Shown here: one piece after another, positions 1 to 64,000 of the stretch
How positions within the stretch are numbered: the stretch's first letter is position 1
Layout of the letters: each line of letters begins with the position of its first letter
Notes under the pieces: model-generated
Database searches by the model: none
Seen by the model: the letters and a program-made list of their open reading frames with translations, nothing else
What the model was told of the DNA's origin: nothing
Source: Nautiliaceae bacterium
Lineage (GTDB): Bacteria > Campylobacterota > Campylobacteria > Campylobacterales > Nautiliaceae
Assembly: GCA_039831155.1 (NCBI GenBank)
Contig: JBDONT010000026.1
Span: 1-64,000, forward strand
Length of the DNA stretch: 64,000 nt
Direction of reading: 5' to 3'
Program-made: the position numbers and the translations under genes

Positions 1-251
1 TTACCTACAGTTTTTGCATATTTATCTACTTTCTTCTCAAGTTCTTTTATTTGTTCTTTGTATTCTTTCACTGCACGAGACGGTTCCATTGCTATTTCAG
101 CATTTTCTAAAAACTGTTTCTTCCAATTCATTAAATTCTTTGGCAATACATTATTCTCCTGTGCTATTTGGTTTAAACTCTTCTCATTCTTTAACACTTC
201 CAATACAAGTTTCACTTTAAATTCTGCGCTGTATTTTTTACCTCTTGGCAT
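1..251 (-). CDS. IS3-family transposase OrfA (partial; not in ORF track)
   Basis: Hand translation: MPRGKKYSAEFKVKLVLEVLKNEKSLNQIAQENNVLPKNLMNWKKQFLENAE...YKEQIKELEKKVDKYAKTVG. Shows the YS.EFK motif, HTH with WKKQ, and a zipper-like tail; AAGGGG RBS upstream. Confidence 0.88.
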   Translation of the reverse strand, partial: MPRGKKYSAEFKVKLVLEVLKNEKSLNQIAQENNVLPKNLMNWKKQFLENAEIAMEPSRAVKEYKEQIKELEKKVDKYAKTVG

Positions 252-322
252 TTTTATCCCCTTTATTTTATTTGTTTGTATTTTATCATTTTTTATTCTG
301 TTCTTTTTCTTGGGGTATTATA
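1..322 (-). mobile_element. IS3-family insertion sequence, left end (continues beyond window edge)
   Basis: Minus strand starts TATAATACCCCAAGAAAAAGAACAG at 322, which resembles an IS3-type terminal IR. It is followed by an RBS and an OrfA-type HTH ORF. The host gene resumes in frame at 323. Confidence 0.8.
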
Positions 323-1567
323 CCTTTAACTACCTTAGAGCTTTTAAAAAATAGATTAATTTATTTAACAACTTTATTTAAAGATTACTCACGAGAAGAA
401 ATTGCAAAATTAAGAAATGATATTAATAATGCTTGGAAAATTATATATGAATATTTAGGTAAAAATCCAAAAAAAGTAATTAAAGATGATGATTTTTTAA
501 AAGACCATTGGATTATGTATTTTACTTATGATAGAAGTAAGGCGAATGTTGAAAAAGAGTTTTTATTAGAAAAATATTTTACTCAAAATAATGTATTATT
601 AAAGTATGATGAGGAAAAATTAAAATTTTTTAAAGAAATAGGAGCAGAAAATAAAATTAATGAGTTTATTGTAGATTATAATGATATTGAAAAATATATA
701 GAAAATATAAAAAAAGCGGTAAAAGTATATTTTTATATGCTAAATCCAGAAAAGTCTAATTATTCAAATGAAATAAAAGAATGGTTAAAAAAACTAAATA
801 TAATAGGTTTTAGAGCATTTAAGCCATTGATAATGGCAGTTTTAATGGAGTATGATAATTTAGAAAAAGATAAAATTTTAGAAGTTTTAAAATTAGCAGA
901 ATTGTATGTTTTTTTAGTTTTTATTATTTCAAAGAGAAGGGGAGATACTGGAAATAGCAGATTTTATAGATACGCTAATGACTTTCATAAGAATAAAGAT
1001 ATAGATAAACTTATTGAGAAAATTAAAAATGAATTATATGAAGATGAAAATACTTATAAGTGGGTAGCTATAAATAATTTTATAGATGAAATTGATAATT
1101 TATTTAAAAATTATGATGGATGGTATAGTTGGAAATATTTGAATTATTTTCTTTATGAGTATGAAATATATCTTCAAAAGGAAAAATTTAAAGAAGAAAC
1201 TCAAAAAGTTAAATGGGATGATATTAATAAAGATAGTATAGAACATATTTATCCTGAAACTTCAAATTTAGAGTGTTGGAAAAAGATTTTTAAAGGTAAA
1301 AACAGAAAATATTTACATTCATTAGGAAATTTATTACTCTTGAGTATTTCTAAAAATGCAAGTTTAGGAAAAAAATGTTTTGAAGATAAAAAAGAAAGAT
1401 ATAAAAACGGTAGTTATTCAGAAATAGAAGTTGCTCAATATGAAAAATGGACACCTAAAGAAATTTATGAAAGAGGAATGAAATTATTAGACTTTTTATC
1501 TGATAGGTGGGATATCGAGATAGATGAAGAAACCAAAGAAAAATTATTATTTGGTAAAAATAGATGA
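323..1567 (+). pseudogene. 3' fragment of GmrSD-type (DUF262 + DUF1524/HNH) nuclease, interrupted by IS3
   Basis: Starts mid-motif PLTTLELLKNRLIY (end of the DUF262 N.RGKPL...LLKN motif). C-terminal SIEHIYP...HSLGNLLLL...KN is an HNH-type motif. Markedly AT-rich. Confidence 0.8.
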
Positions 1568-1574
1568 TATAAAA

Positions 1575-1618
1575 TGTCAGTTAAACTGTCAGTAAAAATC
1601 CGCCAAAAACGACTGACA
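1575..1618. repeat. TGTCAGT direct repeat (1575, 1587) plus inverted copy (1612); candidate integrase arm-type sites
   Basis: TGTCAGTtaaacTGTCAGT...ACTGACA, about 50 bp beyond the tRNA-Ser CCA end. Confidence 0.5.
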
Positions 1619-1670
1619 CTTACCTTATTGATTTTTGAAAGATACCGAATTTACGGAGTTTTTGAAGTAA

Positions 1671-1760
1671 TGGCGGAGAGGGCGGGATTCGAACCCGCGG
1701 AGGCCTTGCGACCTCAACGGCTTTCAAGGCCGCCGGTTTCAACCACTCACCCACCTCTCC
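1671..1760 (-). tRNA. tRNA-Ser(TGA)
   Basis: GGAGAGGTGGGTGAGTGG...CTTGAAA...long variable arm...GTTCGAATC...CGCCA. Confidence 0.96.
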
Positions 1761-1797
1761 ATTTAAAAATCTAATAAACAGATTTTATTTGAGGAAA

Positions 1798-1885
1798 TGG
1801 TGCCCGGGGCCGGACTCGAACCGGCACGGGAAAAGCTCCCGAGGGATTTTAAGTCCCTTGCGTCTACCAATTCCGCCACCCGGGC
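1798..1885 (-). tRNA. tRNA-Leu(TAA)
   Basis: GCCCGGGTGGCGGAATTGGTAGACGC...CTTAAAA...GTTCGAGTC...CACCA. Confidence 0.96.
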
Positions 1886-1930
1886 TTGTGAAATGAAAGT
1901 ATATCAAACAAATCTTAAAATTTGCTTAAA

Positions 1931-2005
1931 TGGAGGCGCCACCCGGATTCGAACCGGGGATCAGGGCTTTGCAGGCCCCTGCCTTAGCCACTTGGCTATG
2001 GCGCC
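1931..2005 (-). tRNA. tRNA-Cys(GCA)
   Basis: GGCGCCATAGCCAAGTGG...CTGCAAA...GTTCGAATC...TCCA. Confidence 0.96.
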
Positions 2006-2007
2006 AA

Positions 2008-2084
2008 TGGAGCGGGCTACGGGACTCGAACCCGCGACCTCCACCTTGGCAAGGTGGCGCTCTAGCCAACTGAGCTAAGCCCGC
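2008..2084 (-). tRNA. tRNA-Gly(GCC)
   Basis: GCGGGCTTAGCTCAG...TTGCCAA...GTTCGAGTC...TCCA. Confidence 0.96.
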
Positions 2085-2096
2085 AATCGGATTAGA

Positions 2097-2125
2097 ATTA
2101 TATATAAAAATTATTCAAAATGCAA
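2097..2125 (-). promoter_or_regulatory. sigma70 promoter of tRNA cluster
   Basis: TTGCAT-17 bp-TATAAT on the minus strand just upstream of tRNA-Gly. Confidence 0.7.
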
Positions 2126-2127
2126 TA

Positions 2128-2148
2128 GAAAAAGCCTAAAAAGGCTTA
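2128..2148 (-). terminator. Putative intrinsic terminator after moeA
   Basis: AAGCCT-TTTT-AGGCTT followed by a T-run on the minus strand. Confidence 0.5.
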
Positions 2149-2152
2149 AAAT

Positions 2153-3337
2153 TTAATAAAGAATTACTTTTATCTTTTCGCCTTTTTTTAGTTTGTAAAG
2201 CCCTTCTTTTAATTGCATAATGGCTCTGTTGTTTATAAGATTTGTCAAAATTCCACTGCTGCCTTGTTTTTTACCTTTTGTATCTACAAAATACTCTCCG
2301 TTTTCATAATACAGATTTACGGCTACAAACTGGGTTTTTTTGAATTTTTTTTCGAAGTCTTCTTTTAAAGTTGCCGTTATTGTTTGAAGAGAGGTTTTAT
2401 TTTCAAACGCATCTGCAATAGGCACTACATATAATAAAAACGTTACGAAACTGCTATAAGGAAATCCGGGCAGTGAAACTATGTATTTATTGTTTGCCTT
2501 TGCTACCATAATCCATTGACCGGGTTTTATATTTACTCCGTGAAAAAGTACTTCAAATTCTCCCGTAATCTCTTTTACAAAATCAAAATCCCCAACACTC
2601 ACACCACCGGTTGTTACTACGATATCACTATTTTCTAAAGCGTTTAGAATTTTGGATTTTATCTCTTGTTTGTTATCTTTTGCTATGCCTAAATTTAGAG
2701 TATGATATCCTAAATAACTGCTAAGTGCACTTAAAGTATAATTATTCGAGCTTCTGATTTGTCCCATTTGGTACTCTTCATCCAAATCCACAATCTCTTC
2801 ACCGGTGGCTAAAATAGATATTATAGGTTTTTTTACAACATTCACAACCGGTATTCCTAAAGAAGCCAAAACTCCTATCTCTCCCGGTTTTAGAAGAGTT
2901 CCTTTTTTAATTAACGTTTCATCTTTTTTAAAATCTTCTCCCACTTCCCTTACCGAAAATCCTTTAGGGACTTTTCCCTTGATTATAAGTTTGTCGCCTT
3001 TAACTTCTACGTTTTCTATAGGTACCAGCGTATCGCTGTTTTTTGGCATAAAACTTCCGGTATACGTTTTGACGGCTTCCCCTTTTTTGATAGTCGTATA
3101 TTCAAATTTTCCGGCCGGATTTTTACCTATAATTTTTATTTCCTTGTCGATATCCTCATATCTAATCGCATATCCGTCCATTGAAGCCGTAGGCATATAA
3201 GGATTATTATATTTAGCTTTTATATCTTTTGCAAGCACTCTATTTAAGGCGTTTTGAATAAACAGTTTTTCGCTGTCTTTAGGGGATGGTAGGTTTTGAT
3301 TTAATATTTTTATAGATTCTTCAAAACTTATATGCAT
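2153..3337 (-). CDS. moeA: Molybdopterin molybdotransferase MoeA
   Basis: SMDGYA, TTGGVSVGDFD, KPG and LPGFP motifs. Start moved to MHISFEE (AGGAG RBS). Confidence 0.93.
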   Translation of the reverse strand: MHISFEESIKILNQNLPSPKDSEKLFIQNALNRVLAKDIKAKYNNPYMPTASMDGYAIRYEDIDKEIKIIGKNPAGKFEYTTIKKGEAVKTYTGSFMPKNSDTLVPIENVEVKGDKLIIKGKVPKGFSVREVGEDFKKDETLIKKGTLLKPGEIGVLASLGIPVVNVVKKPIISILATGEEIVDLDEEYQMGQIRSSNNYTLSALSSYLGYHTLNLGIAKDNKQEIKSKILNALENSDIVVTTGGVSVGDFDFVKEITGEFEVLFHGVNIKPGQWIMVAKANNKYIVSLPGFPYSSFVTFLLYVVPIADAFENKTSLQTITATLKEDFEKKFKKTQFVAVNLYYENGEYFVDTKGKKQGSSGILTNLINNRAIMQLKEGLYKLKKGEKIKVILY

Positions 3338-3347
3338 ATTCTCTCCT

Positions 3348-3776
3348 TTAGCTAAGTATCCCGGCACCCGGTAGTTTTTTTGCTCTGTCGCTTGCAAAAA
3401 TTCTTTTGCCGTTTTTTATATCGTATTTCCAGATAGGGGCGTTTGCTTTGAAATCTTCCACAAACTCTTCTAAATATTTAAACCCTTCTTGTCTGTGAGT
3501 AGTAAATACTGCACATAAGAAACTGCTTTCTCCCACTTTTACATCTGAAAAACTATGGGCCATTACAATTTTGACGTCTTTTAAATTTTTCCATTTACTA
3601 AACCATTCGTTTAGCATAGGTAAATATAAATCAAAACTCAACCCCTCTATACCGTTATCGGGTCTTACTATCCCTATAAAAGGAATCATAGCTCCATACC
3701 CTTGTAATTTAAACTCTTCATACCATCTGTCAAGTGTTGGAATTACCGGTATTCCTCCTTTAAATATTTCTATCAT
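3348..3776 (-). CDS. moaE: Molybdopterin synthase catalytic subunit MoaE
   Basis: FIGIVR, HR, and K.APIWK motifs; lies between moaD and moeA. Confidence 0.9.
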   Translation of the reverse strand: MIEIFKGGIPVIPTLDRWYEEFKLQGYGAMIPFIGIVRPDNGIEGLSFDLYLPMLNEWFSKWKNLKDVKIVMAHSFSDVKVGESSFLCAVFTTHRQEGFKYLEEFVEDFKANAPIWKYDIKNGKRIFASDRAKKLPGAGILS

Positions 3777-3785
3777 AACTTCTCC

Positions 3786-4007
3786 TTATCCACCACACAC
3801 CGGTGGTAAAATTACAACTTTATCTCCCTCTTTTAAAGTTACATCAAGGGATGTTACGATTTTATCGTTTACTGCCACTGCACACTCTTTTAACCACTCT
3901 TTGAGTGATTCGTCTTTGTTTAGTTCCTCTTTTAACTCTTTTAGGGTGTTTACTTTCAGTTTTAGAGGTTCTTTTCCTATAGGACCTAAAAATTCCACTA
4001 TAACCAT
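3786..4007 (-). CDS. moaD: Molybdopterin synthase sulfur carrier MoaD
   Basis: 73 aa ubiquitin-like protein with AVAVN and C-terminal PPVCGG. Confidence 0.92.
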   Translation of the reverse strand: MVIVEFLGPIGKEPLKLKVNTLKELKEELNKDESLKEWLKECAVAVNDKIVTSLDVTLKEGDKVVILPPVCGG

Positions 4008-4047
4008 TTTTTTCCTTTATGATAAAATTCCAACTAAAAAGGCTTTT

Positions 4048-4686
4048 ATGAAAATCGGACATATTGAATATCTAAACCTTTTGCCATTTTACCAATTTTT
4101 GAAGAAAAAAGGGATTAAAACAAAAAGTGCCTATCCAGCTATTGTAAATAAATGGTTTTGTCAGAAAAAAATAGACGCCGCTTTTATATCTTCTATCAAG
4201 GCTAAAAATAAGAAATGTTTTTATATAGGTATTGTAGCTAAAAAGCAGGTAAAAAGTGTTTTGGTATGTCCGGGAAGAGGTGAAGATATGGAGTCTGCAA
4301 CTTCAAACGTTCTTGCTAAGATTTTAAAAATAGACGGTAAAGTGGTTATAGGAGATAAGGCTTTTAAAGAAAAAAACTGTATAGATTTAGCGGCTATTTG
4401 GTATAAAAAATACAAACTTCCTTTTGTGTTCGCTCTTTTTTGTGTAAACAAAGATTATAAAAAGTACAAAAAACTAATTTTCGAGTTTGCTTTTAAAAAA
4501 CAGAAGATTCCTTATTCGGTACTTAAAAAACACGCCGAAAAAATAGGAATTTCCCCAAAGGAAGCAAAAGAGTATCTGGATAAAATTATTTACTATAAGC
4601 TGGGTTGGAGAGAAAAAAAAGCCTTAAAACTGTTTTGGAAAAAAGCCGATGAATTTGCTAGAAATAGAAAAACTGCCTCCTGTTGA
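4048..4686 (+). CDS. mqnA: Chorismate dehydratase MqnA (futalosine menaquinone pathway)
   Basis: I.YLNLLPF, SATSN, IGD.A and DLA..W....LPFVFA motifs. True start is MKIGHIEY, not 3571. Confidence 0.85.
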   Translation: MKIGHIEYLNLLPFYQFLKKKGIKTKSAYPAIVNKWFCQKKIDAAFISSIKAKNKKCFYIGIVAKKQVKSVLVCPGRGEDMESATSNVLAKILKIDGKVVIGDKAFKEKNCIDLAAIWYKKYKLPFVFALFCVNKDYKKYKKLIFEFAFKKQKIPYSVLKKHAEKIGISPKEAKEYLDKIIYYKLGWREKKALKLFWKKADEFARNRKTASC

Positions 4687-4948
4687 TAGTGAGGATTTTA
4701 TAACTTTAATCAAACACAAAAACGTAACTGTAAAAAAGATAGTTTCAAATACTCTAAAAACTCCTCAAACCTTTTGTGATAAAAAGGACGAATTCGTAGT
4801 GCTTCTTAAAGGTTGTGCAAAAATAGAGATAAACGGGGAAATAAAAAAACTAAAAACGGGAGATTGGCTTTTTATTCCGGCAAACACTCCCCATACTTTG
4901 TTAAAAACCAAAAAAACGGCAATTTGGCTTGCCGTTTATATGGAATAA
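4649..4948 (+). CDS. Cupin domain protein
   Basis: EFVVLLKG...GDWLFIPANTPH, WLAV. Confidence 0.8.
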   Translation: MNLLEIEKLPPVDSEDFITLIKHKNVTVKKIVSNTLKTPQTFCDKKDEFVVLLKGCAKIEINGEIKKLKTGDWLFIPANTPHTLLKTKKTAIWLAVYME

Positions 4949-6012
4949 ACTTTTTTTATATTTTCCAGCTTTCTTGTCATATTCAAAAGCAACATATCAG
5001 CAACCACCACAGCAGCCATCGCTTCCGTTACCACACTTCCCCTAACAGCGACAATAGGGTCGTGACGACCTTTTAGATTTACTTCTACTTCATTCCCGTG
5101 AATATCAACAGATTTTTGAGGTTTAAAAATTGACGGAGTCGGTTTAAAGAAAATTTCAACTTCCATATCTTCTGCGTTACTTATCCCACCAAGCACTCCA
5201 CCTGCGTTATTACTTAAAAATCCGTCTTTACTAATCTCATCATTATTTTCAAGCCCTGTCAGTTTATGAGCGTTTGAATTACCTATATAAATACCTTTTA
5301 CCGCATTAATACTAACCATTGCACTTGCAAGTATATTATCCAGCTTATAATAAATCGGCTCACCAAGCCCGATTGGAAGGTTTTTTATTCTAAGCTTTAC
5401 AACCCCTCCAAGAGAGTTATGTTCCTCTCTTGCTTTATCTATTAGATTAATCCACTCTTTTTCTACATCTTTATCAAGGGCAAAAATAGGAGAAGTTTTT
5501 GCATATTCATAGTCTGTCTCTTTTGCCTTAACCCCACCTATTTCAATCACTCCCGATTCTATTTCAATATTAAGCTCTTTTAAAAGCATCTTAGCAACAG
5601 CCCCGGCCGCCACTCTTGCAGCTGTTTCTCTTGCAGAGCTTCTACCACCACCTCTATAATCCCTTATGCCGTATTTATGAAAATAAGTAAAATCGGCGTG
5701 TCCCGGACGAAAGATATCTTTTATATTTGAATAATCACGGGAGCGTTGGTCTTTATTAAAAATTACGATAGAAATCGGTGTCCCGGTTGTTTTTCCCTCA
5801 AATATTCCACTTAAAATTTCCGGTAGGTCATCTTCTTTTCTTTGAGTTGCAAATCTGTTTTTTCCGGGTTTTCTTCTTGCAAGTTCATTTACTAAAAACT
5901 CTTCATCAAACTCAATCCCGGCCGGTACCCCGTCTACAACAACACCAATTGCCCTTCCGTGCGATTCTCCAAAAGTTGTAAACCTAAAAATCTCTCCAAA
6001 ACTGTTAAACAT
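4936..6012 (-). CDS. aroC: Chorismate synthase
   Basis: GESHG, RPGHAD, GGGRSSARET and GRHDP motifs. Confidence 0.97.
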   Translation of the reverse strand: MFNSFGEIFRFTTFGESHGRAIGVVVDGVPAGIEFDEEFLVNELARRKPGKNRFATQRKEDDLPEILSGIFEGKTTGTPISIVIFNKDQRSRDYSNIKDIFRPGHADFTYFHKYGIRDYRGGGRSSARETAARVAAGAVAKMLLKELNIEIESGVIEIGGVKAKETDYEYAKTSPIFALDKDVEKEWINLIDKAREEHNSLGGVVKLRIKNLPIGLGEPIYYKLDNILASAMVSINAVKGIYIGNSNAHKLTGLENNDEISKDGFLSNNAGGVLGGISNAEDMEVEIFFKPTPSIFKPQKSVDIHGNEVEVNLKGRHDPIVAVRGSVVTEAMAAVVVADMLLLNMTRKLENIKKVYSI

Positions 6013-6015
6013 TAA

Positions 6016-6708
6016 TCAACCTTTTAAATTAAGCTCTTTTTTTAATTTCTCAATTGTAAGCCTTGCACCTTCTTGTTGAGCTGCTTTTTTACTTTTACCT
6101 TTTGCTCTTGCGTACTCTTTATCGTGGATAAAAACTCCTATCTCAAACTCTTTTTTGTGGTCCGGTCCGGTTGTGCTTATGAGTCTGTATTCCGGTACCA
6201 CGCCAAAATGAGCTTGAGTAATCTCTTGAAGAGTCGTTTTATAATCTTTTAAAAGTTCTTCCGGAGTAATTATCGGATATTCTTGTTCAAGAAGTCTAAG
6301 AGCTACTTCTTTTGCTTTTTCAAATCCGGATTCTAAATAAATAGCCCCCATTATCGCCTCAAAAGCACTTGATAGGATTGAGGGTTTTTCCCTTCCGTTA
6401 TTGTTTTCTTCTGCCGGGGATAAAAATAAAAATTCTCCTAAATTAATTCTTTTTGCAAGTTTGGTAAAAGAATCTTCGTTTACAAGGGCTGCTCTTAATT
6501 TTGATAAAATACCTTCTTCGGCTTTGGGAAAAAGCTTAAAAAGATATTCCCCAACTATCAAATCCATTACTGCATCACCTAAAAATTCCAGTCTTTCATT
6601 GTTAAATTCTTTTTTGTAACTTCTGTGAGTTAGAGCCTCGGTTATCAATTTTTCGTTTTTAAACTGATACCCCAAGCTCTTTTCGAGTTTACTTATGTCT
6701 TTACGCAT
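6016..6708 (-). CDS. rnc: Ribonuclease III
   Basis: [10 protein letters not shown] signature plus a dsRBD. Confidence 0.97.
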
Positions 6709-7474
6709 TTATTATCCTTTGTTTTGTTTTTGGTAAATATTCTAAAGAGTCGGTATTAAATTCTATCAAAGAATTTAAATCAAAAAAAGCCGGTTTACTT
6801 GAAAGATAAAAAAATAAAAAATGAACAAGTGCACTTATTTCGTTTTTACATTCCAAACATTCACTGTTTTTTATAATATCGCATTTTTCATCTTCCAGTT
6901 CCCAGATTTTGGCTATTTTACTTGCTATTTCAAAAAGGCTCATACCCGTTAATCTTTTTAAAAGAGTAGCTATTTCCATAGGAGCAGAATTTAAAATAAG
7001 CTCAAGCTTATCTTTTTTTTCTCCAAGAAGCATATCACAAACACAAACCGCAACCGGAATAATAGCTCCGATTTCCGGATATTTTTTATACTTTACCTCT
7101 CCGAATTCAAATATCATAGACTCTTCGTAAGATTTCAAAAATTCCGCTTGAAAATCTTTAAAGTTGATGTTGAATATTTTCCACTCTTTCGGTTCTAAAA
7201 GGGAAACTATATAACTATATACCAGATTGGTAGCCATTTCAAGTCCAATCATCGTAAAAAGCTGAACGGTATTTTCAACTTTTTTAGGAATTGAGAAATA
7301 AGCAGAATTTACCACACCTTCAATCTGTTTTTTTAATATCAGATCTTTTTCGGCTTCTTTGGCGGCTTCTTTTAAATTGCCTTCTTTTAAATATTTTAGT
7401 GTAAGTAAGGCATTTTGCGGTATGGGAGGCACTTGTTTTAAATATTCTTTTATCTTCTCCTCCGAAATTAGCAT
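6701..7474 (-). CDS. HDOD-domain protein
   Basis: VPPIP...VNSAYF...IG...W.L pattern of the HDOD family. Confidence 0.65.
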
Positions 7475-7896
7475 ATACTTTTCCTTTTTAAAGCTTCTTC
7501 TTTTGCAATTTTATCACAAATTTCGTTTTCTTTATGTCCGGAGTGCCCTTTTACCCAGTGGGTATGGATTATATGATTTTGGCTTAAATTTATAAACTCT
7601 TTCCAAAGTTCAGGGTTTTTTACGTTTTTAAAGTTCTTTTTTATCCACCCCTCAAGCCATTCGCTAATTCCTTTTAAGACATAAGTTGAGTCTGAATAAA
7701 GTTCTATTTCACAAGGTTCTTTTAATGTTTTTAGGGATTCTATTACGGCTGTTAGTTCCATTCGGTTGTTGGTTGTAAGAGTTTCTCCTCCTTTTAGGAT
7801 TTTTTCGTGGGATTTATACCTCAAAATCGCACACCATCCCCCGGGACCCGGATTTCCAAGAGAACTTCCGTCTGTAAAAATTTCTATTTTTTTCAA
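7468..7896 (-). CDS. rnhA: Ribonuclease HI
   Basis: [19 protein letters not shown] and WVKGHSG motifs. Confidence 0.97.
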
Positions 7897-8001
7897 CTGT
7901 TACCTTTTAGATATTTTTTATCAATTAATAAAAGAGTTATTTTATCTTTTTTTATTTTTGTGTTATAATAATTTCACAAATTTTATCAAAAGGAGGCACA
8001 A

Positions 8002-8388
8002 ATGCCAAAAATTAACAGATATCAAGATATTTCTCAAATCGACAGAGAAGCAAAAAAAGATTATATCGACAGACATTCGCCGTTTGTAATTTGTGAAGAG
8101 ACGGCAAAAAAAGGTAAAAAATTCAAAGTAAAAGTAAAAGTAGGAAACGAATATTCTCATCCGGACGATTTTGACCATTATATCGCTTACGTTCAATTAT
8201 GGAACGGCGAAACTCTACTCGGACAAGCAACATTCACTCCGGGAGTTCTTGGAAATCAAAAAGAGCATGTTGAAGTTGATTTTCATATCGTTCCTACTAC
8301 AAACAAACTTAAACTTACCGCAATGGCTTATTGTACTAAACACGGATTATGGGAGAGTGAAGTAAAAGAAGTGGAAGTTAGCGAATAA
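8002..8388 (+). CDS. Superoxide reductase (neelaredoxin/class II SORL)
   Basis: RHSP, HP....HYI and YCTKHGLW iron-ligand motifs. Confidence 0.87.
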   Translation: MPKINRYQDISQIDREAKKDYIDRHSPFVICEETAKKGKKFKVKVKVGNEYSHPDDFDHYIAYVQLWNGETLLGQATFTPGVLGNQKEHVEVDFHIVPTTNKLKLTAMAYCTKHGLWESEVKEVEVSE

Positions 8389-8484
8389 CGACCTCTTTTT
8401 TTCTTTCTTTACATAGACTTTACAACTATTAATCACAAATTTTATATTAAAAATTTTCTTCTTAATTAAATATAGATTAAAATA

Positions 8485-8513
8485 TTGACACTACTAATTT
8501 TTTGATATATAAT
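8485..8513 (+). promoter_or_regulatory. Consensus sigma70 promoter of cyd operon
   Basis: TTGACA-17 bp-TATAAT. Confidence 0.8.
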
Positions 8514-8538
8514 TTCTATAGCCTCGAAGGAGGGCTTT

Positions 8539-8769
8539 ATGATTAAACGCATTCTGTTTTTTTACATTGACGGTTTTAAAAACATGTCAAGTTTAGGCCA
8601 AAAACTTTGGCTTATCATTATCATAAAGTTAGTGGTGATTTTTGTCGTTTTAAAAGTCTTCTTTTTCCCGACGATTGATTCTAAAATCAAAACAACACAA
8701 GCTAAAGAAGCACTTTATCTAAAACAATTGACAAAAATTACCGCTAGCAAACAATATAAGGAGGAATAG
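8539..8769 (+). CDS. DUF4492-like small membrane protein
   Basis: FYIDGFKNM..G.KLW.II.IKL..F.VLK.FFFP; immediately upstream of cydA. Confidence 0.8.
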   Translation: MIKRILFFYIDGFKNMSSLGQKLWLIIIIKLVVIFVVLKVFFFPTIDSKIKTTQAKEALYLKQLTKITASKQYKEE

Positions 8770-8770
8770 C

Positions 8771-10345
8771 ATGATTGATTTGAGCATGCTTGAATGGGCT
8801 AGAGCCCAGTTTGCTATGACGGCAATCTTCCACTTTTTCTTCGTACCGTTTACGCTAGGTATGTCTTTTATTGTAGCGTTTTTTGAGACTATCTACGTAA
8901 AAACCGGTAAGAAAGAATGGAAAGAAATTACTCAATTTTGGCAATTAATCTTCGGTATTAACTTTGCTATTGGTTTATCTACAGGTATTATTCACGAATT
9001 TGAATTTGGGACAAACTGGTCAACTTATTCATGGGTTGTTGGTGACTTATTCGGAGCACCACTTGCAGTTGAAGGTATAGCTGCGTTCTTTATGGAAGCA
9101 ACATTTGCGGCAATCGCATTCTTCGGATGGAAAAGAGTTAGCCCTAAAGTTCACTTAGCGGCATCTTGGCTACTTGCGATTGGTTCAAACCTTTCAGCAC
9201 TTTGGATTTTGATTGCAAACGGATTTATGCAACATCCAAGTACTGATTTCGGTACATTCAACATCGATACTGCTAGACTTGAAATGACAAACTTCCTTGC
9301 ATTAATCACTCAACCGGTTGCACAAGTAAAATTCTTACATACAATTAGTGCATCTTATACACTTGCATCACTATTTGTTTTAGGTATTTCTTCACTTTAC
9401 TTATTAAGGAAAAAACACGTTGAATTTGCCAAAAAATCTGCAACTGTTGCAGCGGCATTCGGTCTTATCGCTTCAATTTTTACAGCGGTAATCGGAGACG
9501 AACACGCTTATGAAGTTGCAAATACTCAACCTACAAAAATCGCTTCGGCAGAAGGTTTAATTGTTGGTGAGAGAGGAGCACCTATTGTCGCTATCGGTAT
9601 TCCTAAAGATTTAGACCCTACAAAAGTTACAAGTAACGACGAAGCTTTCGTATTTAAAATCGAACTTCCAAAAATGTTATCACTTCTTGGAAAAAGAGAC
9701 CCTAACGCATTCGTACCTGGATTAAAAGACTTAGTTGAAGGTAATCCTGAATACGGTATTTGGCCGTTTAAAAAACTTCACGAAGAAGGTGCAAAAGCTA
9801 TTGAAGCACTAAAAGCTTATCACGTAGCAAAAGCTAACGGCGACACAGCCGGAATGGAAAAAGCAAAAGCTGAATTCTATAAAGTTGTAGCTAATGTTGA
9901 CGGTGTTAAAGTTACAAGAGCTGATTTAATGGGTTATGGTTATTTAACTAATGCTAAAGACCTATATCCACCAGTATCACCAGTATTCTATTCATTCCAT
10001 ATTATGGTTGCACTAGGATTTTGGTTTATCTTAATATTTGCTTTAGCGTACGCTTCTATTATGAAAGGTACTTTCGAAAACAATACACTTGTTCAAAAAT
10101 TTGCAGTTATTTCAGTACCATTACCATGGATTGCAACAAGCTTTGGATGGATGACTGCAGAAGTAGGAAGACAACCTTGGACGGTATTCGGTGTTCTACC
10201 TACAGTTCATTCGGTAACTCCTATTGCATTAACAAACGTTCAAGCGACATTCTTTATGTTCTTAACAGCATTCGTTATCTTAGGAATTGCTGAACTTAAA
10301 ATCCTATTTACGGTCGTTAAACACGGACCAAAAGGAGCACACTAA
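8771..10345 (+). CDS. cydA: Cytochrome bd oxidase subunit I
   Basis: R.QFA.T..FH, EFEFGTNW, long Q-loop and AEVGRQPW. Confidence 0.96.
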   Translation: MIDLSMLEWARAQFAMTAIFHFFFVPFTLGMSFIVAFFETIYVKTGKKEWKEITQFWQLIFGINFAIGLSTGIIHEFEFGTNWSTYSWVVGDLFGAPLAVEGIAAFFMEATFAAIAFFGWKRVSPKVHLAASWLLAIGSNLSALWILIANGFMQHPSTDFGTFNIDTARLEMTNFLALITQPVAQVKFLHTISASYTLASLFVLGISSLYLLRKKHVEFAKKSATVAAAFGLIASIFTAVIGDEHAYEVANTQPTKIASAEGLIVGERGAPIVAIGIPKDLDPTKVTSNDEAFVFKIELPKMLSLLGKRDPNAFVPGLKDLVEGNPEYGIWPFKKLHEEGAKAIEALKAYHVAKANGDTAGMEKAKAEFYKVVANVDGVKVTRADLMGYGYLTNAKDLYPPVSPVFYSFHIMVALGFWFILIFALAYASIMKGTFENNTLVQKFAVISVPLPWIATSFGWMTAEVGRQPWTVFGVLPTVHSVTPIALTNVQATFFMFLTAFVILGIAELKILFTVVKHGPKGAH

Positions 10346-11538
10346 TGAATTGGGCACCATTTACAGTGGACGCAACACATTTTTATCTACAAGTTTATTG
10401 GTGGATAATCATTGCGGTTCTTGGAGGACTATTTTTATTTATGACATTCGTTCAAGGTGGACAAACACTATTTCACGTTGCAAAAACGGAAAAAGAACAA
10501 CAAGGTATCTTAAATTCTCTCGGTAGAAAATGGGAACTTACATTTACGACTTTAGTACTATTCGGTGGGGCGTTATATGCGGCTTTCCCACTATTTTATT
10601 CAGTTTCATTCGGTGGAGCGTACTGGGTATGGATGTTAATTCTATTCGCATTCGTACTTCAAGCAGTTTCATATGAATATATGAACAGAAAAGGGAACCT
10701 AATCGGTTCCGGAGCGTATAAATTCTTCTTATACTTTAACGGTATTGTGGGAGTTGTTTTATTTGGTGCGGCAATTGGTACATTCTTTACAGGTTCAAAC
10801 TTTACATTTAACTCTGCTACAAAAATTTTAGAGTGGGGTACTGCAAAAGACGGAATCAACTTAAGAGGTCTTGAGGCTGCAATCGACTTTAAACACGGAG
10901 CATGGTTTAACCTTGCAATGGGTATTTTAGTATTTGCAGTAGCAAGAATCTTAGGGGCATTATGGTTAATCAACGACTTAGACGATAATGATTTTGCAGA
11001 CGTAATAAATAGACTTAGAGCAATAATTAGAAGATGTTTTATCGTACTTCTTGTTGCTTTAGTAGTTGTATTATATGGATTAGTAACTCTAAAAGGTTAC
11101 GCTTATGATATTCACACTGGAAAAGTAACACTAGAACCGGGTAAATATCTACACAACTTATTAGCATTCGGTGCGGCTCAATTAATTGTTTTCTTATTAG
11201 GAGTGGTACTATTTGTAATCGGTGTATTACAAAGCGGATTTAAAAATTCTAAAAAAGGTATCTGGGCTGCCGGTCTTGGTACTGTTTTAATCGGAATTAT
11301 CGTATTTACATTAGCTGGACTTAACGGAACGGCTTATTATCCAAGTTATGCTGATTTACAAAGCAGCTTAACAATTCAAAACAGTTCCGGTTCTAAATAT
11401 ACTCTAGCGGTTATGGCTTGGATTAGCGTATCTGTTCCTTTTGTTTTAGCTTACATCGTATACGTTTGGTATCAAATGAAAAAAGCGGGTCCTATTACAA
11501 AAGCTGAACTTGAAGACCCAGAATCTCATGCATATTAA
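10345..11538 (+). CDS. cydB: Cytochrome bd oxidase subunit II
   Basis: GRKWE.TFTTLV.FGGA..AAFP, SLTI.NSS.S..TL and C-terminal Y. Confidence 0.93.
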   Translation: MNWAPFTVDATHFYLQVYWWIIIAVLGGLFLFMTFVQGGQTLFHVAKTEKEQQGILNSLGRKWELTFTTLVLFGGALYAAFPLFYSVSFGGAYWVWMLILFAFVLQAVSYEYMNRKGNLIGSGAYKFFLYFNGIVGVVLFGAAIGTFFTGSNFTFNSATKILEWGTAKDGINLRGLEAAIDFKHGAWFNLAMGILVFAVARILGALWLINDLDDNDFADVINRLRAIIRRCFIVLLVALVVVLYGLVTLKGYAYDIHTGKVTLEPGKYLHNLLAFGAAQLIVFLLGVVLFVIGVLQSGFKNSKKGIWAAGLGTVLIGIIVFTLAGLNGTAYYPSYADLQSSLTIQNSSGSKYTLAVMAWISVSVPFVLAYIVYVWYQMKKAGPITKAELEDPESHAY

Positions 11539-11547
11539 GGAGCGAAT

Positions 11548-11760
11548 ATGAGAAAATTTTTAGCACTAATTATGATATTTCTTGGAAGCTTTCTTTTCGC
11601 TTCTGAGAAACTTTTACCAAACGGTATTAATCCGGAAGCTCAACACATTAACACAACTTGGGGATTAATTCTATTTTTTATGTGGCCGATTTTAATTATC
11701 GTTTCATATAAATTTATCGAATTCACACTTAAAAAATCAGGAGTGGAAAAAGATTTATAA
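11548..11760 (+). CDS. Small membrane protein, last gene of cyd operon
   Basis: AAGGAG RBS, 9 bp after cydB; two hydrophobic segments. Confidence 0.65.
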   Translation: MRKFLALIMIFLGSFLFASEKLLPNGINPEAQHINTTWGLILFFMWPILIIVSYKFIEFTLKKSGVEKDL

Positions 11761-11851
11761 TTTCTCTCCTTTTTCTTCCTAATCGTTTTTCCTATGTAAA
11801 TTTTTTGTTATAATTTTATTCCAATCAACCACATTTATCGAGGAGAAATTT

Positions 11852-13429
11852 ATGATAAAAGAGTTAGAAAAAATCGGAATTAACACTAAAAACGTTATTC
11901 ATAATCCCAGTTATGACAAAATAATAGAAGACACTTTAAAAAAAGGTGAAGTAGAGGTAACTAAAAGTGGGGCAACTGCTGTTGATACGGGAGAATTTAC
12001 GGGAAGAAGCCCAAAAGATAAATATTTTGTAAAACAACCTCCTAGTGAAAATTTCATAGCATGGGGCGATATTAACCAACCTATCTCACTTAATACTTTC
12101 AAAAAACTTGAAGCTTTCACAAAAGAAGAACTTTCAAAAAATGATGAGCTATATGTTATAGACGTATTCGTAGGTGCTAGTAAGGAGAGTAGAAGAAGTA
12201 TAAGATTTGTAACTCCTATAGCTTGGCAGGCACATTTTGTAATGAATATGTTTATTTTACCTACAGAAGAAGAGCTTAAAAACTTTAAACCGGATTTTAC
12301 GTTTTTAGTAGGTGGTAAAGCAAGATATCTTAAATGGCAAGAAGAGGGACTTAATAGTGATATATTCGTAGCATTCAATATAGAAGATAATCTTGCCGTT
12401 ATGAGTGGAACAATGTATGGTGGTGAAATGAAAAAAGGTATATTTACTATGATGAACTATTGGCTGCCTCTTGAAGGTAAACTTTCAATGCATTGTTCTG
12501 CAAACGTTGGAGAAAAAGGCGATGTTGCACTTTTCTTCGGACTTAGTGGAACAGGTAAAACCACTCTATCAACAGACCCTAAAAGAAAGCTTATCGGTGA
12601 TGACGAACACGGATGGGATGACAAGGGAGTATTTAACTTTGAGGGTGGATGTTATGCAAAAGTAATTAACCTGGATAAAGATAGCGAACCGGAAATTTAC
12701 AACGCAATTAGAAGAAACGCGTTACTTGAAAATGTAGTAATTAAAGACAACGGAGAAGTAGACTTTACAGACGGTAGCAAAACTGAAAACACAAGAGTAA
12801 GTTATCCAATCGAACATATTGAAAATCACGAATGCACACTTCAAGGTGGACATCCTAAAAATATTATTTTCTTAAGTGCCGATGCATTCGGAGTATTGCC
12901 ACCGGTAAGTAAACTTACAAAAGAACAGGCAATGTACTATTTCCTAAGTGGATACACTGCAAAAGTAGCAGGAACCGAAAGAGGTATTACAGAACCGGTT
13001 GCAACATTTAGTGCGTGTTTTGGTGAGCCTTTCTTACCGCTTCATCCGACGGTTTATGCAAAACTTCTTGGAGAAAAAATCGATAAACACGAAGTAAACG
13101 TTTATCTTGTAAATACAGGATGGACCGGTGGACCTTATGGGGTTGGTAAAAGAATGAGTATTAAAGATACGAGAGCTTGTATTAACGCTATACTTGACGG
13201 AAGTATAAACGAAGCAGAATTTGAAACTCTACCGGTATTTGATTTGGAAATTCCAAAAGAACTTCCGGGAGTTGATACAAGAGTTTTAAATCCTAGAAAT
13301 ACGTGGGAAGATAAAAATGCATATGATAAGCAACTTAAAAAACTTGCCGAAATGTTTATAGAAAACTTCAAACGCTACGAAGATGTACCGGAAGGTAAAG
13401 AGTTCGAAAAGGCAGGTCCTAAAATTTAA
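11852..13429 (+). CDS. pckA: PEP carboxykinase (ATP)
   Basis: [27 protein letters not shown] and NFEGGCYAK motifs. Confidence 0.97.
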
Positions 13430-13437
13430 ACAAGGCT

Positions 13438-14652
13438 TTAAATTTTGCCTTGTTTAATTGCATAAAAATATTTTTTTAATCTGCTGTAAACTTTTTGTAA
13501 ATAGTTTCTTGCTTCTTCATATCTTAAATTGTTAATCAATTTTTTATAAACCTCTTTTGAAGATAGAGAGTTTATTTTCGGTAAAGCTTTTTTGATTGAG
13601 TAATCGCCTCTCACTCTATAACAAATAGTATTTCCTTTAAAATCTTTGTTGTTTGAATTAAAAGCACAGGCAACGTTTCCCGACCCCGTATTATAAGCGG
13701 CTATAGTTAAATATAGTCTGCTCATTTTGTTTTTAACTCCTCTAAAATATATATAATATAGTTTTTTTAGATAAGCGGTTCCGATTAAGATGTTATTGTT
13801 TTCGTTATATAGGTAAGAAGGCGTTAAAAGTTTTGGAGTACCGTATAGCATTTTATAAGCGTCTCTTCCGGCGGTTGAAGGAACTATTTGCATAAGTCCA
13901 AAAGCCGGTACGTAACTTCTAGCCATCGGGTTATAGCTGCTTTCGGTTTCAATAATTGCGTATATTAAATAAGGAGGAATTTGAAGTTTATAAGATTTTT
14001 GGGCTACTATAGGTTTTAGATTTTTAGCTTTTTTTATATAAGTGTCGCTTGGCAGAGGGATATTTATCAAATAAACTTTTGAGTTTTTTACTTTTGAGGT
14101 TCTTATATGAAAGTTTTTAAGCTTTATATGATTTTTTACGTATGAGTTTATTTGAGATTGTGAAGGAGGGGTTTTAAATATTACGTCTTTTACAATAGGT
14201 CTATTTGATAAATTCGCTCTAACCCCTATGTTTTTGAATTTTTCGTCCACTTTTTTTAATACGGGGTTGTTGTTAAAAGCCGTTTTGGTAGTTTCGGTAA
14301 CTAACGTTTTTAGGGCTTTTTTTGCTTTTTGCAACGCCTCTTGAGGTGTTATTGCGATTACTTCTATTTTTATTTTTTTGTTTTTAAAGTCTACTTCTTT
14401 TCTGGTTTTTAAATCTTTTGAATATTCTACAAATGTTTTTTTGGTTGTAAGTTTAGGTTCTTTCCAAAATTTTGAGAGGCTTTTTTTGTATTCGTTAAAT
14501 TCTTTATTTAAAGTTTCTTTATAAGCTTGAAACTCTTTTTGAAGGTTGTTTTTATGGGTATTAAACTCTTGAGTTTGATTTTTTTTGAATTCGTCAAAAG
14601 ACTGGGCATTTAAAGAAGAAAGAAGTATAAGACTTATAATTGCTCTTTTCAT
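13438..14652 (-). CDS. MltC-like lytic transglycosylase
   Basis: IIETESSYNP.ARS, GLMQI and AAYNTG; signal peptide and long N-terminal domain. Confidence 0.85.
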   Translation of the reverse strand: MKRAIISLILLSSLNAQSFDEFKKNQTQEFNTHKNNLQKEFQAYKETLNKEFNEYKKSLSKFWKEPKLTTKKTFVEYSKDLKTRKEVDFKNKKIKIEVIAITPQEALQKAKKALKTLVTETTKTAFNNNPVLKKVDEKFKNIGVRANLSNRPIVKDVIFKTPPSQSQINSYVKNHIKLKNFHIRTSKVKNSKVYLINIPLPSDTYIKKAKNLKPIVAQKSYKLQIPPYLIYAIIETESSYNPMARSYVPAFGLMQIVPSTAGRDAYKMLYGTPKLLTPSYLYNENNNILIGTAYLKKLYYIYFRGVKNKMSRLYLTIAAYNTGSGNVACAFNSNNKDFKGNTICYRVRGDYSIKKALPKINSLSSKEVYKKLINNLRYEEARNYLQKVYSRLKKYFYAIKQGKI

Positions 14653-14661
14653 ATTTTATCC

Positions 14662-15075
14662 TTAATAAGCTTCCATTAGGATGTAAAGTTTTCCGTCTTT
14701 TTTACACTCTTTTATTATTTTCGCTTTTACACTCTTACCGTTTACGGTTTGTAAAGAGTAGCTTTGATAGTTTCTATTGACTCTATTTCCGTATTTTGCC
14801 GCACTTGATGTGGAAATTGATGTAACTTTTACACCTTTTTGGTAAGCTATTTCGTTTAGGGCTTTGGAGATTGCTGATTTTCTTTGAGCGGCTTCTCCGT
14901 AGTAGTTTCTCTTTGCTATGCCAACTCCTACTATTTTATTTGGATGTTTTGATTGATATTCTAAAAAGTATTGAGGATTACATTCTTCTTTTGTTTGAAG
15001 AGGATTTATTGAGTCTAAATTAGGAGTTTGACATCCTAAAAAGATAAAAGGAAGCAAAAAAAAAAGTTTTTTCAT
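14662..15075 (-). CDS. LPP20-like lipoprotein
   Basis: Lipobox FLGC; GVGIA...A...AL.EIA...VKV.S. Confidence 0.65.
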   Translation of the reverse strand: MKKLFFLLPFIFLGCQTPNLDSINPLQTKEECNPQYFLEYQSKHPNKIVGVGIAKRNYYGEAAQRKSAISKALNEIAYQKGVKVTSISTSSAAKYGNRVNRNYQSYSLQTVNGKSVKAKIIKECKKDGKLYILMEAY

Positions 15076-15659
15076 TATTTTGCTCCACCGAATTCTTTTT
15101 CTACTGCAGAGTCTAGTTCTTCTTGAGCTTTTTTACCTAAGAATTTTTGATAAAGAGCTTTGTTGTTTTGGTATGAGATTTTAACAGCTTCTTTAACTGC
15201 TTCTTTTACTTGAGCTGTAGGCATAGAAACTTCTACGAACATTGTACCTTTTGGAGATATCCATAAATTTTCTTGTTTTGTTCCGTTTAATACTTGAGAA
15301 GCCACTTGTTTTGATACGCTTTCAGTTGCTTTGTCAAACGTTTGGTTTGCACCTGTACCGGTAGTTGATTTAAATTGTTTAAACATATTTTTTACTTTAA
15401 CGGAAATTCTTTTTGCAAGTGCGTCTCTTGCCGCTTGCATTGCTTCTTCTTTTTGGAATTGAAAATCGTTACCGGCATTTTTTTGAGCAGAACCTACTGC
15501 AACTATAGCTCCTTCCATATCTTCTGGGTTGCATACCCATTTAGGTGCTTGAACTCCTTCTATTTGGCAGCTGAAACTGTTCGTTTGAGGTTGATTATTG
15601 GCACATCCACTAAACGCTACTGCTAATCCGATTCCTAAAAATAGGATATATTTTTTCAT
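15075..15659 (-). CDS. LPP20-family lipoprotein
   Basis: Lipobox FSGC; P.WV, AVGSA, A...AR..LA....VKVKN. Confidence 0.8.
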   Translation of the reverse strand: MKKYILFLGIGLAVAFSGCANNQPQTNSFSCQIEGVQAPKWVCNPEDMEGAIVAVGSAQKNAGNDFQFQKEEAMQAARDALAKRISVKVKNMFKQFKSTTGTGANQTFDKATESVSKQVASQVLNGTKQENLWISPKGTMFVEVSMPTAQVKEAVKEAVKISYQNNKALYQKFLGKKAQEELDSAVEKEFGGAK

Positions 15660-15762
15660 AATTTCTCCTTAATTTTGATTTAATTTTTGACGTTATTATA
15701 ACTAATAGAATGAATTTTTACAAATTTTTGTATAATTAGCTACTTAAAAAAAGGAGTGGAGT

Positions 15763-16284
15763 ATGAAAAAAATTTTAATGAGCACATTGTTAGGAAGTAT
15801 GCTTTTTGCTGAAAGTTTTATTAATTTAAAAATAACAAACAATACTATTATGCCTGAAGCTCAAGTTCAAATTTCTACAACTGAACCTATTTACGCAAGA
15901 GGAGGAGCTTTAATTAATGATAAAAAAGATAATTTTTATTATGTAGGTCTAAAAACGGAAGGTGAAATGATAGGTACTGATGTGCCGGTTAATTTCGGAT
16001 TGTTTGTGGATTATGTATATGTAAAGAATAATTCGGCTCTACCTATTGGTGTTAGTGCCAGCAGTTATTTAAAGGACTTTTCAGTACCTGTTTTTATAAG
16101 AGGGGAGTTTGAGTATGCTCCGAAAATTTTAAGTTTTGAAAATGCAGATAAATTTTCAAAAGTTCAAGTTGAAGCCGGTATAAGATTTATTGAAAACGGA
16201 GAAGTGTTTGCCGGATATAGAAATATAAGTTTTGATTCAAATTATAACAGTAGCTTTTATGGTGGTGTAGGGTTTGTATTTTAA
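15763..16284 (+). CDS. YfaZ-like outer-membrane beta-barrel protein
   Basis: Signal peptide; ALPIG, YAP.ILSF, GYRNI; C-terminal GVGFVF. Confidence 0.7.
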   Translation: MKKILMSTLLGSMLFAESFINLKITNNTIMPEAQVQISTTEPIYARGGALINDKKDNFYYVGLKTEGEMIGTDVPVNFGLFVDYVYVKNNSALPIGVSASSYLKDFSVPVFIRGEFEYAPKILSFENADKFSKVQVEAGIRFIENGEVFAGYRNISFDSNYNSSFYGGVGFVF

Positions 16285-16313
16285 AAAAATTGAGTGAATT
16301 TGTATAAAAGATA

Positions 16314-16342
16314 TTGACATCTCTTGCCTCATTTAATATAAT
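16314..16342 (+). promoter_or_regulatory. Consensus sigma70 promoter of DUF1931 gene
   Basis: TTGACA-17 bp-TATAAT. Confidence 0.8.
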
Positions 16343-16365
16343 TTTAAAAAACTTAAGGAGAAACT

Positions 16366-16815
16366 ATGGCAAGGGTAGTAGGATTTAAAAAAATAGAAGC
16401 AGTATTTAAAAAAGCTGCAAGTTTAGAGCTTGACAAATCAAAAGCCGATAGAATCGTAGATATTGTTGAGAAAAAATTTCACGATTTATTGTTAGTTGCA
16501 GTTGAAAAAGCCGGATATAACGGAAGAGATATTATTATGCCGGCTGATATGCCTTTAACTAAAGGATTTGAAGAGAGTATTAGAGAGTTTAAAAAACTTG
16601 AAGAGGAAGTTGATATTAAAGACGTATTACTGTTTTTAGAACAAATTCCACCTCTAAAATACCCTATTTCAAAAGAACTTGAAGAGCTTTTACCGGAATA
16701 TATCGGTGCTTTAATGTTAATCGTTGCAAGAGTTCTAAAACAACTGGGAGCTCAAAGAAAACCTAGTGTTGAAGATATCGAAAAAGCTAGCAGAATTTTA
16801 GACCTAACTTTATAA
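16366..16815 (+). CDS. DUF1931 (aq_328-like) histone-fold protein
   Basis: F..AASL.LDK, NGRDII.PADMPLTKG..ESI.EF and terminal L.L pattern. Confidence 0.82.
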   Translation: MARVVGFKKIEAVFKKAASLELDKSKADRIVDIVEKKFHDLLLVAVEKAGYNGRDIIMPADMPLTKGFEESIREFKKLEEEVDIKDVLLFLEQIPPLKYPISKELEELLPEYIGALMLIVARVLKQLGAQRKPSVEDIEKASRILDLTL

Positions 16816-16830
16816 TTAGGTCTTTTTTCT
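16800..16830 (+). terminator. Intrinsic terminator overlapping DUF1931 stop
   Basis: AGACCTAA-loop-TTAGGTCT followed by a T-run. Confidence 0.65.
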
Positions 16831-16905
16831 TCTTTTCTCTTCTAAAGTGTCCGGCTCGTTTCTTTTTCTCCTTCTATTGTATAATTGCATAAAAAAAGGG
16901 TTAAT

Positions 16906-18021
16906 ATGGATATTAAAACACCGGCTTATGTAATTGAAGAAGAACTGCTTGAAGAGAACCTAAAAATCCTTGATAAAGTTCAAAAAGAAGCAAACGCAAA
17001 AATTCTTGTAGCTCTTAAAGGTTATGCGACTTGGGCTACATTTGATTTACTTGAAAAATATCTTGCAGGGGCTACTGCAAGCGGGCTTTGGGAAGCAAAG
17101 CTTGCTCAAATGAAGCCTTGGGAAGTGCATACATACTGCCCGGCTTTTAAAGATGACGAAATTGATGAGATTGCGGATATTTCACACACTATTGTATTTA
17201 ACAGCTTTAATCAGCTTGAAAGATTTGAGACAAAAGTAAAAGATAAAGCGTTAATCGGACTTAGGGTAAATCCGGAAGTTTCATCGGCTCCTGTGGCACT
17301 TTATGACCCGTGTGCTATTTATTCAAGACTTGGAATTACAAAAGAAAATTTTAAAGCTGATAAACTAAAAAACATTTCAGGTCTTCACTTTCACGCACTT
17401 TGTGAGCAGCTTGATGATGCGTTAGAGAAAGTATTGGAAGGATTTGAGAAGAATTTCGGTGAATATCTTAAAGATATGGAGTGGGTAAATTTTGGTGGAG
17501 GTCATCATATAACTCGCCCGGGTTATAACGTAGAAAACTTAATCAAGATTATAAAAGAGTTTAGAAAGAGATATCCGAACATTAAAGACGTTTATCTTGA
17601 GCCGGGTGAGGCTGTTGGGTTAAATGCCGGGTATTTGGTGGCTGAGGTTTTAGATATTGTCGATAACGGGATGAAAATAGCAATCCTTGATACAAGTGCA
17701 GAAGCTCATATGCCAGATGTACTTGCTATGCCGTATCGCCCAAATGTAAGGGGGGCTGGAAAACCGGGCGAGAAACCTTATACTTACAGACTTGGAGGAG
17801 TTACTTGTCTTGCAGGTGATGTTATAGGGGATTATAGTTTTGATAAGCCTTTAAAAGTCGGAAATAAAATAATTTTTGAAGATATGGCGATTTATACAAT
17901 GGTAAAAAATACTGCATTTAATGGAATTAAACTCCCAAGTATCGTTATTAAAAGAAAAGACGGAACTTTTTGGGTTGCAAGAGAATTTCATTTTGAAGAT
18001 TTTAGAAATAGATTAAGCTGA
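16906..18021 (+). CDS. nspC: Carboxynorspermidine decarboxylase
   Basis: TPAYV, ALKG, YDPC, GLHFHALCEQ, NFGGGHH, EPGEA, HMPDVL.MPY and CLAGD motifs. Confidence 0.93.
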   Translation: MDIKTPAYVIEEELLEENLKILDKVQKEANAKILVALKGYATWATFDLLEKYLAGATASGLWEAKLAQMKPWEVHTYCPAFKDDEIDEIADISHTIVFNSFNQLERFETKVKDKALIGLRVNPEVSSAPVALYDPCAIYSRLGITKENFKADKLKNISGLHFHALCEQLDDALEKVLEGFEKNFGEYLKDMEWVNFGGGHHITRPGYNVENLIKIIKEFRKRYPNIKDVYLEPGEAVGLNAGYLVAEVLDIVDNGMKIAILDTSAEAHMPDVLAMPYRPNVRGAGKPGEKPYTYRLGGVTCLAGDVIGDYSFDKPLKVGNKIIFEDMAIYTMVKNTAFNGIKLPSIVIKRKDGTFWVAREFHFEDFRNRLS

Positions 18022-18033
18022 TAACTTTTATAT

Positions 18034-18068
18034 TTATAAACAAACGCTTTTATAGCGTTTGTTTATAA
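18034..18068. repeat. Perfect 15-bp inverted repeat (terminator or protein site)
   Basis: TTATAAACAAACGCT-tttat-AGCGTTTGTTTATAA just after the nspC stop. Confidence 0.75.
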
Positions 18069-18177
18069 CTTCGCAAAACCTTTTAAAACTTTAAGCAAAC
18101 TTTAAGAAATTTAATATTTTTAATCGTTTTTTAACCCTAATTATATATACTGCTAAAGGGATTTTAACTTTTAAGGA

Positions 18178-19557
18178 GTGGAAATGAGAAAATTGGCTTT
18201 AGCAGTTGGTTTGAGTGCTATCTTAATGGCAGGAAATTTAAATCTCAAAATTGACAATTCAAACATTCACAGAGTACCGCCTACAACGACAAACGGAGTT
18301 ATCTCCTATTCAAGTATCGTTCAAAAAGTAGTACCAAGCGTTGTAAACATATCAACGGAAAAGATAGTAAAAACCAAAATTCCGGAAACATTTAAAAGAT
18401 TTTTTAACGATCCTTTTTTTCAAAAATTTTTCAGACCGTTTAGTGATATTCCGAAAGAACAAAAAGAGTACGCCTTAGGCAGTGGGGTAATTATCACAAA
18501 AGACGGCTATATAATCACAAACTATCACGTTATAAGCGGTGCTACAAAAATTATGGTAAAACTGCACGACGGAAGAAAATATAAAGCAAAACTAATAGGA
18601 AGCGATCCTAAAACGGATATTGCTATTATTAAAATAGAAGCAAAAAACCTAAAACCTATTACAATAGCCGACTCTAGCAAAATCAAAGTGGGAGATATCG
18701 TCCTTGCCGTTGGAAATCCTTTCGGACTTGGAGAGACTGTCACTCAAGGTATCGTAAGTGGGCTTAACAGAAACTCAATAGGACTTAACGCCTATGAAAA
18801 CTTCATCCAAACGGACGCCGCTATAAACCCTGGAAACAGTGGAGGGGCTTTGGTTGATTTAAAAGGTAGACTCATTGGAATAAACTCTGCAATTATCAGC
18901 AGTAGCGGAGGAAACAACGGAATCGGTTTTGCAATTCCAAGCAATATGATGAAATTTGTGCTTAATTCTTTAATTAAATACGGAGAGGTAAAAAGAGGCT
19001 ACTTAGGAGTACTAATAAGCAATATCGATTCAAGCAAAGCAAAACTATACGGAGTTGACCACGGGGTATTGATAAACAAAGTAGAACCAAATTCTGCAGC
19101 AAGCAAAGCAGGGCTTAAAGTAGGAGACATTATAGTTGCGGTTGACGGAGAAAAAGTAAACAACGCCGGAGAACTTAGAAACAAAATAGCATTTAAAGGC
19201 CCTGGAGCCGACGTTAAATTAGCAGTCTATAGAAACGGCAAATACTTAACCTTAACGGCAAAACTAAAAGCTTTAAAAACCAAAATCCAAAAAATAGATT
19301 CAACTATTTTAGAAGGAATTACGTTAAAAGAAGATAAAAACAGCGTAATTATAGATTCAATAGAACCAAATTCATACGCAGCCTTAGCCGGTCTTCAAAA
19401 AGGAGACAAAATAGTAAGAATAAGAACAATAAAAACCGGTAAATGGATAAACGTAACATCAATTGAAAAGCTTAAAAAACTTTTAAAAGGTTTAGACAAA
19501 GGTGACGCGTTAATAGAAGTTGAGAGAAAAAACCAACTATTTATTATCCAGCTATGA
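18178..19557 (+). CDS. htrA: HtrA/DegP serine protease with two PDZ domains
   Basis: TNYHV, TDIA, QTDAAINPGNSGG and two PDZ domains. Confidence 0.95.
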   Translation: MEMRKLALAVGLSAILMAGNLNLKIDNSNIHRVPPTTTNGVISYSSIVQKVVPSVVNISTEKIVKTKIPETFKRFFNDPFFQKFFRPFSDIPKEQKEYALGSGVIITKDGYIITNYHVISGATKIMVKLHDGRKYKAKLIGSDPKTDIAIIKIEAKNLKPITIADSSKIKVGDIVLAVGNPFGLGETVTQGIVSGLNRNSIGLNAYENFIQTDAAINPGNSGGALVDLKGRLIGINSAIISSSGGNNGIGFAIPSNMMKFVLNSLIKYGEVKRGYLGVLISNIDSSKAKLYGVDHGVLINKVEPNSAASKAGLKVGDIIVAVDGEKVNNAGELRNKIAFKGPGADVKLAVYRNGKYLTLTAKLKALKTKIQKIDSTILEGITLKEDKNSVIIDSIEPNSYAALAGLQKGDKIVRIRTIKTGKWINVTSIEKLKKLLKGLDKGDALIEVERKNQLFIIQL

Positions 19558-20252
19558 AAATTTTACTAGCACCCAGCGAGAGAAAAACGTTAGGAGGAGA
19601 TTTTCCTCCTATTTCAAAAGAGAATTTTATTTTCCCGGAAATTTACGATAAAAGAATAAAAGCCCTTAAAAAATATGACGAATTTCTTAAAACAACCGAT
19701 GATATTAAAAATTTCGGAGATGATAAAACTTCAATCTTTAATCGCCCGACCAAAAAAGCTATCTTAAGATACAGTGGGGTTGCTTTTGATTATCTAAAAT
19801 ATGAAAAATTAGACAAAGACTCTCAACAATGGATTGATAAAAACGTACTTATATTTTCAAATCTTTTCGGCGTAATAAGTGCCGGGGATTTCATACCGCA
19901 CTATACCCTCAAACAAGGAGCCAAACCCGGATTCGATATCTACAAACACCACAAAGAAGTATTTGAGCCTATCTTATCCGAAATTAATAAAAACGAACCT
20001 TTTATAGATTTAAGAGCCAAATTTTACGAAAAAATTTATAAACCTAAAAACGCAATTACGTTTAAATTTATAAAAAACGGCAAAGTAGTCAGTCATTTTG
20101 CTAAAGCATACAGAGGAAAACTCACAGCAACCATAGCAAAATACAAACCTAAAACTCTTGAAGATATCTTTAAAATTCCGTTTGAGGGAATAGAAGTAAT
20201 TGAAATTCAAGAAAAAAGAGGAGTAAGAGAGATTATTTGTAATATCAAATAA
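19554..20252 (+). CDS. yaaA: YaaA/UPF0246 peroxide-stress protein
   Basis: ILLAPSE.K, RYSGVAF, S.LFG and VVSHFAK.YRG motifs. Confidence 0.85.
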   Translation: MKILLAPSERKTLGGDFPPISKENFIFPEIYDKRIKALKKYDEFLKTTDDIKNFGDDKTSIFNRPTKKAILRYSGVAFDYLKYEKLDKDSQQWIDKNVLIFSNLFGVISAGDFIPHYTLKQGAKPGFDIYKHHKEVFEPILSEINKNEPFIDLRAKFYEKIYKPKNAITFKFIKNGKVVSHFAKAYRGKLTATIAKYKPKTLEDIFKIPFEGIEVIEIQEKRGVREIICNIK

Positions 20253-20828
20253 CTACTCATCCCCTCCAAAATCATCAAAATCTCCAAAGTCGTCAAATCC
20301 ACCACCAAAACCGTCATCGCTGATATTTTCCTCATAACTTTCAAAATAATCGCTATCCATTACATCATCGCTAACTTCACCCGAAATTTCATCCATTTTT
20401 GAATCCAGCTCTTCAAGCTTAGAATCAATCTCATCAAGTTTCGAATCGATTTCATTTAAATCATTCTCAAGCATTTCATTAATTTCGTTTGAGCTAAGTC
20501 CTAAATTTTCTCCCATTTCAACCGGTGATACGTTATGGTTAAAAAGAAGGTTATAAAGCCCCATTCCGGCCATCGCACCGGCCATTGAGCCTAAAAAGCT
20601 TCCTCCAAAACTACTTGAAAACGGACTTGATGAACTGTTTGAAGTCGAATTTTGTGTTTGAGGAGCCGTTTTCGCTCTCAACTCCTCGCTTGAGAACTTT
20701 TTTTCACCAACCCCTACCTTTTCTTCTATTTTTGCAACTCTTTTATCGATTTCATCAATTTTTTGAACAAGTTTTTCTAAAACAAGCCCCATTTTTTTTA
20801 AAGTGTTTTCAATGTTTTGAGTATCCAT
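20253..20828 (-). CDS. Hypothetical coiled-coil/low-complexity protein (DUF2076-like)
   Basis: Coiled coil, Ser-rich linker, SFLGSMAGAMAG helix and acidic Gly/Asp tail. Confidence 0.6.
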   Translation of the reverse strand: MDTQNIENTLKKMGLVLEKLVQKIDEIDKRVAKIEEKVGVGEKKFSSEELRAKTAPQTQNSTSNSSSSPFSSSFGGSFLGSMAGAMAGMGLYNLLFNHNVSPVEMGENLGLSSNEINEMLENDLNEIDSKLDEIDSKLEELDSKMDEISGEVSDDVMDSDYFESYEENISDDGFGGGFDDFGDFDDFGGDE

Positions 20829-21574
20829 TATTTCTCCTTTTTCTGTTTTAAAGTTTCAACCACGTAAAAAAACTCCGGGTTTAAATCGTTATAAAAAAGC
20901 TTTACTTTTGCTTCCTGGTAAAGTTTTTTTTGTATAACTTCGGTAATTATACCTACTTTTGCACCTTTATAAAAAACCCCGTCAAGCCCGCTTGTAATCA
21001 CCAAATCCCCTATATGTACGGATTTAAAGCGTGGAATATATTTAATTACGTTTATTTTACCGTAAAAAATACCCGGAATTTGGTTTTTGCCTATATAAAC
21101 CGTATAACTTGTTTTATCGTTGGAATTTAGTAACGCCAAAGAGTAGTTTGAATAATTTTTAACTACAATTCCGGCTGCTAAATTATTATAAACAAGTCCT
21201 CTTGGAGTTTTAAAAGGTTTATCGTAACTTATATAAATTTGAGTAAAGTCGGGTAACTTTGCATAAGATATCGTTTGAGTAAACACTAAATTCGGAAAAG
21301 AGAGTTTTTTAAAAAACTCCAAATCCTTACACGTTGCGTATCTTACCGCAAATCTCTGTATCTCGTCTTTTAAGAAACGGTTCTCTTTTAAAAGCTTTTG
21401 TATAGTTTCTGTTTGCTCCATATATTCATAATAAGAGTTTTTCAAAGAAGTTAGAGCGGAAGAAAAACTATTTTTTAAAAAATTTACCCCTTCCAACATC
21501 GAACTTCTTATTTTAGGAATTTGAAAAAACAGAATAAAAAAAAGGGAAAAAAGAAGTATTAAACGCTTACTCAT
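20828..21574 (-). CDS. mreC: Rod shape protein MreC
   Basis: Follows mreB; TM plus coiled coil; TSGLDG.F. Confidence 0.9.
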   Translation of the reverse strand: MSKRLILLFSLFFILFFQIPKIRSSMLEGVNFLKNSFSSALTSLKNSYYEYMEQTETIQKLLKENRFLKDEIQRFAVRYATCKDLEFFKKLSFPNLVFTQTISYAKLPDFTQIYISYDKPFKTPRGLVYNNLAAGIVVKNYSNYSLALLNSNDKTSYTVYIGKNQIPGIFYGKINVIKYIPRFKSVHIGDLVITSGLDGVFYKGAKVGIITEVIQKKLYQEAKVKLFYNDLNPEFFYVVETLKQKKEK

Positions 21575-22595
21575 CTAACATTGCTAAAATTTCTATTTCA
21601 TCCAGTACTTTACCTGTTCCTTTAGCTACCGCTAAAAGAGGTTCTTCGGCTATATATACCGGAAGATTTACCAAATCGCTTAAATATTTATCAAGCCCTT
21701 TAAGCAAAGCTCCTCCACCGGTTAAAACGATTCCGTTTTCCACGATATCCCCGGCTAAATCCGCCGGAGTCTCTTCTAAAACCTGTTTTAACGCCTCACC
21801 TATCTCTTTTACCGGTTCTTTTAACGCTTCTCTTATATCTTCGCTGGTTACCGTAATAGTTTCAAGAAGTCCGGAAATTTTATTCTTACCTTGAATAGGC
21901 ATTTTTTCTTCTTTTTCAAGCTTAACGGCACTTCCTATTTGCATTTTAATCTCTTCAGCCACTCTCTCACCGATTACAAGATTGTATTTTTTATTGATAT
22001 AATCAACAATAGATTTATCAAACTTATCCCCGGCAACCCTAATTGACTTACTTACAACAAGTCCTCCTAAAGAGATTACACCGATTTCAGTAGTACCGCC
22101 ACCTATGTCAATTACCATACTACCTTGAGGCTCTTTTACCGGAAGTCCGGCTCCGATAGCAGCCGCCATCGGTTCTTCTATTAAATACACTTCCCTAGCC
22201 CCGGCACTCATTGCAGATTCTTTTACCGCTTTTCTCTCTACTTGAGTAAGTCCAAAAGGCACACAAATTACAATTCTTGGTCGAATAAGACTGTTTCTGT
22301 TGTGTACTTTTCTGATAAAATATCTAATCATCTCTTCCGTTACGCTAAAATCGGCAATCACTCCATTTTTCATAGGACGAATGGCTATTATGTTTTTAGG
22401 AGTTTTTCCGACCATCTCTTTTGCGGCTTTTCCAACCGCCAAAACCTCTTTTTTATGATTTCTATCATCTTTCATAGCCACGACACTCGGTTCGTTTATT
22501 ACAATTCCCTTGCCTTTAACACTTACAAGAGTATTCGCAGTCCCAAGGTCAATTGCCAAATCACTACTAAAAAGTCCCAGTATTTTATTAAACAT
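21567..22595 (-). CDS. mreB: Rod shape protein MreB
   Basis: [14 protein letters not shown] and DIGGGTTE motifs. Confidence 0.97.
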
Positions 22596-23808
22596 TGTCG
22601 TCCTTTTTAATCAAAATAGGGTCAGCCTTTTTCTCTATTACATCTTTTGTGATAATAACCTTATAACCTTTATATTCCGGTAAATTAAACATAACATCAA
22701 CCATCGCTTCTTCAAGAATCGCCCTAAGTCCCCTAGCCCCGGTTCCTCTTTTAATAGCTTTTTCTACAATGGCTTCAAGGGCGTCTTGTTCGAATTCAAG
22801 CTCAACACCGTCTAATGCAAACAACGCCTGATATTGCTTAATTAAAGCGTCTTTCGGTTCTGTTAATACTCTTATTAAATCCTCTTTTTTAAGTCCACTT
22901 AAAGTAGCAATAACCGGAAGTCTTCCTATAAGTTCCGGAATAAGTCCGTATTTAACCAAATCATCCGGTTCTACTAAAGAGAAAATATCGTCTTTAGAGA
23001 GTTTTTCTTTTGATTTTCCTAAAAATCCGACCGTCGCACCCTCTAATCTTTTTTGAATAATCTCTTCAAGACCGTCAAAAGCACCACCACAAATAAATAA
23101 AATATTACTTGTATCGATTTGAATATACTCTTGATTCGGATGTTTTCTTCCGCCTTGAGGAGGTACGTTTACTACACTTCCTTCGATAATTTTAAGAAGG
23201 GCTTGTTGAACCCCCTCTCCACTAACGTCTCTTGTAATAGACCTGTTTTCGGAAAGACGTGAAATTTTGTCTATTTCATCAATAAAAACTATACCTCTTT
23301 GGGCTTTTTCTATATCCCAGTCCGCAGCCTGAATAAGTTTTAGTAAAACATTCTCAACATCTTCCCCGACATACCCGGCTTCCGTTAAAGAAGTGGCATC
23401 GGCAATAGCTAAAGGCACATCTAAAAGTTTAGATAAAGTCCTGGCAATTAATGTTTTACCGCTCCCGGTAGGACCTATCATTAATATGTTTGATTTTTGA
23501 ATTTCAACATCGGTTTTCGCCCCGAAAAGAATTCTTTTATAATGATTATAAACGGCAACCGAAATAATTTTTTTAGCTCTTTCCTGCCCTATTACATATT
23601 CATCCAGATAAGCTTTAATAGCTTTTGGTGGAATAAGTTTAAAGTTAAACTCTTTTTTCTCTTTTTTCTGTTCTTTTTCCGCTCCCATAATTATTTCATA
23701 GGCTGTTAAAACACAATTTTTACAAATAAAAGCAGCATCGTCCGGTGCCGCTAAAAGCGGATTGTCTTCAGTTTCCACTGCTCCACAAAAACTACACTTT
23801 TCTATCAT
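22588..23808 (-). CDS. clpX: ClpX ATPase
   Basis: CSFC/C..C zinc finger, GPTGSGKT and GRKHP. Confidence 0.97.
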
Positions 23809-24568
23809 ATGGAATTCCCCTTTTTGAATTTAGTACAAACTCGCACAAATGCTTTACGTATTTATTATCGGTTGAATTTAAAATCTCCTGTGCCGTCTCT
23901 TTTAAAGGTTTACCCTTTTGAAAAAGCTCTTTATAAGCACTTTTTATAGCATCTATATCGCTTCTGTTTTCAAATCTTCTTCTAAGTCCCGTAAAATTAA
24001 GACCTCTAAGTTTCGCTCTGTTTCCTTCGGCTATCGTATAAGGAGGTATATCTTGAGCCACCGCACTAGCTCCTCCTATCATAGCGTGAGCCCCTATTTT
24101 TACAAACTGATGAACCGGCGTCATACCGCCTATTACTACGTAATCTTCAAGTTCTACGTGTCCGGCAAGCGTTACAGCGTTTGCCAAAATACAGTTATTA
24201 CTGATAATTACATCGTGAGCTACGTGTACGTATCCCATTAAAAGGTTGTTATCTCCTATTTTCGTAACACCACCACCACCTACGGTACCGGTATTTATAA
24301 AAGTAAATTCACGAATTTTATTGTTATTGCCTATAACAAGTTTCGTATCTTCTCCGTTATACTTTAAATCCTGCGGCTCACTACCAAGGACTGCATGGGA
24401 ATAGATGTGGTTATTATTCCCTATCGTAGTATGACCGGTAATTAAAGTATAAGGTTCTATTACGTTATTGTCTCCTATTACTACGTTTTCATCAATAATA
24501 ACACCCTCGCCTATTTTGCAGTTTTTACCTATTTTACCTTTTATAATCGCTTTCATTTTAGTTTCCAT
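23792..24568 (-). CDS. lpxA: UDP-GlcNAc O-acyltransferase
   Basis: Hexapeptide repeats, PQDLKY, HVAHD, LAGHV and HQF. Confidence 0.95.
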
Positions 24569-24573
24569 TTAAT

Positions 24574-25014
24574 TTATTTGTCCATAATCATAGCTTTAAG
24601 TTCAGCCTCACTAACAAGCTCTCCGTCTACGTAAGCCTCACCTTTAAGATGCCAGATTTTTCCTCTATGCTTAATTGTAGATACTTTATAAACAAGTTTA
24701 TCACCGGGAAATACCGGTTTTCTGAATTTTGCTTTGTCAATGCTCATAAAATATACGACTTTATCGTTTAATTCTTCTTTATTCATTACGGTAAACGGTA
24801 AAATCGCCCCCGTTTGAGCCATTCCCTCAATTATTAAAACCCCAGGATAAATCGGATGTCCTGGAAAATGACCTTGAAAAACTTGATTTGTAATAGAAAT
24901 ATTTAAATACCCCTCAACATATTCGCCCTCTTTTACATCTGTAATTCTATCAACCAATAAAAACGGATATCTGTGCGGAAGCATTTCTTGAATTTGATTA
25001 ATATCAAAAACCAT
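24574..25014 (-). CDS. fabZ: 3-hydroxyacyl-ACP dehydratase
   Basis: [11 protein letters not shown] and [14 protein letters not shown] motifs. Confidence 0.96.
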
Positions 25015-25029
25015 GGTTTTCCTTTTTTA

Positions 25030-26100
25030 TTATAATTTTATCAAAATTTCTCTCACATCCGGATAAACTTTGGCTTTTATATCTACTTCATATCTGTTAT
25101 CAATCTCATCCACCACAATTATAGGAGATAAAGAGTATTTGGTATGAGTTATTTTTTCCCTAAATAAAATCTCCTCATCAACACCAAGAGGCGAAAAAAA
25201 TACATCTTTGACATTTTTATATGTTTTATTTAAAACAGCATTAAATTTTTTAAGAGTTACGAAGATTATCTGCATTCTGTTAAAATATCCGACCCCGTCT
25301 TTTATATATTCAACCCTGCCTCTTACACCACGCTCTAGATAAGAATAAAAAAGAATATAACTATCAACAACCTCTTTATTAGCCTTAACAACACCTTGCA
25401 AAAGTCTGTAGTTTAAAAAGTTCTCTTTTAAGATTTTATATTCGATTCCTTTTTCCTCATAATCCAGCCGTTTAGTGTAAATTAAAAGTTTCTCTTCAAT
25501 GCTTGAGGGCAAAACCTGTTTCGTAATAGGGGAAAAAAGCTCGTCAATTATTTCTTGATGCCGTTTTTGCTGCCATATTCCGTAAATACACCCACAATAA
25601 TCCTGCCTATACATTTTCATTTCTTTGGCGAACTCCTGCTGCTTTTGAGTTCCACCTTTTTTTCTAAAATCGGGAGCGTAGAAGTTTATGTTATATTTTC
25701 TTTTGATCACTTTTCCTATGGAATTTAACTGCTCTTGAGACTTCATAGGAGACATAAGCAAAGAAGTGGTAATAGTATCCTCTCCCCTACTTTTAGCAAA
25801 CCGTGCCGTAGCTTCCAAAGAGTGGTCAAAGCATACAGAACACCTGCTGCCTTTTTCCGGTTCGTTTTCTTTACCTTTTACGGCTTTTAGCCAGCTTTCG
25901 TAATCATATTCCCCTTCTACATACTCAACACCCAATTTCTCGCATATTCTTTTGGTATCCAAACTTCTTAACTTAAATTCGCTAAAGGGGTGAATATTAG
26001 GATCGTAAAAAAAACCTATAATTTTTTCATCTTTAAACTCTTCTTTCAGACGTTTTAAAAAATAACCGGCATCAACACTGCAACATAAATGAACAACCAT
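25030..26100 (-). CDS. queH: Epoxyqueuosine reductase QueH
   Basis: HLCCSVD, FYDPNIHP, RCSVCF and YRQDYCGC motifs. Confidence 0.9.
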   Translation of the reverse strand: MVVHLCCSVDAGYFLKRLKEEFKDEKIIGFFYDPNIHPFSEFKLRSLDTKRICEKLGVEYVEGEYDYESWLKAVKGKENEPEKGSRCSVCFDHSLEATARFAKSRGEDTITTSLLMSPMKSQEQLNSIGKVIKRKYNINFYAPDFRKKGGTQKQQEFAKEMKMYRQDYCGCIYGIWQQKRHQEIIDELFSPITKQVLPSSIEEKLLIYTKRLDYEEKGIEYKILKENFLNYRLLQGVVKANKEVVDSYILFYSYLERGVRGRVEYIKDGVGYFNRMQIIFVTLKKFNAVLNKTYKNVKDVFFSPLGVDEEILFREKITHTKYSLSPIIVVDEIDNRYEVDIKAKVYPDVREILIKL

Positions 26101-26117
26101 AAAAGAGCCTAAAGCCC

Positions 26118-26342
26118 TTAGCTTACGCTAGGGCAAGAAAGTTCTACGTAGATTTTAAAAGTGTCTCCCTCTTCGTTTACGAAAAATCTATGCTTTTTAC
26201 AAAAGTTAGCATTCATATGATTTGCAAGTTTTAAAGCTTCAAACTCCGCCTCTTCTTTTGTTTCAAATGTTTTAGGAAACTCTAGTCCGCTTCTTTTAAC
26301 ACATCCACACTGTTTTTCGATATCAACTTTAAACATTTCCAC
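26118..26342 (-). CDS. Small Cys-containing hypothetical protein
   Basis: AGGAG RBS; CGC...FC.KH.F. Confidence 0.7.
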   Translation of the reverse strand: MEMFKVDIEKQCGCVKRSGLEFPKTFETKEEAEFEALKLANHMNANFCKKHRFFVNEEGDTFKIYVELSCPSVS

Positions 26343-26430
26343 TCCTTTTAGATAAATTTTGTCCGAAATATACCAAAATTTTTTACAAAATCAAATTTTT
26401 TTGATATATTAAGCCCAAAAAAGGAAAACT

Positions 26431-26931
26431 ATGACTCAAATTCAAAAAGAGATGATGGCATTGGTTGGGGCTTGTACTCAAGAGTGTGGAGATAAGTTTT
26501 TGGTACCTAGCGAATTAAATGAAGAGTTTGATAAAATCTTAACCAAAAAGTTTGAAATTTTTAATAAAGACTCTCAAGATAAATATGACTTAATTATCGA
26601 AAAAACCCCGGGAGATTTAATTGAAATTTACCAAAAACTAAACGACAAAGGAATTTACATAACAACTGCAAAATCTCTAGAAGACAGAGCCCTGTTTGCA
26701 AATTTAAGCAAACTTTTTTATATCGTAATGCCTTACTATTTTATAGAAGAAGACGGCACAAGAAAAGCTTTGGTATTCGCAAGTAAAGAGATTCACCCTA
26801 CAACAGATTTAATAAGACACAGAAGCGATTTCGTACAAAACACGCACTATTACCACACCGACATCCATTTGGCAAGTTTCGTTTTACCTAAATATATTTT
26901 TGAGAATATCAAAGATGTTATCAGACTTTAA
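26431..26931 (+). CDS. Degenerate spermidine synthase-like protein
   Basis: EMM, YDLII, FASK.IHP and YY..DIH.ASFVLP motifs; upstream of coaE as speE is in Helicobacter. Confidence 0.65.
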   Translation: MTQIQKEMMALVGACTQECGDKFLVPSELNEEFDKILTKKFEIFNKDSQDKYDLIIEKTPGDLIEIYQKLNDKGIYITTAKSLEDRALFANLSKLFYIVMPYYFIEEDGTRKALVFASKEIHPTTDLIRHRSDFVQNTHYYHTDIHLASFVLPKYIFENIKDVIRL

Positions 26932-27478
26932 AAACGCAATTGTTTTAACCGGAGGCATAGGTACGGGTAAAAGTACCGTCGCTTCTTTTTTAAAAATGTA
27001 CGGGTATAAAATAATAGACGCAGACAAAATCAGTAAAGAAGTTTTTGAAGAAAAAAAAGAAAAAATAGAAAAACTCTTCAACACAACCGACAGAAAAGAG
27101 ATTAGAAAAATAGTATTTAACGACAAAGAAAAGCTAAAATTGCTAGAAGATATAATCCTGCCGGAAGTAAAAAAAAGAGTGCTTTTACTTTGTGAAAAAT
27201 ACGAAAAAGACAATGTGGCATATTTTGTGGATTTACCTTTGTATTTTGAAAAACAAAACTACAACTTCAATAAAGTCCTAGTAGTATACGCCCCAAAAGA
27301 GATTCAAATTCAAAGAGTAATAAAAAGAGACAACGTAACGGAAAAAGACGCTAAAGCCATTTTAAACAATCAAATGGATATTGAAAAGAAAAAAGAGTTA
27401 GCCGATTTTGTAATAGACAATTCAAAAGATTTAAAACATCTTCAAAAAGAGATAGAAAAGTTTTTAAAAATGATATAA
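26915..27478 (+). CDS. coaE: Dephospho-CoA kinase
   Basis: LTGGIGTGKST, IDAD, PLYFE and ADFVIDN motifs. Confidence 0.93.
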   Translation: MLSDFKNAIVLTGGIGTGKSTVASFLKMYGYKIIDADKISKEVFEEKKEKIEKLFNTTDRKEIRKIVFNDKEKLKLLEDIILPEVKKRVLLLCEKYEKDNVAYFVDLPLYFEKQNYNFNKVLVVYAPKEIQIQRVIKRDNVTEKDAKAILNNQMDIEKKKELADFVIDNSKDLKHLQKEIEKFLKMI

Positions 27479-27496
27479 TAAAAAAAAGGAGTTAAA

Positions 27497-27730
27497 ATGA
27501 AAACAAATCAAATAATCGCAGAATTTCCTCTGGCAAACACAAAAGAAGGAAAAATTACCGTATCTCATATACAAGAACCTTACGGAGAAAACTCAAAACC
27601 GGTTGTAAGTATAGGAATTTCTCTAAACGGAGACGAAAACAATCCTGACTGGAAAGCTCATATTCCGTATGAAAATATAGACGACGTAATAGCGGCTCTA
27701 AAAGCTGCAAAAGAAAAATTTAAAAACTAA
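27497..27730 (+). CDS. Hypothetical protein
   Basis: AGGAG RBS; typical codon usage. Confidence 0.7.
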   Translation: MKTNQIIAEFPLANTKEGKITVSHIQEPYGENSKPVVSIGISLNGDENNPDWKAHIPYENIDDVIAALKAAKEKFKN

Positions 27731-28632
27731 TTTTTCTTTATTTTCGCAAAGAAAAAACCCGAGTAAGCGTCTTTTGGTAAAATCCTAACACTTTTGCTTA
27801 CATCGGGATGAAACTCTTTATCTTCCCATTTCGTAAGACCGTTTTGAATATTCTCAATAGGCAGTTTAACATCCATAATTTCCGCGTTTTCATACTTTTT
27901 AAGTAAAAAATCCACACTCTCTTCATTTTCTTCGGGAGAAAACGTACAAGTGGCAAATATCATCTCACCTCCCGGTTTTAAAGCCTCAAAAGCCGAAATT
28001 ATAAGCTCTTTTTGAAGCTTTGCAAAACGTCTGACTCTTTTTAAATTCCACCACGTGATACCTTCGTTAAAATCTATATGGGCTTCACTACTGCAAGGAG
28101 CGTCCAAAAACACCCTATCAAACATCTCTCCGGTGGCTTTATAAACAAAACGACCGTCTTTATTGTAAGTTTGGATATTTTTTGCACCGTGTTCTTTGAA
28201 GTTTCTTTTCATTCTAAAAAACCTACCTTTATCCGGTTCTACGGCACTGACTTTTCTTGCTATTTCACTAAAAATCAGACTCTTTCCACCGGGAGCCGCC
28301 GCCAAATCCAAAACCCAATCATCCTCTTTTACATCCAATGCCAACGCAGAAATAATAGAAGAGAGGTTTTGAATATAGATTTTATTCGCCGTATAAGTTT
28401 TGGTTTTTGTTATCTTTTTTCTATCTTCCATAGGAAGGGTATAAACCCATTCACTACATTCAACCCTCTTAGGATTAAACCCCTCTTTTCTTAGTTCGTC
28501 AATCGTTTCTAGGGAAGCTTTATGTCTGTTTATTCTAAAAGAAAACTCTTTTTTTTCTTTTAACCCTTCAAGAATTGAAGGATTTATTTTATTTATTCTT
28601 TCAATAAAAATAGCTTCATTGTCTTTTTTCAT
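27727..28632 (-). CDS. RsmB/RsmF (NOL1/NOP2) RNA m5C methyltransferase
   Basis: DLAAAPGGKS, LDAPCS and ATCT...ENE motifs. Confidence 0.9.
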   Translation of the reverse strand: MKKDNEAIFIERINKINPSILEGLKEKKEFSFRINRHKASLETIDELRKEGFNPKRVECSEWVYTLPMEDRKKITKTKTYTANKIYIQNLSSIISALALDVKEDDWVLDLAAAPGGKSLIFSEIARKVSAVEPDKGRFFRMKRNFKEHGAKNIQTYNKDGRFVYKATGEMFDRVFLDAPCSSEAHIDFNEGITWWNLKRVRRFAKLQKELIISAFEALKPGGEMIFATCTFSPEENEESVDFLLKKYENAEIMDVKLPIENIQNGLTKWEDKEFHPDVSKSVRILPKDAYSGFFFAKIKKN

Positions 28633-28640
28633 CTACTCTC

Positions 28641-29024
28641 CTACAATTTTAAAATTTTAAATATCTCTTTTTGTAAAGGTGCCAGCTCTTCGTTGTTTGT
28701 TATATTTCGATACCAGATATGAAACTGATTTGAAACTTTAAAAAGCCAGTCTATTAACTCCTCGGTAATTTTGTTTTTATCTCTCGCCTCTTGCAAAATA
28801 TCCTCTACAAAATGGGCAAAGATTTGAATTCTTTTTAGTTTTAAAAACCCACTTGCAGATTTTAAATTATGAAACATCCTAAAAAGATCGTTTAAAGATT
28901 CACTATCTTGATAAAGACTCTCTATCGTCAAATCCATATTATCTTCCAAAACATCAAGCAGCATTAAAAACTCTTCGACAATATCACTGTCAAATTCACT
29001 ATACAAATAATCACTTATACCCAC
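28641..29024 (-). CDS. Stand-alone Hpt phosphotransfer protein
   Basis: LFR.FHNLKSAS.FL...H.VE. Confidence 0.85.
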   Translation of the reverse strand: MGISDYLYSEFDSDIVEEFLMLLDVLEDNMDLTIESLYQDSESLNDLFRMFHNLKSASGFLKLKRIQIFAHFVEDILQEARDKNKITEELIDWLFKVSNQFHIWYRNITNNEELAPLQKEIFKILKL

Positions 29025-30364
29025 TAAATAACCCTATTATAGTCATTAAAATCCATCTTCCAAACTTTTACCCCACAAAACCTATCTCCCTCCGGACATA
29101 TAGGTTTTATATTCTCTTCATATCTTAACGTACAAGGAGGCAAAAACTTTTCAGCAGCCTTTACTCCGGCTTTTTTCAGTTCTTTTACCTGATTGTAAAC
29201 AATATCGAAAATCTCTTCCTGAGCGTTATAACAAAGCCTCATCTGGGCTTTATGAACAAACTCATGAAAATCGTTATGCTCTATAATCTCTATATTATGA
29301 GCGTTTAAAAGTGCATAAGCGGCTTCCCCAAAACCTAATATATCTTTTTGACTTTCAAAAAAATCGTAAGAGTATTCAACTGCTTTTAAATAAAGCTCTT
29401 TTACACTTTCACAAATTTTAGGCATATAAAAGTCTCTTTTATACATATCTTCAAGTTTAGCCCTTATAGCCGGCGAGCGACGGTGTCTTTGATTTTGAGC
29501 GTCGGCACTAAGAGAGAGTTTAACATATGAATTAAAACTCCCTAAAATAGCTTCGTCTAAGTAGATATTGGAAGCTCTTAAAACCCCTGCATAATTTTCG
29601 TTTAACTCAAAATCATAATCCACTATATCGAAAACTTCCACTTTTTTAGTAATGTTTTTTTCTTTTTTTATTTTTTCAATATCTATGGATGGAAAAACAA
29701 CATCCTCTTTTTGAGCAAACTCTATTAAAGGTTTTAGATTTTTATCTATTCTTATCATCTCCTCTTTTAATTTAGATACAAATTCGTGTGCTTCGTTTCT
29801 TGCTTCGGGGATTACTTTTGCTGCGTTAATGTATCTTAAAGCCGTAATAACGTTTATAGTATGGTAAAGATGTGCATTCATTCCAAGCGGCAAAAGATAC
29901 CTTGCAAACTCTTGAGCCTTTTTTTTAGCCTCTTTTTTTTTGAATTTCGGCAGTACCGATTCGATTTTAGGAGTTAATTCATCAATTAGTTTTTCGTAAT
30001 AAAAAAACATATTCTCATAATATTTTTGCCACTTTTTTTTATCCGCCCCCTTAGGGTAGGTAAAGTTTTCAAGTTTCATTTTGGCGTATCTTTGCGAGAC
30101 TTGTTCGGAATTGTAAAAAGGATGGGAATGTAAAAGTCTCCATATAAGCAATCTGCTCATTCCCTCAATCAAAAACGTAAAATGATAATGCATAAGAGTG
30201 GTATGGTGACCGGCTTTAAAAATGGAATTTAGCAAATCGTTTTTTTTATCCCAGTTGGTAACATAATTAGGAGTTATTATATGTTTACCAAAATAACAGC
30301 TCCTAGCACTTCCGACTGCTATATCGGTAGGGGTGTATTTACTATCTAACGCTTTTACAACCAT
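29024..30364 (-). CDS. thyX: Flavin-dependent thymidylate synthase, double-length
   Basis: AR.CY, GH, SR, SQRY and ARYLLP in the N half; QRHR and RLC..AQ.EI in the C half. Confidence 0.82.
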   Translation of the reverse strand: MVVKALDSKYTPTDIAVGSARSCYFGKHIITPNYVTNWDKKNDLLNSIFKAGHHTTLMHYHFTFLIEGMSRLLIWRLLHSHPFYNSEQVSQRYAKMKLENFTYPKGADKKKWQKYYENMFFYYEKLIDELTPKIESVLPKFKKKEAKKKAQEFARYLLPLGMNAHLYHTINVITALRYINAAKVIPEARNEAHEFVSKLKEEMIRIDKNLKPLIEFAQKEDVVFPSIDIEKIKKEKNITKKVEVFDIVDYDFELNENYAGVLRASNIYLDEAILGSFNSYVKLSLSADAQNQRHRRSPAIRAKLEDMYKRDFYMPKICESVKELYLKAVEYSYDFFESQKDILGFGEAAYALLNAHNIEIIEHNDFHEFVHKAQMRLCYNAQEEIFDIVYNQVKELKKAGVKAAEKFLPPCTLRYEENIKPICPEGDRFCGVKVWKMDFNDYNRVI

Positions 30365-30831
30365 TAAAATCCTTTATAAAATTCAAAGTAAATAGGCTTT
30401 TTCGCCTTTAAAAAAATAAAATACCTTCCTCTATTTTTATAGATTTTGAAAATTTTAACATTTTGAATAAATTTATCCAAATAAAACTCTTTTTCAAAAC
30501 CAAAAGGCTTTGGAGATTCGTACCTTATAAGAGTGTTTTTATTTTTACTCACATACCAAAAAACATAGGGCTTAGCTATATTATAAAAAGAGTTGCTAGT
30601 TTGCATAAAAACTCTTACAAAATCCCCTCTGTTTTTTATAGTGACGTTATTAGCGTTTATTATATCGTAATAAAGAACCTTTAACGTATCGTTTTTTAAA
30701 GAGTCAAATTTCTTTTGGATGGAGTTTTGAGAGAGTTTTAAAGAAGAAATAAAACTGCTTAAAGCAAAAAAAAGCACCGACAAAATCAAAACGGAAATTA
30801 AAAGCTCTATTAAAGTAAAAGACTTTTTCAT
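30364..30831 (-). CDS. Minor pseudopilin (GspJ-like)
   Basis: KS|FTLIELL N-methylation motif. Confidence 0.75.
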   Translation of the reverse strand: MKKSFTLIELLISVLILSVLFFALSSFISSLKLSQNSIQKKFDSLKNDTLKVLYYDIINANNVTIKNRGDFVRVFMQTSNSFYNIAKPYVFWYVSKNKNTLIRYESPKPFGFEKEFYLDKFIQNVKIFKIYKNRGRYFIFLKAKKPIYFEFYKGF

Positions 30832-31169
30832 TCTAGTCCGTATAAAGTTATGGAGTGATGCTTATCAAAGACTTTTAGCTTAAAAAGAGTAATTTTGTTT
30901 TTATATTCTACCTCTTTTTTTAAAAAAAACTTATCTTTTTTTAAAGACGAAATAACTTTATCGTTTGTAATATTAAAATCCCTTACCATTTCATAAGCGT
31001 TTTTGCCGTCATTAAAAATCCTAACAGTTGCTTTATAAGAAAAATCCCTTCTTTCTTTTGCGTTTGAGACAAAAAAATAAGCACTATTAGTTACGTTTAA
31101 AGCCACTATCGTTACCAAAAACGCTATCGTAACGGCTATAATCGTTTCTATTAAAGTAAAAGATTTCAA
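30828..31169 (-). CDS. Minor pseudopilin (GspI-like)
   Basis: KS|FTLIE motif. Confidence 0.7.
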   Translation of the reverse strand: MKSFTLIETIIAVTIAFLVTIVALNVTNSAYFFVSNAKERRDFSYKATVRIFNDGKNAYEMVRDFNITNDKVISSLKKDKFFLKKEVEYKNKITLFKLKVFDKHHSITLYGLE

Positions 31170-31483
31170 TAATACCCTTTTTTAGGAGCATAGGAAGTAT
31201 TATAAAAAATTTCTTTGGCTTCTTTTAAAGTTGAAACTTCCTTTTTATAAAGAGGCTTAATAACAAAAATTTTACCGTTACATTTTATAATGGCACTATT
31301 ATAAAAACCGTTTTTTGTTTGAAGGGTATAATTTTTATCCGAAATAAAACGATTATTTTTATAAACATAAATATTTTCGCACTTTTTTTGAGTATAAAAA
31401 AAACTAACACTCAAAAAAGTAACTATCGAAATAATAACAATTACAACTAAAAGTTCTATTAAACTAAATCCTAATTTCCACAT
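31166..31483 (-). CDS. Minor pseudopilin (GspH-like)
   Basis: LG|FSLIELL motif. Confidence 0.7.
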   Translation of the reverse strand: MWKLGFSLIELLVVIVIISIVTFLSVSFFYTQKKCENIYVYKNNRFISDKNYTLQTKNGFYNSAIIKCNGKIFVIKPLYKKEVSTLKEAKEIFYNTSYAPKKGYY

Positions 31484-31890
31484 TCGCTAAGTCTGATGTC
31501 TCTGTTTTCTCCACTTCCACCCTCTCTACCATCGGCACCTAGTGAAATAATATCTATATTACCGTTATTGTTAACGTAAATATATCTATGCCCCCACGGG
31601 TCTTTTGGAAGTTTTTTGGAATTTAAAAATCCTTTTGTAGGATAGCTTTGATATTTTTGGGGATTTGGATTTTGAATTAAGGCTTTTAATCCTTCTTCCG
31701 TAGTAGGGTAACTCCCCTCTTCAACTTTAAAAGAATCCAAAGCGTTTTTTAAAGATTTCATCTGAATACAAACAAGCTTTTCTTTTGCTTTTTCCCCTTG
31801 AGAGATTAAATTAGGCACAACCAATGAAGCTATAAGCCCTAAAATAACTATAACAATCATAACCTCAATTAAACTAAAAGCCTTTTTCAT
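31471..31890 (-). CDS. gspG: T2SS major pseudopilin
   Basis: A|FSLIE, YPTTEEGL.AL, PKDPWG and SLGADG..GG.GE..DI motifs. Confidence 0.93.
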   Translation of the reverse strand: MKKAFSLIEVMIVIVILGLIASLVVPNLISQGEKAKEKLVCIQMKSLKNALDSFKVEEGSYPTTEEGLKALIQNPNPQKYQSYPTKGFLNSKKLPKDPWGHRYIYVNNNGNIDIISLGADGREGGSGENRDIRLSECGN

Positions 31891-31901
31891 CTAACTCCTT
31901 T

Positions 31902-31939
31902 AAAAAAAGGCAAACCGAAAAACTATTTTAACGGTTTGC
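31902..31939 (-). terminator. Hairpin + T-run between lipoprotein gene and gspG
   Basis: GCAAACCG...CGGTTTGC-C-TTTTTTT then AAAGGAG RBS of gspG (minus strand). Confidence 0.55.
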
Positions 31940-33356
31940 TTGAGCCTATTGATAATCCGTTACTTCTTACACTAATATAAAATCCGTCTTCCTGGTCTAC
32001 GAATACATACTCTTGAGTCGGATTTCCATTTGAATCTAGTACTTGAGCCAATCCGTTCATTCCGTTTGGATTTAAAATTAAACCGGCACTTCCACTTGAA
32101 GCTGTAGAATTATAACATTTCTCATCTTGATATGAAACTTGAGCTCTATTTACTCTAACTTTACCGTAACAAATTCCTCCTGTAGATTCCAAATTTATAT
32201 AATAATAAGTTCCAGTCATATCCTCATTTGTTAAAGCTTTAGCTTCAACTCCTATTCCGTATCCTCCACTTACTAAGTCGACTATAATACTATTTCTACT
32301 AATTCCGGGTCTTAAAACTACATTTGCTGCTTTCACACCATTTTGATATACATCCAAATGAGACCCGTTTACTTCCCACGTACCACTATCTCCATCTCCA
32401 TTACTCCAAGTACCTCTTAAACTGTTTACATCGCTTGAATTAATATCTATAAATTCAAAACTTAAACTAGTTCCGTCATCTTCCATATAATTGTATCTTT
32501 TATTGACAAACTCTTTTAACATAGATGGAGTAATTTCTTGAGCCGGCACTTGAAGCCCTATTAAAGAGAGTTGATTGTTGTTATAATTAATATAAGATAC
32601 TCCTAACGTACCCGAAAAGAAATAGAAGTTATTATCTCTATCAGTAAAGAAAACGTTATTGTAAACGTTTTTTAATTCTTTAGTATCACTGATATTATAT
32701 AAATTACCCGTTACTTTATACGTAATTTTGTTTGTATCTGTATCAAATGTAAATTCTGCAAAATCCCCTCCCGTTAACGCACCGCGGAATGTTGGAATTG
32801 CACCACTCATTGTAGGATTTGCAGTTTGATACAAATCTTTATCTGTTGAGGTTAAATTTTTTTCAATTCCGTTTACTTTTACTTCAACACTAGTAGAAGT
32901 AGCAAGTTTTTCTTTAAGTTCATCTACTATAGGTAAATTTTGATTTTCATCTATATCTAAACTCGTTACGTTTTTTAAACTACAATTTTCATCACTATAA
33001 GAACAGTTCGCGGCTTTATGAAGAAGTGCACCTATATAAGCCGCTACCGTTGCGTCTCCATCAGCCAGTACCGCCGGCGTGATAGTAGGCGTAATTGAAG
33101 TTACACTTGCACTTCCAATTATATTATCTCCTACCTTTACTTCAAGCTGTACCGGTAAAGGAGTAGGTGCTAAGGTAAATTTTCCGTTTGCATCAGTAAT
33201 AGCACAATTGTCCGTACCTTTTACACAAACTTTTACCCCTTCTAGTTTACTAGCTTCCACGCTACCTGAAATATCGCTGGCACTTCCGCTCCCACATCCG
33301 ATTAAAGCTCCGGCGGCAATAACGGAAGATAAGAAAATTTTAGTAGTCGTTTTCAT
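31923..33356 (-). CDS. Large beta-rich lipoprotein within T2SS cluster
   Basis: Lipobox LIGC, Gly/Ser linker, TDANGKF-type N-domain; Asn/Gly/Thr-rich. Confidence 0.8.
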   Translation of the reverse strand: MKTTTKIFLSSVIAAGALIGCGSGSASDISGSVEASKLEGVKVCVKGTDNCAITDANGKFTLAPTPLPVQLEVKVGDNIIGSASVTSITPTITPAVLADGDATVAAYIGALLHKAANCSYSDENCSLKNVTSLDIDENQNLPIVDELKEKLATSTSVEVKVNGIEKNLTSTDKDLYQTANPTMSGAIPTFRGALTGGDFAEFTFDTDTNKITYKVTGNLYNISDTKELKNVYNNVFFTDRDNNFYFFSGTLGVSYINYNNNQLSLIGLQVPAQEITPSMLKEFVNKRYNYMEDDGTSLSFEFIDINSSDVNSLRGTWSNGDGDSGTWEVNGSHLDVYQNGVKAANVVLRPGISRNSIIVDLVSGGYGIGVEAKALTNEDMTGTYYYINLESTGGICYGKVRVNRAQVSYQDEKCYNSTASSGSAGLILNPNGMNGLAQVLDSNGNPTQEYVFVDQEDGFYISVRSNGLSIGSSKPLK

Positions 33357-33397
33357 TTTTTTTCCTTTTTTCCCTTTTTTAATGTTGGGTTAACATT

Positions 33398-33427
33398 ATT
33401 ATATACCAAACTATGATAAAATGTCAA
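33398..33427 (-). promoter_or_regulatory. sigma70 promoter for lipoprotein-gspG unit, overlapping a divergent extended -10
   Basis: Minus strand: TTGACA-18 bp-TATAAT. Plus strand: TGATAAAAT at 33414-33422 toward gspK. Confidence 0.6.
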
Positions 33428-33455
33428 TTGTTTTTAACAGATAAATTACAAAAGA

Positions 33456-34286
33456 ATGACAAATATGAGAAAGTCCATAGCTCTTTTAATCACTTTAATG
33501 TTTTTGTTTATAGTCATATCTATTCTCGGATTTATTTTAAACACCACTCAAAAAAGCTTAAAAACAAACAATATTCCTCAAGAAAATTTATTAATTAAAA
33601 ACAGCATCGAATTGCTTAATTCTATAAAATTAAAAACACTTAAACAAACTAAAGAAATTTTCAAAACATTCCCTATACAAAGTAAAAAAGGCGACCTAAA
33701 AGCTATTATCGAAATTTCTCCTATTTTTAATAAACCGGACATAAACGCGTATTTATTTAAAAAGAAAATTAATCCTTTAATAGATACTTATTTAACTAAT
33801 ATTTTAGAAACATACGATATAAAAGACCCTATCTTTTTTAAAAACATAATTTTAGATACTTTGGATAAAGATTCTTTAGAAAGAGAAGCGGATAGCGAGA
33901 TAATCTTGCAAAATAACTTATTTCAAAACGGAAAAATTTACAATAAAAAGCATTTTTTACAAATTTTAAATTATTACGTTCAAAAAACAAACGATAAAAA
34001 TATCCTAAAAATTCCGTGGGATAATCTCATATTTTTCGGAAACGGAGAAAACAATTCTCTTACTTGTGAATTTTTGAATAAAGACGTAAAAAAATACTTA
34101 AATATTACCGACTTAAAATGCGACAAAAAAAATAATTTGGATATAATTAACTTCAAAAATCAAAACAGTTTTTGGGTTTTAATAAAAATCGAATATATTT
34201 ATCATAATATCCAAAATAAAATACGAGTCACTTACGATATCCGTAAAAAAAAGGTTATAAATATTGAAGCCAATCCTTTATACTAA
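33456..34286 (+). CDS. T2SS GspK-like protein
   Basis: SIALLITL pilin-like N-terminus; DIN and D.LD.D...E motifs; position in cluster. Confidence 0.7.
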   Translation: MTNMRKSIALLITLMFLFIVISILGFILNTTQKSLKTNNIPQENLLIKNSIELLNSIKLKTLKQTKEIFKTFPIQSKKGDLKAIIEISPIFNKPDINAYLFKKKINPLIDTYLTNILETYDIKDPIFFKNIILDTLDKDSLEREADSEIILQNNLFQNGKIYNKKHFLQILNYYVQKTNDKNILKIPWDNLIFFGNGENNSLTCEFLNKDVKKYLNITDLKCDKKNNLDIINFKNQNSFWVLIKIEYIYHNIQNKIRVTYDIRKKKVINIEANPLY

Positions 34287-35106
34287 AAATTTTGACGAAA
34301 AAATAGATTCAAAAGTGGATGTTATATTGTCTCCTCAATTTTATTGGATAAAAAAAATAGACATTCCCATAAAATCTCTAAAAGACGCAAAAAAATTGTC
34401 AAAATCCCTTTTTAAATTGGATGAAAGCTATATTTTTGACGCTTTTTATTTAGACGGTAAATATTTTGCATACGCCATAAAAAAAGACCTCAACCTAAAA
34501 ATTCCTAAAAAATATATAAATTCGATAAGATTAGCTCAAATAGAATTATACGATTACGATTCGATAAAAATTCCTCCCCATTACTGCATAAAGAAAATAA
34601 ACGATTTACTTTTTTGTTTTCCTTTCGAAAACGAAGGAGAAGAAATAACAGAAGTTTTATCGAACATAAAATTATCCGATTATAAAGTAAACTCTCATAA
34701 AACGAATATAGATAAAGAGTTTTTGATTCTGATTTTTTTAATTTTCTTTCTATTTAATGCCGCCGTATTCTTACAAACGCTGAAAAACAACAATACGGTT
34801 ATAGTTTTGGAAAATAAAAAAAATTCTTTAATAAAAACTTACAACCTTCCGTCTACCACATTCGAAATGGACTCCATAATTTCCGATTTAAAAACTCGTT
34901 ATCAAAAAGAAATAAAACTAAAAAAAGACCTGGAATTCATAACTCACATACCTCTTAAAAAAGACGAAAAAGCCGTTTATTTGGCTTTTACAAACAATAA
35001 ATATAAAATAAAAATCTATTCAAAAAGAAACTTGGATTTTTATTTTAAGAAAAAATTTAAAGTTATTTCGAAAACATCTCCTTACGAAGCGGATTTATAT
35101 GAATAA
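34264..35106 (+). CDS. T2SS GspL-like protein
   Basis: Cytoplasmic domain plus one TM plus periplasmic part; gene order K-L-M-N-C-D-E-F. Confidence 0.55.
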   Translation: MKPILYTKNFDEKIDSKVDVILSPQFYWIKKIDIPIKSLKDAKKLSKSLFKLDESYIFDAFYLDGKYFAYAIKKDLNLKIPKKYINSIRLAQIELYDYDSIKIPPHYCIKKINDLLFCFPFENEGEEITEVLSNIKLSDYKVNSHKTNIDKEFLILIFLIFFLFNAAVFLQTLKNNNTVIVLENKKNSLIKTYNLPSTTFEMDSIISDLKTRYQKEIKLKKDLEFITHIPLKKDEKAVYLAFTNNKYKIKIYSKRNLDFYFKKKFKVISKTSPYEADLYE

Positions 35107-35446
35107 AAAATACATTTTAATAACGTTAACGGCACTATTAATAAGCATTATAAATTTAAACATTTATAATATCTCTTCCCGAAAACTTAAAGAAGAAATA
35201 TCATATTTCACAAAATTTAAAGAAAAAGCGAAAGAATATATTTTTCTAAAAAGAAAATTATCTCAAAACGCACTAAAAACTTTACCTAAAAACTGTCAAA
35301 TCGAAAAAGGTAAAATAATGTGCAATATTAAAAAATCTCAACTTTACAAAATATCCGATTTCCTAAAACTTTCTTACAAAATAAAAAACTTTGAAATAAA
35401 AGACAACAACTCTTCAATCGTATTTAACGGAGCGATAGAAGAATGA
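35099..35446 (+). CDS. T2SS GspM-like protein
   Basis: N-terminal TM and coiled coil; position. Confidence 0.45.
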   Translation: MNKKYILITLTALLISIINLNIYNISSRKLKEEISYFTKFKEKAKEYIFLKRKLSQNALKTLPKNCQIEKGKIMCNIKKSQLYKISDFLKLSYKIKNFEIKDNNSSIVFNGAIEE

Positions 35447-35919
35447 AACGTTTCTTTTTATTTTTAATAGGATTTTTTATGGGAATAATTATTTTTTTCC
35501 CTTCCGCAGAATTATTTTTTTATATACAAAAAACACTATCCCACCGACACATTTATATCGACACCGAAATTAAAAACTCTCATTTCCTCACTTTAAACAA
35601 TACTAAAATTTATAAAAACGACATCAAAATATGCTCTTTTAAAAAAGCGACCATCAAACCTTTTATTCTCTTTAACACCATATATATCGAAAATTTAAAA
35701 ACGGATTTTAATTTTAATCTCAAACAATTAAACCTATATTACACCCTTTTTAAACCTTATAAAATCCATTTAACGGCTAAAAACGAAAATTCTATTTTAA
35801 AAGGAGAAATCGATTTAAAAAATCATTATTTAAAAATCTACTTTTCCAATCCGTCAAACTCTATTAAAAACCTCTTGAAAAAAGACGCCAAAGGATATTA
35901 TTATTATGCGATATATTAA
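35443..35919 (+). CDS. T2SS GspN-like protein
   Basis: N-terminal TM ending in FP; beta-rich; position. Confidence 0.45.
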   Translation: MKRFFLFLIGFFMGIIIFFPSAELFFYIQKTLSHRHIYIDTEIKNSHFLTLNNTKIYKNDIKICSFKKATIKPFILFNTIYIENLKTDFNFNLKQLNLYYTLFKPYKIHLTAKNENSILKGEIDLKNHYLKIYFSNPSNSIKNLLKKDAKGYYYYAIY

Positions 35920-36616
35920 ATATATTTTATGGTTTTTAATCGGTATTATAAGCGGTTTTTTCCTTATAACTTTTCTAAAATTGTTTTTACCTTCCGTACC
36001 TTTAAAATACGACATCAAAAAAACATCGGAAATATTTAATATTAACCTTTCCAAAATATTTAAAGTCTTTTATCAAACTCCTTTAAATATCTCCCCTTTA
36101 AAAGGAGTAAGTTTAAAAGCTTTATATAAAGATAACGATAAAGGTTTCATTATTATATACGATAAGAAAAATATCTTCATAGATTTAAACGGTTATTACA
36201 AAGGGTATAAACTAGTAACAATAAACAAAAATTCCGCTATTTTCGAAAAAAACTCCGAAAAATATATTTTAAAATTTAAAAATACGAACAATAATTTTAC
36301 AAACATCTCTGAATCGGAAAAAGTGAAAATTAAAAAATCCTATATTAAATCGGTAAAAAACAACCCTTTGAAAATTTGGAATGACATTAATATAATCAAT
36401 ACCCCAAACGGTTACAAAATAACTTATATAAGACCTCATAGTATATTCGATAAAATAGGTTTGAAAACGGGAGATATAATAATTGCTGTAAACAATAAAA
36501 AATTAAACGACAATTTAGCTTGGAAACTTTACAAAAATATAGAAAAATACGAAGATTTGGATATAACCATAAAAAGAAACAACACTATAAAGGTAATTCG
36601 TTATGAAATTAATTAA
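35906..36616 (+). CDS. T2SS GspC-like protein with PDZ
   Basis: TM, HR-like domain and a PDZ (GLKTGDIIIAVN). Confidence 0.75.
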   Translation: MRYIKYILWFLIGIISGFFLITFLKLFLPSVPLKYDIKKTSEIFNINLSKIFKVFYQTPLNISPLKGVSLKALYKDNDKGFIIIYDKKNIFIDLNGYYKGYKLVTINKNSAIFEKNSEKYILKFKNTNNNFTNISESEKVKIKKSYIKSVKNNPLKIWNDINIINTPNGYKITYIRPHSIFDKIGLKTGDIIIAVNNKKLNDNLAWKLYKNIEKYEDLDITIKRNNTIKVIRYEIN

Positions 36617-38354
36617 AACTCTTTTATCAACGGTAATTTTATTAAACGCAACTTATATTAATTTAAACTTTAAAAATCTGGATATAAAAGATTTTATAAA
36701 AATGACGGCTAAAATCACTAATAAAAACATTTTAATTAACACTTCACTTTCCGGTAAAGTTAATTTTATATCGGTCAAACCTATAAAAAAAGAAGATGTT
36801 TTTAATATTTTATTAAGCGTATTACGTGCTAAAGGTTACACTATAATTGAAGAAAACGATTATTTAAAAGTCATAAGAAGTTCCGACCTATTAAAAGAAG
36901 CACCCGGTCTTGATAATTCATTATCTTCTGTTAAAACGACTATTATTAAACTACAAAACATTTCCGTCAGAGACGCTTATCAACAAATTTTTTATTTAAA
37001 AAGTAAATACGGAAAAATAGTTCTTAATCAAGATGAAAATATCCTAATAATTACCGATTATCCCAAAAATATAAAAGTAATAAAAGAGATTTTAAAAAAA
37101 ACGGATCGTTTTAACAAACCGATTATAAAATATTACTCTTTAAAAAACGCTCAAGTTACCAAAGTGTTTAAAAAAATAAACAATATTACATCAACAATGT
37201 ATAACCCTAAAATTTATAAATACAAAATAGTCCCGAATGAAAACTCAAACTCATTTATCGTTATAGGTCCTAAAAAAGTGGTAAACTCAATAATACTCAA
37301 CCTACAAAAGCTGGATACAAAACCAAAACCCCTAAATCAGATAACTAAAATTATTACCCTTAAAAATTCGGATGTTACAAATATGGCAAAAGTTTTGCAA
37401 AAAATAGTCTCTTTAAAATATAAAAAAAACTCTCCCTCAATTACGGAAGACAAAGAAACAAACTCTCTAATCGTAATAGCCACACCTTCTCAAATGGAAA
37501 CTATAAAAACAATTATAAAAGCTTTGGATATCCCTAAAATGCAGGTATACGTAAAAGCCAGAATCCTGGAAATCAGCAACCTAAAAGCCTCTCAACTGGG
37601 AACAAAACTAGGTCTTTTAGCAGGAAGTGGCGGAAGCAGCGGGCTTTATACCCTTAGTGCCAATATGGGAGGCCCGGCAATTGCATTTGACGTAACCTCT
37701 CTTGGTCTAAGTATCCCGACTTTAAAACAGGGCTTAGCCCTTGGTGCTACTCTTGATTTATTAGAAACTTTCGGAGCTGCCAAAAAATTAAGCGAACCAT
37801 CAATTCTTTGTATAAACAACACCCCCTCAACCATTTACGTAGGAAAAACAATTTCCGTAAAAACCGGTCAAACTACTTCCACAACCACATCGGTATCTTA
37901 TACAAGACAGGATATAGGACTTACCTTAAAAGTAACTCCTAGAATAGACAGTGATAATAAAGTCGCTTTAAATATAGAATCCACAATAGAAGACATACTT
38001 CCCGGCTCACCGGATTTGACTTTACCTACAACCTCTAAAAGAGAAATTCAAACAACAACAATAGTAAATAACGGTCAAAGTATAATTATAGGCGGTCTTG
38101 CTAGAAACAATAAAGACATTACAATAAAAAAAGTACCTCTCTTAGGCGATATCCCAGTAATTGGAAATCTATTTAAACACAAAGAAATTAACGAAGACAA
38201 AACGACACTTGTTATAATTTTAACGCCTTATATCGTTAAAAAAAGTACCGATTTGGATAAATTAAGATTGACCCTGGCAAAACTAAACCATTTAGAAAGA
38301 CAGTTTGCCCTAGATTACATCAAAAAAAGAAAGTTAAATGTTAACGTTAAATAA
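36603..38354 (+). CDS. gspD: T2SS secretin
   Basis: N0 and N domains, QVYV.A.I.E, DIGL.LKVTP.I and KVPLLGDIP.IGNLF. Confidence 0.93.
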   Translation: MKLIKTLLSTVILLNATYINLNFKNLDIKDFIKMTAKITNKNILINTSLSGKVNFISVKPIKKEDVFNILLSVLRAKGYTIIEENDYLKVIRSSDLLKEAPGLDNSLSSVKTTIIKLQNISVRDAYQQIFYLKSKYGKIVLNQDENILIITDYPKNIKVIKEILKKTDRFNKPIIKYYSLKNAQVTKVFKKINNITSTMYNPKIYKYKIVPNENSNSFIVIGPKKVVNSIILNLQKLDTKPKPLNQITKIITLKNSDVTNMAKVLQKIVSLKYKKNSPSITEDKETNSLIVIATPSQMETIKTIIKALDIPKMQVYVKARILEISNLKASQLGTKLGLLAGSGGSSGLYTLSANMGGPAIAFDVTSLGLSIPTLKQGLALGATLDLLETFGAAKKLSEPSILCINNTPSTIYVGKTISVKTGQTTSTTTSVSYTRQDIGLTLKVTPRIDSDNKVALNIESTIEDILPGSPDLTLPTTSKREIQTTTIVNNGQSIIIGGLARNNKDITIKKVPLLGDIPVIGNLFKHKEINEDKTTLVIILTPYIVKKSTDLDKLRLTLAKLNHLERQFALDYIKKRKLNVNVK

Positions 38355-39843
38355 TATAAACCCAAAAGCTACGGAAATAGAAAATTTCAATATAGAAGAG
38401 GGGATTAAATTCTCTTTACTGCCAGGTGTTTTAGATAATAAAACCTACTTTTTTACAACTCAAGACCACCTAATAGACGCCCTTAATTTTTATAATAAAA
38501 CAAATACTCCACTTGAAATAATATTAACGGATAAAGACTCTTTTAACAGACTTCTTAATCGGTTTTTGGAAATTAAAACCCAAAAAGAACTTCAAAACAG
38601 TGACTTAGAAGCGGAAGAGGATTTGAGTTTAGACGATTTTATAAAAAACGGGCTTGATATTTTGGATTCGGAAAACTCGGCTCCTATTATAAAATTCGTA
38701 AATTCTATGTTCTTTCAAGCTGTAAAAAAAAGAGCAAGCGATATTCATATAGAAACCCACGAAAGTTTCGGAACCATTCGTTTTAGAATAGACGGAGTGT
38801 TAATAACTCAAGCCACCATTCAAAAAAACATAACAAACCTTGTAATCAATAGAATAAAAGTAATCTCAAACCTTGATATAAGCGAAAAAAGAGTCCCACA
38901 AGACGGAAGATGTCAAATAAAAATTTCAAATAAAACAACCGATATAAGAGTCTCTATTATTCCTACATATTTCGGAGAAAAAGCAGTCCTTAGACTGCTT
39001 ATGGAAAGTGAGGATATTCCATCTTTAAAAGAACTTGGATTCAATAAAGAAGTAACAACCAACCTTCAAGAGCTTTTAACACACTCTTACGGAATGATTT
39101 TAGTAACGGGACCTACCGGTAGTGGAAAGTCCACAACCCTTCACAGTTTTTTGCAAACAATAGCAACACCCGAAAAAAACATAATAACAATCGAAGACCC
39201 GGTAGAATATAAAGCCGACAACATAAACCAAATCCAGGTAAACCCGAAAGTAGGACTTACGTTCAGCTCCGGGCTTAGAAGTATTTTACGTCAAGACCCG
39301 GATATCATAATGGTAGGGGAAATAAGAGATAAAGAAACGGCTTCTATTGCCATTCAAGCCGCTTTAACGGGACACTTAATGCTATCGACCCTTCATACCA
39401 ACAACGCAGCCTCTACCATTACAAGACTTATGGATATGGGAATAGAGCCGTTTTTAATCGCTTCTTCTTTAATAGGAATCTTATCCCAAAGACTTGTTAG
39501 AATATTATGTGAGTGTAAAGAACAAGAACCATCAACCAAGCTACAATCCATAATAGAAAAAGACCCTCTGCTTAACAAATATAAACTGCCTCCTTTTATC
39601 TCAAAAGCAAAAGGGTGTCCTAAATGTAACTTCACAGGCTATATAAAAAGAAAAGCGGTAGGAGAGATTTTCGTAATGAACGACGAAATAAAAGCCCTTA
39701 TCGCAAATAAAACAAACGATATAGAACTAAAACGGCAAATGATAAAACACGGAATGAAAACCATTAAAGAAAACATTCTTGAGATGGTAATAAATCAAGA
39801 AACTTCTTTAAAAGAAGCTATTAGAGTAGGGTTAAAGGATTAA
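38338..39843 (+). CDS. gspE: T2SS ATPase
   Basis: ASDIHIE, PQDGR, GPTGSGKST, EDPVE, LRQDPD, TGHL and Cys zinc motif. Confidence 0.93.
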   Translation: MLTLNNINPKATEIENFNIEEGIKFSLLPGVLDNKTYFFTTQDHLIDALNFYNKTNTPLEIILTDKDSFNRLLNRFLEIKTQKELQNSDLEAEEDLSLDDFIKNGLDILDSENSAPIIKFVNSMFFQAVKKRASDIHIETHESFGTIRFRIDGVLITQATIQKNITNLVINRIKVISNLDISEKRVPQDGRCQIKISNKTTDIRVSIIPTYFGEKAVLRLLMESEDIPSLKELGFNKEVTTNLQELLTHSYGMILVTGPTGSGKSTTLHSFLQTIATPEKNIITIEDPVEYKADNINQIQVNPKVGLTFSSGLRSILRQDPDIIMVGEIRDKETASIAIQAALTGHLMLSTLHTNNAASTITRLMDMGIEPFLIASSLIGILSQRLVRILCECKEQEPSTKLQSIIEKDPLLNKYKLPPFISKAKGCPKCNFTGYIKRKAVGEIFVMNDEIKALIANKTNDIELKRQMIKHGMKTIKENILEMVINQETSLKEAIRVGLKD

Positions 39844-39844
39844 G

Positions 39845-41029
39845 GTGGAGTTTAAATACAAAGCTTATACGAAAGAGGGTAAAAAAATAAAGGGAAAAAT
39901 AGAGGCGAACTCTTTAACCGAAGCAAAAAACAGACTAAACGACCTATATATCTTAGAAATAAAACCTACAAAAACACTCAATTTAAATATATCCAAAACC
40001 AATAAAAAAGAACTCTCAAAAACCCTACACTCTCTGGGGCTTTATCTAAAAGCTTCAATCTCACTAATCAGTGCGATTAATCTTTTAAAAAGCCAATCTT
40101 CCCCTCAAATGGTAAAATTCTTAAACGAACTTGAAAAATCTATAAAAGAGGGAAAATCGTTTTTTTACTCCATAGAAAACCAAAAAATCCTAAAAATCCC
40201 CCAATACATAAAAAACAGCTTAAAAATAGGCGAAGAGAGTGGTAAACTGGATATTATCCTAATAGAAATGGCTAAATTTTTAAAAGAAGAGGAAAAAATA
40301 GCCTCCAAAACTTCCCAGGCTATGATATACCCTATGTTTATAGTTGTCGTATCTATATTTATGGTCTTTTTTATGTTAAGCGTAGTGGTCCCTAAAATCG
40401 TAAAAGTATTCGAAAACCTAAATAAAGACTTACCTCTTGTTACGAAAATCGTAATATCACTTGGAAATTTCCTCCAACACAACTGGCTTAATATCTTAAT
40501 AGCCTTAGGAGGAGCCGCGGTTTTAATAAAACTCTCTTTAAAAAAGAGAAAAATCAGGCTTCTTTTTCATAAAACGCTTTTAAAAATACCCATTATCAAA
40601 AAATTAATAATCTCAAAAGAACTCGGAAGATTTTCTTATCTTACCTCAACCCTTATAAATTCCGGAATAAATTACATCAACGCCGTTAATATGGCTACCA
40701 ATACCCTTGAAAACGAATATATAAAAGAAATCTTCCTAAAAGCCATACAAGACGTAATAGAAGGGAAAAAACTCTCGATATCCTTAAAAAAAGCCGGATT
40801 TGATTTTGATAAATCTTTCCTTCAAGCCCTATCCTTAGCCGAAGATACCTCTCAAGTAGATGAGGTGTTAAAAAATATAAGCGAAATATACTTTGAAGAA
40901 AATGAACTTTTAAGCAACACTTTAGTGAATTTAATGGAGCCTATTTTGATTATTATAGTAGGAGGAGTTATAGGATTTATCGTAACTGCTATGTTACTTC
41001 CTATGTTTAGTATGAGTATTATTAACTAA
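39845..41029 (+). CDS. gspF: T2SS inner-membrane platform protein
   Basis: GEESGKLD, A.IYP and EP.....G...G.I..AMLLP motifs. Confidence 0.92.
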   Translation: MEFKYKAYTKEGKKIKGKIEANSLTEAKNRLNDLYILEIKPTKTLNLNISKTNKKELSKTLHSLGLYLKASISLISAINLLKSQSSPQMVKFLNELEKSIKEGKSFFYSIENQKILKIPQYIKNSLKIGEESGKLDIILIEMAKFLKEEEKIASKTSQAMIYPMFIVVVSIFMVFFMLSVVVPKIVKVFENLNKDLPLVTKIVISLGNFLQHNWLNILIALGGAAVLIKLSLKKRKIRLLFHKTLLKIPIIKKLIISKELGRFSYLTSTLINSGINYINAVNMATNTLENEYIKEIFLKAIQDVIEGKKLSISLKKAGFDFDKSFLQALSLAEDTSQVDEVLKNISEIYFEENELLSNTLVNLMEPILIIIVGGVIGFIVTAMLLPMFSMSIIN

Positions 41030-42723
41030 CTCAAAATTATAACCTCTTTGTTTTTTATCATCAAAATATCCTCTGCCTTTGCGATAGTCTCTGCCCTATG
41101 GGCTATTATAATAGTCGTTCTTGATTTTAAAAACCCTTCTATATTTTTAAATACCCTCTCTTCCGTATCCACATCCAAAGCCGAAGTAGACTCATCAAGT
41201 ATTACTATTTCGGGCTTATAAAGAAGTGCCCTGGCAATTGCTATTCTCTGCTTTTGACCCCCACTCAATTTTACCCCGTTTTTCCCTACATAAGTTAACA
41301 ATCCTTTAGGCCAGCTTCTGACAACCGCCTCCATTTCGGCAAGTCTTAAAGCCTCCCAAATTTCTTCTTCTTTAAACTCTCTTCCTAAAGTAAGATTAAA
41401 AAGCAAAGTGTCGTTAAAAAGCCTTGTCTCTTGCAAAATCAAACTAACGTTTTGTCTTATCTTATTAAGCCCTATCTCTTTAAAACAAACTCCGTTATAA
41501 AACACTTCCCCCTCTACCGGCACGAAAAATCCGGCTATAATTTTTGCCAAAGTAGTCTTTCCTCCTCCACTAGCACCTATTAAAGCCGTAATTTTATTAG
41601 GATAAACGGTACAGTTTATATTCTTTAAAATCCAATCACTCTCTTTATATTTAAAAGAGAGATTTTTTATTTCCACCTTTACACTTTTTTCAAAAGGATT
41701 TTTTTTATGAGCAAAAACCGGTTCTTTTTGTAAATTTAAAGTTTCGTTGATTCTATCAAGTGCGGCTTTTGCGGCAAAGTAGGTGTATTGAATAGAAATA
41801 ATATCCTGAATAGGAGTCATCATAAACCATAAATAACTATAAACCGCAAGCATAAGCCCTATAGTTAAATTATCATAAGCCACAGCCAGAATTCCGGCAG
41901 CCCTGAAAACTTCAAACCCTATCAAAAATATCAAAAAGCTAAGTTTATTAAAGGCCTCGCTTTTATAACTAAATTCAAAAGATTTCTCTTTCAAATCCTT
42001 TACCAAATCAAAAAGTCTTTTAAAAAAGAACTTCTCTTTATTATAAGCCTTTATCTGCTCAAAAAGCTCTAGCGTCTCAATCAAAGCCTCTTGAAAAACG
42101 GAAATAGACCTATTTTGGACTTTTTTATACTCTTTTACTTTTCTGGCTATTTTACCCGAAAGCACCACCACAAAAGGATTTAAAATCAAAATAAAAAACC
42201 CCAGTTTCCAGTTAATAAGCAAAAGCACAACAGCAACACCTATTAACGTAAAAAACGATATAACAAACCTCGAAACGGACTTAATCAAAAACTCTTCAAC
42301 CGTATTTACGTCACTAATTAATCTACTTGCTATATCTCCGGTTTTTAAATTTTCATATTCGTTTATCGAAAGATGTTTTAAATGAGCCAAAACCCTTAGC
42401 CTGATTTTATAAGTAATATCCTTAGTAATTTTCTCAAAAAAATAACTCTGAACGATATTCAAAAAAACAAACATCCCCCTTAAAAAAAGCACGACCACAA
42501 GAGTAACACTCACATAACAAAAAGCCGAACAGCTACCAAAAATCTCACTTAAACTCTCTACCCAAATGCCTTTTTTGTGTAATAACACCTCATCTATTAA
42601 AAGTGGCATAAGCATAGGTACGGGTATTGAAATAAGAGTGGCTAAAAATGCTATAATTTGAGCCGATATAAATTCACGCTTATATTTTTTTATCTCTTTT
42701 ATAAGTTGTCCGAATGTATACAA
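41026..42723 (-). CDS. Fused ABC exporter (permease + ATPase)
   Basis: Six-TM domain; GASGGGKT, LSGGQKQR and LDESTSALD. Confidence 0.92.
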   Translation of the reverse strand: MYTFGQLIKEIKKYKREFISAQIIAFLATLISIPVPMLMPLLIDEVLLHKKGIWVESLSEIFGSCSAFCYVSVTLVVVLFLRGMFVFLNIVQSYFFEKITKDITYKIRLRVLAHLKHLSINEYENLKTGDIASRLISDVNTVEEFLIKSVSRFVISFFTLIGVAVVLLLINWKLGFFILILNPFVVVLSGKIARKVKEYKKVQNRSISVFQEALIETLELFEQIKAYNKEKFFFKRLFDLVKDLKEKSFEFSYKSEAFNKLSFLIFLIGFEVFRAAGILAVAYDNLTIGLMLAVYSYLWFMMTPIQDIISIQYTYFAAKAALDRINETLNLQKEPVFAHKKNPFEKSVKVEIKNLSFKYKESDWILKNINCTVYPNKITALIGASGGGKTTLAKIIAGFFVPVEGEVFYNGVCFKEIGLNKIRQNVSLILQETRLFNDTLLFNLTLGREFKEEEIWEALRLAEMEAVVRSWPKGLLTYVGKNGVKLSGGQKQRIAIARALLYKPEIVILDESTSALDVDTEERVFKNIEGFLKSRTTIIIAHRAETIAKAEDILMIKNKEVIILS

Positions 42724-42745
42724 ATCAATCCTTTAAGGAGTTTTT

Positions 42746-43117
42746 ATGCAAAAAATTATACTATTAATTTTAAGTACTTTTTTATTTTCTTATCAAACAT
42801 TACCGGCAACCCTTAAAAACATAAAAGCCCTTCAAGCAAAACACATCCCCATAGTCGATATAAGAACACCTGGGGAATGGGCTATAACAGGCGTAATTCC
42901 GGGAGCGATAAAAGATACGTTTTTTGATGAATACGGAAGAATTAACCCAAATTTTTTAAAAAAGATAAAAGCGAAAAAATTCGCCATCATCTGTCGAACC
43001 GGTCACAGAAGCAAACTCGCAGCCGGTATTTTAGAAAATAAAGGAATAGAAGTAATAGACTTAAGCGGAGGAATATTTTATCTTTTTAAAGATATGTTAT
43101 CTAAAGAATTTAAATAA
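42746..43117 (+). CDS. Exported rhodanese-like protein
   Basis: Signal peptide; DIRT..EW, CRTGHRS and L.GG. Confidence 0.88.
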   Translation: MQKIILLILSTFLFSYQTLPATLKNIKALQAKHIPIVDIRTPGEWAITGVIPGAIKDTFFDEYGRINPNFLKKIKAKKFAIICRTGHRSKLAAGILENKGIEVIDLSGGIFYLFKDMLSKEFK

Positions 43118-44536
43118 TTAATCCGTATTAGGAATCAATCTTATATCCAATTGAGTAGGAATTTTTACCATTTCCTCTCCGGTTCTGAATCCGTCATTCA
43201 TTTTTATATTTTCAAAAAAATAAAAATTATTTTCACTAAAAGCGAAATTATTTAACGAAATAAAAGAAATAGGTGTTTTATATTCATATGAATTTAAATA
43301 ATTAAAGATTTTTTGAATTTTGCAAGCATTTAAAACCCGTGCCAAAGTAATATAATTCCCCTCTTTCAAATCTATATTTTTCCCTAAAAAATAGAGTTTA
43401 TTATCTTTTACAATCCTATAAACCACACTCAAATAATTTTTATTCAAAAATAAAATCCTATAATCCACACTGTCGGCTTTTGGAAACGAAGCTAAAAGTT
43501 TATTTACCTTTTTATCGTTTTCACTACCTTCAATTTGAGGATACGTACAGTTTATACCTTTTTTGGCAAACACCCTTACCGGTTCTTCTCTTGTAAAGAG
43601 TTTTTTATCATACACTAAAAAATAAACCCTCAAAGCGTTTTTATCTTTTATTACGAATAATTTAACTTTATCGTTATTCTCCAATCTCCCTTCATAAATA
43701 TCCTTTAATTTATCGCTTTGTGTATATCTTAAGTTCGTTACTTCAATAGGCGTATTTTTAAAAAATCTCAAGTTAATATCCACCCCTCCGTCATAAAGTG
43801 GCAAAACTGCCCTTGTAAACTGCAAAAAGTTAAGATAGCCACTTTTAGTCGTTTCGTTAATTTCAGATGCTTTAGAAAAGTTATGAGAAAGTGCCATTAT
43901 CCTAGAAGAAGTAAAAAACATATTATTAAAAAAAGACAAATTACTATCACTCACAGCCGTTAAAACGGCTCCCGTTTTAGTATTTACGATTAAAACCCCA
44001 CTATGCTTTGCAAATTGAATTTTATTTAACTCTTTTAACTGATTAAAATAAGCTTTTTGCAAGTTATAAAGAATATTTAAACTTACATTCCCGTCTCTTG
44101 AATTATTGGCCTCTTCCAGTCCACTGGCTCCAATTAGCATAGAAAAGTTACCCTCTTTTTTCGTCTTCAAAGTACCTAAAATAGCCCTAAACTCTTTAAG
44201 AGAAGTTCTTTTTTCTTCAAAAGGGCTCAAATTAACATCGCTAACTTTTATTAAAGAATCTATAAAAGAAGTTTTTTTAGTCAAAAGAGTAGAGTTTTTA
44301 TCAACTTTCTTTTTAAAATAAACCTCTAAAGAATTCAAAATAAATCTGTTAATCCCACTTCTATTTTCATCGCTTATATTCTCATCGCTTAAGTTCGAAT
44401 CGTTAAACAGATTTTTAATATCAAGTTTATAAATAATATAACTTTTCACTACAACCTTATTACCACTTAAAAACGTAGACTTTAAACTCACTCCAAACGC
44501 AAAAACCCCAATTAAAAGAGTTAGCAATAATTTCAT
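43118..44536 (-). CDS. Exported protein: degenerate class-B PBP-like region + DUF4163/RsiV-like C-terminal domain
   Basis: G.SGLE, G.V.L.I...LQ and V.IV..KTG.VL..VS; C-terminal YPQI...VN..L, YLSV and NIDLK.G. Confidence 0.55.
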   Translation of the reverse strand: MKLLLTLLIGVFAFGVSLKSTFLSGNKVVVKSYIIYKLDIKNLFNDSNLSDENISDENRSGINRFILNSLEVYFKKKVDKNSTLLTKKTSFIDSLIKVSDVNLSPFEEKRTSLKEFRAILGTLKTKKEGNFSMLIGASGLEEANNSRDGNVSLNILYNLQKAYFNQLKELNKIQFAKHSGVLIVNTKTGAVLTAVSDSNLSFFNNMFFTSSRIMALSHNFSKASEINETTKSGYLNFLQFTRAVLPLYDGGVDINLRFFKNTPIEVTNLRYTQSDKLKDIYEGRLENNDKVKLFVIKDKNALRVYFLVYDKKLFTREEPVRVFAKKGINCTYPQIEGSENDKKVNKLLASFPKADSVDYRILFLNKNYLSVVYRIVKDNKLYFLGKNIDLKEGNYITLARVLNACKIQKIFNYLNSYEYKTPISFISLNNFAFSENNFYFFENIKMNDGFRTGEEMVKIPTQLDIRLIPNTD

Positions 44537-44600
44537 AAACTTCCTTTTTGGCTAAATTTTAACATAAATTCCAATACACAAAATTAAATTACGCTAAAAT

Positions 44601-45152
44601 TTAATCCTCTTTTATCTCTCTTGCCTGATAAGTATAAATTACCGGATGATACATAAGACAATCCCCGGGTAACCCGGCTTTCATACAAAGATGAGCGAAA
44701 AACAGCTCAAAAACCGGCAACTCCTCCCAAACACTCGGTAAAAAAGTCGCCTGATGATTTGCAAGTTGTAAAATAACCCCGTCAACCCCGGGACGAATTT
44801 TTTTCATTAAATCCTCTTTGTCTTCATACTCAACTTTTTGAGGAATAGTTAAAAGACTAATCTCAAGTTTAATTTCATCAAACTCTTCAACTCTCAAAGG
44901 TGGAAATCTAGGGTCTTCAAAAGCTGCAGCTTTTGCGTTTGATACAATATCGTCAATCAAAGACCTATGAGGCAAAATAGAACCTATACAACCTCTTAAA
45001 GCCCCGTGTTTTTTAAGAGTTACAAAAGATGCCCTATTTTCTTTTAAAAACGGATATTTCTCAACCCATTCGTTTTTATCAATTAATTTTTTATTTTCAA
45101 GCTCTTCCAAAATAGCCATTCTAGCTAATTTAAGCAATACTTTATCTTCCAT
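44601..45152 (-). CDS. AmmeMemoRadiSam system protein A (AMMECR1 family)
   Basis: FVTL, LRGCIG, AAFEDPRF, ATFLPSVW and KAG motifs. Confidence 0.9.
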   Translation of the reverse strand: MEDKVLLKLARMAILEELENKKLIDKNEWVEKYPFLKENRASFVTLKKHGALRGCIGSILPHRSLIDDIVSNAKAAAFEDPRFPPLRVEEFDEIKLEISLLTIPQKVEYEDKEDLMKKIRPGVDGVILQLANHQATFLPSVWEELPVFELFFAHLCMKAGLPGDCLMYHPVIYTYQAREIKED

Positions 45153-45205
45153 AATTTCCTCCTATTTTTATAACTATTATATCAAAAATATTTAACTAAT
45201 TTCAC

Positions 45206-45487
45206 TCAAGTTTTGCTAAGCTGGGCTTTTTCTTCAAGCCCATGAAGCCAAACAAAAACATCCACCACGGCTTTATACATCTTAGGAGGTATCTCTTCTC
45301 CAACTTCCACATTTAAAAGCATTTCTGCCAACATCTCGTTTTGAAACAACGGTACATCGTAAATCTCCGCTTTTTCGATTATTTTTTTGGCAAGTTCGCC
45401 TTTGCCTTTGGCTATGACTTTTGGAGCGTTATCTTCGTAGGCTTTATATTTTAAAGCCACTGCTTTAGTATTTATGGATTTTTTCAT
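45206..45487 (-). CDS. FlhB C-terminal-domain-only protein
   Basis: AVALKY, APKVIAKG.G..A and EIP...Y.AV. Start moved to MKKSIN. Confidence 0.88.
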   Translation of the reverse strand: MKKSINTKAVALKYKAYEDNAPKVIAKGKGELAKKIIEKAEIYDVPLFQNEMLAEMLLNVEVGEEIPPKMYKAVVDVFVWLHGLEEKAQLSKT

Positions 45488-45932
45488 AAATAGGTCCTTT
45501 TTTCGTAAGAGTGGATTTATAAAGATAAACTTCCAGAGGCACTTCAAAAGAGATATTATCCCACTTTTTAAGTTCTTTAAAAAAAGCGTTATCTTTAATC
45601 TCTTTTATCCTACAAAGAGTGATATGGGGTTTAAAGGGTTTGTCGTTTTTCAGATTAAATTTTTCGTTTATCCGTCTGTTTATTTCATCACTTATATCAG
45701 CTTTTAAATATAAAATCTTTTTACCGAACATCCCGATACCGTTTATTTTAAAGCTTTTTTGGCTAAAAGAGAGCTTAACCTCATATTTCCTAGGCTCATC
45801 TTCCCCTATAAATTTATGAGTTAAATGCAAATTCCACCCCTCAACCCACTTACCCTCTATAAACCTCCCTAAATCCTGCTTAATAGCCCCGTAAAGTGGA
45901 AACTTAACCGGAGTCGCTATAAAAAGTCTCAT
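45465..45932 (-). CDS. thpR: RNA 2',3'-cyclic phosphodiesterase (2H family)
   Basis: MRLFIA, HLT, PHITL.R and S.L...GP.Y motifs. Confidence 0.88.
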   Translation of the reverse strand: MRLFIATPVKFPLYGAIKQDLGRFIEGKWVEGWNLHLTHKFIGEDEPRKYEVKLSFSQKSFKINGIGMFGKKILYLKADISDEINRRINEKFNLKNDKPFKPHITLCRIKEIKDNAFFKELKKWDNISFEVPLEVYLYKSTLTKKGPIYEKIHKY

Positions 45933-46138
45933 TTTAAAACCCTTGATAAAACATAAAAAACGACACTTAAAAAAACACTAATAACAATTGACGACGTAAC
46001 GGGAAAATAAAAAGTAAAATTCTCCTTTTTAATTACGATATCTCCCGGCAGATTAAAAAGTGGAAAATCTTTAAAAAAATACATCAAAAGCCCTATGATA
46101 ATAAAAATAACTCCTATAAAAATAAAAATTTTCGCCAT
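45929..46138 (-). CDS. DUF2905 membrane protein
   Basis: LPGDI...NF.FYFP.TS. Confidence 0.85.
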   Translation of the reverse strand: MAKIFIFIGVIFIIIGLLMYFFKDFPLFNLPGDIVIKKENFTFYFPVTSSIVISVFLSVVFYVLSRVLK

Positions 46139-46198
46139 TTCAAGCCTTTTTTATTAATTATATCAAATTAGCTATAATTTCATTAAAAAAGGACTACT

Positions 46199-47476
46199 AT
46201 GCCTATGACTATTACTGAAAAAATTTTCGCAGAACATATAGGACGCGAAGTTAAACCGGGTGAAATTATTTTATGTGATGTTGATATGACTATCGGTAAC
46301 GACATTACAACTCCTATTTCAATTAGAGCATTTGAAGAGAGCGGAGCCGAAAAACTTGCAAAACCGGACAATTTTGCAATAGTTCTAGACCACTTCATCC
46401 CTCCAAAAGACATAGCTTCGGCAAACCAAGCGAAAATAAACAGAGAATTCGCATATAAACATAATCTAAAAAACTTCTTTGACGAAAAAGATATGGGAAT
46501 TGAACATAGACTGCTTCCGGAAAAAGGACTTGTAATCCCGGGAGATGTTATTATAGGAGCCGACAGCCACACTTGTACTCATGGGGCACTTGGTGCTTTT
46601 TCTACGGGTATGGGAAGTACGGATATCGCATTTTGTATGATTACGGGGAAAAGCTGGTTTAAAATTCCTGAGAGTATCAAAGTGGTATTCAAAGGTGAAA
46701 TAAAAGAGCACGTTTACGGAAAAGATTTGATTTTAGAACTTATAAGAAGAATAGGTGTTGACGGGGCGTTATATAAAGCCCTTGAGTTTACGGGTGAAGT
46801 AATTGAAAATCTACCTATGGACGACAGAATGAGTCTTTGTAATATGGCTATTGAAGCCGGAGCCAAAAACGGAATAGTAGCATACGATAAAATCACCGAA
46901 AGCTTCCTTGAAGAAGTTAAAAAATACAACCCTTTAAGAAGCGAACCGAAAATCCACTATTCAGACCCTGATGCAAACTATTCTCAAGTAATAGAAATAG
47001 ACGTAAACGAACTAGAACCTCTTGTGGCGTATCCTTACTTACCAAGTAACGGAAAACCTATCAGCCAAGCCGTAAAAGACGATATCGAAATAGACCAGGT
47101 TTATATAGGAAGCTGTACAAACGGAACTCTTAGCGACCTAAGAATCGCGGCTGAAATACTTAAAGGCAAAAGAGTCCATAAAAGAGTAAGACTAATCGTA
47201 ACTCCGGCAACTCAAAGAATCTACAAACAAGCCGAACACGAAGGAATTTTAGATATCTTAATCGATGCCGGTGCAGTTGTGGCAAACCCTACATGCGGTG
47301 CTTGTCTTGGTGGATATATGGGAATTTTAGGCGATGGAGAAAGAGCAGTAGCCACTACAAACAGAAACTTCCGTGGTAGAATGGGAAGCAGAACTTCCGA
47401 AGTATACCTAAGCAATTCTGCAGTTGCCGCAGCAAGTGCAATTGCCGGTAAAATTGCAGACCCTAGGGATATTTAA
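46199..47476 (+). CDS. leuC: 3-isopropylmalate dehydratase large subunit
   Basis: DH, GADSHTCT.GA, IGSCTNG, CGACLG and TNRNF.GRMG motifs. Confidence 0.9.
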   Translation: MPMTITEKIFAEHIGREVKPGEIILCDVDMTIGNDITTPISIRAFEESGAEKLAKPDNFAIVLDHFIPPKDIASANQAKINREFAYKHNLKNFFDEKDMGIEHRLLPEKGLVIPGDVIIGADSHTCTHGALGAFSTGMGSTDIAFCMITGKSWFKIPESIKVVFKGEIKEHVYGKDLILELIRRIGVDGALYKALEFTGEVIENLPMDDRMSLCNMAIEAGAKNGIVAYDKITESFLEEVKKYNPLRSEPKIHYSDPDANYSQVIEIDVNELEPLVAYPYLPSNGKPISQAVKDDIEIDQVYIGSCTNGTLSDLRIAAEILKGKRVHKRVRLIVTPATQRIYKQAEHEGILDILIDAGAVVANPTCGACLGGYMGILGDGERAVATTNRNFRGRMGSRTSEVYLSNSAVAAASAIAGKIADPRDI

Positions 47477-47480
47477 CTTA

Positions 47481-48455
47481 ATGGACCATCTAATTCCGGA
47501 ATGGGAAATACAAGAATTTATCCAACTTGTATTTCCCCATAAAAATACGGATTGGAATTGTTGCTTAGAAGAAGCTATAAACACTTTTAGCGAAATTGCA
47601 TATGCAATTGCTCAATATCAAAAAGTACTTATCTGTTATGAAGATGAAAATACAATCTCTCACCTAAAACACAAAAACTTTATCTTTCGTAAAGTAAAAA
47701 ACAACGATACCTGGGCAAGGGATTTTGGAGCAATAAGCATAAAAATAGACAATGAAGTCAAACTTCTTGATTTTAAATTCAACGGCTGGGGACTTAAATT
47801 CCCAAGTAATTATGATAATCTAATCTCAAGAGAGATTTTTAATATCCATAAAAGCTACAATTTCGTACTTGAAGGTGGGAGTATCGATACAAATGGAGAA
47901 ACACTCTTAACTACTACAAAGTGCCTGTTAGAACCAAACAGAAACTATCCAATGAGTAAAGAAGAGATTGAAAAGTTTTTAAAAAAAGAACTGTTTGTAA
48001 AAGATATTATTTGGCTTGAGAATGGATTTTTAGAAGGAGACGATACAGACTCTCACATAGATACCCTTGCAAGATTTGTAAATAAAGATACAATAGTTTA
48101 CTGCACCTGTGAAGATAAAAACGATATTCACTACAATGAGCTAAAAAAAATGGAAAAAGAGCTTAAAAAAACATCTTTTAATCTAATTCCACTGCCTTTG
48201 CCAAGCCCAAAAATATGGGACAATCATCGCCTGCCTGCAACATATGCAAACTTTTTAATTACAAACCACGCAATACTTCTTCCGATTTATGAAGATAAAA
48301 AAGACAAATACGTATATGACCTATTCAAAGAGATATTCAAAGAAAAAGATATAATCCCAATCAATGCAAACACCTTAATTAAGCAACACGGTTCCATTCA
48401 TTGCATCACAAAAGAGTACTTCTTAAAACCACTATCTCAAACTCTAAAAAATTAA
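47481..48455 (+). CDS. Agmatine deiminase family protein
   Basis: W.RDFG, FNGWG, EGGS, DTDSHID, YANF and GSIHCIT motifs. Confidence 0.92.
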   Translation: MDHLIPEWEIQEFIQLVFPHKNTDWNCCLEEAINTFSEIAYAIAQYQKVLICYEDENTISHLKHKNFIFRKVKNNDTWARDFGAISIKIDNEVKLLDFKFNGWGLKFPSNYDNLISREIFNIHKSYNFVLEGGSIDTNGETLLTTTKCLLEPNRNYPMSKEEIEKFLKKELFVKDIIWLENGFLEGDDTDSHIDTLARFVNKDTIVYCTCEDKNDIHYNELKKMEKELKKTSFNLIPLPLPSPKIWDNHRLPATYANFLITNHAILLPIYEDKKDKYVYDLFKEIFKEKDIIPINANTLIKQHGSIHCITKEYFLKPLSQTLKN

Positions 48456-49056
48456 AAGGAAATTCCTTTAAAAATTTTCTCACTTTTCCCACTTTCGCCC
48501 TCACATTTCCACTTACCCCCGAATACTTTATATATTCAAGCAGTTTTTTAGGAGAATCAAACTCCAACCTATAATGCAACACTTCCACTTCAGCCGATAA
48601 AATTTCAGCCGAAGTCAAAATCTCTTCTTTTGAAAAAATGGGTGATTTGATTTCCAAATAGTTATGAAGAGTCTTAAAAGTATTTGAAGTAAAAAGAGTC
48701 AGTAAAAAACTCCTCTCCAACCCCTTAATCTCCCTAAATACAAAATCCAAATCCAAAGCCCACTGCAAAGCGGAAAAAGAGACAATCTGTTCAAAATCAT
48801 ATCTTCTTATCTTCTCAAAACACTCTTTTTTATTAAAATCGGCAAGTAAAACAGTGCAAAGATTTCTCTTTAGCATCTCTTTAGAAGCATCCATGCCTAA
48901 ATAAAATTCAAACTTCTTATATTTGCAAAGCCCTTCACTCCCACACCCCAAATCCACTACCCTATTTTTTACAAACGGAAGATATCTTTTGATTATCTCT
49001 TTTTGAATTACGTTATACTTTCCGTAAGTGTTGGCGAACTTCTCAAAACTTTCCAT
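48406..49056 (-). CDS. BioC-like SAM methyltransferase
   Basis: F...A.TY.....Q, DLGCGS, S.SALQW and K.SGV motifs. Confidence 0.7.
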   Translation of the reverse strand: MESFEKFANTYGKYNVIQKEIIKRYLPFVKNRVVDLGCGSEGLCKYKKFEFYLGMDASKEMLKRNLCTVLLADFNKKECFEKIRRYDFEQIVSFSALQWALDLDFVFREIKGLERSFLLTLFTSNTFKTLHNYLEIKSPIFSKEEILTSAEILSAEVEVLHYRLEFDSPKKLLEYIKYSGVSGNVRAKVGKVRKFLKEFPFNFLEFEIVVLRSTLL

Positions 49057-49126
49057 ATTTTCTCTTTTTTTGATTTTATAATATCAAAAATTTTTACTAT
49101 AATTAAAAAAAAATTAAAGGCTCATT

Positions 49127-50395
49127 ATGTTTAAGATTATATCGGCTCTTTTTATAAGCGTACTTCTTTTTGCAGACTACTACACTGCCACAAACAGTTC
49201 TTTAAATTCAAATAAAACTTTAATCTTTACCCATAATTTCAAAATAGAAATAAACAACTCCAAAATTACCACAAACTCTAAAAAACTAAACGCCCTAATG
49301 CTAGGAAAGACCCCTAAAACATTCGAACAAACAGACATAACAAACGAAGACGATATGCTAGAGAGTTTTGAAACTTATAACCTGGCATACGTTTTAAAAA
49401 ACCGTCCTCAAGAAGAGTTTGTTTTAAAAACCCCAAAATATCTGCTTTTAATAACTCCTTCATACTCTACCGATTATATAGATGTATTCAATACCAAAAA
49501 AGAAGCGAACGTCTATACGTACGAAGTAAAAAAGGCTCTTCTTAAAGACCACTCTTTAGCAAAAAAACAGAATTTTTCCTTAACTCTATATACGGACGAA
49601 AACGACAATCTTTTAGCCGTTAAATTTTCAAGAGACCTAAAAATCCTAAAACAAGTAATAACCCCGAATCTTGAAAAATTCTTAGAAGAAAAATCCAAAT
49701 TAAAAACGGAAGTTGATAAATTTACCTTAGATGAAGGAAACTTATACCTCTCTTACGTATCAAAAACAAAAAACGGAGCGAAAAGATTAAAACTCACTTA
49801 TCAAAAATTTAAAAAACACTACATTAAAACTATGCTAAAAGCACCTATTTCACTATTTGACCCGGAAAACAAATCCCCTAGCATAGAAGAGGATATAGGA
49901 TTTTTAAGAGAGTATAAAAACGACTTATATGAAATTAAAAAAGTTCAAATAATCGATTCCCAGATCGATACGATGTGGATAAACAAACCTTCAAGCAGCG
50001 TAGTGGTGGTAGAATATAACGGACTAAACGACAAAACAATCCTCTCAAAAGATAAAAACCAACAGTTCTACGGAATTGAGGGAGTTTTATATCTTGTAAC
50101 GTGGATGAGATTAAACAACATCCATTCAAAAATCTTTACTTTTATAAACGGATATTTGCCGTTTGACTCCACAATGAAAGAGATATCAAAAAACAGCTAC
50201 GATATGGAAAAAAGCCACCATATAATCTATAAATTCACAACAGACGACAAAGGATTTATCACAAAAATTTTCTATCCTTCTTACAATATTTCCATACACT
50301 TAGAAAGCATAGATACGGATTTAACGCTTAAAAACAAAAAATACCTAAAAAAACTTATGCAGCAATTCGATATTAAATTAATTAAGGAGCAGTAG
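49127..50395 (+). CDS. Exported hypothetical protein (operon gene 1)
   Basis: Signal peptide ending LFA; TATAAT at 49098; beta-rich. Confidence 0.8.
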   Translation: MFKIISALFISVLLFADYYTATNSSLNSNKTLIFTHNFKIEINNSKITTNSKKLNALMLGKTPKTFEQTDITNEDDMLESFETYNLAYVLKNRPQEEFVLKTPKYLLLITPSYSTDYIDVFNTKKEANVYTYEVKKALLKDHSLAKKQNFSLTLYTDENDNLLAVKFSRDLKILKQVITPNLEKFLEEKSKLKTEVDKFTLDEGNLYLSYVSKTKNGAKRLKLTYQKFKKHYIKTMLKAPISLFDPENKSPSIEEDIGFLREYKNDLYEIKKVQIIDSQIDTMWINKPSSSVVVVEYNGLNDKTILSKDKNQQFYGIEGVLYLVTWMRLNNIHSKIFTFINGYLPFDSTMKEISKNSYDMEKSHHIIYKFTTDDKGFITKIFYPSYNISIHLESIDTDLTLKNKKYLKKLMQQFDIKLIKEQ

Positions 50396-51426
50396 TGAAA
50401 AAATTTTTACCTCTAATAGCTTTTATGGTACTGGGATGTTCTACCGGAAATAACGCCGTAGTCTCTTCTAAAACCATACAGGCAAAACAAGAAGAAATGT
50501 TATTAGACGAAGACCAGGAAGAAGACAACCAAGAACTCTATTTTCTAGCTACCAAAAATAAAATTCTCTACTCAAAAACAAGCTACACTACAAAAGACCA
50601 AATAGACTATTTTATAAACAATACGTTAGAAAACCTTTTTCGCCAAGCAAGACCGAGACTCCCTAAAAGACATCATCACAAACTAAATATAGCTATCTAC
50701 GTAGACGCTTCTTCTTACAAAAACGAAATAACAGACGCCGTGCAAGCTTTTATCTTAAAACACAAAAGATTTAATCTAGTCTCAATAGATTCTCAAAGTC
50801 TAAAAGCCTTAAGAAAAATCATAAACAAAGAAAAAGACTCCACCTATACGGGAGGATTTTATATAAACCCAAAACATCGTTCAGACATAGTAATTTTCAT
50901 AAAAGCCTCAAAAGATAAAAACAACCTTTATATAAAAGCAAAACTCATCTCAAAAAACGCTTCTATACTAGGGAGTATAAAAGAGAAAATAAACCTCAAT
51001 AAATCCCTAAAATGGGCTCAAGTAAAAGTACCTAGAAACACGGGAGGGTTTGAGAATTTTGAAATTATGATAAAACCGGTTTCAAAAAAAGAGTTTTACG
51101 GATTTGGAGACGACACGCCCGTTACAAACGTAACGTTCCAAAAAGCAAGTGCTTACTGTATGAAAATAAATGCCCAACTTTCACAACCTTATGTATTCGA
51201 ATATGCCAGAAGATCCCACGTAATACAAAAACCTCTAAACGTTTCTCAAGAAATGATAGCTCCTTACGATGATGAAGACCAGGATATTTATTATCAAGAG
51301 GGGGATAAATTAGAAAGCGAGGACGGAACTATTATCGTATTTGACTGGAATAAAGAAAAATACTATTCGGTATCAAACCTATACACCTCTTCTAATACCA
51401 CATTCAGATGTATAAAGGTTAAATAA
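50395..51426 (+). CDS. Lipoprotein: CsgG/LpoB-like middle domain + FGE/CLec-like C-terminal domain
   Basis: GTG start overlaps the previous stop; lipobox VLGC; RFNLV..., PVTNVTF..A..YC and terminal TFRC. Confidence 0.7.
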   Translation: MKKFLPLIAFMVLGCSTGNNAVVSSKTIQAKQEEMLLDEDQEEDNQELYFLATKNKILYSKTSYTTKDQIDYFINNTLENLFRQARPRLPKRHHHKLNIAIYVDASSYKNEITDAVQAFILKHKRFNLVSIDSQSLKALRKIINKEKDSTYTGGFYINPKHRSDIVIFIKASKDKNNLYIKAKLISKNASILGSIKEKINLNKSLKWAQVKVPRNTGGFENFEIMIKPVSKKEFYGFGDDTPVTNVTFQKASAYCMKINAQLSQPYVFEYARRSHVIQKPLNVSQEMIAPYDDEDQDIYYQEGDKLESEDGTIIVFDWNKEKYYSVSNLYTSSNTTFRCIKVK

Positions 51427-52256
51427 TGAAAAAACTATTATTTATGCTTCTTGCCACGTTTTTAACGGCAAAAACAAACATCTCCCTGGCAAAAACCCTA
51501 CTTCAGTTCCAAGGGGATGAATATAATATGTTATTGGCACCAAAAGAAATAGTAGTAGTAGGAAGAAAAAGAAAAACAAAAAAAGCAATCAACAAAGGCT
51601 ATAAAAGAGCTATCAGCGAACTTAAACGACAGATAAGGCTAAGGGATATAGACTTTCATCTTAAAGTCTTTACGCCAAAAGGCTCCGACTTACCTCAATA
51701 CAGAACCCAAGATATTCAGGCTTACAAAATTTTAAAAGAGATGTTAAAACAGCAAATAGCCATAAGACAACAACTCTTTCAAGATACTGAAATTAAAAAA
51801 CCCAAAAAAGTATCTGCAAAAGATATAGGACTTGACGATATAGGGGATGACGCTTTTGATATAAGCGACGATAAAGTAAAAATCAAAAAACAAATCCTAA
51901 GCCCGGCAGAAGCTTTTATAGGAGCCTATACCGAACTTAGCGAACTTTATAATCAAGAAGTTACCAAATTAAGCGATGTTTTACACCCTTTTAACATAAA
52001 CGGAAAACCGGTATTCAAACACGTTCATTCGGTTTTCGGTATGGCGTTTTTCCCGACAAAAGTCGCCGGAAGCATACATATGATAAAAATCTATATCGTA
52101 TTATGCAATATAAACACCGAATCGGATAAAAGCGTCCAAATTATCGCTAAAGAGATTCCTCCTTTTGAGTGGGACAGAAACTATCTATACATCAATGCGG
52201 CAACCGGAAAAGTTTTAAGACAGATTATTTCCGGAGTGCTTGGAGAAAATTTTTAA
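51426..52256 (+). CDS. Exported hypothetical protein
   Basis: Signal peptide; TAATG coupling. Confidence 0.75.
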   Translation: MKKLLFMLLATFLTAKTNISLAKTLLQFQGDEYNMLLAPKEIVVVGRKRKTKKAINKGYKRAISELKRQIRLRDIDFHLKVFTPKGSDLPQYRTQDIQAYKILKEMLKQQIAIRQQLFQDTEIKKPKKVSAKDIGLDDIGDDAFDISDDKVKIKKQILSPAEAFIGAYTELSELYNQEVTKLSDVLHPFNINGKPVFKHVHSVFGMAFFPTKVAGSIHMIKIYIVLCNINTESDKSVQIIAKEIPPFEWDRNYLYINAATGKVLRQIISGVLGENF

Positions 52257-52265
52257 AGGAAAAGT

Positions 52266-53828
52266 ATGAAAAAGCTTATTTTACTGTTTAGTGCCATATT
52301 TTTTATAGGATGCGGAAGTAATCAGTTAAGCCCTCACAGCCTAAAAAAAGAGTTAAAAAAAGAACATAAAGAGTATTCCCACTGGTTTTTGGACCAAAGT
52401 GAAAGAGTGCCTTTAAAAATAATTGTTTTAGGATACGTAGACCCGGAAGTTAAACACACAAAAGAGTATACAAGATATATCAATCTCTTTAAACAAATCA
52501 AAAAAAAACCGACTATTTTAAACAAAATCACAAACAGCAATTTTACCGATAAATTCTGGCCTATAAAAGTCGTAAATTTCGACTCAAAAGAAATTTATCT
52601 TCAAAAATTCGTAGCGGTTTATAAAAACAGATTCAAAGATAAAGAAGTTTTAAACGACATTTTAAGACCGGATGTGGAAAAACCTTCTGCAGAAATTTTG
52701 ATAAGACTTAATTATCAAGACTTAAAAAAAGGCAAATTAACGCTTGAAGGATACAAAACAATAAAAACCCCCAATTACGCAAGAAACTCCTTTTACTATT
52801 ACCTTATAAAACCAAACTACTCTTTGCTGACACCTCTTAAACAAAAAGAGGCTATTATAAATTCCGTTTCGGCAGTACTTAAACTCTCTATCCCTCAATA
52901 TGTCTCACTGGACCTAAAAAACCTTATAAAAACCCACCCCGTTATGAAAATATTTACGAAAAAAAACGAAAATTTCGTTTTTAAAGGCTACATCAAAAAA
53001 CACATCATCTGGAACGAAATCACCCCAAAACAGCTTTTATACACAAAGCCTCTTCCTTATGAGGATTTAAAAACCCTTTATGAGACTAAATATATACCTT
53101 TTGAAAAAGAGAGTGATTTAAGCTTAAAAGAAATAAACGAACTGACAAAAGTTTTAAACACCTCTTTAATAGACCCTCTTATTCTATACGGATACAACGA
53201 CACCGACACCCTAAACCTTCCTAGCAAAAAATACAACGACTTTTTAATAATCTATCCTAAAAAAACATACGATTTAGACGAAATTTACTTTACTTCAAAC
53301 AACCAGCTGCAACAAAACGGATATAAACTAATCTACAAAAACAGCAAATTCATTCAACAAGACTTGGATACTAAATTCGGATTTAAAGTAGTTAATTATA
53401 TTTTATCCTTTAAAGACCCTTCAAAAGCCAAACTAAATAACGTTTACGTGCAAATAAAAGATTCCAAAGTTACAAGATTGAGTGCTACAAAAATACCTTA
53501 CATTGCAATAAAATTCGACCTAACACACTATCAAAAAGATACGTTTTTATACAGTTACCATAACTATCACTATTTATACAAAGAAAAATTCGGTGGGTGT
53601 ACCAGAATACTATTTTTATTCAAAGCATCATACGACCCTATATGTTACTCTCAATTCTCAACGGGAGTGGGTATAGGACTTGGATTTATGGATTTACTGT
53701 TTTGGACTATTACGTACGGAATAGGAGCAGGGACGTATTTTGTAAGCTATGATAAAGACACGATGATAAAAGCCATCAAAAACAGTGGCTTTAGAGATTT
53801 GGAAATATTTAAAACGGAGTTAAAATGA
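52266..53828 (+). CDS. Lipoprotein, paralog of 58173 gene
   Basis: Lipobox FIGC; shared AVYKNRF.DKE.LNDILR domain. Confidence 0.8.
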   Translation: MKKLILLFSAIFFIGCGSNQLSPHSLKKELKKEHKEYSHWFLDQSERVPLKIIVLGYVDPEVKHTKEYTRYINLFKQIKKKPTILNKITNSNFTDKFWPIKVVNFDSKEIYLQKFVAVYKNRFKDKEVLNDILRPDVEKPSAEILIRLNYQDLKKGKLTLEGYKTIKTPNYARNSFYYYLIKPNYSLLTPLKQKEAIINSVSAVLKLSIPQYVSLDLKNLIKTHPVMKIFTKKNENFVFKGYIKKHIIWNEITPKQLLYTKPLPYEDLKTLYETKYIPFEKESDLSLKEINELTKVLNTSLIDPLILYGYNDTDTLNLPSKKYNDFLIIYPKKTYDLDEIYFTSNNQLQQNGYKLIYKNSKFIQQDLDTKFGFKVVNYILSFKDPSKAKLNNVYVQIKDSKVTRLSATKIPYIAIKFDLTHYQKDTFLYSYHNYHYLYKEKFGGCTRILFLFKASYDPICYSQFSTGVGIGLGFMDLLFWTITYGIGAGTYFVSYDKDTMIKAIKNSGFRDLEIFKTELK

Positions 53829-54424
53829 AAAGATTTTTAATATTTCTAGGAGCTGTTTTTATTATAGGATGTTCTAAATCCCCTCAACAAACAAAAATAA
53901 ACCTACTTAACGTCCTGGATGAAAATACATCCGTAAAAGATTCAAGCGAACTCTATTTTCACGACACAAAAGGCAAAAAATTCTACTCTCATACAAAACC
54001 ATCCTTAAAACAAGGGTGGGTAAGTATCACTCTCTATACAAAAAAAGGAAAAAAAAGATTTGAAATTATGAAATCTCCCGTAAGCTTAAAAGACTTTAAA
54101 ATATCAAATTCAAGCTCCCCCGTAACAAACATATCTTTTAAAACAATGGCTAAATACTGTATGAATAAAAACGCAACTTTGGCTACTATTTTCGTGTTCG
54201 AAAAAGCCAGAAAAAAACACCTCCTCTCAAAACCTCCCGTAAAATACGAAATTTTAGCCCCGGTGGATGAAGAAGATGACGATATTTACATAAACCAAAA
54301 AGACAAAGTAATAAACAAAGACAACACCGTTATAAGGTTTGATTGGCAAAAAGAGATATATGAAGAGGTACCGATTATTTTTAAATCTAAAAACACAACT
54401 TTTAGATGTATGAGGGAAAAATGA
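53825..54424 (+). CDS. Lipoprotein with FGE/CLec-like domain, paralog of 50395 gene
   Basis: Lipobox IIGC; FEIM..PVS, PVTNISF...YC and NTTFRC. Confidence 0.75.
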   Translation: MKRFLIFLGAVFIIGCSKSPQQTKINLLNVLDENTSVKDSSELYFHDTKGKKFYSHTKPSLKQGWVSITLYTKKGKKRFEIMKSPVSLKDFKISNSSSPVTNISFKTMAKYCMNKNATLATIFVFEKARKKHLLSKPPVKYEILAPVDEEDDDIYINQKDKVINKDNTVIRFDWQKEIYEEVPIIFKSKNTTFRCMREK

Positions 54425-55689
54425 GAAAAATTATTTTAATTTTTCTGTTTTCAAGCCTTTTTGCACTACCTCCCTGGACACAAGGAGTGGATAAAAAAGA
54501 CGGAGTTTATTTTGTAGGAGTTTCCAAGTGGTACCCTCTAAACGACACTTTTACCAAAAAAACAGCCCTAAAAGACGCCCTAAGCGATGCTTACTCCCAA
54601 ATAGCCGGTTATTTCGGAATTAAAGTCACATCCTCAACCGATATTCAAAAATACCTAACAAATAAAGGAATTTCAAGAAATATCAAAAAAGAAGTAAAAA
54701 CAAAAACATCCCTTTTTATTTTTAACATAAAACCCATAAAAAGATATACCGAAGAAAAAGAGGATTATTACAGAATCTGGGTGCTGGTAAAACTTGATAA
54801 AAATACCGAACGTCAGATAAAAGAAAATCTAAAAAAAGACAAACAAAAACTAAACCTCTTAAAAACACAAATAAACAAAGCCATAAACAACCAAAACTTA
54901 TTTCTAGCCCAAAATCTCCTAATAAAAGCAAAAAGCCTTCAAAGTGCCGTGTTTGACGATGAACTGCCTCTTTTGGAAAAAAGAATCAAAACACTAAAAG
55001 AAAACCTAATAATCCCTACTATCTCTTTAGATAAAACTCTTTATAAACCGAACGAAGAGATAAAAATAAAAGCCTCCCTAAACCGTCCAGGGTATTTATA
55101 TCTTTTTTACGACAACAAAGACTCGATTGAAATGTTCTTACCGAACGAATTTCAAAACAACTACATTCAAAACAGACTCATAACCTTCCCAAACGACGAC
55201 ATTTCCATAATCGCTTATAAAAACTCTATAAACTACCCGAATAAAATCATAGCCTTAGGTTCTAAACACTACATAGATTTTAGCTTCTTAAGTGACGACA
55301 AAGACGGGGTTTATATCTTCTATAACAAACAAAAAGTAAAACAAAAAATAAAAGAGTGCTTAAAAAAAGGCGAATGTTTCGTAGTGGTTAAAAGGTTTAA
55401 AATAAAAAATAAAAACACAAAAATAAATATCTCAATTCAAGGACCTTTTAAAAAAGAGATTTTAGCGTTTTTAAGAAAATTTAAGATAACATCAACCCCT
55501 AACGGCAAAAAAATAGTTATTAAAATATTCCCTAAAACCTCCTATTCAAACGAACTTCAAACATACATAAAAACCTACAAAATAGTAGCACTTTACAACC
55601 ACCGAAAAGATATAGAATTTGTAGCCGACAAAGAGGATTTGCTTTATAAAATCAAAGAGATAATTCAATGTTTCATATCCCAAAATTAA
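54421..55689 (+). CDS. Exported LPP20-like + DUF4384-like protein
   Basis: P.W...YFVGVS...A..DA...IA; YKPNE.I.I......GYLYLF......FLPN...FP. Confidence 0.6.
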   Translation: MRKIILIFLFSSLFALPPWTQGVDKKDGVYFVGVSKWYPLNDTFTKKTALKDALSDAYSQIAGYFGIKVTSSTDIQKYLTNKGISRNIKKEVKTKTSLFIFNIKPIKRYTEEKEDYYRIWVLVKLDKNTERQIKENLKKDKQKLNLLKTQINKAINNQNLFLAQNLLIKAKSLQSAVFDDELPLLEKRIKTLKENLIIPTISLDKTLYKPNEEIKIKASLNRPGYLYLFYDNKDSIEMFLPNEFQNNYIQNRLITFPNDDISIIAYKNSINYPNKIIALGSKHYIDFSFLSDDKDGVYIFYNKQKVKQKIKECLKKGECFVVVKRFKIKNKNTKINISIQGPFKKEILAFLRKFKITSTPNGKKIVIKIFPKTSYSNELQTYIKTYKIVALYNHRKDIEFVADKEDLLYKIKEIIQCFISQN

Positions 55690-56750
55690 TTCTTAGCCTC
55701 TTTTTGGACTCTCAAAGCAGACTTTTAAAATTTGCCTTTTATACACTCCCTATAGCTCTTTTTTTTTCAATCACCTCTTTTTTGTTTGTAAATAATATCT
55801 TAAAAAGTTACAAAAATTACCTAATCAATTCTTACATAGGCTCCCAAGGAAGAGTTACGATAATCTCAACCCCACCATTTATAAAAAAACTTCAAGAAGT
55901 CTCAAAAAAACACCACCTAATCTTCTCTCCCAAAGTAACTTTCAAAAGTTTTATTGTTTTTAAAAACAAAACTCCCATTATAAAATCAGCCCAAATAGTA
56001 ATCTTAAATCAATCCTACCTCCAAAAAAAATTCCACTCAAACGACATATTTATAAACAAAGCCCTAAAAAACGGTTTTGGGGATATGAATATAAGCTCTT
56101 TTAAAAAGTTACAATACGACAAAAAAAGTATCCCGATAAAAAAGATAAAAATAATAGACACTGGGTTTTTAGGAAACTATCCTACTATATTTTTATCTTT
56201 TAAAAACGCTAAAAAACTCTTTCCCTCTTTAAAAACGAACCAAATAGAATATCTAAACAAAAACACTAAATTCATAAAAACACTAGTGGAAAAAACGGCA
56301 AAACAATACGGGGTTTTAGAGTATAAAATAAAAGATTTAATTGAAGACACCAAAGAGACAAAAGAGTTTTTTCAAAAAATCTCCGTCATTCAAAAGTTTA
56401 TTATGGGATTTATTTTCATACTTGCCTTAGGAATAGTTATTTTAAGCGTAGCTATAATGATAGAATTTAAAAAATCCTCCCTTAAAACCCTACATCTAAT
56501 AGGTATGAGCAAAAAAGAGTTAAACCTTACTATCTCCTTAATAGTATTAAGCACAATTAGTATTATTTTAACCTTATCCGTGATAAGCACCAAAGCCTTA
56601 GAGAGTCTGTTTTTAAAAATTACCGGATTTGGAAGTGACTTTTTTGTGCCTGTCGGTTTTAAAGAGATAGGATTTGTTTTTGTTTTAGGAGTAATTTTAA
56701 GTATGATAACTTATATTTCATCCTCACTTGCTTTTAAAGGAAAAGAATGA
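55668..56750 (+). CDS. LolC/LolE-like (FtsX/MacB-type) ABC permease
   Basis: TM1, large periplasmic domain, three C-terminal TMs; K...L..L..IG.S motif. Confidence 0.72.
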   Translation: MFHIPKLILSLFLDSQSRLLKFAFYTLPIALFFSITSFLFVNNILKSYKNYLINSYIGSQGRVTIISTPPFIKKLQEVSKKHHLIFSPKVTFKSFIVFKNKTPIIKSAQIVILNQSYLQKKFHSNDIFINKALKNGFGDMNISSFKKLQYDKKSIPIKKIKIIDTGFLGNYPTIFLSFKNAKKLFPSLKTNQIEYLNKNTKFIKTLVEKTAKQYGVLEYKIKDLIEDTKETKEFFQKISVIQKFIMGFIFILALGIVILSVAIMIEFKKSSLKTLHLIGMSKKELNLTISLIVLSTISIILTLSVISTKALESLFLKITGFGSDFFVPVGFKEIGFVFVLGVILSMITYISSSLAFKGKE

Positions 56751-57481
56751 TTTTTTTACTTTTTTTTATTCCTCTTTTCGCTTTTGAAAAAGTGTTTATA
56801 AATCTTGATAAAAACATATCCATACCTAAACTTAACGACAAAAACATAAAAGATTTCAGCGTCTCTTATACTCTAACTCCTACTAAATTTTATATTTCAA
56901 AATATGAAATTACCAAAAAAGAGTATAACGAATACCTAAAAGCCATTCACAAAAAACCGATAAAAATAGACGAAGACGAAGAAAACGAACCTATAACAAA
57001 CGTATCGTTTTTTGAAGCTCAAGAGTTTTGCAGATTCTACAAAGGAAGAGTTCCAACGGAAAAAGAGTGGACAATAGCAGCAAGCGTAAAACTTGCGAAA
57101 TCAAAATGTTTTGAGTTTATAAAAAAATACATCTTCACACCATTTCCCACTCAAAAATACCCCTTAGCCCCAAACGACCCTCAAATTAAATGTATGCTAA
57201 AAGAAGACGACGAAATAGAACCCTCTCTTATAGGAAGCGAATTTTTGGAAGTTCAATACTCTTACGAAAACATAAACGGCATATACGGAATGCTTGGAAA
57301 CGCTTTTGAATGGGTGGACGATAAGGTTAATTATTTCAATCACACCTTCTACAAAATAAAAGGAGGCAGCTATAACGATAAAAATATGCCGGTATTTTTC
57401 GATAGCAGAGTTTACAGCCTGCTAAAACCGAATACCAAAAGAGTAAACGTAGGATTTCGATGCGTATGGGAGACAAAATGA
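56747..57481 (+). CDS. FGE/SUMF1-family domain protein, non-catalytic
   Basis: FYISKYEIT, P.TNVS..EA..FC, R.PTE.EW, GM.GN..EW, KGGSY and GFRC motifs. Confidence 0.9.
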   Translation: MIFLLFFIPLFAFEKVFINLDKNISIPKLNDKNIKDFSVSYTLTPTKFYISKYEITKKEYNEYLKAIHKKPIKIDEDEENEPITNVSFFEAQEFCRFYKGRVPTEKEWTIAASVKLAKSKCFEFIKKYIFTPFPTQKYPLAPNDPQIKCMLKEDDEIEPSLIGSEFLEVQYSYENINGIYGMLGNAFEWVDDKVNYFNHTFYKIKGGSYNDKNMPVFFDSRVYSLLKPNTKRVNVGFRCVWETK

Positions 57482-58170
57482 TAAAAGCGATAAATTTAAA
57501 AAAAAGTTTCAATAAAGAAGTTATTTTTCAAAACGTAAATTTCGAAGCCAAAAAAGGAGACTTTTGCGTAATTACCGGAAAAAGTGGTAGTGGAAAAACG
57601 ACTCTTTTAAACCTCATCTCCACAATAGACGAAATAAAAGAGGGAAAACTTATAATAAACAACACCGACATAACAAACCTAAACGAATACGAAAGGGCAA
57701 AATTCAGAGCCAAAAATATAGGTTTTATTTTCCAATCATACGCTCTTATTCCGGAGTTTGACATTATAAAAAACTGCACTATTCCACTTATTATGTCAAA
57801 TGTACCTAAACGCAAAGCCGAACAAAAAGCAAAAGAGATAATTTTAAAATTCATCCCCGAAGCCGATGAAAAGTTTTTAAAAAAAAGACCTCCTCAACTA
57901 AGTGGAGGACAACAACAAAGAGTGGCTATTGCAAGGGCGTTAATTCACAACCCTCCTATCATAATAGCCGACGAACCTACGGCAAACCTAGACAAAGAAT
58001 CTGCAAAAGAAGTAAAAGAGCACTTAAAAAAATTATCCCTAAATTCAAAATGCGTAATCGTAGTAACGCACGAAGAGGAGTATTTGGAAAAATACGCAAA
58101 CGTAGCTTATCAATTCGTAAAAGACCCGTCAAACAAAGCAAAATCAATTCTTAAAAAAATAAAAGGCTAA
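57478..58170 (+). CDS. LolD-like ABC ATPase
   Basis: GKSGSGKTTL, RA.FR...IGFIFQ...L, LSGGQQQR, DEPTANLD and VTH motifs. Confidence 0.92.
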   Translation: MIKAINLKKSFNKEVIFQNVNFEAKKGDFCVITGKSGSGKTTLLNLISTIDEIKEGKLIINNTDITNLNEYERAKFRAKNIGFIFQSYALIPEFDIIKNCTIPLIMSNVPKRKAEQKAKEIILKFIPEADEKFLKKRPPQLSGGQQQRVAIARALIHNPPIIIADEPTANLDKESAKEVKEHLKKLSLNSKCVIVVTHEEEYLEKYANVAYQFVKDPSNKAKSILKKIKG

Positions 58171-58172
58171 AA

Positions 58173-61001
58173 ATGAGATATCTATTTATTATCGTTTTGA
58201 TATTCTTAGGATGTCAAAACCCCTCACCTTCAAAATACAAAACCCTCTATGAAAAAACAAAAGCCAAGAACTCATCCTACTCCCAATGGCAGGAGAAAAA
58301 AACACCTCTAAAAATTATAGGAATAATCTACATAAACCCTCTAACCACTCAAACAAAAGAGTTCAAAAACTACACAAAACTTCTCTCTTACATTGCAAAA
58401 CACCCTAATTACCTAAACTTAAACCAAAAATTCACTTCCGTTCAATTTATAAAAAAATCTTCCGACCAAAAATTTAATGCCGTTTACAAAAACAGATTCG
58501 AAGACAAAGAGATATTAAACGACATCTTAAGAAATTACCCGGACACCCCCTCATCCGAAATAGCTATTATGCTTGATTATGAAGAGCTTCAAAAAGGAAA
58601 CCTGGTAATTAAAGGCTACAAAAGCGTAAAAATAAAAGGGAAAAAAAGAAACTCTTACTTTTTTACCCTAAAAAAACCGGAATACTCCAAACTTAACAAA
58701 AAACAAAAACAACAAGCACTAATAAACTCAATAAAAGCCGTTTTAAACCTATCAATTCCTAATTACATCTCAATAAACACCCAAAACTTTATACAAAAAG
58801 AGAAATTTAAAAAAATCTACTCTACCAAAAACGGCGTTATAAAAAAAGAGACCTTTTTTAACCCTATAAAAAACGCCCTTAACAAACTTAAATTTAAAAA
58901 AAGAATGATTTTATCAAACAACGAATCGGTATATCTTTTACACAACTTTTTTCCTCAGAGATTCAGTATTTATAAGAATTTCGCAGCTATCCAAAATAGA
59001 AAACAAATTGTAATAATAAATCTGTTAACCGGAAAAATCATAAAAAAAATTCCAACCGACATTTCAATACATCAAATAAAATTAAACGAAAATCTAATAA
59101 TCGTAGGCTATAAAAGCTCCCTAATATCAAGCAAAAACTTCTTAGAAGTAATAAACCCTAAAACAAAAGAGACCGTTTTAAAAAAAGAAATCCCCTCTTT
59201 AACGACAGCCCTTACCGACAAAGCCGTTTACTATTTAGACAAAAACAAAAAAGAACTTAACATTTTATTCCTAAAAGACTTTACAACAAAAACAATTAAA
59301 CTTCCTCAATCGTCTTATAAAATTTTTACAAACGACAAAACGATTATCCTAAAAGGATACAACCAAATATTAACCCTAAATGCCAATACTTTAAGAGTTA
59401 TAAAATCAACCTATATTCGACCGACTTACCACTTTACGTCTTTAAAATACTCCCCTAACCTTCAAACAAAAATAAAAATAACCTATCCTAACCGTTTAAC
59501 TAATATACAAATCTCAACCCCTACTAAAAAAACGACAATTTCCACAAACAACAGACTTTTGACATTGGCTTTTTCCAAAGACTCAAAATATGTGGCTTTG
59601 GCGTTTAACGTAATAAAAAATAAAATCTTCTTTTCAAACAATTTCAAAATAGATATTTACGATTTACAATCTCTAAAAAAAATAAACACCCTTTATTTTG
59701 AAGCGTTTAAAATGGCATTTTACAATCACAACCTCGTAATTTTTTCAAAAGACACCATAAGAATCTTAGATATACGTAAAAAACCGAATAAAACCCTCGT
59801 TTCCTCAAAAGATAAAATAACCTTCTCTCCAAATAAAAACTACTTTTTATTAAAAAACACCTATAAAAAAATCCAATTTGAAGTATATGACCTAAACTTT
59901 AAAAAACTTCTCTCAAAAAAACTATATAAAAAAGACGGCTACTCGGAACTGCTCATAACAAACAAATACGCCGTTTATTTCTACTCCCCTTGGGGATATT
60001 CACCAAATAAAAAATCGCTAATTCACTTTTACAACCTAAAAACAAAAAAAGAAAAAGAGATTTGGGCTAATGTAGCCTCTTTTAAAGTTTCTCCCTGTGG
60101 GGATGATGTTTGTCTTATAAACACCAAAGATTATCAACTCTATAAAATCTCCCCAAACGGCGTAAAAAAACTCTCAAACTCTTTACCGAAAAAATTTATC
60201 GTCTCTTTAAAAGTAAGCCCGGATTCTCAAAAAGCCGTAATAAACTACTTCAAAAAAACATTAATCTACGACCTTAAAACCTCCAAACAAACGCTAATAA
60301 ACACAAAAATAAACAAATCGTTTGCTATAACGGATAAATTTCTTTTTTATATCCAAAAAAATACTCTAAACAAACTATCCCTAACCACCCTAAAAACCGT
60401 AAAAAAAGAAATAAATACTCCAGTATCCCCTAAACTGCTAGCAGATAATAAACACATTTACATAACTTCATCGATTTATAATAAAAACTTTACGCAAGTA
60501 TTCGATTATAACCTAAACCTAATCACAATACTGCCTTATAAAATAGTAAATTCCACCAAAAACTACCTAATAAGCAAAACCGGAAGTACCCTTACATTAA
60601 TAAACAAAAGTTTTTTAAACGTAAACTTAAAACCTATAGACGAAAAAATAGCTAACATAAAAAACAGCTTTTTTAATAAAAGCAAAAAAGAGATAAAACA
60701 ACTAATCTTCACAACTCCCCTAAACCCAAAAGATTTACTTGTTTTAAAAACTACTAATTACATAACTTCGTTTAAAACAACGCTTCGTGCAAAGGAAGTG
60801 GAAAAAATAGCAGATATTTTAGGAGTCGACTTTTTAGACCCTCTTTTGGCTTATAATGTAAGCTTTTTAAAAAAATACGCACTTAAAGTCGTAAAATACT
60901 CAAACACCTACGAAACAATCTTAAAACCCTTTTACGATATAAACGAAATATTTTTCAATTCGCCTTTTGATTACAAAAAAGCCGGATTTCAAAGGAGATA
61001 G
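58173..61001 (+). CDS. Large lipoprotein with probable beta-propeller region, paralog of 52266 gene
   Basis: Lipobox FLGC; WD40-like blades (LAFSKDSKYVA, FSPNKNY, VSPDSQKA, IYDL.S/T.K). Confidence 0.78.
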   Translation: MRYLFIIVLIFLGCQNPSPSKYKTLYEKTKAKNSSYSQWQEKKTPLKIIGIIYINPLTTQTKEFKNYTKLLSYIAKHPNYLNLNQKFTSVQFIKKSSDQKFNAVYKNRFEDKEILNDILRNYPDTPSSEIAIMLDYEELQKGNLVIKGYKSVKIKGKKRNSYFFTLKKPEYSKLNKKQKQQALINSIKAVLNLSIPNYISINTQNFIQKEKFKKIYSTKNGVIKKETFFNPIKNALNKLKFKKRMILSNNESVYLLHNFFPQRFSIYKNFAAIQNRKQIVIINLLTGKIIKKIPTDISIHQIKLNENLIIVGYKSSLISSKNFLEVINPKTKETVLKKEIPSLTTALTDKAVYYLDKNKKELNILFLKDFTTKTIKLPQSSYKIFTNDKTIILKGYNQILTLNANTLRVIKSTYIRPTYHFTSLKYSPNLQTKIKITYPNRLTNIQISTPTKKTTISTNNRLLTLAFSKDSKYVALAFNVIKNKIFFSNNFKIDIYDLQSLKKINTLYFEAFKMAFYNHNLVIFSKDTIRILDIRKKPNKTLVSSKDKITFSPNKNYFLLKNTYKKIQFEVYDLNFKKLLSKKLYKKDGYSELLITNKYAVYFYSPWGYSPNKKSLIHFYNLKTKKEKEIWANVASFKVSPCGDDVCLINTKDYQLYKISPNGVKKLSNSLPKKFIVSLKVSPDSQKAVINYFKKTLIYDLKTSKQTLINTKINKSFAITDKFLFYIQKNTLNKLSLTTLKTVKKEINTPVSPKLLADNKHIYITSSIYNKNFTQVFDYNLNLITILPYKIVNSTKNYLISKTGSTLTLINKSFLNVNLKPIDEKIANIKNSFFNKSKKEIKQLIFTTPLNPKDLLVLKTTNYITSFKTTLRAKEVEKIADILGVDFLDPLLAYNVSFLKKYALKVVKYSNTYETILKPFYDINEIFFNSPFDYKKAGFQRR

Positions 61002-62162
61002 ATGAAAAAACCAAGCTTAACCTTTTCTCTTTTTAAAAGCTCCTTTTTTCTTGTTTTTATTTTATATCTTTTGACGCTGATAATTTTAAACACCATTTTA
61101 ATATTAAAAGAGTCTTACAAAACATCCCTTGAAAACGAATTTGCAACCAAACAGCCCCATATAAAAATAACCTATATAAACTCAAACTTAAAAGACATCT
61201 CAAAAGATTTGAAATTGATAAAAAAAATCCCCCTTGTAAAGGCTATAACCCCTTTTAGCGAAGGGGAAGAGTTTTTCGAATCCATAGGCTACAAAAAAAC
61301 AGGAGCCAACTCTTTATATAACGGCAATATTAAAATAATAGGAATTTTAACAGACAGTTTCGTATACGATTTTTTCGATATGAAGTTTTTGCCTTTTGGG
61401 GATTTTCAAGTTCCTTTGACTGTAGTTGAATTTATATATAAATTCAGAACAACCCCCAATCTCATAATTTTTAATCAAACGCTATTTAAATCATATTTTC
61501 CGGTAATAGAATCAACAGAAGATTTTAGCTTTAAAAACAAACATTCTCTTAATGGCAAACTATGCGGAGTGTTTAACGACTTTAGTAACTCCCCTACAAT
61601 CTATACCAACTTATACTTTGCAAACAGACTATTAAACAAACCTTTAAATCACGCAGACGGATTTTTCGTAAATGCAACTTCCATAAAAAAAATAGACGCA
61701 CTTTTAGAAAACCTAAAAAAAATCCTCCCCAAAAACAGATTTATAATCCACTCGTGGCTTGAGCTTAGAAAAAAGCAGTTTGATATGTTTTATCTTTTTT
61801 CTATGCTCTCTTTAATCATCATTACAGCCATTTTTCTTTTGTCTTTGCTTTTTGCGGTTTTAATAATTTATCATTCAATAGTAAAAAAAAGCTATCAATT
61901 ATCGGTTCTTTTTACACTGGGTTACAACCTTAAAAAAGAGATTATGTGTATCATTTCGGTTATTATCTCCATAGCGACGATTATTAATTTTTACACCGTT
62001 TCAAACCTAACCCCAAAAATCCTAAAAACCCTAAACCTCCCAACCTCCAACACCCTAAAGACGGCTTTTTACGCAACTTGTTTTTTAGATTTGTTTTTTA
62101 TTACGGTAAGTTTTTTTATTATAAAAACCACTTATGAATTAAAAGCAAAAAGCGTCTTTTGA
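61002..62162 (+). CDS. Second LolC/LolE-like ABC permease
   Basis: TM1-...QPHIKI, periplasmic domain, SW......F..., and V.K......L.TLG motifs. Confidence 0.75.
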   Translation: MKKPSLTFSLFKSSFFLVFILYLLTLIILNTILILKESYKTSLENEFATKQPHIKITYINSNLKDISKDLKLIKKIPLVKAITPFSEGEEFFESIGYKKTGANSLYNGNIKIIGILTDSFVYDFFDMKFLPFGDFQVPLTVVEFIYKFRTTPNLIIFNQTLFKSYFPVIESTEDFSFKNKHSLNGKLCGVFNDFSNSPTIYTNLYFANRLLNKPLNHADGFFVNATSIKKIDALLENLKKILPKNRFIIHSWLELRKKQFDMFYLFSMLSLIIITAIFLLSLLFAVLIIYHSIVKKSYQLSVLFTLGYNLKKEIMCIISVIISIATIINFYTVSNLTPKILKTLNLPTSNTLKTAFYATCFLDLFFITVSFFIIKTTYELKAKSVF

Positions 62163-62197
62163 TTTTATGATATAATTTCGCAAAAAGGTCTTACAAA

Positions 62198-62497
62198 ATG
62201 ACAGGAGTTTTATTCGTATTTCAAATCGTGCTTGTAATAGCGATAGTTATTTTAGTTCTTCTACAAAAATCAGAATCTATGGGGCTTGGAGCGTATTCAA
62301 GCTCAAACAATACGGTATTCGGTGCCAAAGGTCCTATGAACTTTTTGACAAAAGCCACAATGGTACTTGGACTTTTATTCGTTTTAAACACTTTAACACT
62401 GGTTTATCTATACAACAAACAACCAAACGTTTCCTCTTTAGATAAAGTAAAAACTGAAAAAACAATCCCACCGGTTCCTAAAGCACCTACAAACTAA
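62198..62497 (+). CDS. secG: Preprotein translocase SecG
   Basis: VLLQ.S...GLG, FG..G..NFLTKAT; own extended -10 TGATATAAT at 62168. Confidence 0.93.
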   Translation: MTGVLFVFQIVLVIAIVILVLLQKSESMGLGAYSSSNNTVFGAKGPMNFLTKATMVLGLLFVLNTLTLVYLYNKQPNVSSLDKVKTEKTIPPVPKAPTN

Positions 62498-63417
62498 TGA
62501 GATTTTTACTTTTTTTCCTTCCTCTTTGGCTTTTTGCCGAAGCTCATCTATTTGTTTTACACCGAATAGACGATTTTAGACACCCTTACACAAACACATC
62601 TTCTAAGGAACTGGTAAAATATTTCAAATATCTAAAAACTCACAACTACAAAGCCGTAACACTCTCAACCCTTATAAAAATGCAAAAAGAAGGCAAAAAC
62701 ATTGATAAAATAGTCGTTTTTACAATAGACGACTCTTATAAAAGCTTTTATAAAAACGGGCTTCCTTTATTTATAAAATACAAAATCCCTTTTACGCTTT
62801 TTGTCTACACAAAAGCAACCACCCAAAAATGGGGCGATTTTATGAGCTGGAAACAAGTAAAAGAGTGTACCAAATACGGAGAACTAGGAGTTCACAGCTG
62901 GGCTCATCCCCATTTAGCGAAACTAACCGACAAAGAGATTATAAAAGATACGAAAAAAGCTATAAACTCCTTTAAAAAACATATAGGATACGTCCCTAAT
63001 ATGTACGCCTACCCTTACGGAGAATACGATAAAAGAGTTCAAAAAATAATCAACTCCTTTTTCCCTATAATAGTCAACCAAAACCCTGGGGCTTACGGGC
63101 TAACTTCTCCTATAAACGATATAGACAGATTCGCTTTAACGGGAAAAGTTGATATTTCAAAAAAACTGAAAATTAAAATCCTTCACATAAAAAACCTCAA
63201 AATAGAAAGAAATAAAAACAAAGTCACAAAAATTTCGGGATTTACAAACAAACCTTACTTAAACATTTACATCACGAAGCTTGGTTGGAAAGGTGTTAAA
63301 GTAAAAAACGGATATTTCGAATATAAGCCCGATTTCAAACTCAAAAAATATAGAAATAGAGTTATCATAAGATATAATTATGAAATGATTTCAAAACTAA
63401 TTTTAAAGGAGGAGTAA
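62497..63417 (+). CDS. Polysaccharide deacetylase (CE4)
   Basis: FTIDD, HSWAH and AYPYGEY motifs. Confidence 0.88.
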   Translation: MRFLLFFLPLWLFAEAHLFVLHRIDDFRHPYTNTSSKELVKYFKYLKTHNYKAVTLSTLIKMQKEGKNIDKIVVFTIDDSYKSFYKNGLPLFIKYKIPFTLFVYTKATTQKWGDFMSWKQVKECTKYGELGVHSWAHPHLAKLTDKEIIKDTKKAINSFKKHIGYVPNMYAYPYGEYDKRVQKIINSFFPIIVNQNPGAYGLTSPINDIDRFALTGKVDISKKLKIKILHIKNLKIERNKNKVTKISGFTNKPYLNIYITKLGWKGVKVKNGYFEYKPDFKLKKYRNRVIIRYNYEMISKLILKEE

Positions 63418-63971
63418 TGCAAGAGGTATTTGATTTCGCAAAAGAACATATGGAAAAAAGTATAGAAGTGCTAAAAAAAGACTTAAACACTCTAAGAACG
63501 GGGAAAGTTTCAATTCACGTACTTGACGGTGTAAAAGTTGAATATTACGGAGCTCCAACTCCACTAAACCAGGTTGCAAACGTAAACGCAGTTGACGCGA
63601 CTACAATCGTGGTAAGTCCTTGGGATAAATCTATTATAAACGATATCGAAAAAGCTATCCAAGAAGCAAACGTAGGAGCAAATCCGAATAACGACGGAGA
63701 TACGATAAAACTATACTTCCCGCCTATGACGGAAGAAGAGAGAAAAAAACAAGCTAAAAAAGCAAAAGAATTCGGTGAAAAAGCAAAAATCGCCATTAGA
63801 AACATAAGACGCGAAGCAAACGACGAAATTAAAAAAATGTTTAAAAACAAAGAAATAACCGAAGACGACCAAAAAAGAGGACTTGATAAAGTTCAAGAAA
63901 TTACCGACATTTACGTAGCTAAAGTTGACGAAATTGTAAACAAAAAAATAGATGACGTTATGAGAGTATAA
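63417..63971 (+). CDS. frr: Ribosome recycling factor
   Basis: LRTG, YYG.PTPL.QVA, P.NDG and RNIRR motifs. Confidence 0.97.
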   Translation: MQEVFDFAKEHMEKSIEVLKKDLNTLRTGKVSIHVLDGVKVEYYGAPTPLNQVANVNAVDATTIVVSPWDKSIINDIEKAIQEANVGANPNNDGDTIKLYFPPMTEEERKKQAKKAKEFGEKAKIAIRNIRREANDEIKKMFKNKEITEDDQKRGLDKVQEITDIYVAKVDEIVNKKIDDVMRV

Positions 63972-63973
63972 CA

Positions 63974-64000
63974 ATGAACGTAAAAGAGATTTATAAAAAA
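63974..64000 (+). CDS. Start of next gene (MNVKEIYKK), probably pyrE
   Basis: Only 9 codons visible; frr-pyrE adjacency recalled from Campylobacterota. Confidence 0.4.

Follow-up and report, generated by a model that had tools for sequence, protein, structure and literature searches.

A vent-bacterial lipoprotein family with a conserved N domain, two variable slots and apparent exchange of propeller modules

A 64,000-nucleotide stretch of a Nautiliaceae genome assembly (GCA_039831155.1, contig JBDONT010000026.1; hereafter the window) encodes two lipoproteins, A520 and B942, that share an N-terminal region and a second, more distal block and differ by some 600 residues placed between the two. 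This raises the question of whether the proteins are built on one scaffold that accepts different passengers, and what such a design might serve. A first-pass annotation, made from the sequence alone, had proposed a constant scaffold with swappable passenger domains, had described the extra residues of B942 as WD40-like blades, and had guessed that the second block is a very degenerate CLec/FGE domain.

Two related lipoproteins in a 13-kb island

Both open reading frames were recovered where they had been annotated (Table 1), and their homology extends to both shared regions. BLASTP aligns the N block over 248 residues (40% identity, E 3e-47) and block 2, again significantly, over 100 residues (32% identity, E 2e-8), with 0 of 2000 shuffles matching the latter score; block 2 starts at A520 residue 255 and B942 residue 842, essentially as annotated. 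In the structure models block 2 is predicted to fold alike with or without the insert, and both models place helices at the slot-1 junction. Neither protein has a meaningful Pfam or NCBIfam match (no Pfam family at E ≤ 0.1), and the two are the sole family members in the source genome, G000. An assembly artefact was ruled out as the origin of the B942 insert, because homologs in other assemblies have identical junctions and a strain contig spans the whole gene.

Table 1. Features of the locus, in window coordinates (res, residues)
Feature	Position	Strand	Description
Island	49127..62162	+	13 kb; run of 11 genes between a methyltransferase gene and secG
o422	49127..50395	+	core; secreted; no family
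o343	50395..51426	+	core; lipoprotein; C-terminal degenerate FGE/CLec domain
o276	51426..52256	+	core; secreted; no family; 44 clusters, more conserved than the other unknowns
A520	52266..53828	+	520-aa lipoprotein with an empty slot 1 (spacer of 23 aa) and a 164-aa tail in slot 2
A520 constant N region, res 36-242	52371..52991	+	candidate TolB-N/CsgG/LptE-like alpha/beta domain (41-210) plus beta-hairpin
A520 block 2, res 255-356	53028..53333	+	
A520 slot-2 tail, res 357-520	53334..53825	+	common only to other empty-slot members
o199	53825..54424	+	lipoprotein; its degenerate FGE/CLec domain shares 45% identity with that of o343
o427	54406..55689	+	core; DUF4384 plus LPP20/FlgT-N-like N part (weak matches in orthologs)
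o360	55668..56750	+	core; FtsX-family permease, 4 hydrophobic segments
o244	56747..57481	+	core; FGE-sulfatase (PF03781, 78 bits)
o236	57460..58170	+	core; LolD/FtsE-like ABC ATPase
B942	58173..61001	+	942-aa lipoprotein with 624 aa in slot 1 and an empty slot 2
B942 constant N region, res 35-230	58275..58862	+	model pLDDT mostly 80-98
B942 outgoing stalk helix, res 231-251	58863..58925	+	
B942 blades, res 260-817	58950..60623	+	~14 degenerate WD40-type blades; second half low confidence in model
B942 returning stalk helix, res 820-841	60630..60695	+	
B942 block 2, res 842-942	60696..60998	+	pLDDT 75-95; order of secondary structure as in A520
o386	61002..62162	+	core; LolC/E-like permease (TIGR02212 E 5e-7, far below cut-off)

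The surrounding genes form an island, since the flanking methyltransferase gene and secG are adjacent, 70-120 bp apart, in five of five relatives checked; its GC content is 0.313, against 0.320 for the genome. Besides the two lipoprotein genes it encodes an ABC ATPase, a pair of FtsX/LolC-like permeases, three FGE proteins (one clear, two degenerate), a DUF4384 protein and two unknowns. One of the latter, o422, has no Pfam match; its Atlas lead (0.81-0.85, below the Atlas bar) is to DUF620, DUF1571 and MucB-RseB clusters, which we take to be LolA-like folds. Profiles of o422 and o276 gave nothing under E 0.1 against PDB sequences. The matches of o276 end at a sharp cut-off and are close in number to the A520/B942 family; two weak hits covering only residues 66-164 were not counted. 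A predicted complex of A520 (residues 28-365) with o276 and o343 scored 0.28 against a mark of 0.32, a value that we weigh neither for nor against a contact, and a promoter and terminator scan of the island gave results at chance level. RNA-library contigs cover parts of the island, and such contigs cannot show transcription.

A conserved scaffold with two variable slots

The proposal of WD40-like blades holds: the B942 insert consists of four-stranded repeats of ~40 residues and takes a propeller fold, the repeats being evidence independent of the model, whose residues 604-817 lie mostly under pLDDT 50. The insert is likely two 7-bladed propellers. Pfam WD40 (PF00400) has no match to it; canonical WD40 repeats do occur in slot 1 of homologs, for example P0004 (263 bits). 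The A520 model returned no Foldseek hit at E ≤ 0.001 among PDB and viral models, its ESM Atlas match (0.76) is to a poor Atlas model and uninformative, and its slot-2 tail is without a family match.

The CLec/FGE guess for block 2 was not borne out by profile tests. PF03781 matches none of 38 homologs at E ≤ 1e-5, and hhalign gives block 2 a probability of 0.6% against 30 canonical FGE domains and 0.5-0.9% against the o343/o199 domain, where the positive control (o343/o199 against FGE) reaches 80.9%; our own profile test of block 2 as CLec returned z values of -0.3 and 0.9. The supporting comparison of the B942 terminus with a GFRC motif was mistaken, as AGFQ aligns with an internal NGYK of A520 and the family column there is G[YF]K, not FRC, which o343, o199 and o244 retain. 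Block 2 is possibly the remainder of a reduced CLec-like domain that starts at about residue 207 of A520. The N domain, compared with the N part of o343, gave a probability of 0.4%.

A search of 1.84 billion representatives yielded 47 family matches (a word-based search, 7). The named hits are all Campylobacterota, and the locus that is 96% identical to A520 belongs to an uncultured Nautiliales bacterium. The family profile found nothing under E 0.1 among PDB sequences. Our counts rest on 43 proteins, comprising 37 of P0001-P0050 longer than 500 aa, A520, B942 and four locus proteins; the 37 leave out P0001 (a near-copy of A520) and P0008 (B942 itself), and 11 shorter proteins were excluded as likely fragments. 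P0005, also outside the count, is apparently complete, yet is without block 2. A lipobox pattern is found in 37 of the 43, and both the N domain and block 2 in all of them.

Variation is concentrated at two places. Slot 1, the insertion site that had been pointed out between the shared blocks, does differ among homologs: it measures 21-26 aa in 8 members, 57-63 aa in 13 and 196-624 aa in 22, mostly 316-467 aa when loaded, with B942 the longest. Slot 2, after block 2, spans 0-614 aa (short in 12 members, long in 31), often contains WD40 repeats and often ends in KE[YF] or MNxx[YF]; one family member has added PEGA-like and Lcl_C domains. The four main combinations of slot-1 and slot-2 states all occur. 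Across members the slot-1 junction has the same layout, namely a hairpin, an outgoing helix, the passenger, a returning helix and a KQLLYT-like start of block 2, which supports a stalk of two helices that at its tip is closed, bears a passenger or bears none. With high confidence, the family consists of a constant N domain, block 2 and two variable slots. The proposed scaffold with swappable passengers is thus supported in outline, with two slots rather than one; the passengers are propellers of differing size and sequence that are swapped or lost, and not a collection of many folds (21 of 22 slot-1 passengers have at least one WD40 blade match).

Passenger exchange, distribution and loss

The clearest evidence that passengers have been exchanged is the discordance between N-domain identity and slot or tail identity. 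Four paralogs in G484 have N domains 84-91% identical and 400-aa tails only 20-30% identical, with a sharp drop past about residue 400; P0014 and L011 are 76% identical in the N domain, 23% in slot 1 and 29% in block 2. This discordance marks the N domain as the constant part and block 2 as kept but drifting, so that the supposed constancy of the scaffold holds for the former and not for the latter, which diverges faster. Where a tail has been replaced, the boundary is sharp and the alternatives are unrelated open frames of equal length. Tails may also be lost, as in L012_8420, and one G485 copy ends at 188 aa.

The N-domain tree requires seven changes of slot-1 state (minimum 2; shuffled mean 18), and its well-supported branches force four for the state "passenger". 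Supported sister pairs differ in slot 1 (P0025 with a propeller and P0026 empty; P0024 with a hairpin and L012 with a propeller), and slot-1 states are also clustered by clade. Being unrooted, the tree accommodates both a gain of the propeller in B942 and a loss in A520. At the borders of the slots, neither repeats nor recombination sites rose above background.

The family occurs in 2 of 61 relatives; among 401 phylum genomes it is found only in G000, three weak partial matches aside (E 3e-4 to 1e-3). These were rejected as they cover only signal peptide or WD40 columns, and the one inspected, L007, has neither the N block nor block 2. The core gene o343 is likewise confined to G000 (1 of 401), and o276 occurs in 2 of 30 genomes of the bacterial family, the same two that hold A520/B942 family members. 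Two Sulfurimonas sp. genomes, G484 and G485, carry nine and four N-domain genes, respectively, and each has the complete set of eight core genes, differently ordered and located elsewhere; o199 was not found in G485. Three of the nine paralogs in G484 and none of the four in G485 lie inside the core cluster, the rest standing singly or in pairs among housekeeping genes.

In G005, B942 has suffered a 2604-bp in-frame deletion, and the remnant shows 14 replacement changes to 1 silent; the gene is dispensable there and its remnant is decaying. The other ten island genes are under purifying selection (pN/pS 0.05-0.29 between G000 and G005; A520 0.13). An epibiont metagenome run (X3) contains a 96%-identical contig that spans B942 with frame-preserving indels only. 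The loss of B942 in G005, its integrity in this strain and the retention of the island together indicate that single members come and go while the core stays.

A possible client family of a dedicated transporter

The constant domain, variable heads, dispersed copies and fixed core have the look of a client family of a dedicated machine, and this is the reading that we favour. At a probability of about 0.45, A520 and B942 belong to a polymorphic lipoprotein family whose members would be interchangeable clients of the island's LolCDE-like export or display machinery, presenting predicted non-catalytic binding heads. The core would recognise or dock the lipid-anchored N domain, which would explain both the 84-91% identity among paralogs and the retention of this domain in dispersed orphan genes. 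The two helices would pair into a stalk holding the propeller off the scaffold, and by this separation a propeller could be gained, swapped or lost without unfolding it. The ABC proteins (o236, o360 and o386), with o422 as a possible carrier, may form a route, separate from the housekeeping Lol genes, that moves these lipoproteins or positions them at the outer membrane; G000 has a separate LolC/E-like gene on contig C20, beside secA, and a 166-aa ORF near it is taken, by synteny only, to be LolA. The ligands of the propellers may be proteins or glycans on surfaces, hosts or neighbours, and diversity would arise by duplication and recombination, not by DGR. The fullest version of this reading is doubtful: a horizontally moving envelope machine of vent Campylobacterota, made of the eight core genes with their private type VII ABC, that would export and display receptor lipoproteins recognised by the constant N domain and varied combinatorially at two slots, the stalk being inserted in a vestigial C-type-lectin domain and WD40 propellers replacing DGR point hypermutation on the same fold.

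Known systems resemble parts of this arrangement. LolCDE-LolA and other type VII ABC systems have dedicated periplasmic partners (PMC12646458); in the island, too, a LolD-like ATPase and two FtsX/LolC-like permeases adjoin lipoprotein genes. However, they score well below the equivalog cut-offs (189.4 against 307.75 bits for LolD, 29 against 362.45 for LolC/E) and are additional to the housekeeping LolC/E-like gene. TolB joins a TolB-N domain to a β-propeller, and the N domain recalls the wider TolB-N/CsgG/LptE/PqiC/PelC/TraT fold group; unlike these, the family is lipid-anchored and multigene, has no Tol/Pal neighbours and is only 4-11% identical. Its propeller is optional, 7-bladed and WD40-type and sits within the scaffold on a stalk of helices, ahead of block 2, whereas that of TolB is six-bladed and C-terminal. 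Polymorphic toxins and variable surface lipoproteins are polymorphic constant/variable families, with the same constant N part, exchangeable distal part and dispersed paralogs; the present family differs in having two independent slots, one of them internal, predicted non-catalytic propeller heads and no toxin/immunity pairs seen. DGR-diversified CLec lipoproteins, as described in PMC10907252, include Treponema TvpA and Legionella LdtA, whereas this family varies by whole modules and not by point hypermutation. As far as the genomes are complete, DGR was excluded, with no DGR reverse transcriptase and no template/variable repeat; RVT_1 occurs in one of four genomes, on another contig, where a 621-aa RT is joined to HisKin-conflict. 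There is no long near-identical repeat within 49000-62300, and the CLec-type genes have no other tblastn match in the genome.

It is unlikely, though conceivable, that the island is instead a TagQRST-like envelope sensor, in which the ABC, an FGE protein and outer-membrane lipoproteins relay a signal, the propellers are sensing heads and the output is not a T6SS. The parts list does agree with the TagQRST module of the P. aeruginosa H1-T6SS, which combines in one cluster the outer-membrane lipoprotein TagQ, TagR with its FGE domain (127-359) and the ABC-like inner-membrane complex TagST, whose ATPase is required (PMC13713981); the island likewise has FGE proteins and a type VII ABC. But it encodes a second permease, FGE-type proteins to the number of three, another four unknowns and a paralog family that varies, and neither a T6SS nor a linked PpkA kinase was found in the four genomes, three of them incomplete (VipB/TssC in 0 of 4). 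No kinase lies in any cluster, none was found in G485, only a weak 185-aa match occurs in G000 and G005, and the three clusters read contain no cytoplasmic output gene. We consider it quite unlikely that the paralogs act in the periplasm as immunity proteins or decoys, with the variable head of each neutralising an incoming effector or phage protein while the constant domain anchors it. Conflict genes typically show such a patchy island, expansion of paralogs, a constant/variable design and rapid loss. FGE-like proteins are reported as T6SS immunity proteins (in a paper cited by PMC13713981), and FGS/CLec domains and propellers recur in conflict systems (PMC7159879, PMC10907252). However, no toxin gene was noticed beside the orphans in L011, L012, L014 and L083-L085, where ORF starts were read and a minority scanned against families; a conserved core of eight genes with an ABC is not required for immunity; and A520 lacks excess replacement change between G000 and G005.

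An improbable alternative holds that the N domain oligomerises, alone or with core lipoproteins, into a ring or lattice of the CsgG/PelC/TraT type, with paralogs as mixed subunits whose stalks radiate propellers; the same fold, however, also occurs in monomeric LptE, TolB-N and CadC. It is very improbable that the proteins have no link to the machinery at all, and that an accessory lipoprotein merely tolerates WD40 insertions in a permissive loop, size variation being drift in an expanded family. The lost B942, the truncated L012_8420 and G485 copies and the clade-clustered slot states fit such drift, but the family and the core co-occur and are absent together, tails are exchanged at a sharp boundary for open frames equally long, and B942 is intact in the 96%-identical strain.

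Returning to the client reading, its ingredients are known singly: TolB-N-like lipoprotein folds, WD40 propellers, FGE proteins, type VII ABCs and constant/variable families. The family itself, its two-slot stalk design and the eight-gene core were not found in Pfam, NCBIfam, PDB sequences or the openly available literature searched. These are rare, unnamed proteins of deep-sea vent bacteria that carry lipid-anchor signals; they are known only from metagenome assemblies, and their function is inferred. They likely function as exchangeable binding heads, and a membrane transporter of their own, encoded within the acquired block, would handle them. The members form a clean natural series in which a single scaffold has no, one or two stalked propellers as well as an independent second slot, a design that is out of the ordinary for bacterial lipoproteins and of use for display. 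The association with a conserved cluster of eight genes that includes a type VII ABC makes it possible to test whether Campylobacterota have a route dedicated to the sorting of lipoproteins or to sensing, and the sets of paralogs in vent and epibiont populations suggest that these bacteria may vary what they bind.

Reduced and variant family members

The ortholog of the lipoprotein B942 in G005, a relative that also carries the island, has shrunk to ~74 codons through an in-frame deletion of 2604 bp that fuses codon ~29 with codon ~900; the remnant, which differs from B942 by 14 replacement changes and one silent change, is a pseudogene in which the lipoprotein signal is still present. Block 2 is absent from the 454-aa family member P0005, in which the N domain and out-helix come with four WD40 repeats and the terminal motif of the family. 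This layout would fit a deletion between the WD40 repeats of slot 1 (internal) and those of slot 2 (tail). At one metagenome locus, a gene of the type of o343 (the core lipoprotein with a degenerate FGE/CLec domain) has a PEGA domain where the N part usually lies; the family member there has an A520-type tail followed by PEGA-like repeats and an Lcl_C domain. P0014, P0031 and P0036 differ in architecture; the longest contig given for each is 29029 bases, and they therefore probably represent one additional multi-paralog locus.

Coordinates of the features discussed
Feature	Source	Position
Reverse transcriptase fusion	G000 contig C32 (L089)	1366-3231
472-aa protein gene	window	43118-44536 (-)
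TTTTGATTTTAT, island ends	window	49066-49079; 62157-62169
o276	window	51426-52256
B942 remnant	G005 (L004)	13599-13823
o343-type gene and family member	metagenome (L017)	4625-8408
Apparently two-frame o343 ortholog	G484 (L082)	14673-15640
Insertion site of the core cluster	G484 (L082; L086)	3-719; 731-2900

Island ends and other genes of G000

Both island ends carry TTTTGATTTTAT, in each case adjoining a TATAAT-like hexamer; this arrangement may be a duplicated bit of the secG promoter region or may reflect chance in AT-rich DNA. Elsewhere, G000 encodes a 621-aa reverse transcriptase joined to a HisKin-conflict domain (PF22561), with a small ORF after it, which we take to be a retron-like defence candidate; searches of G005 and of the Sulfurimonas sp. 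genomes G484 and G485 found no such fusion. The secreted-looking 472-aa protein has no Pfam or NCBIfam match below E 0.03.

The core cluster and its marker

G484 holds a complete cluster plus a Sel1-repeat gene, flanked by a MoxR-type AAA gene on one side and DUF58/vWA genes on the other, at a third insertion site differing from those in G000 and G485. Its o343 ortholog is seemingly broken into two frames, through either a frameshift or an assembly error; the other core genes are intact. The core protein o276, which contains the acidic stretch DDIGDDAFDI, found no match in family, PDB and Atlas comparisons. It shows 52-67% identity over most of 44 clusters and is the best marker of the system.
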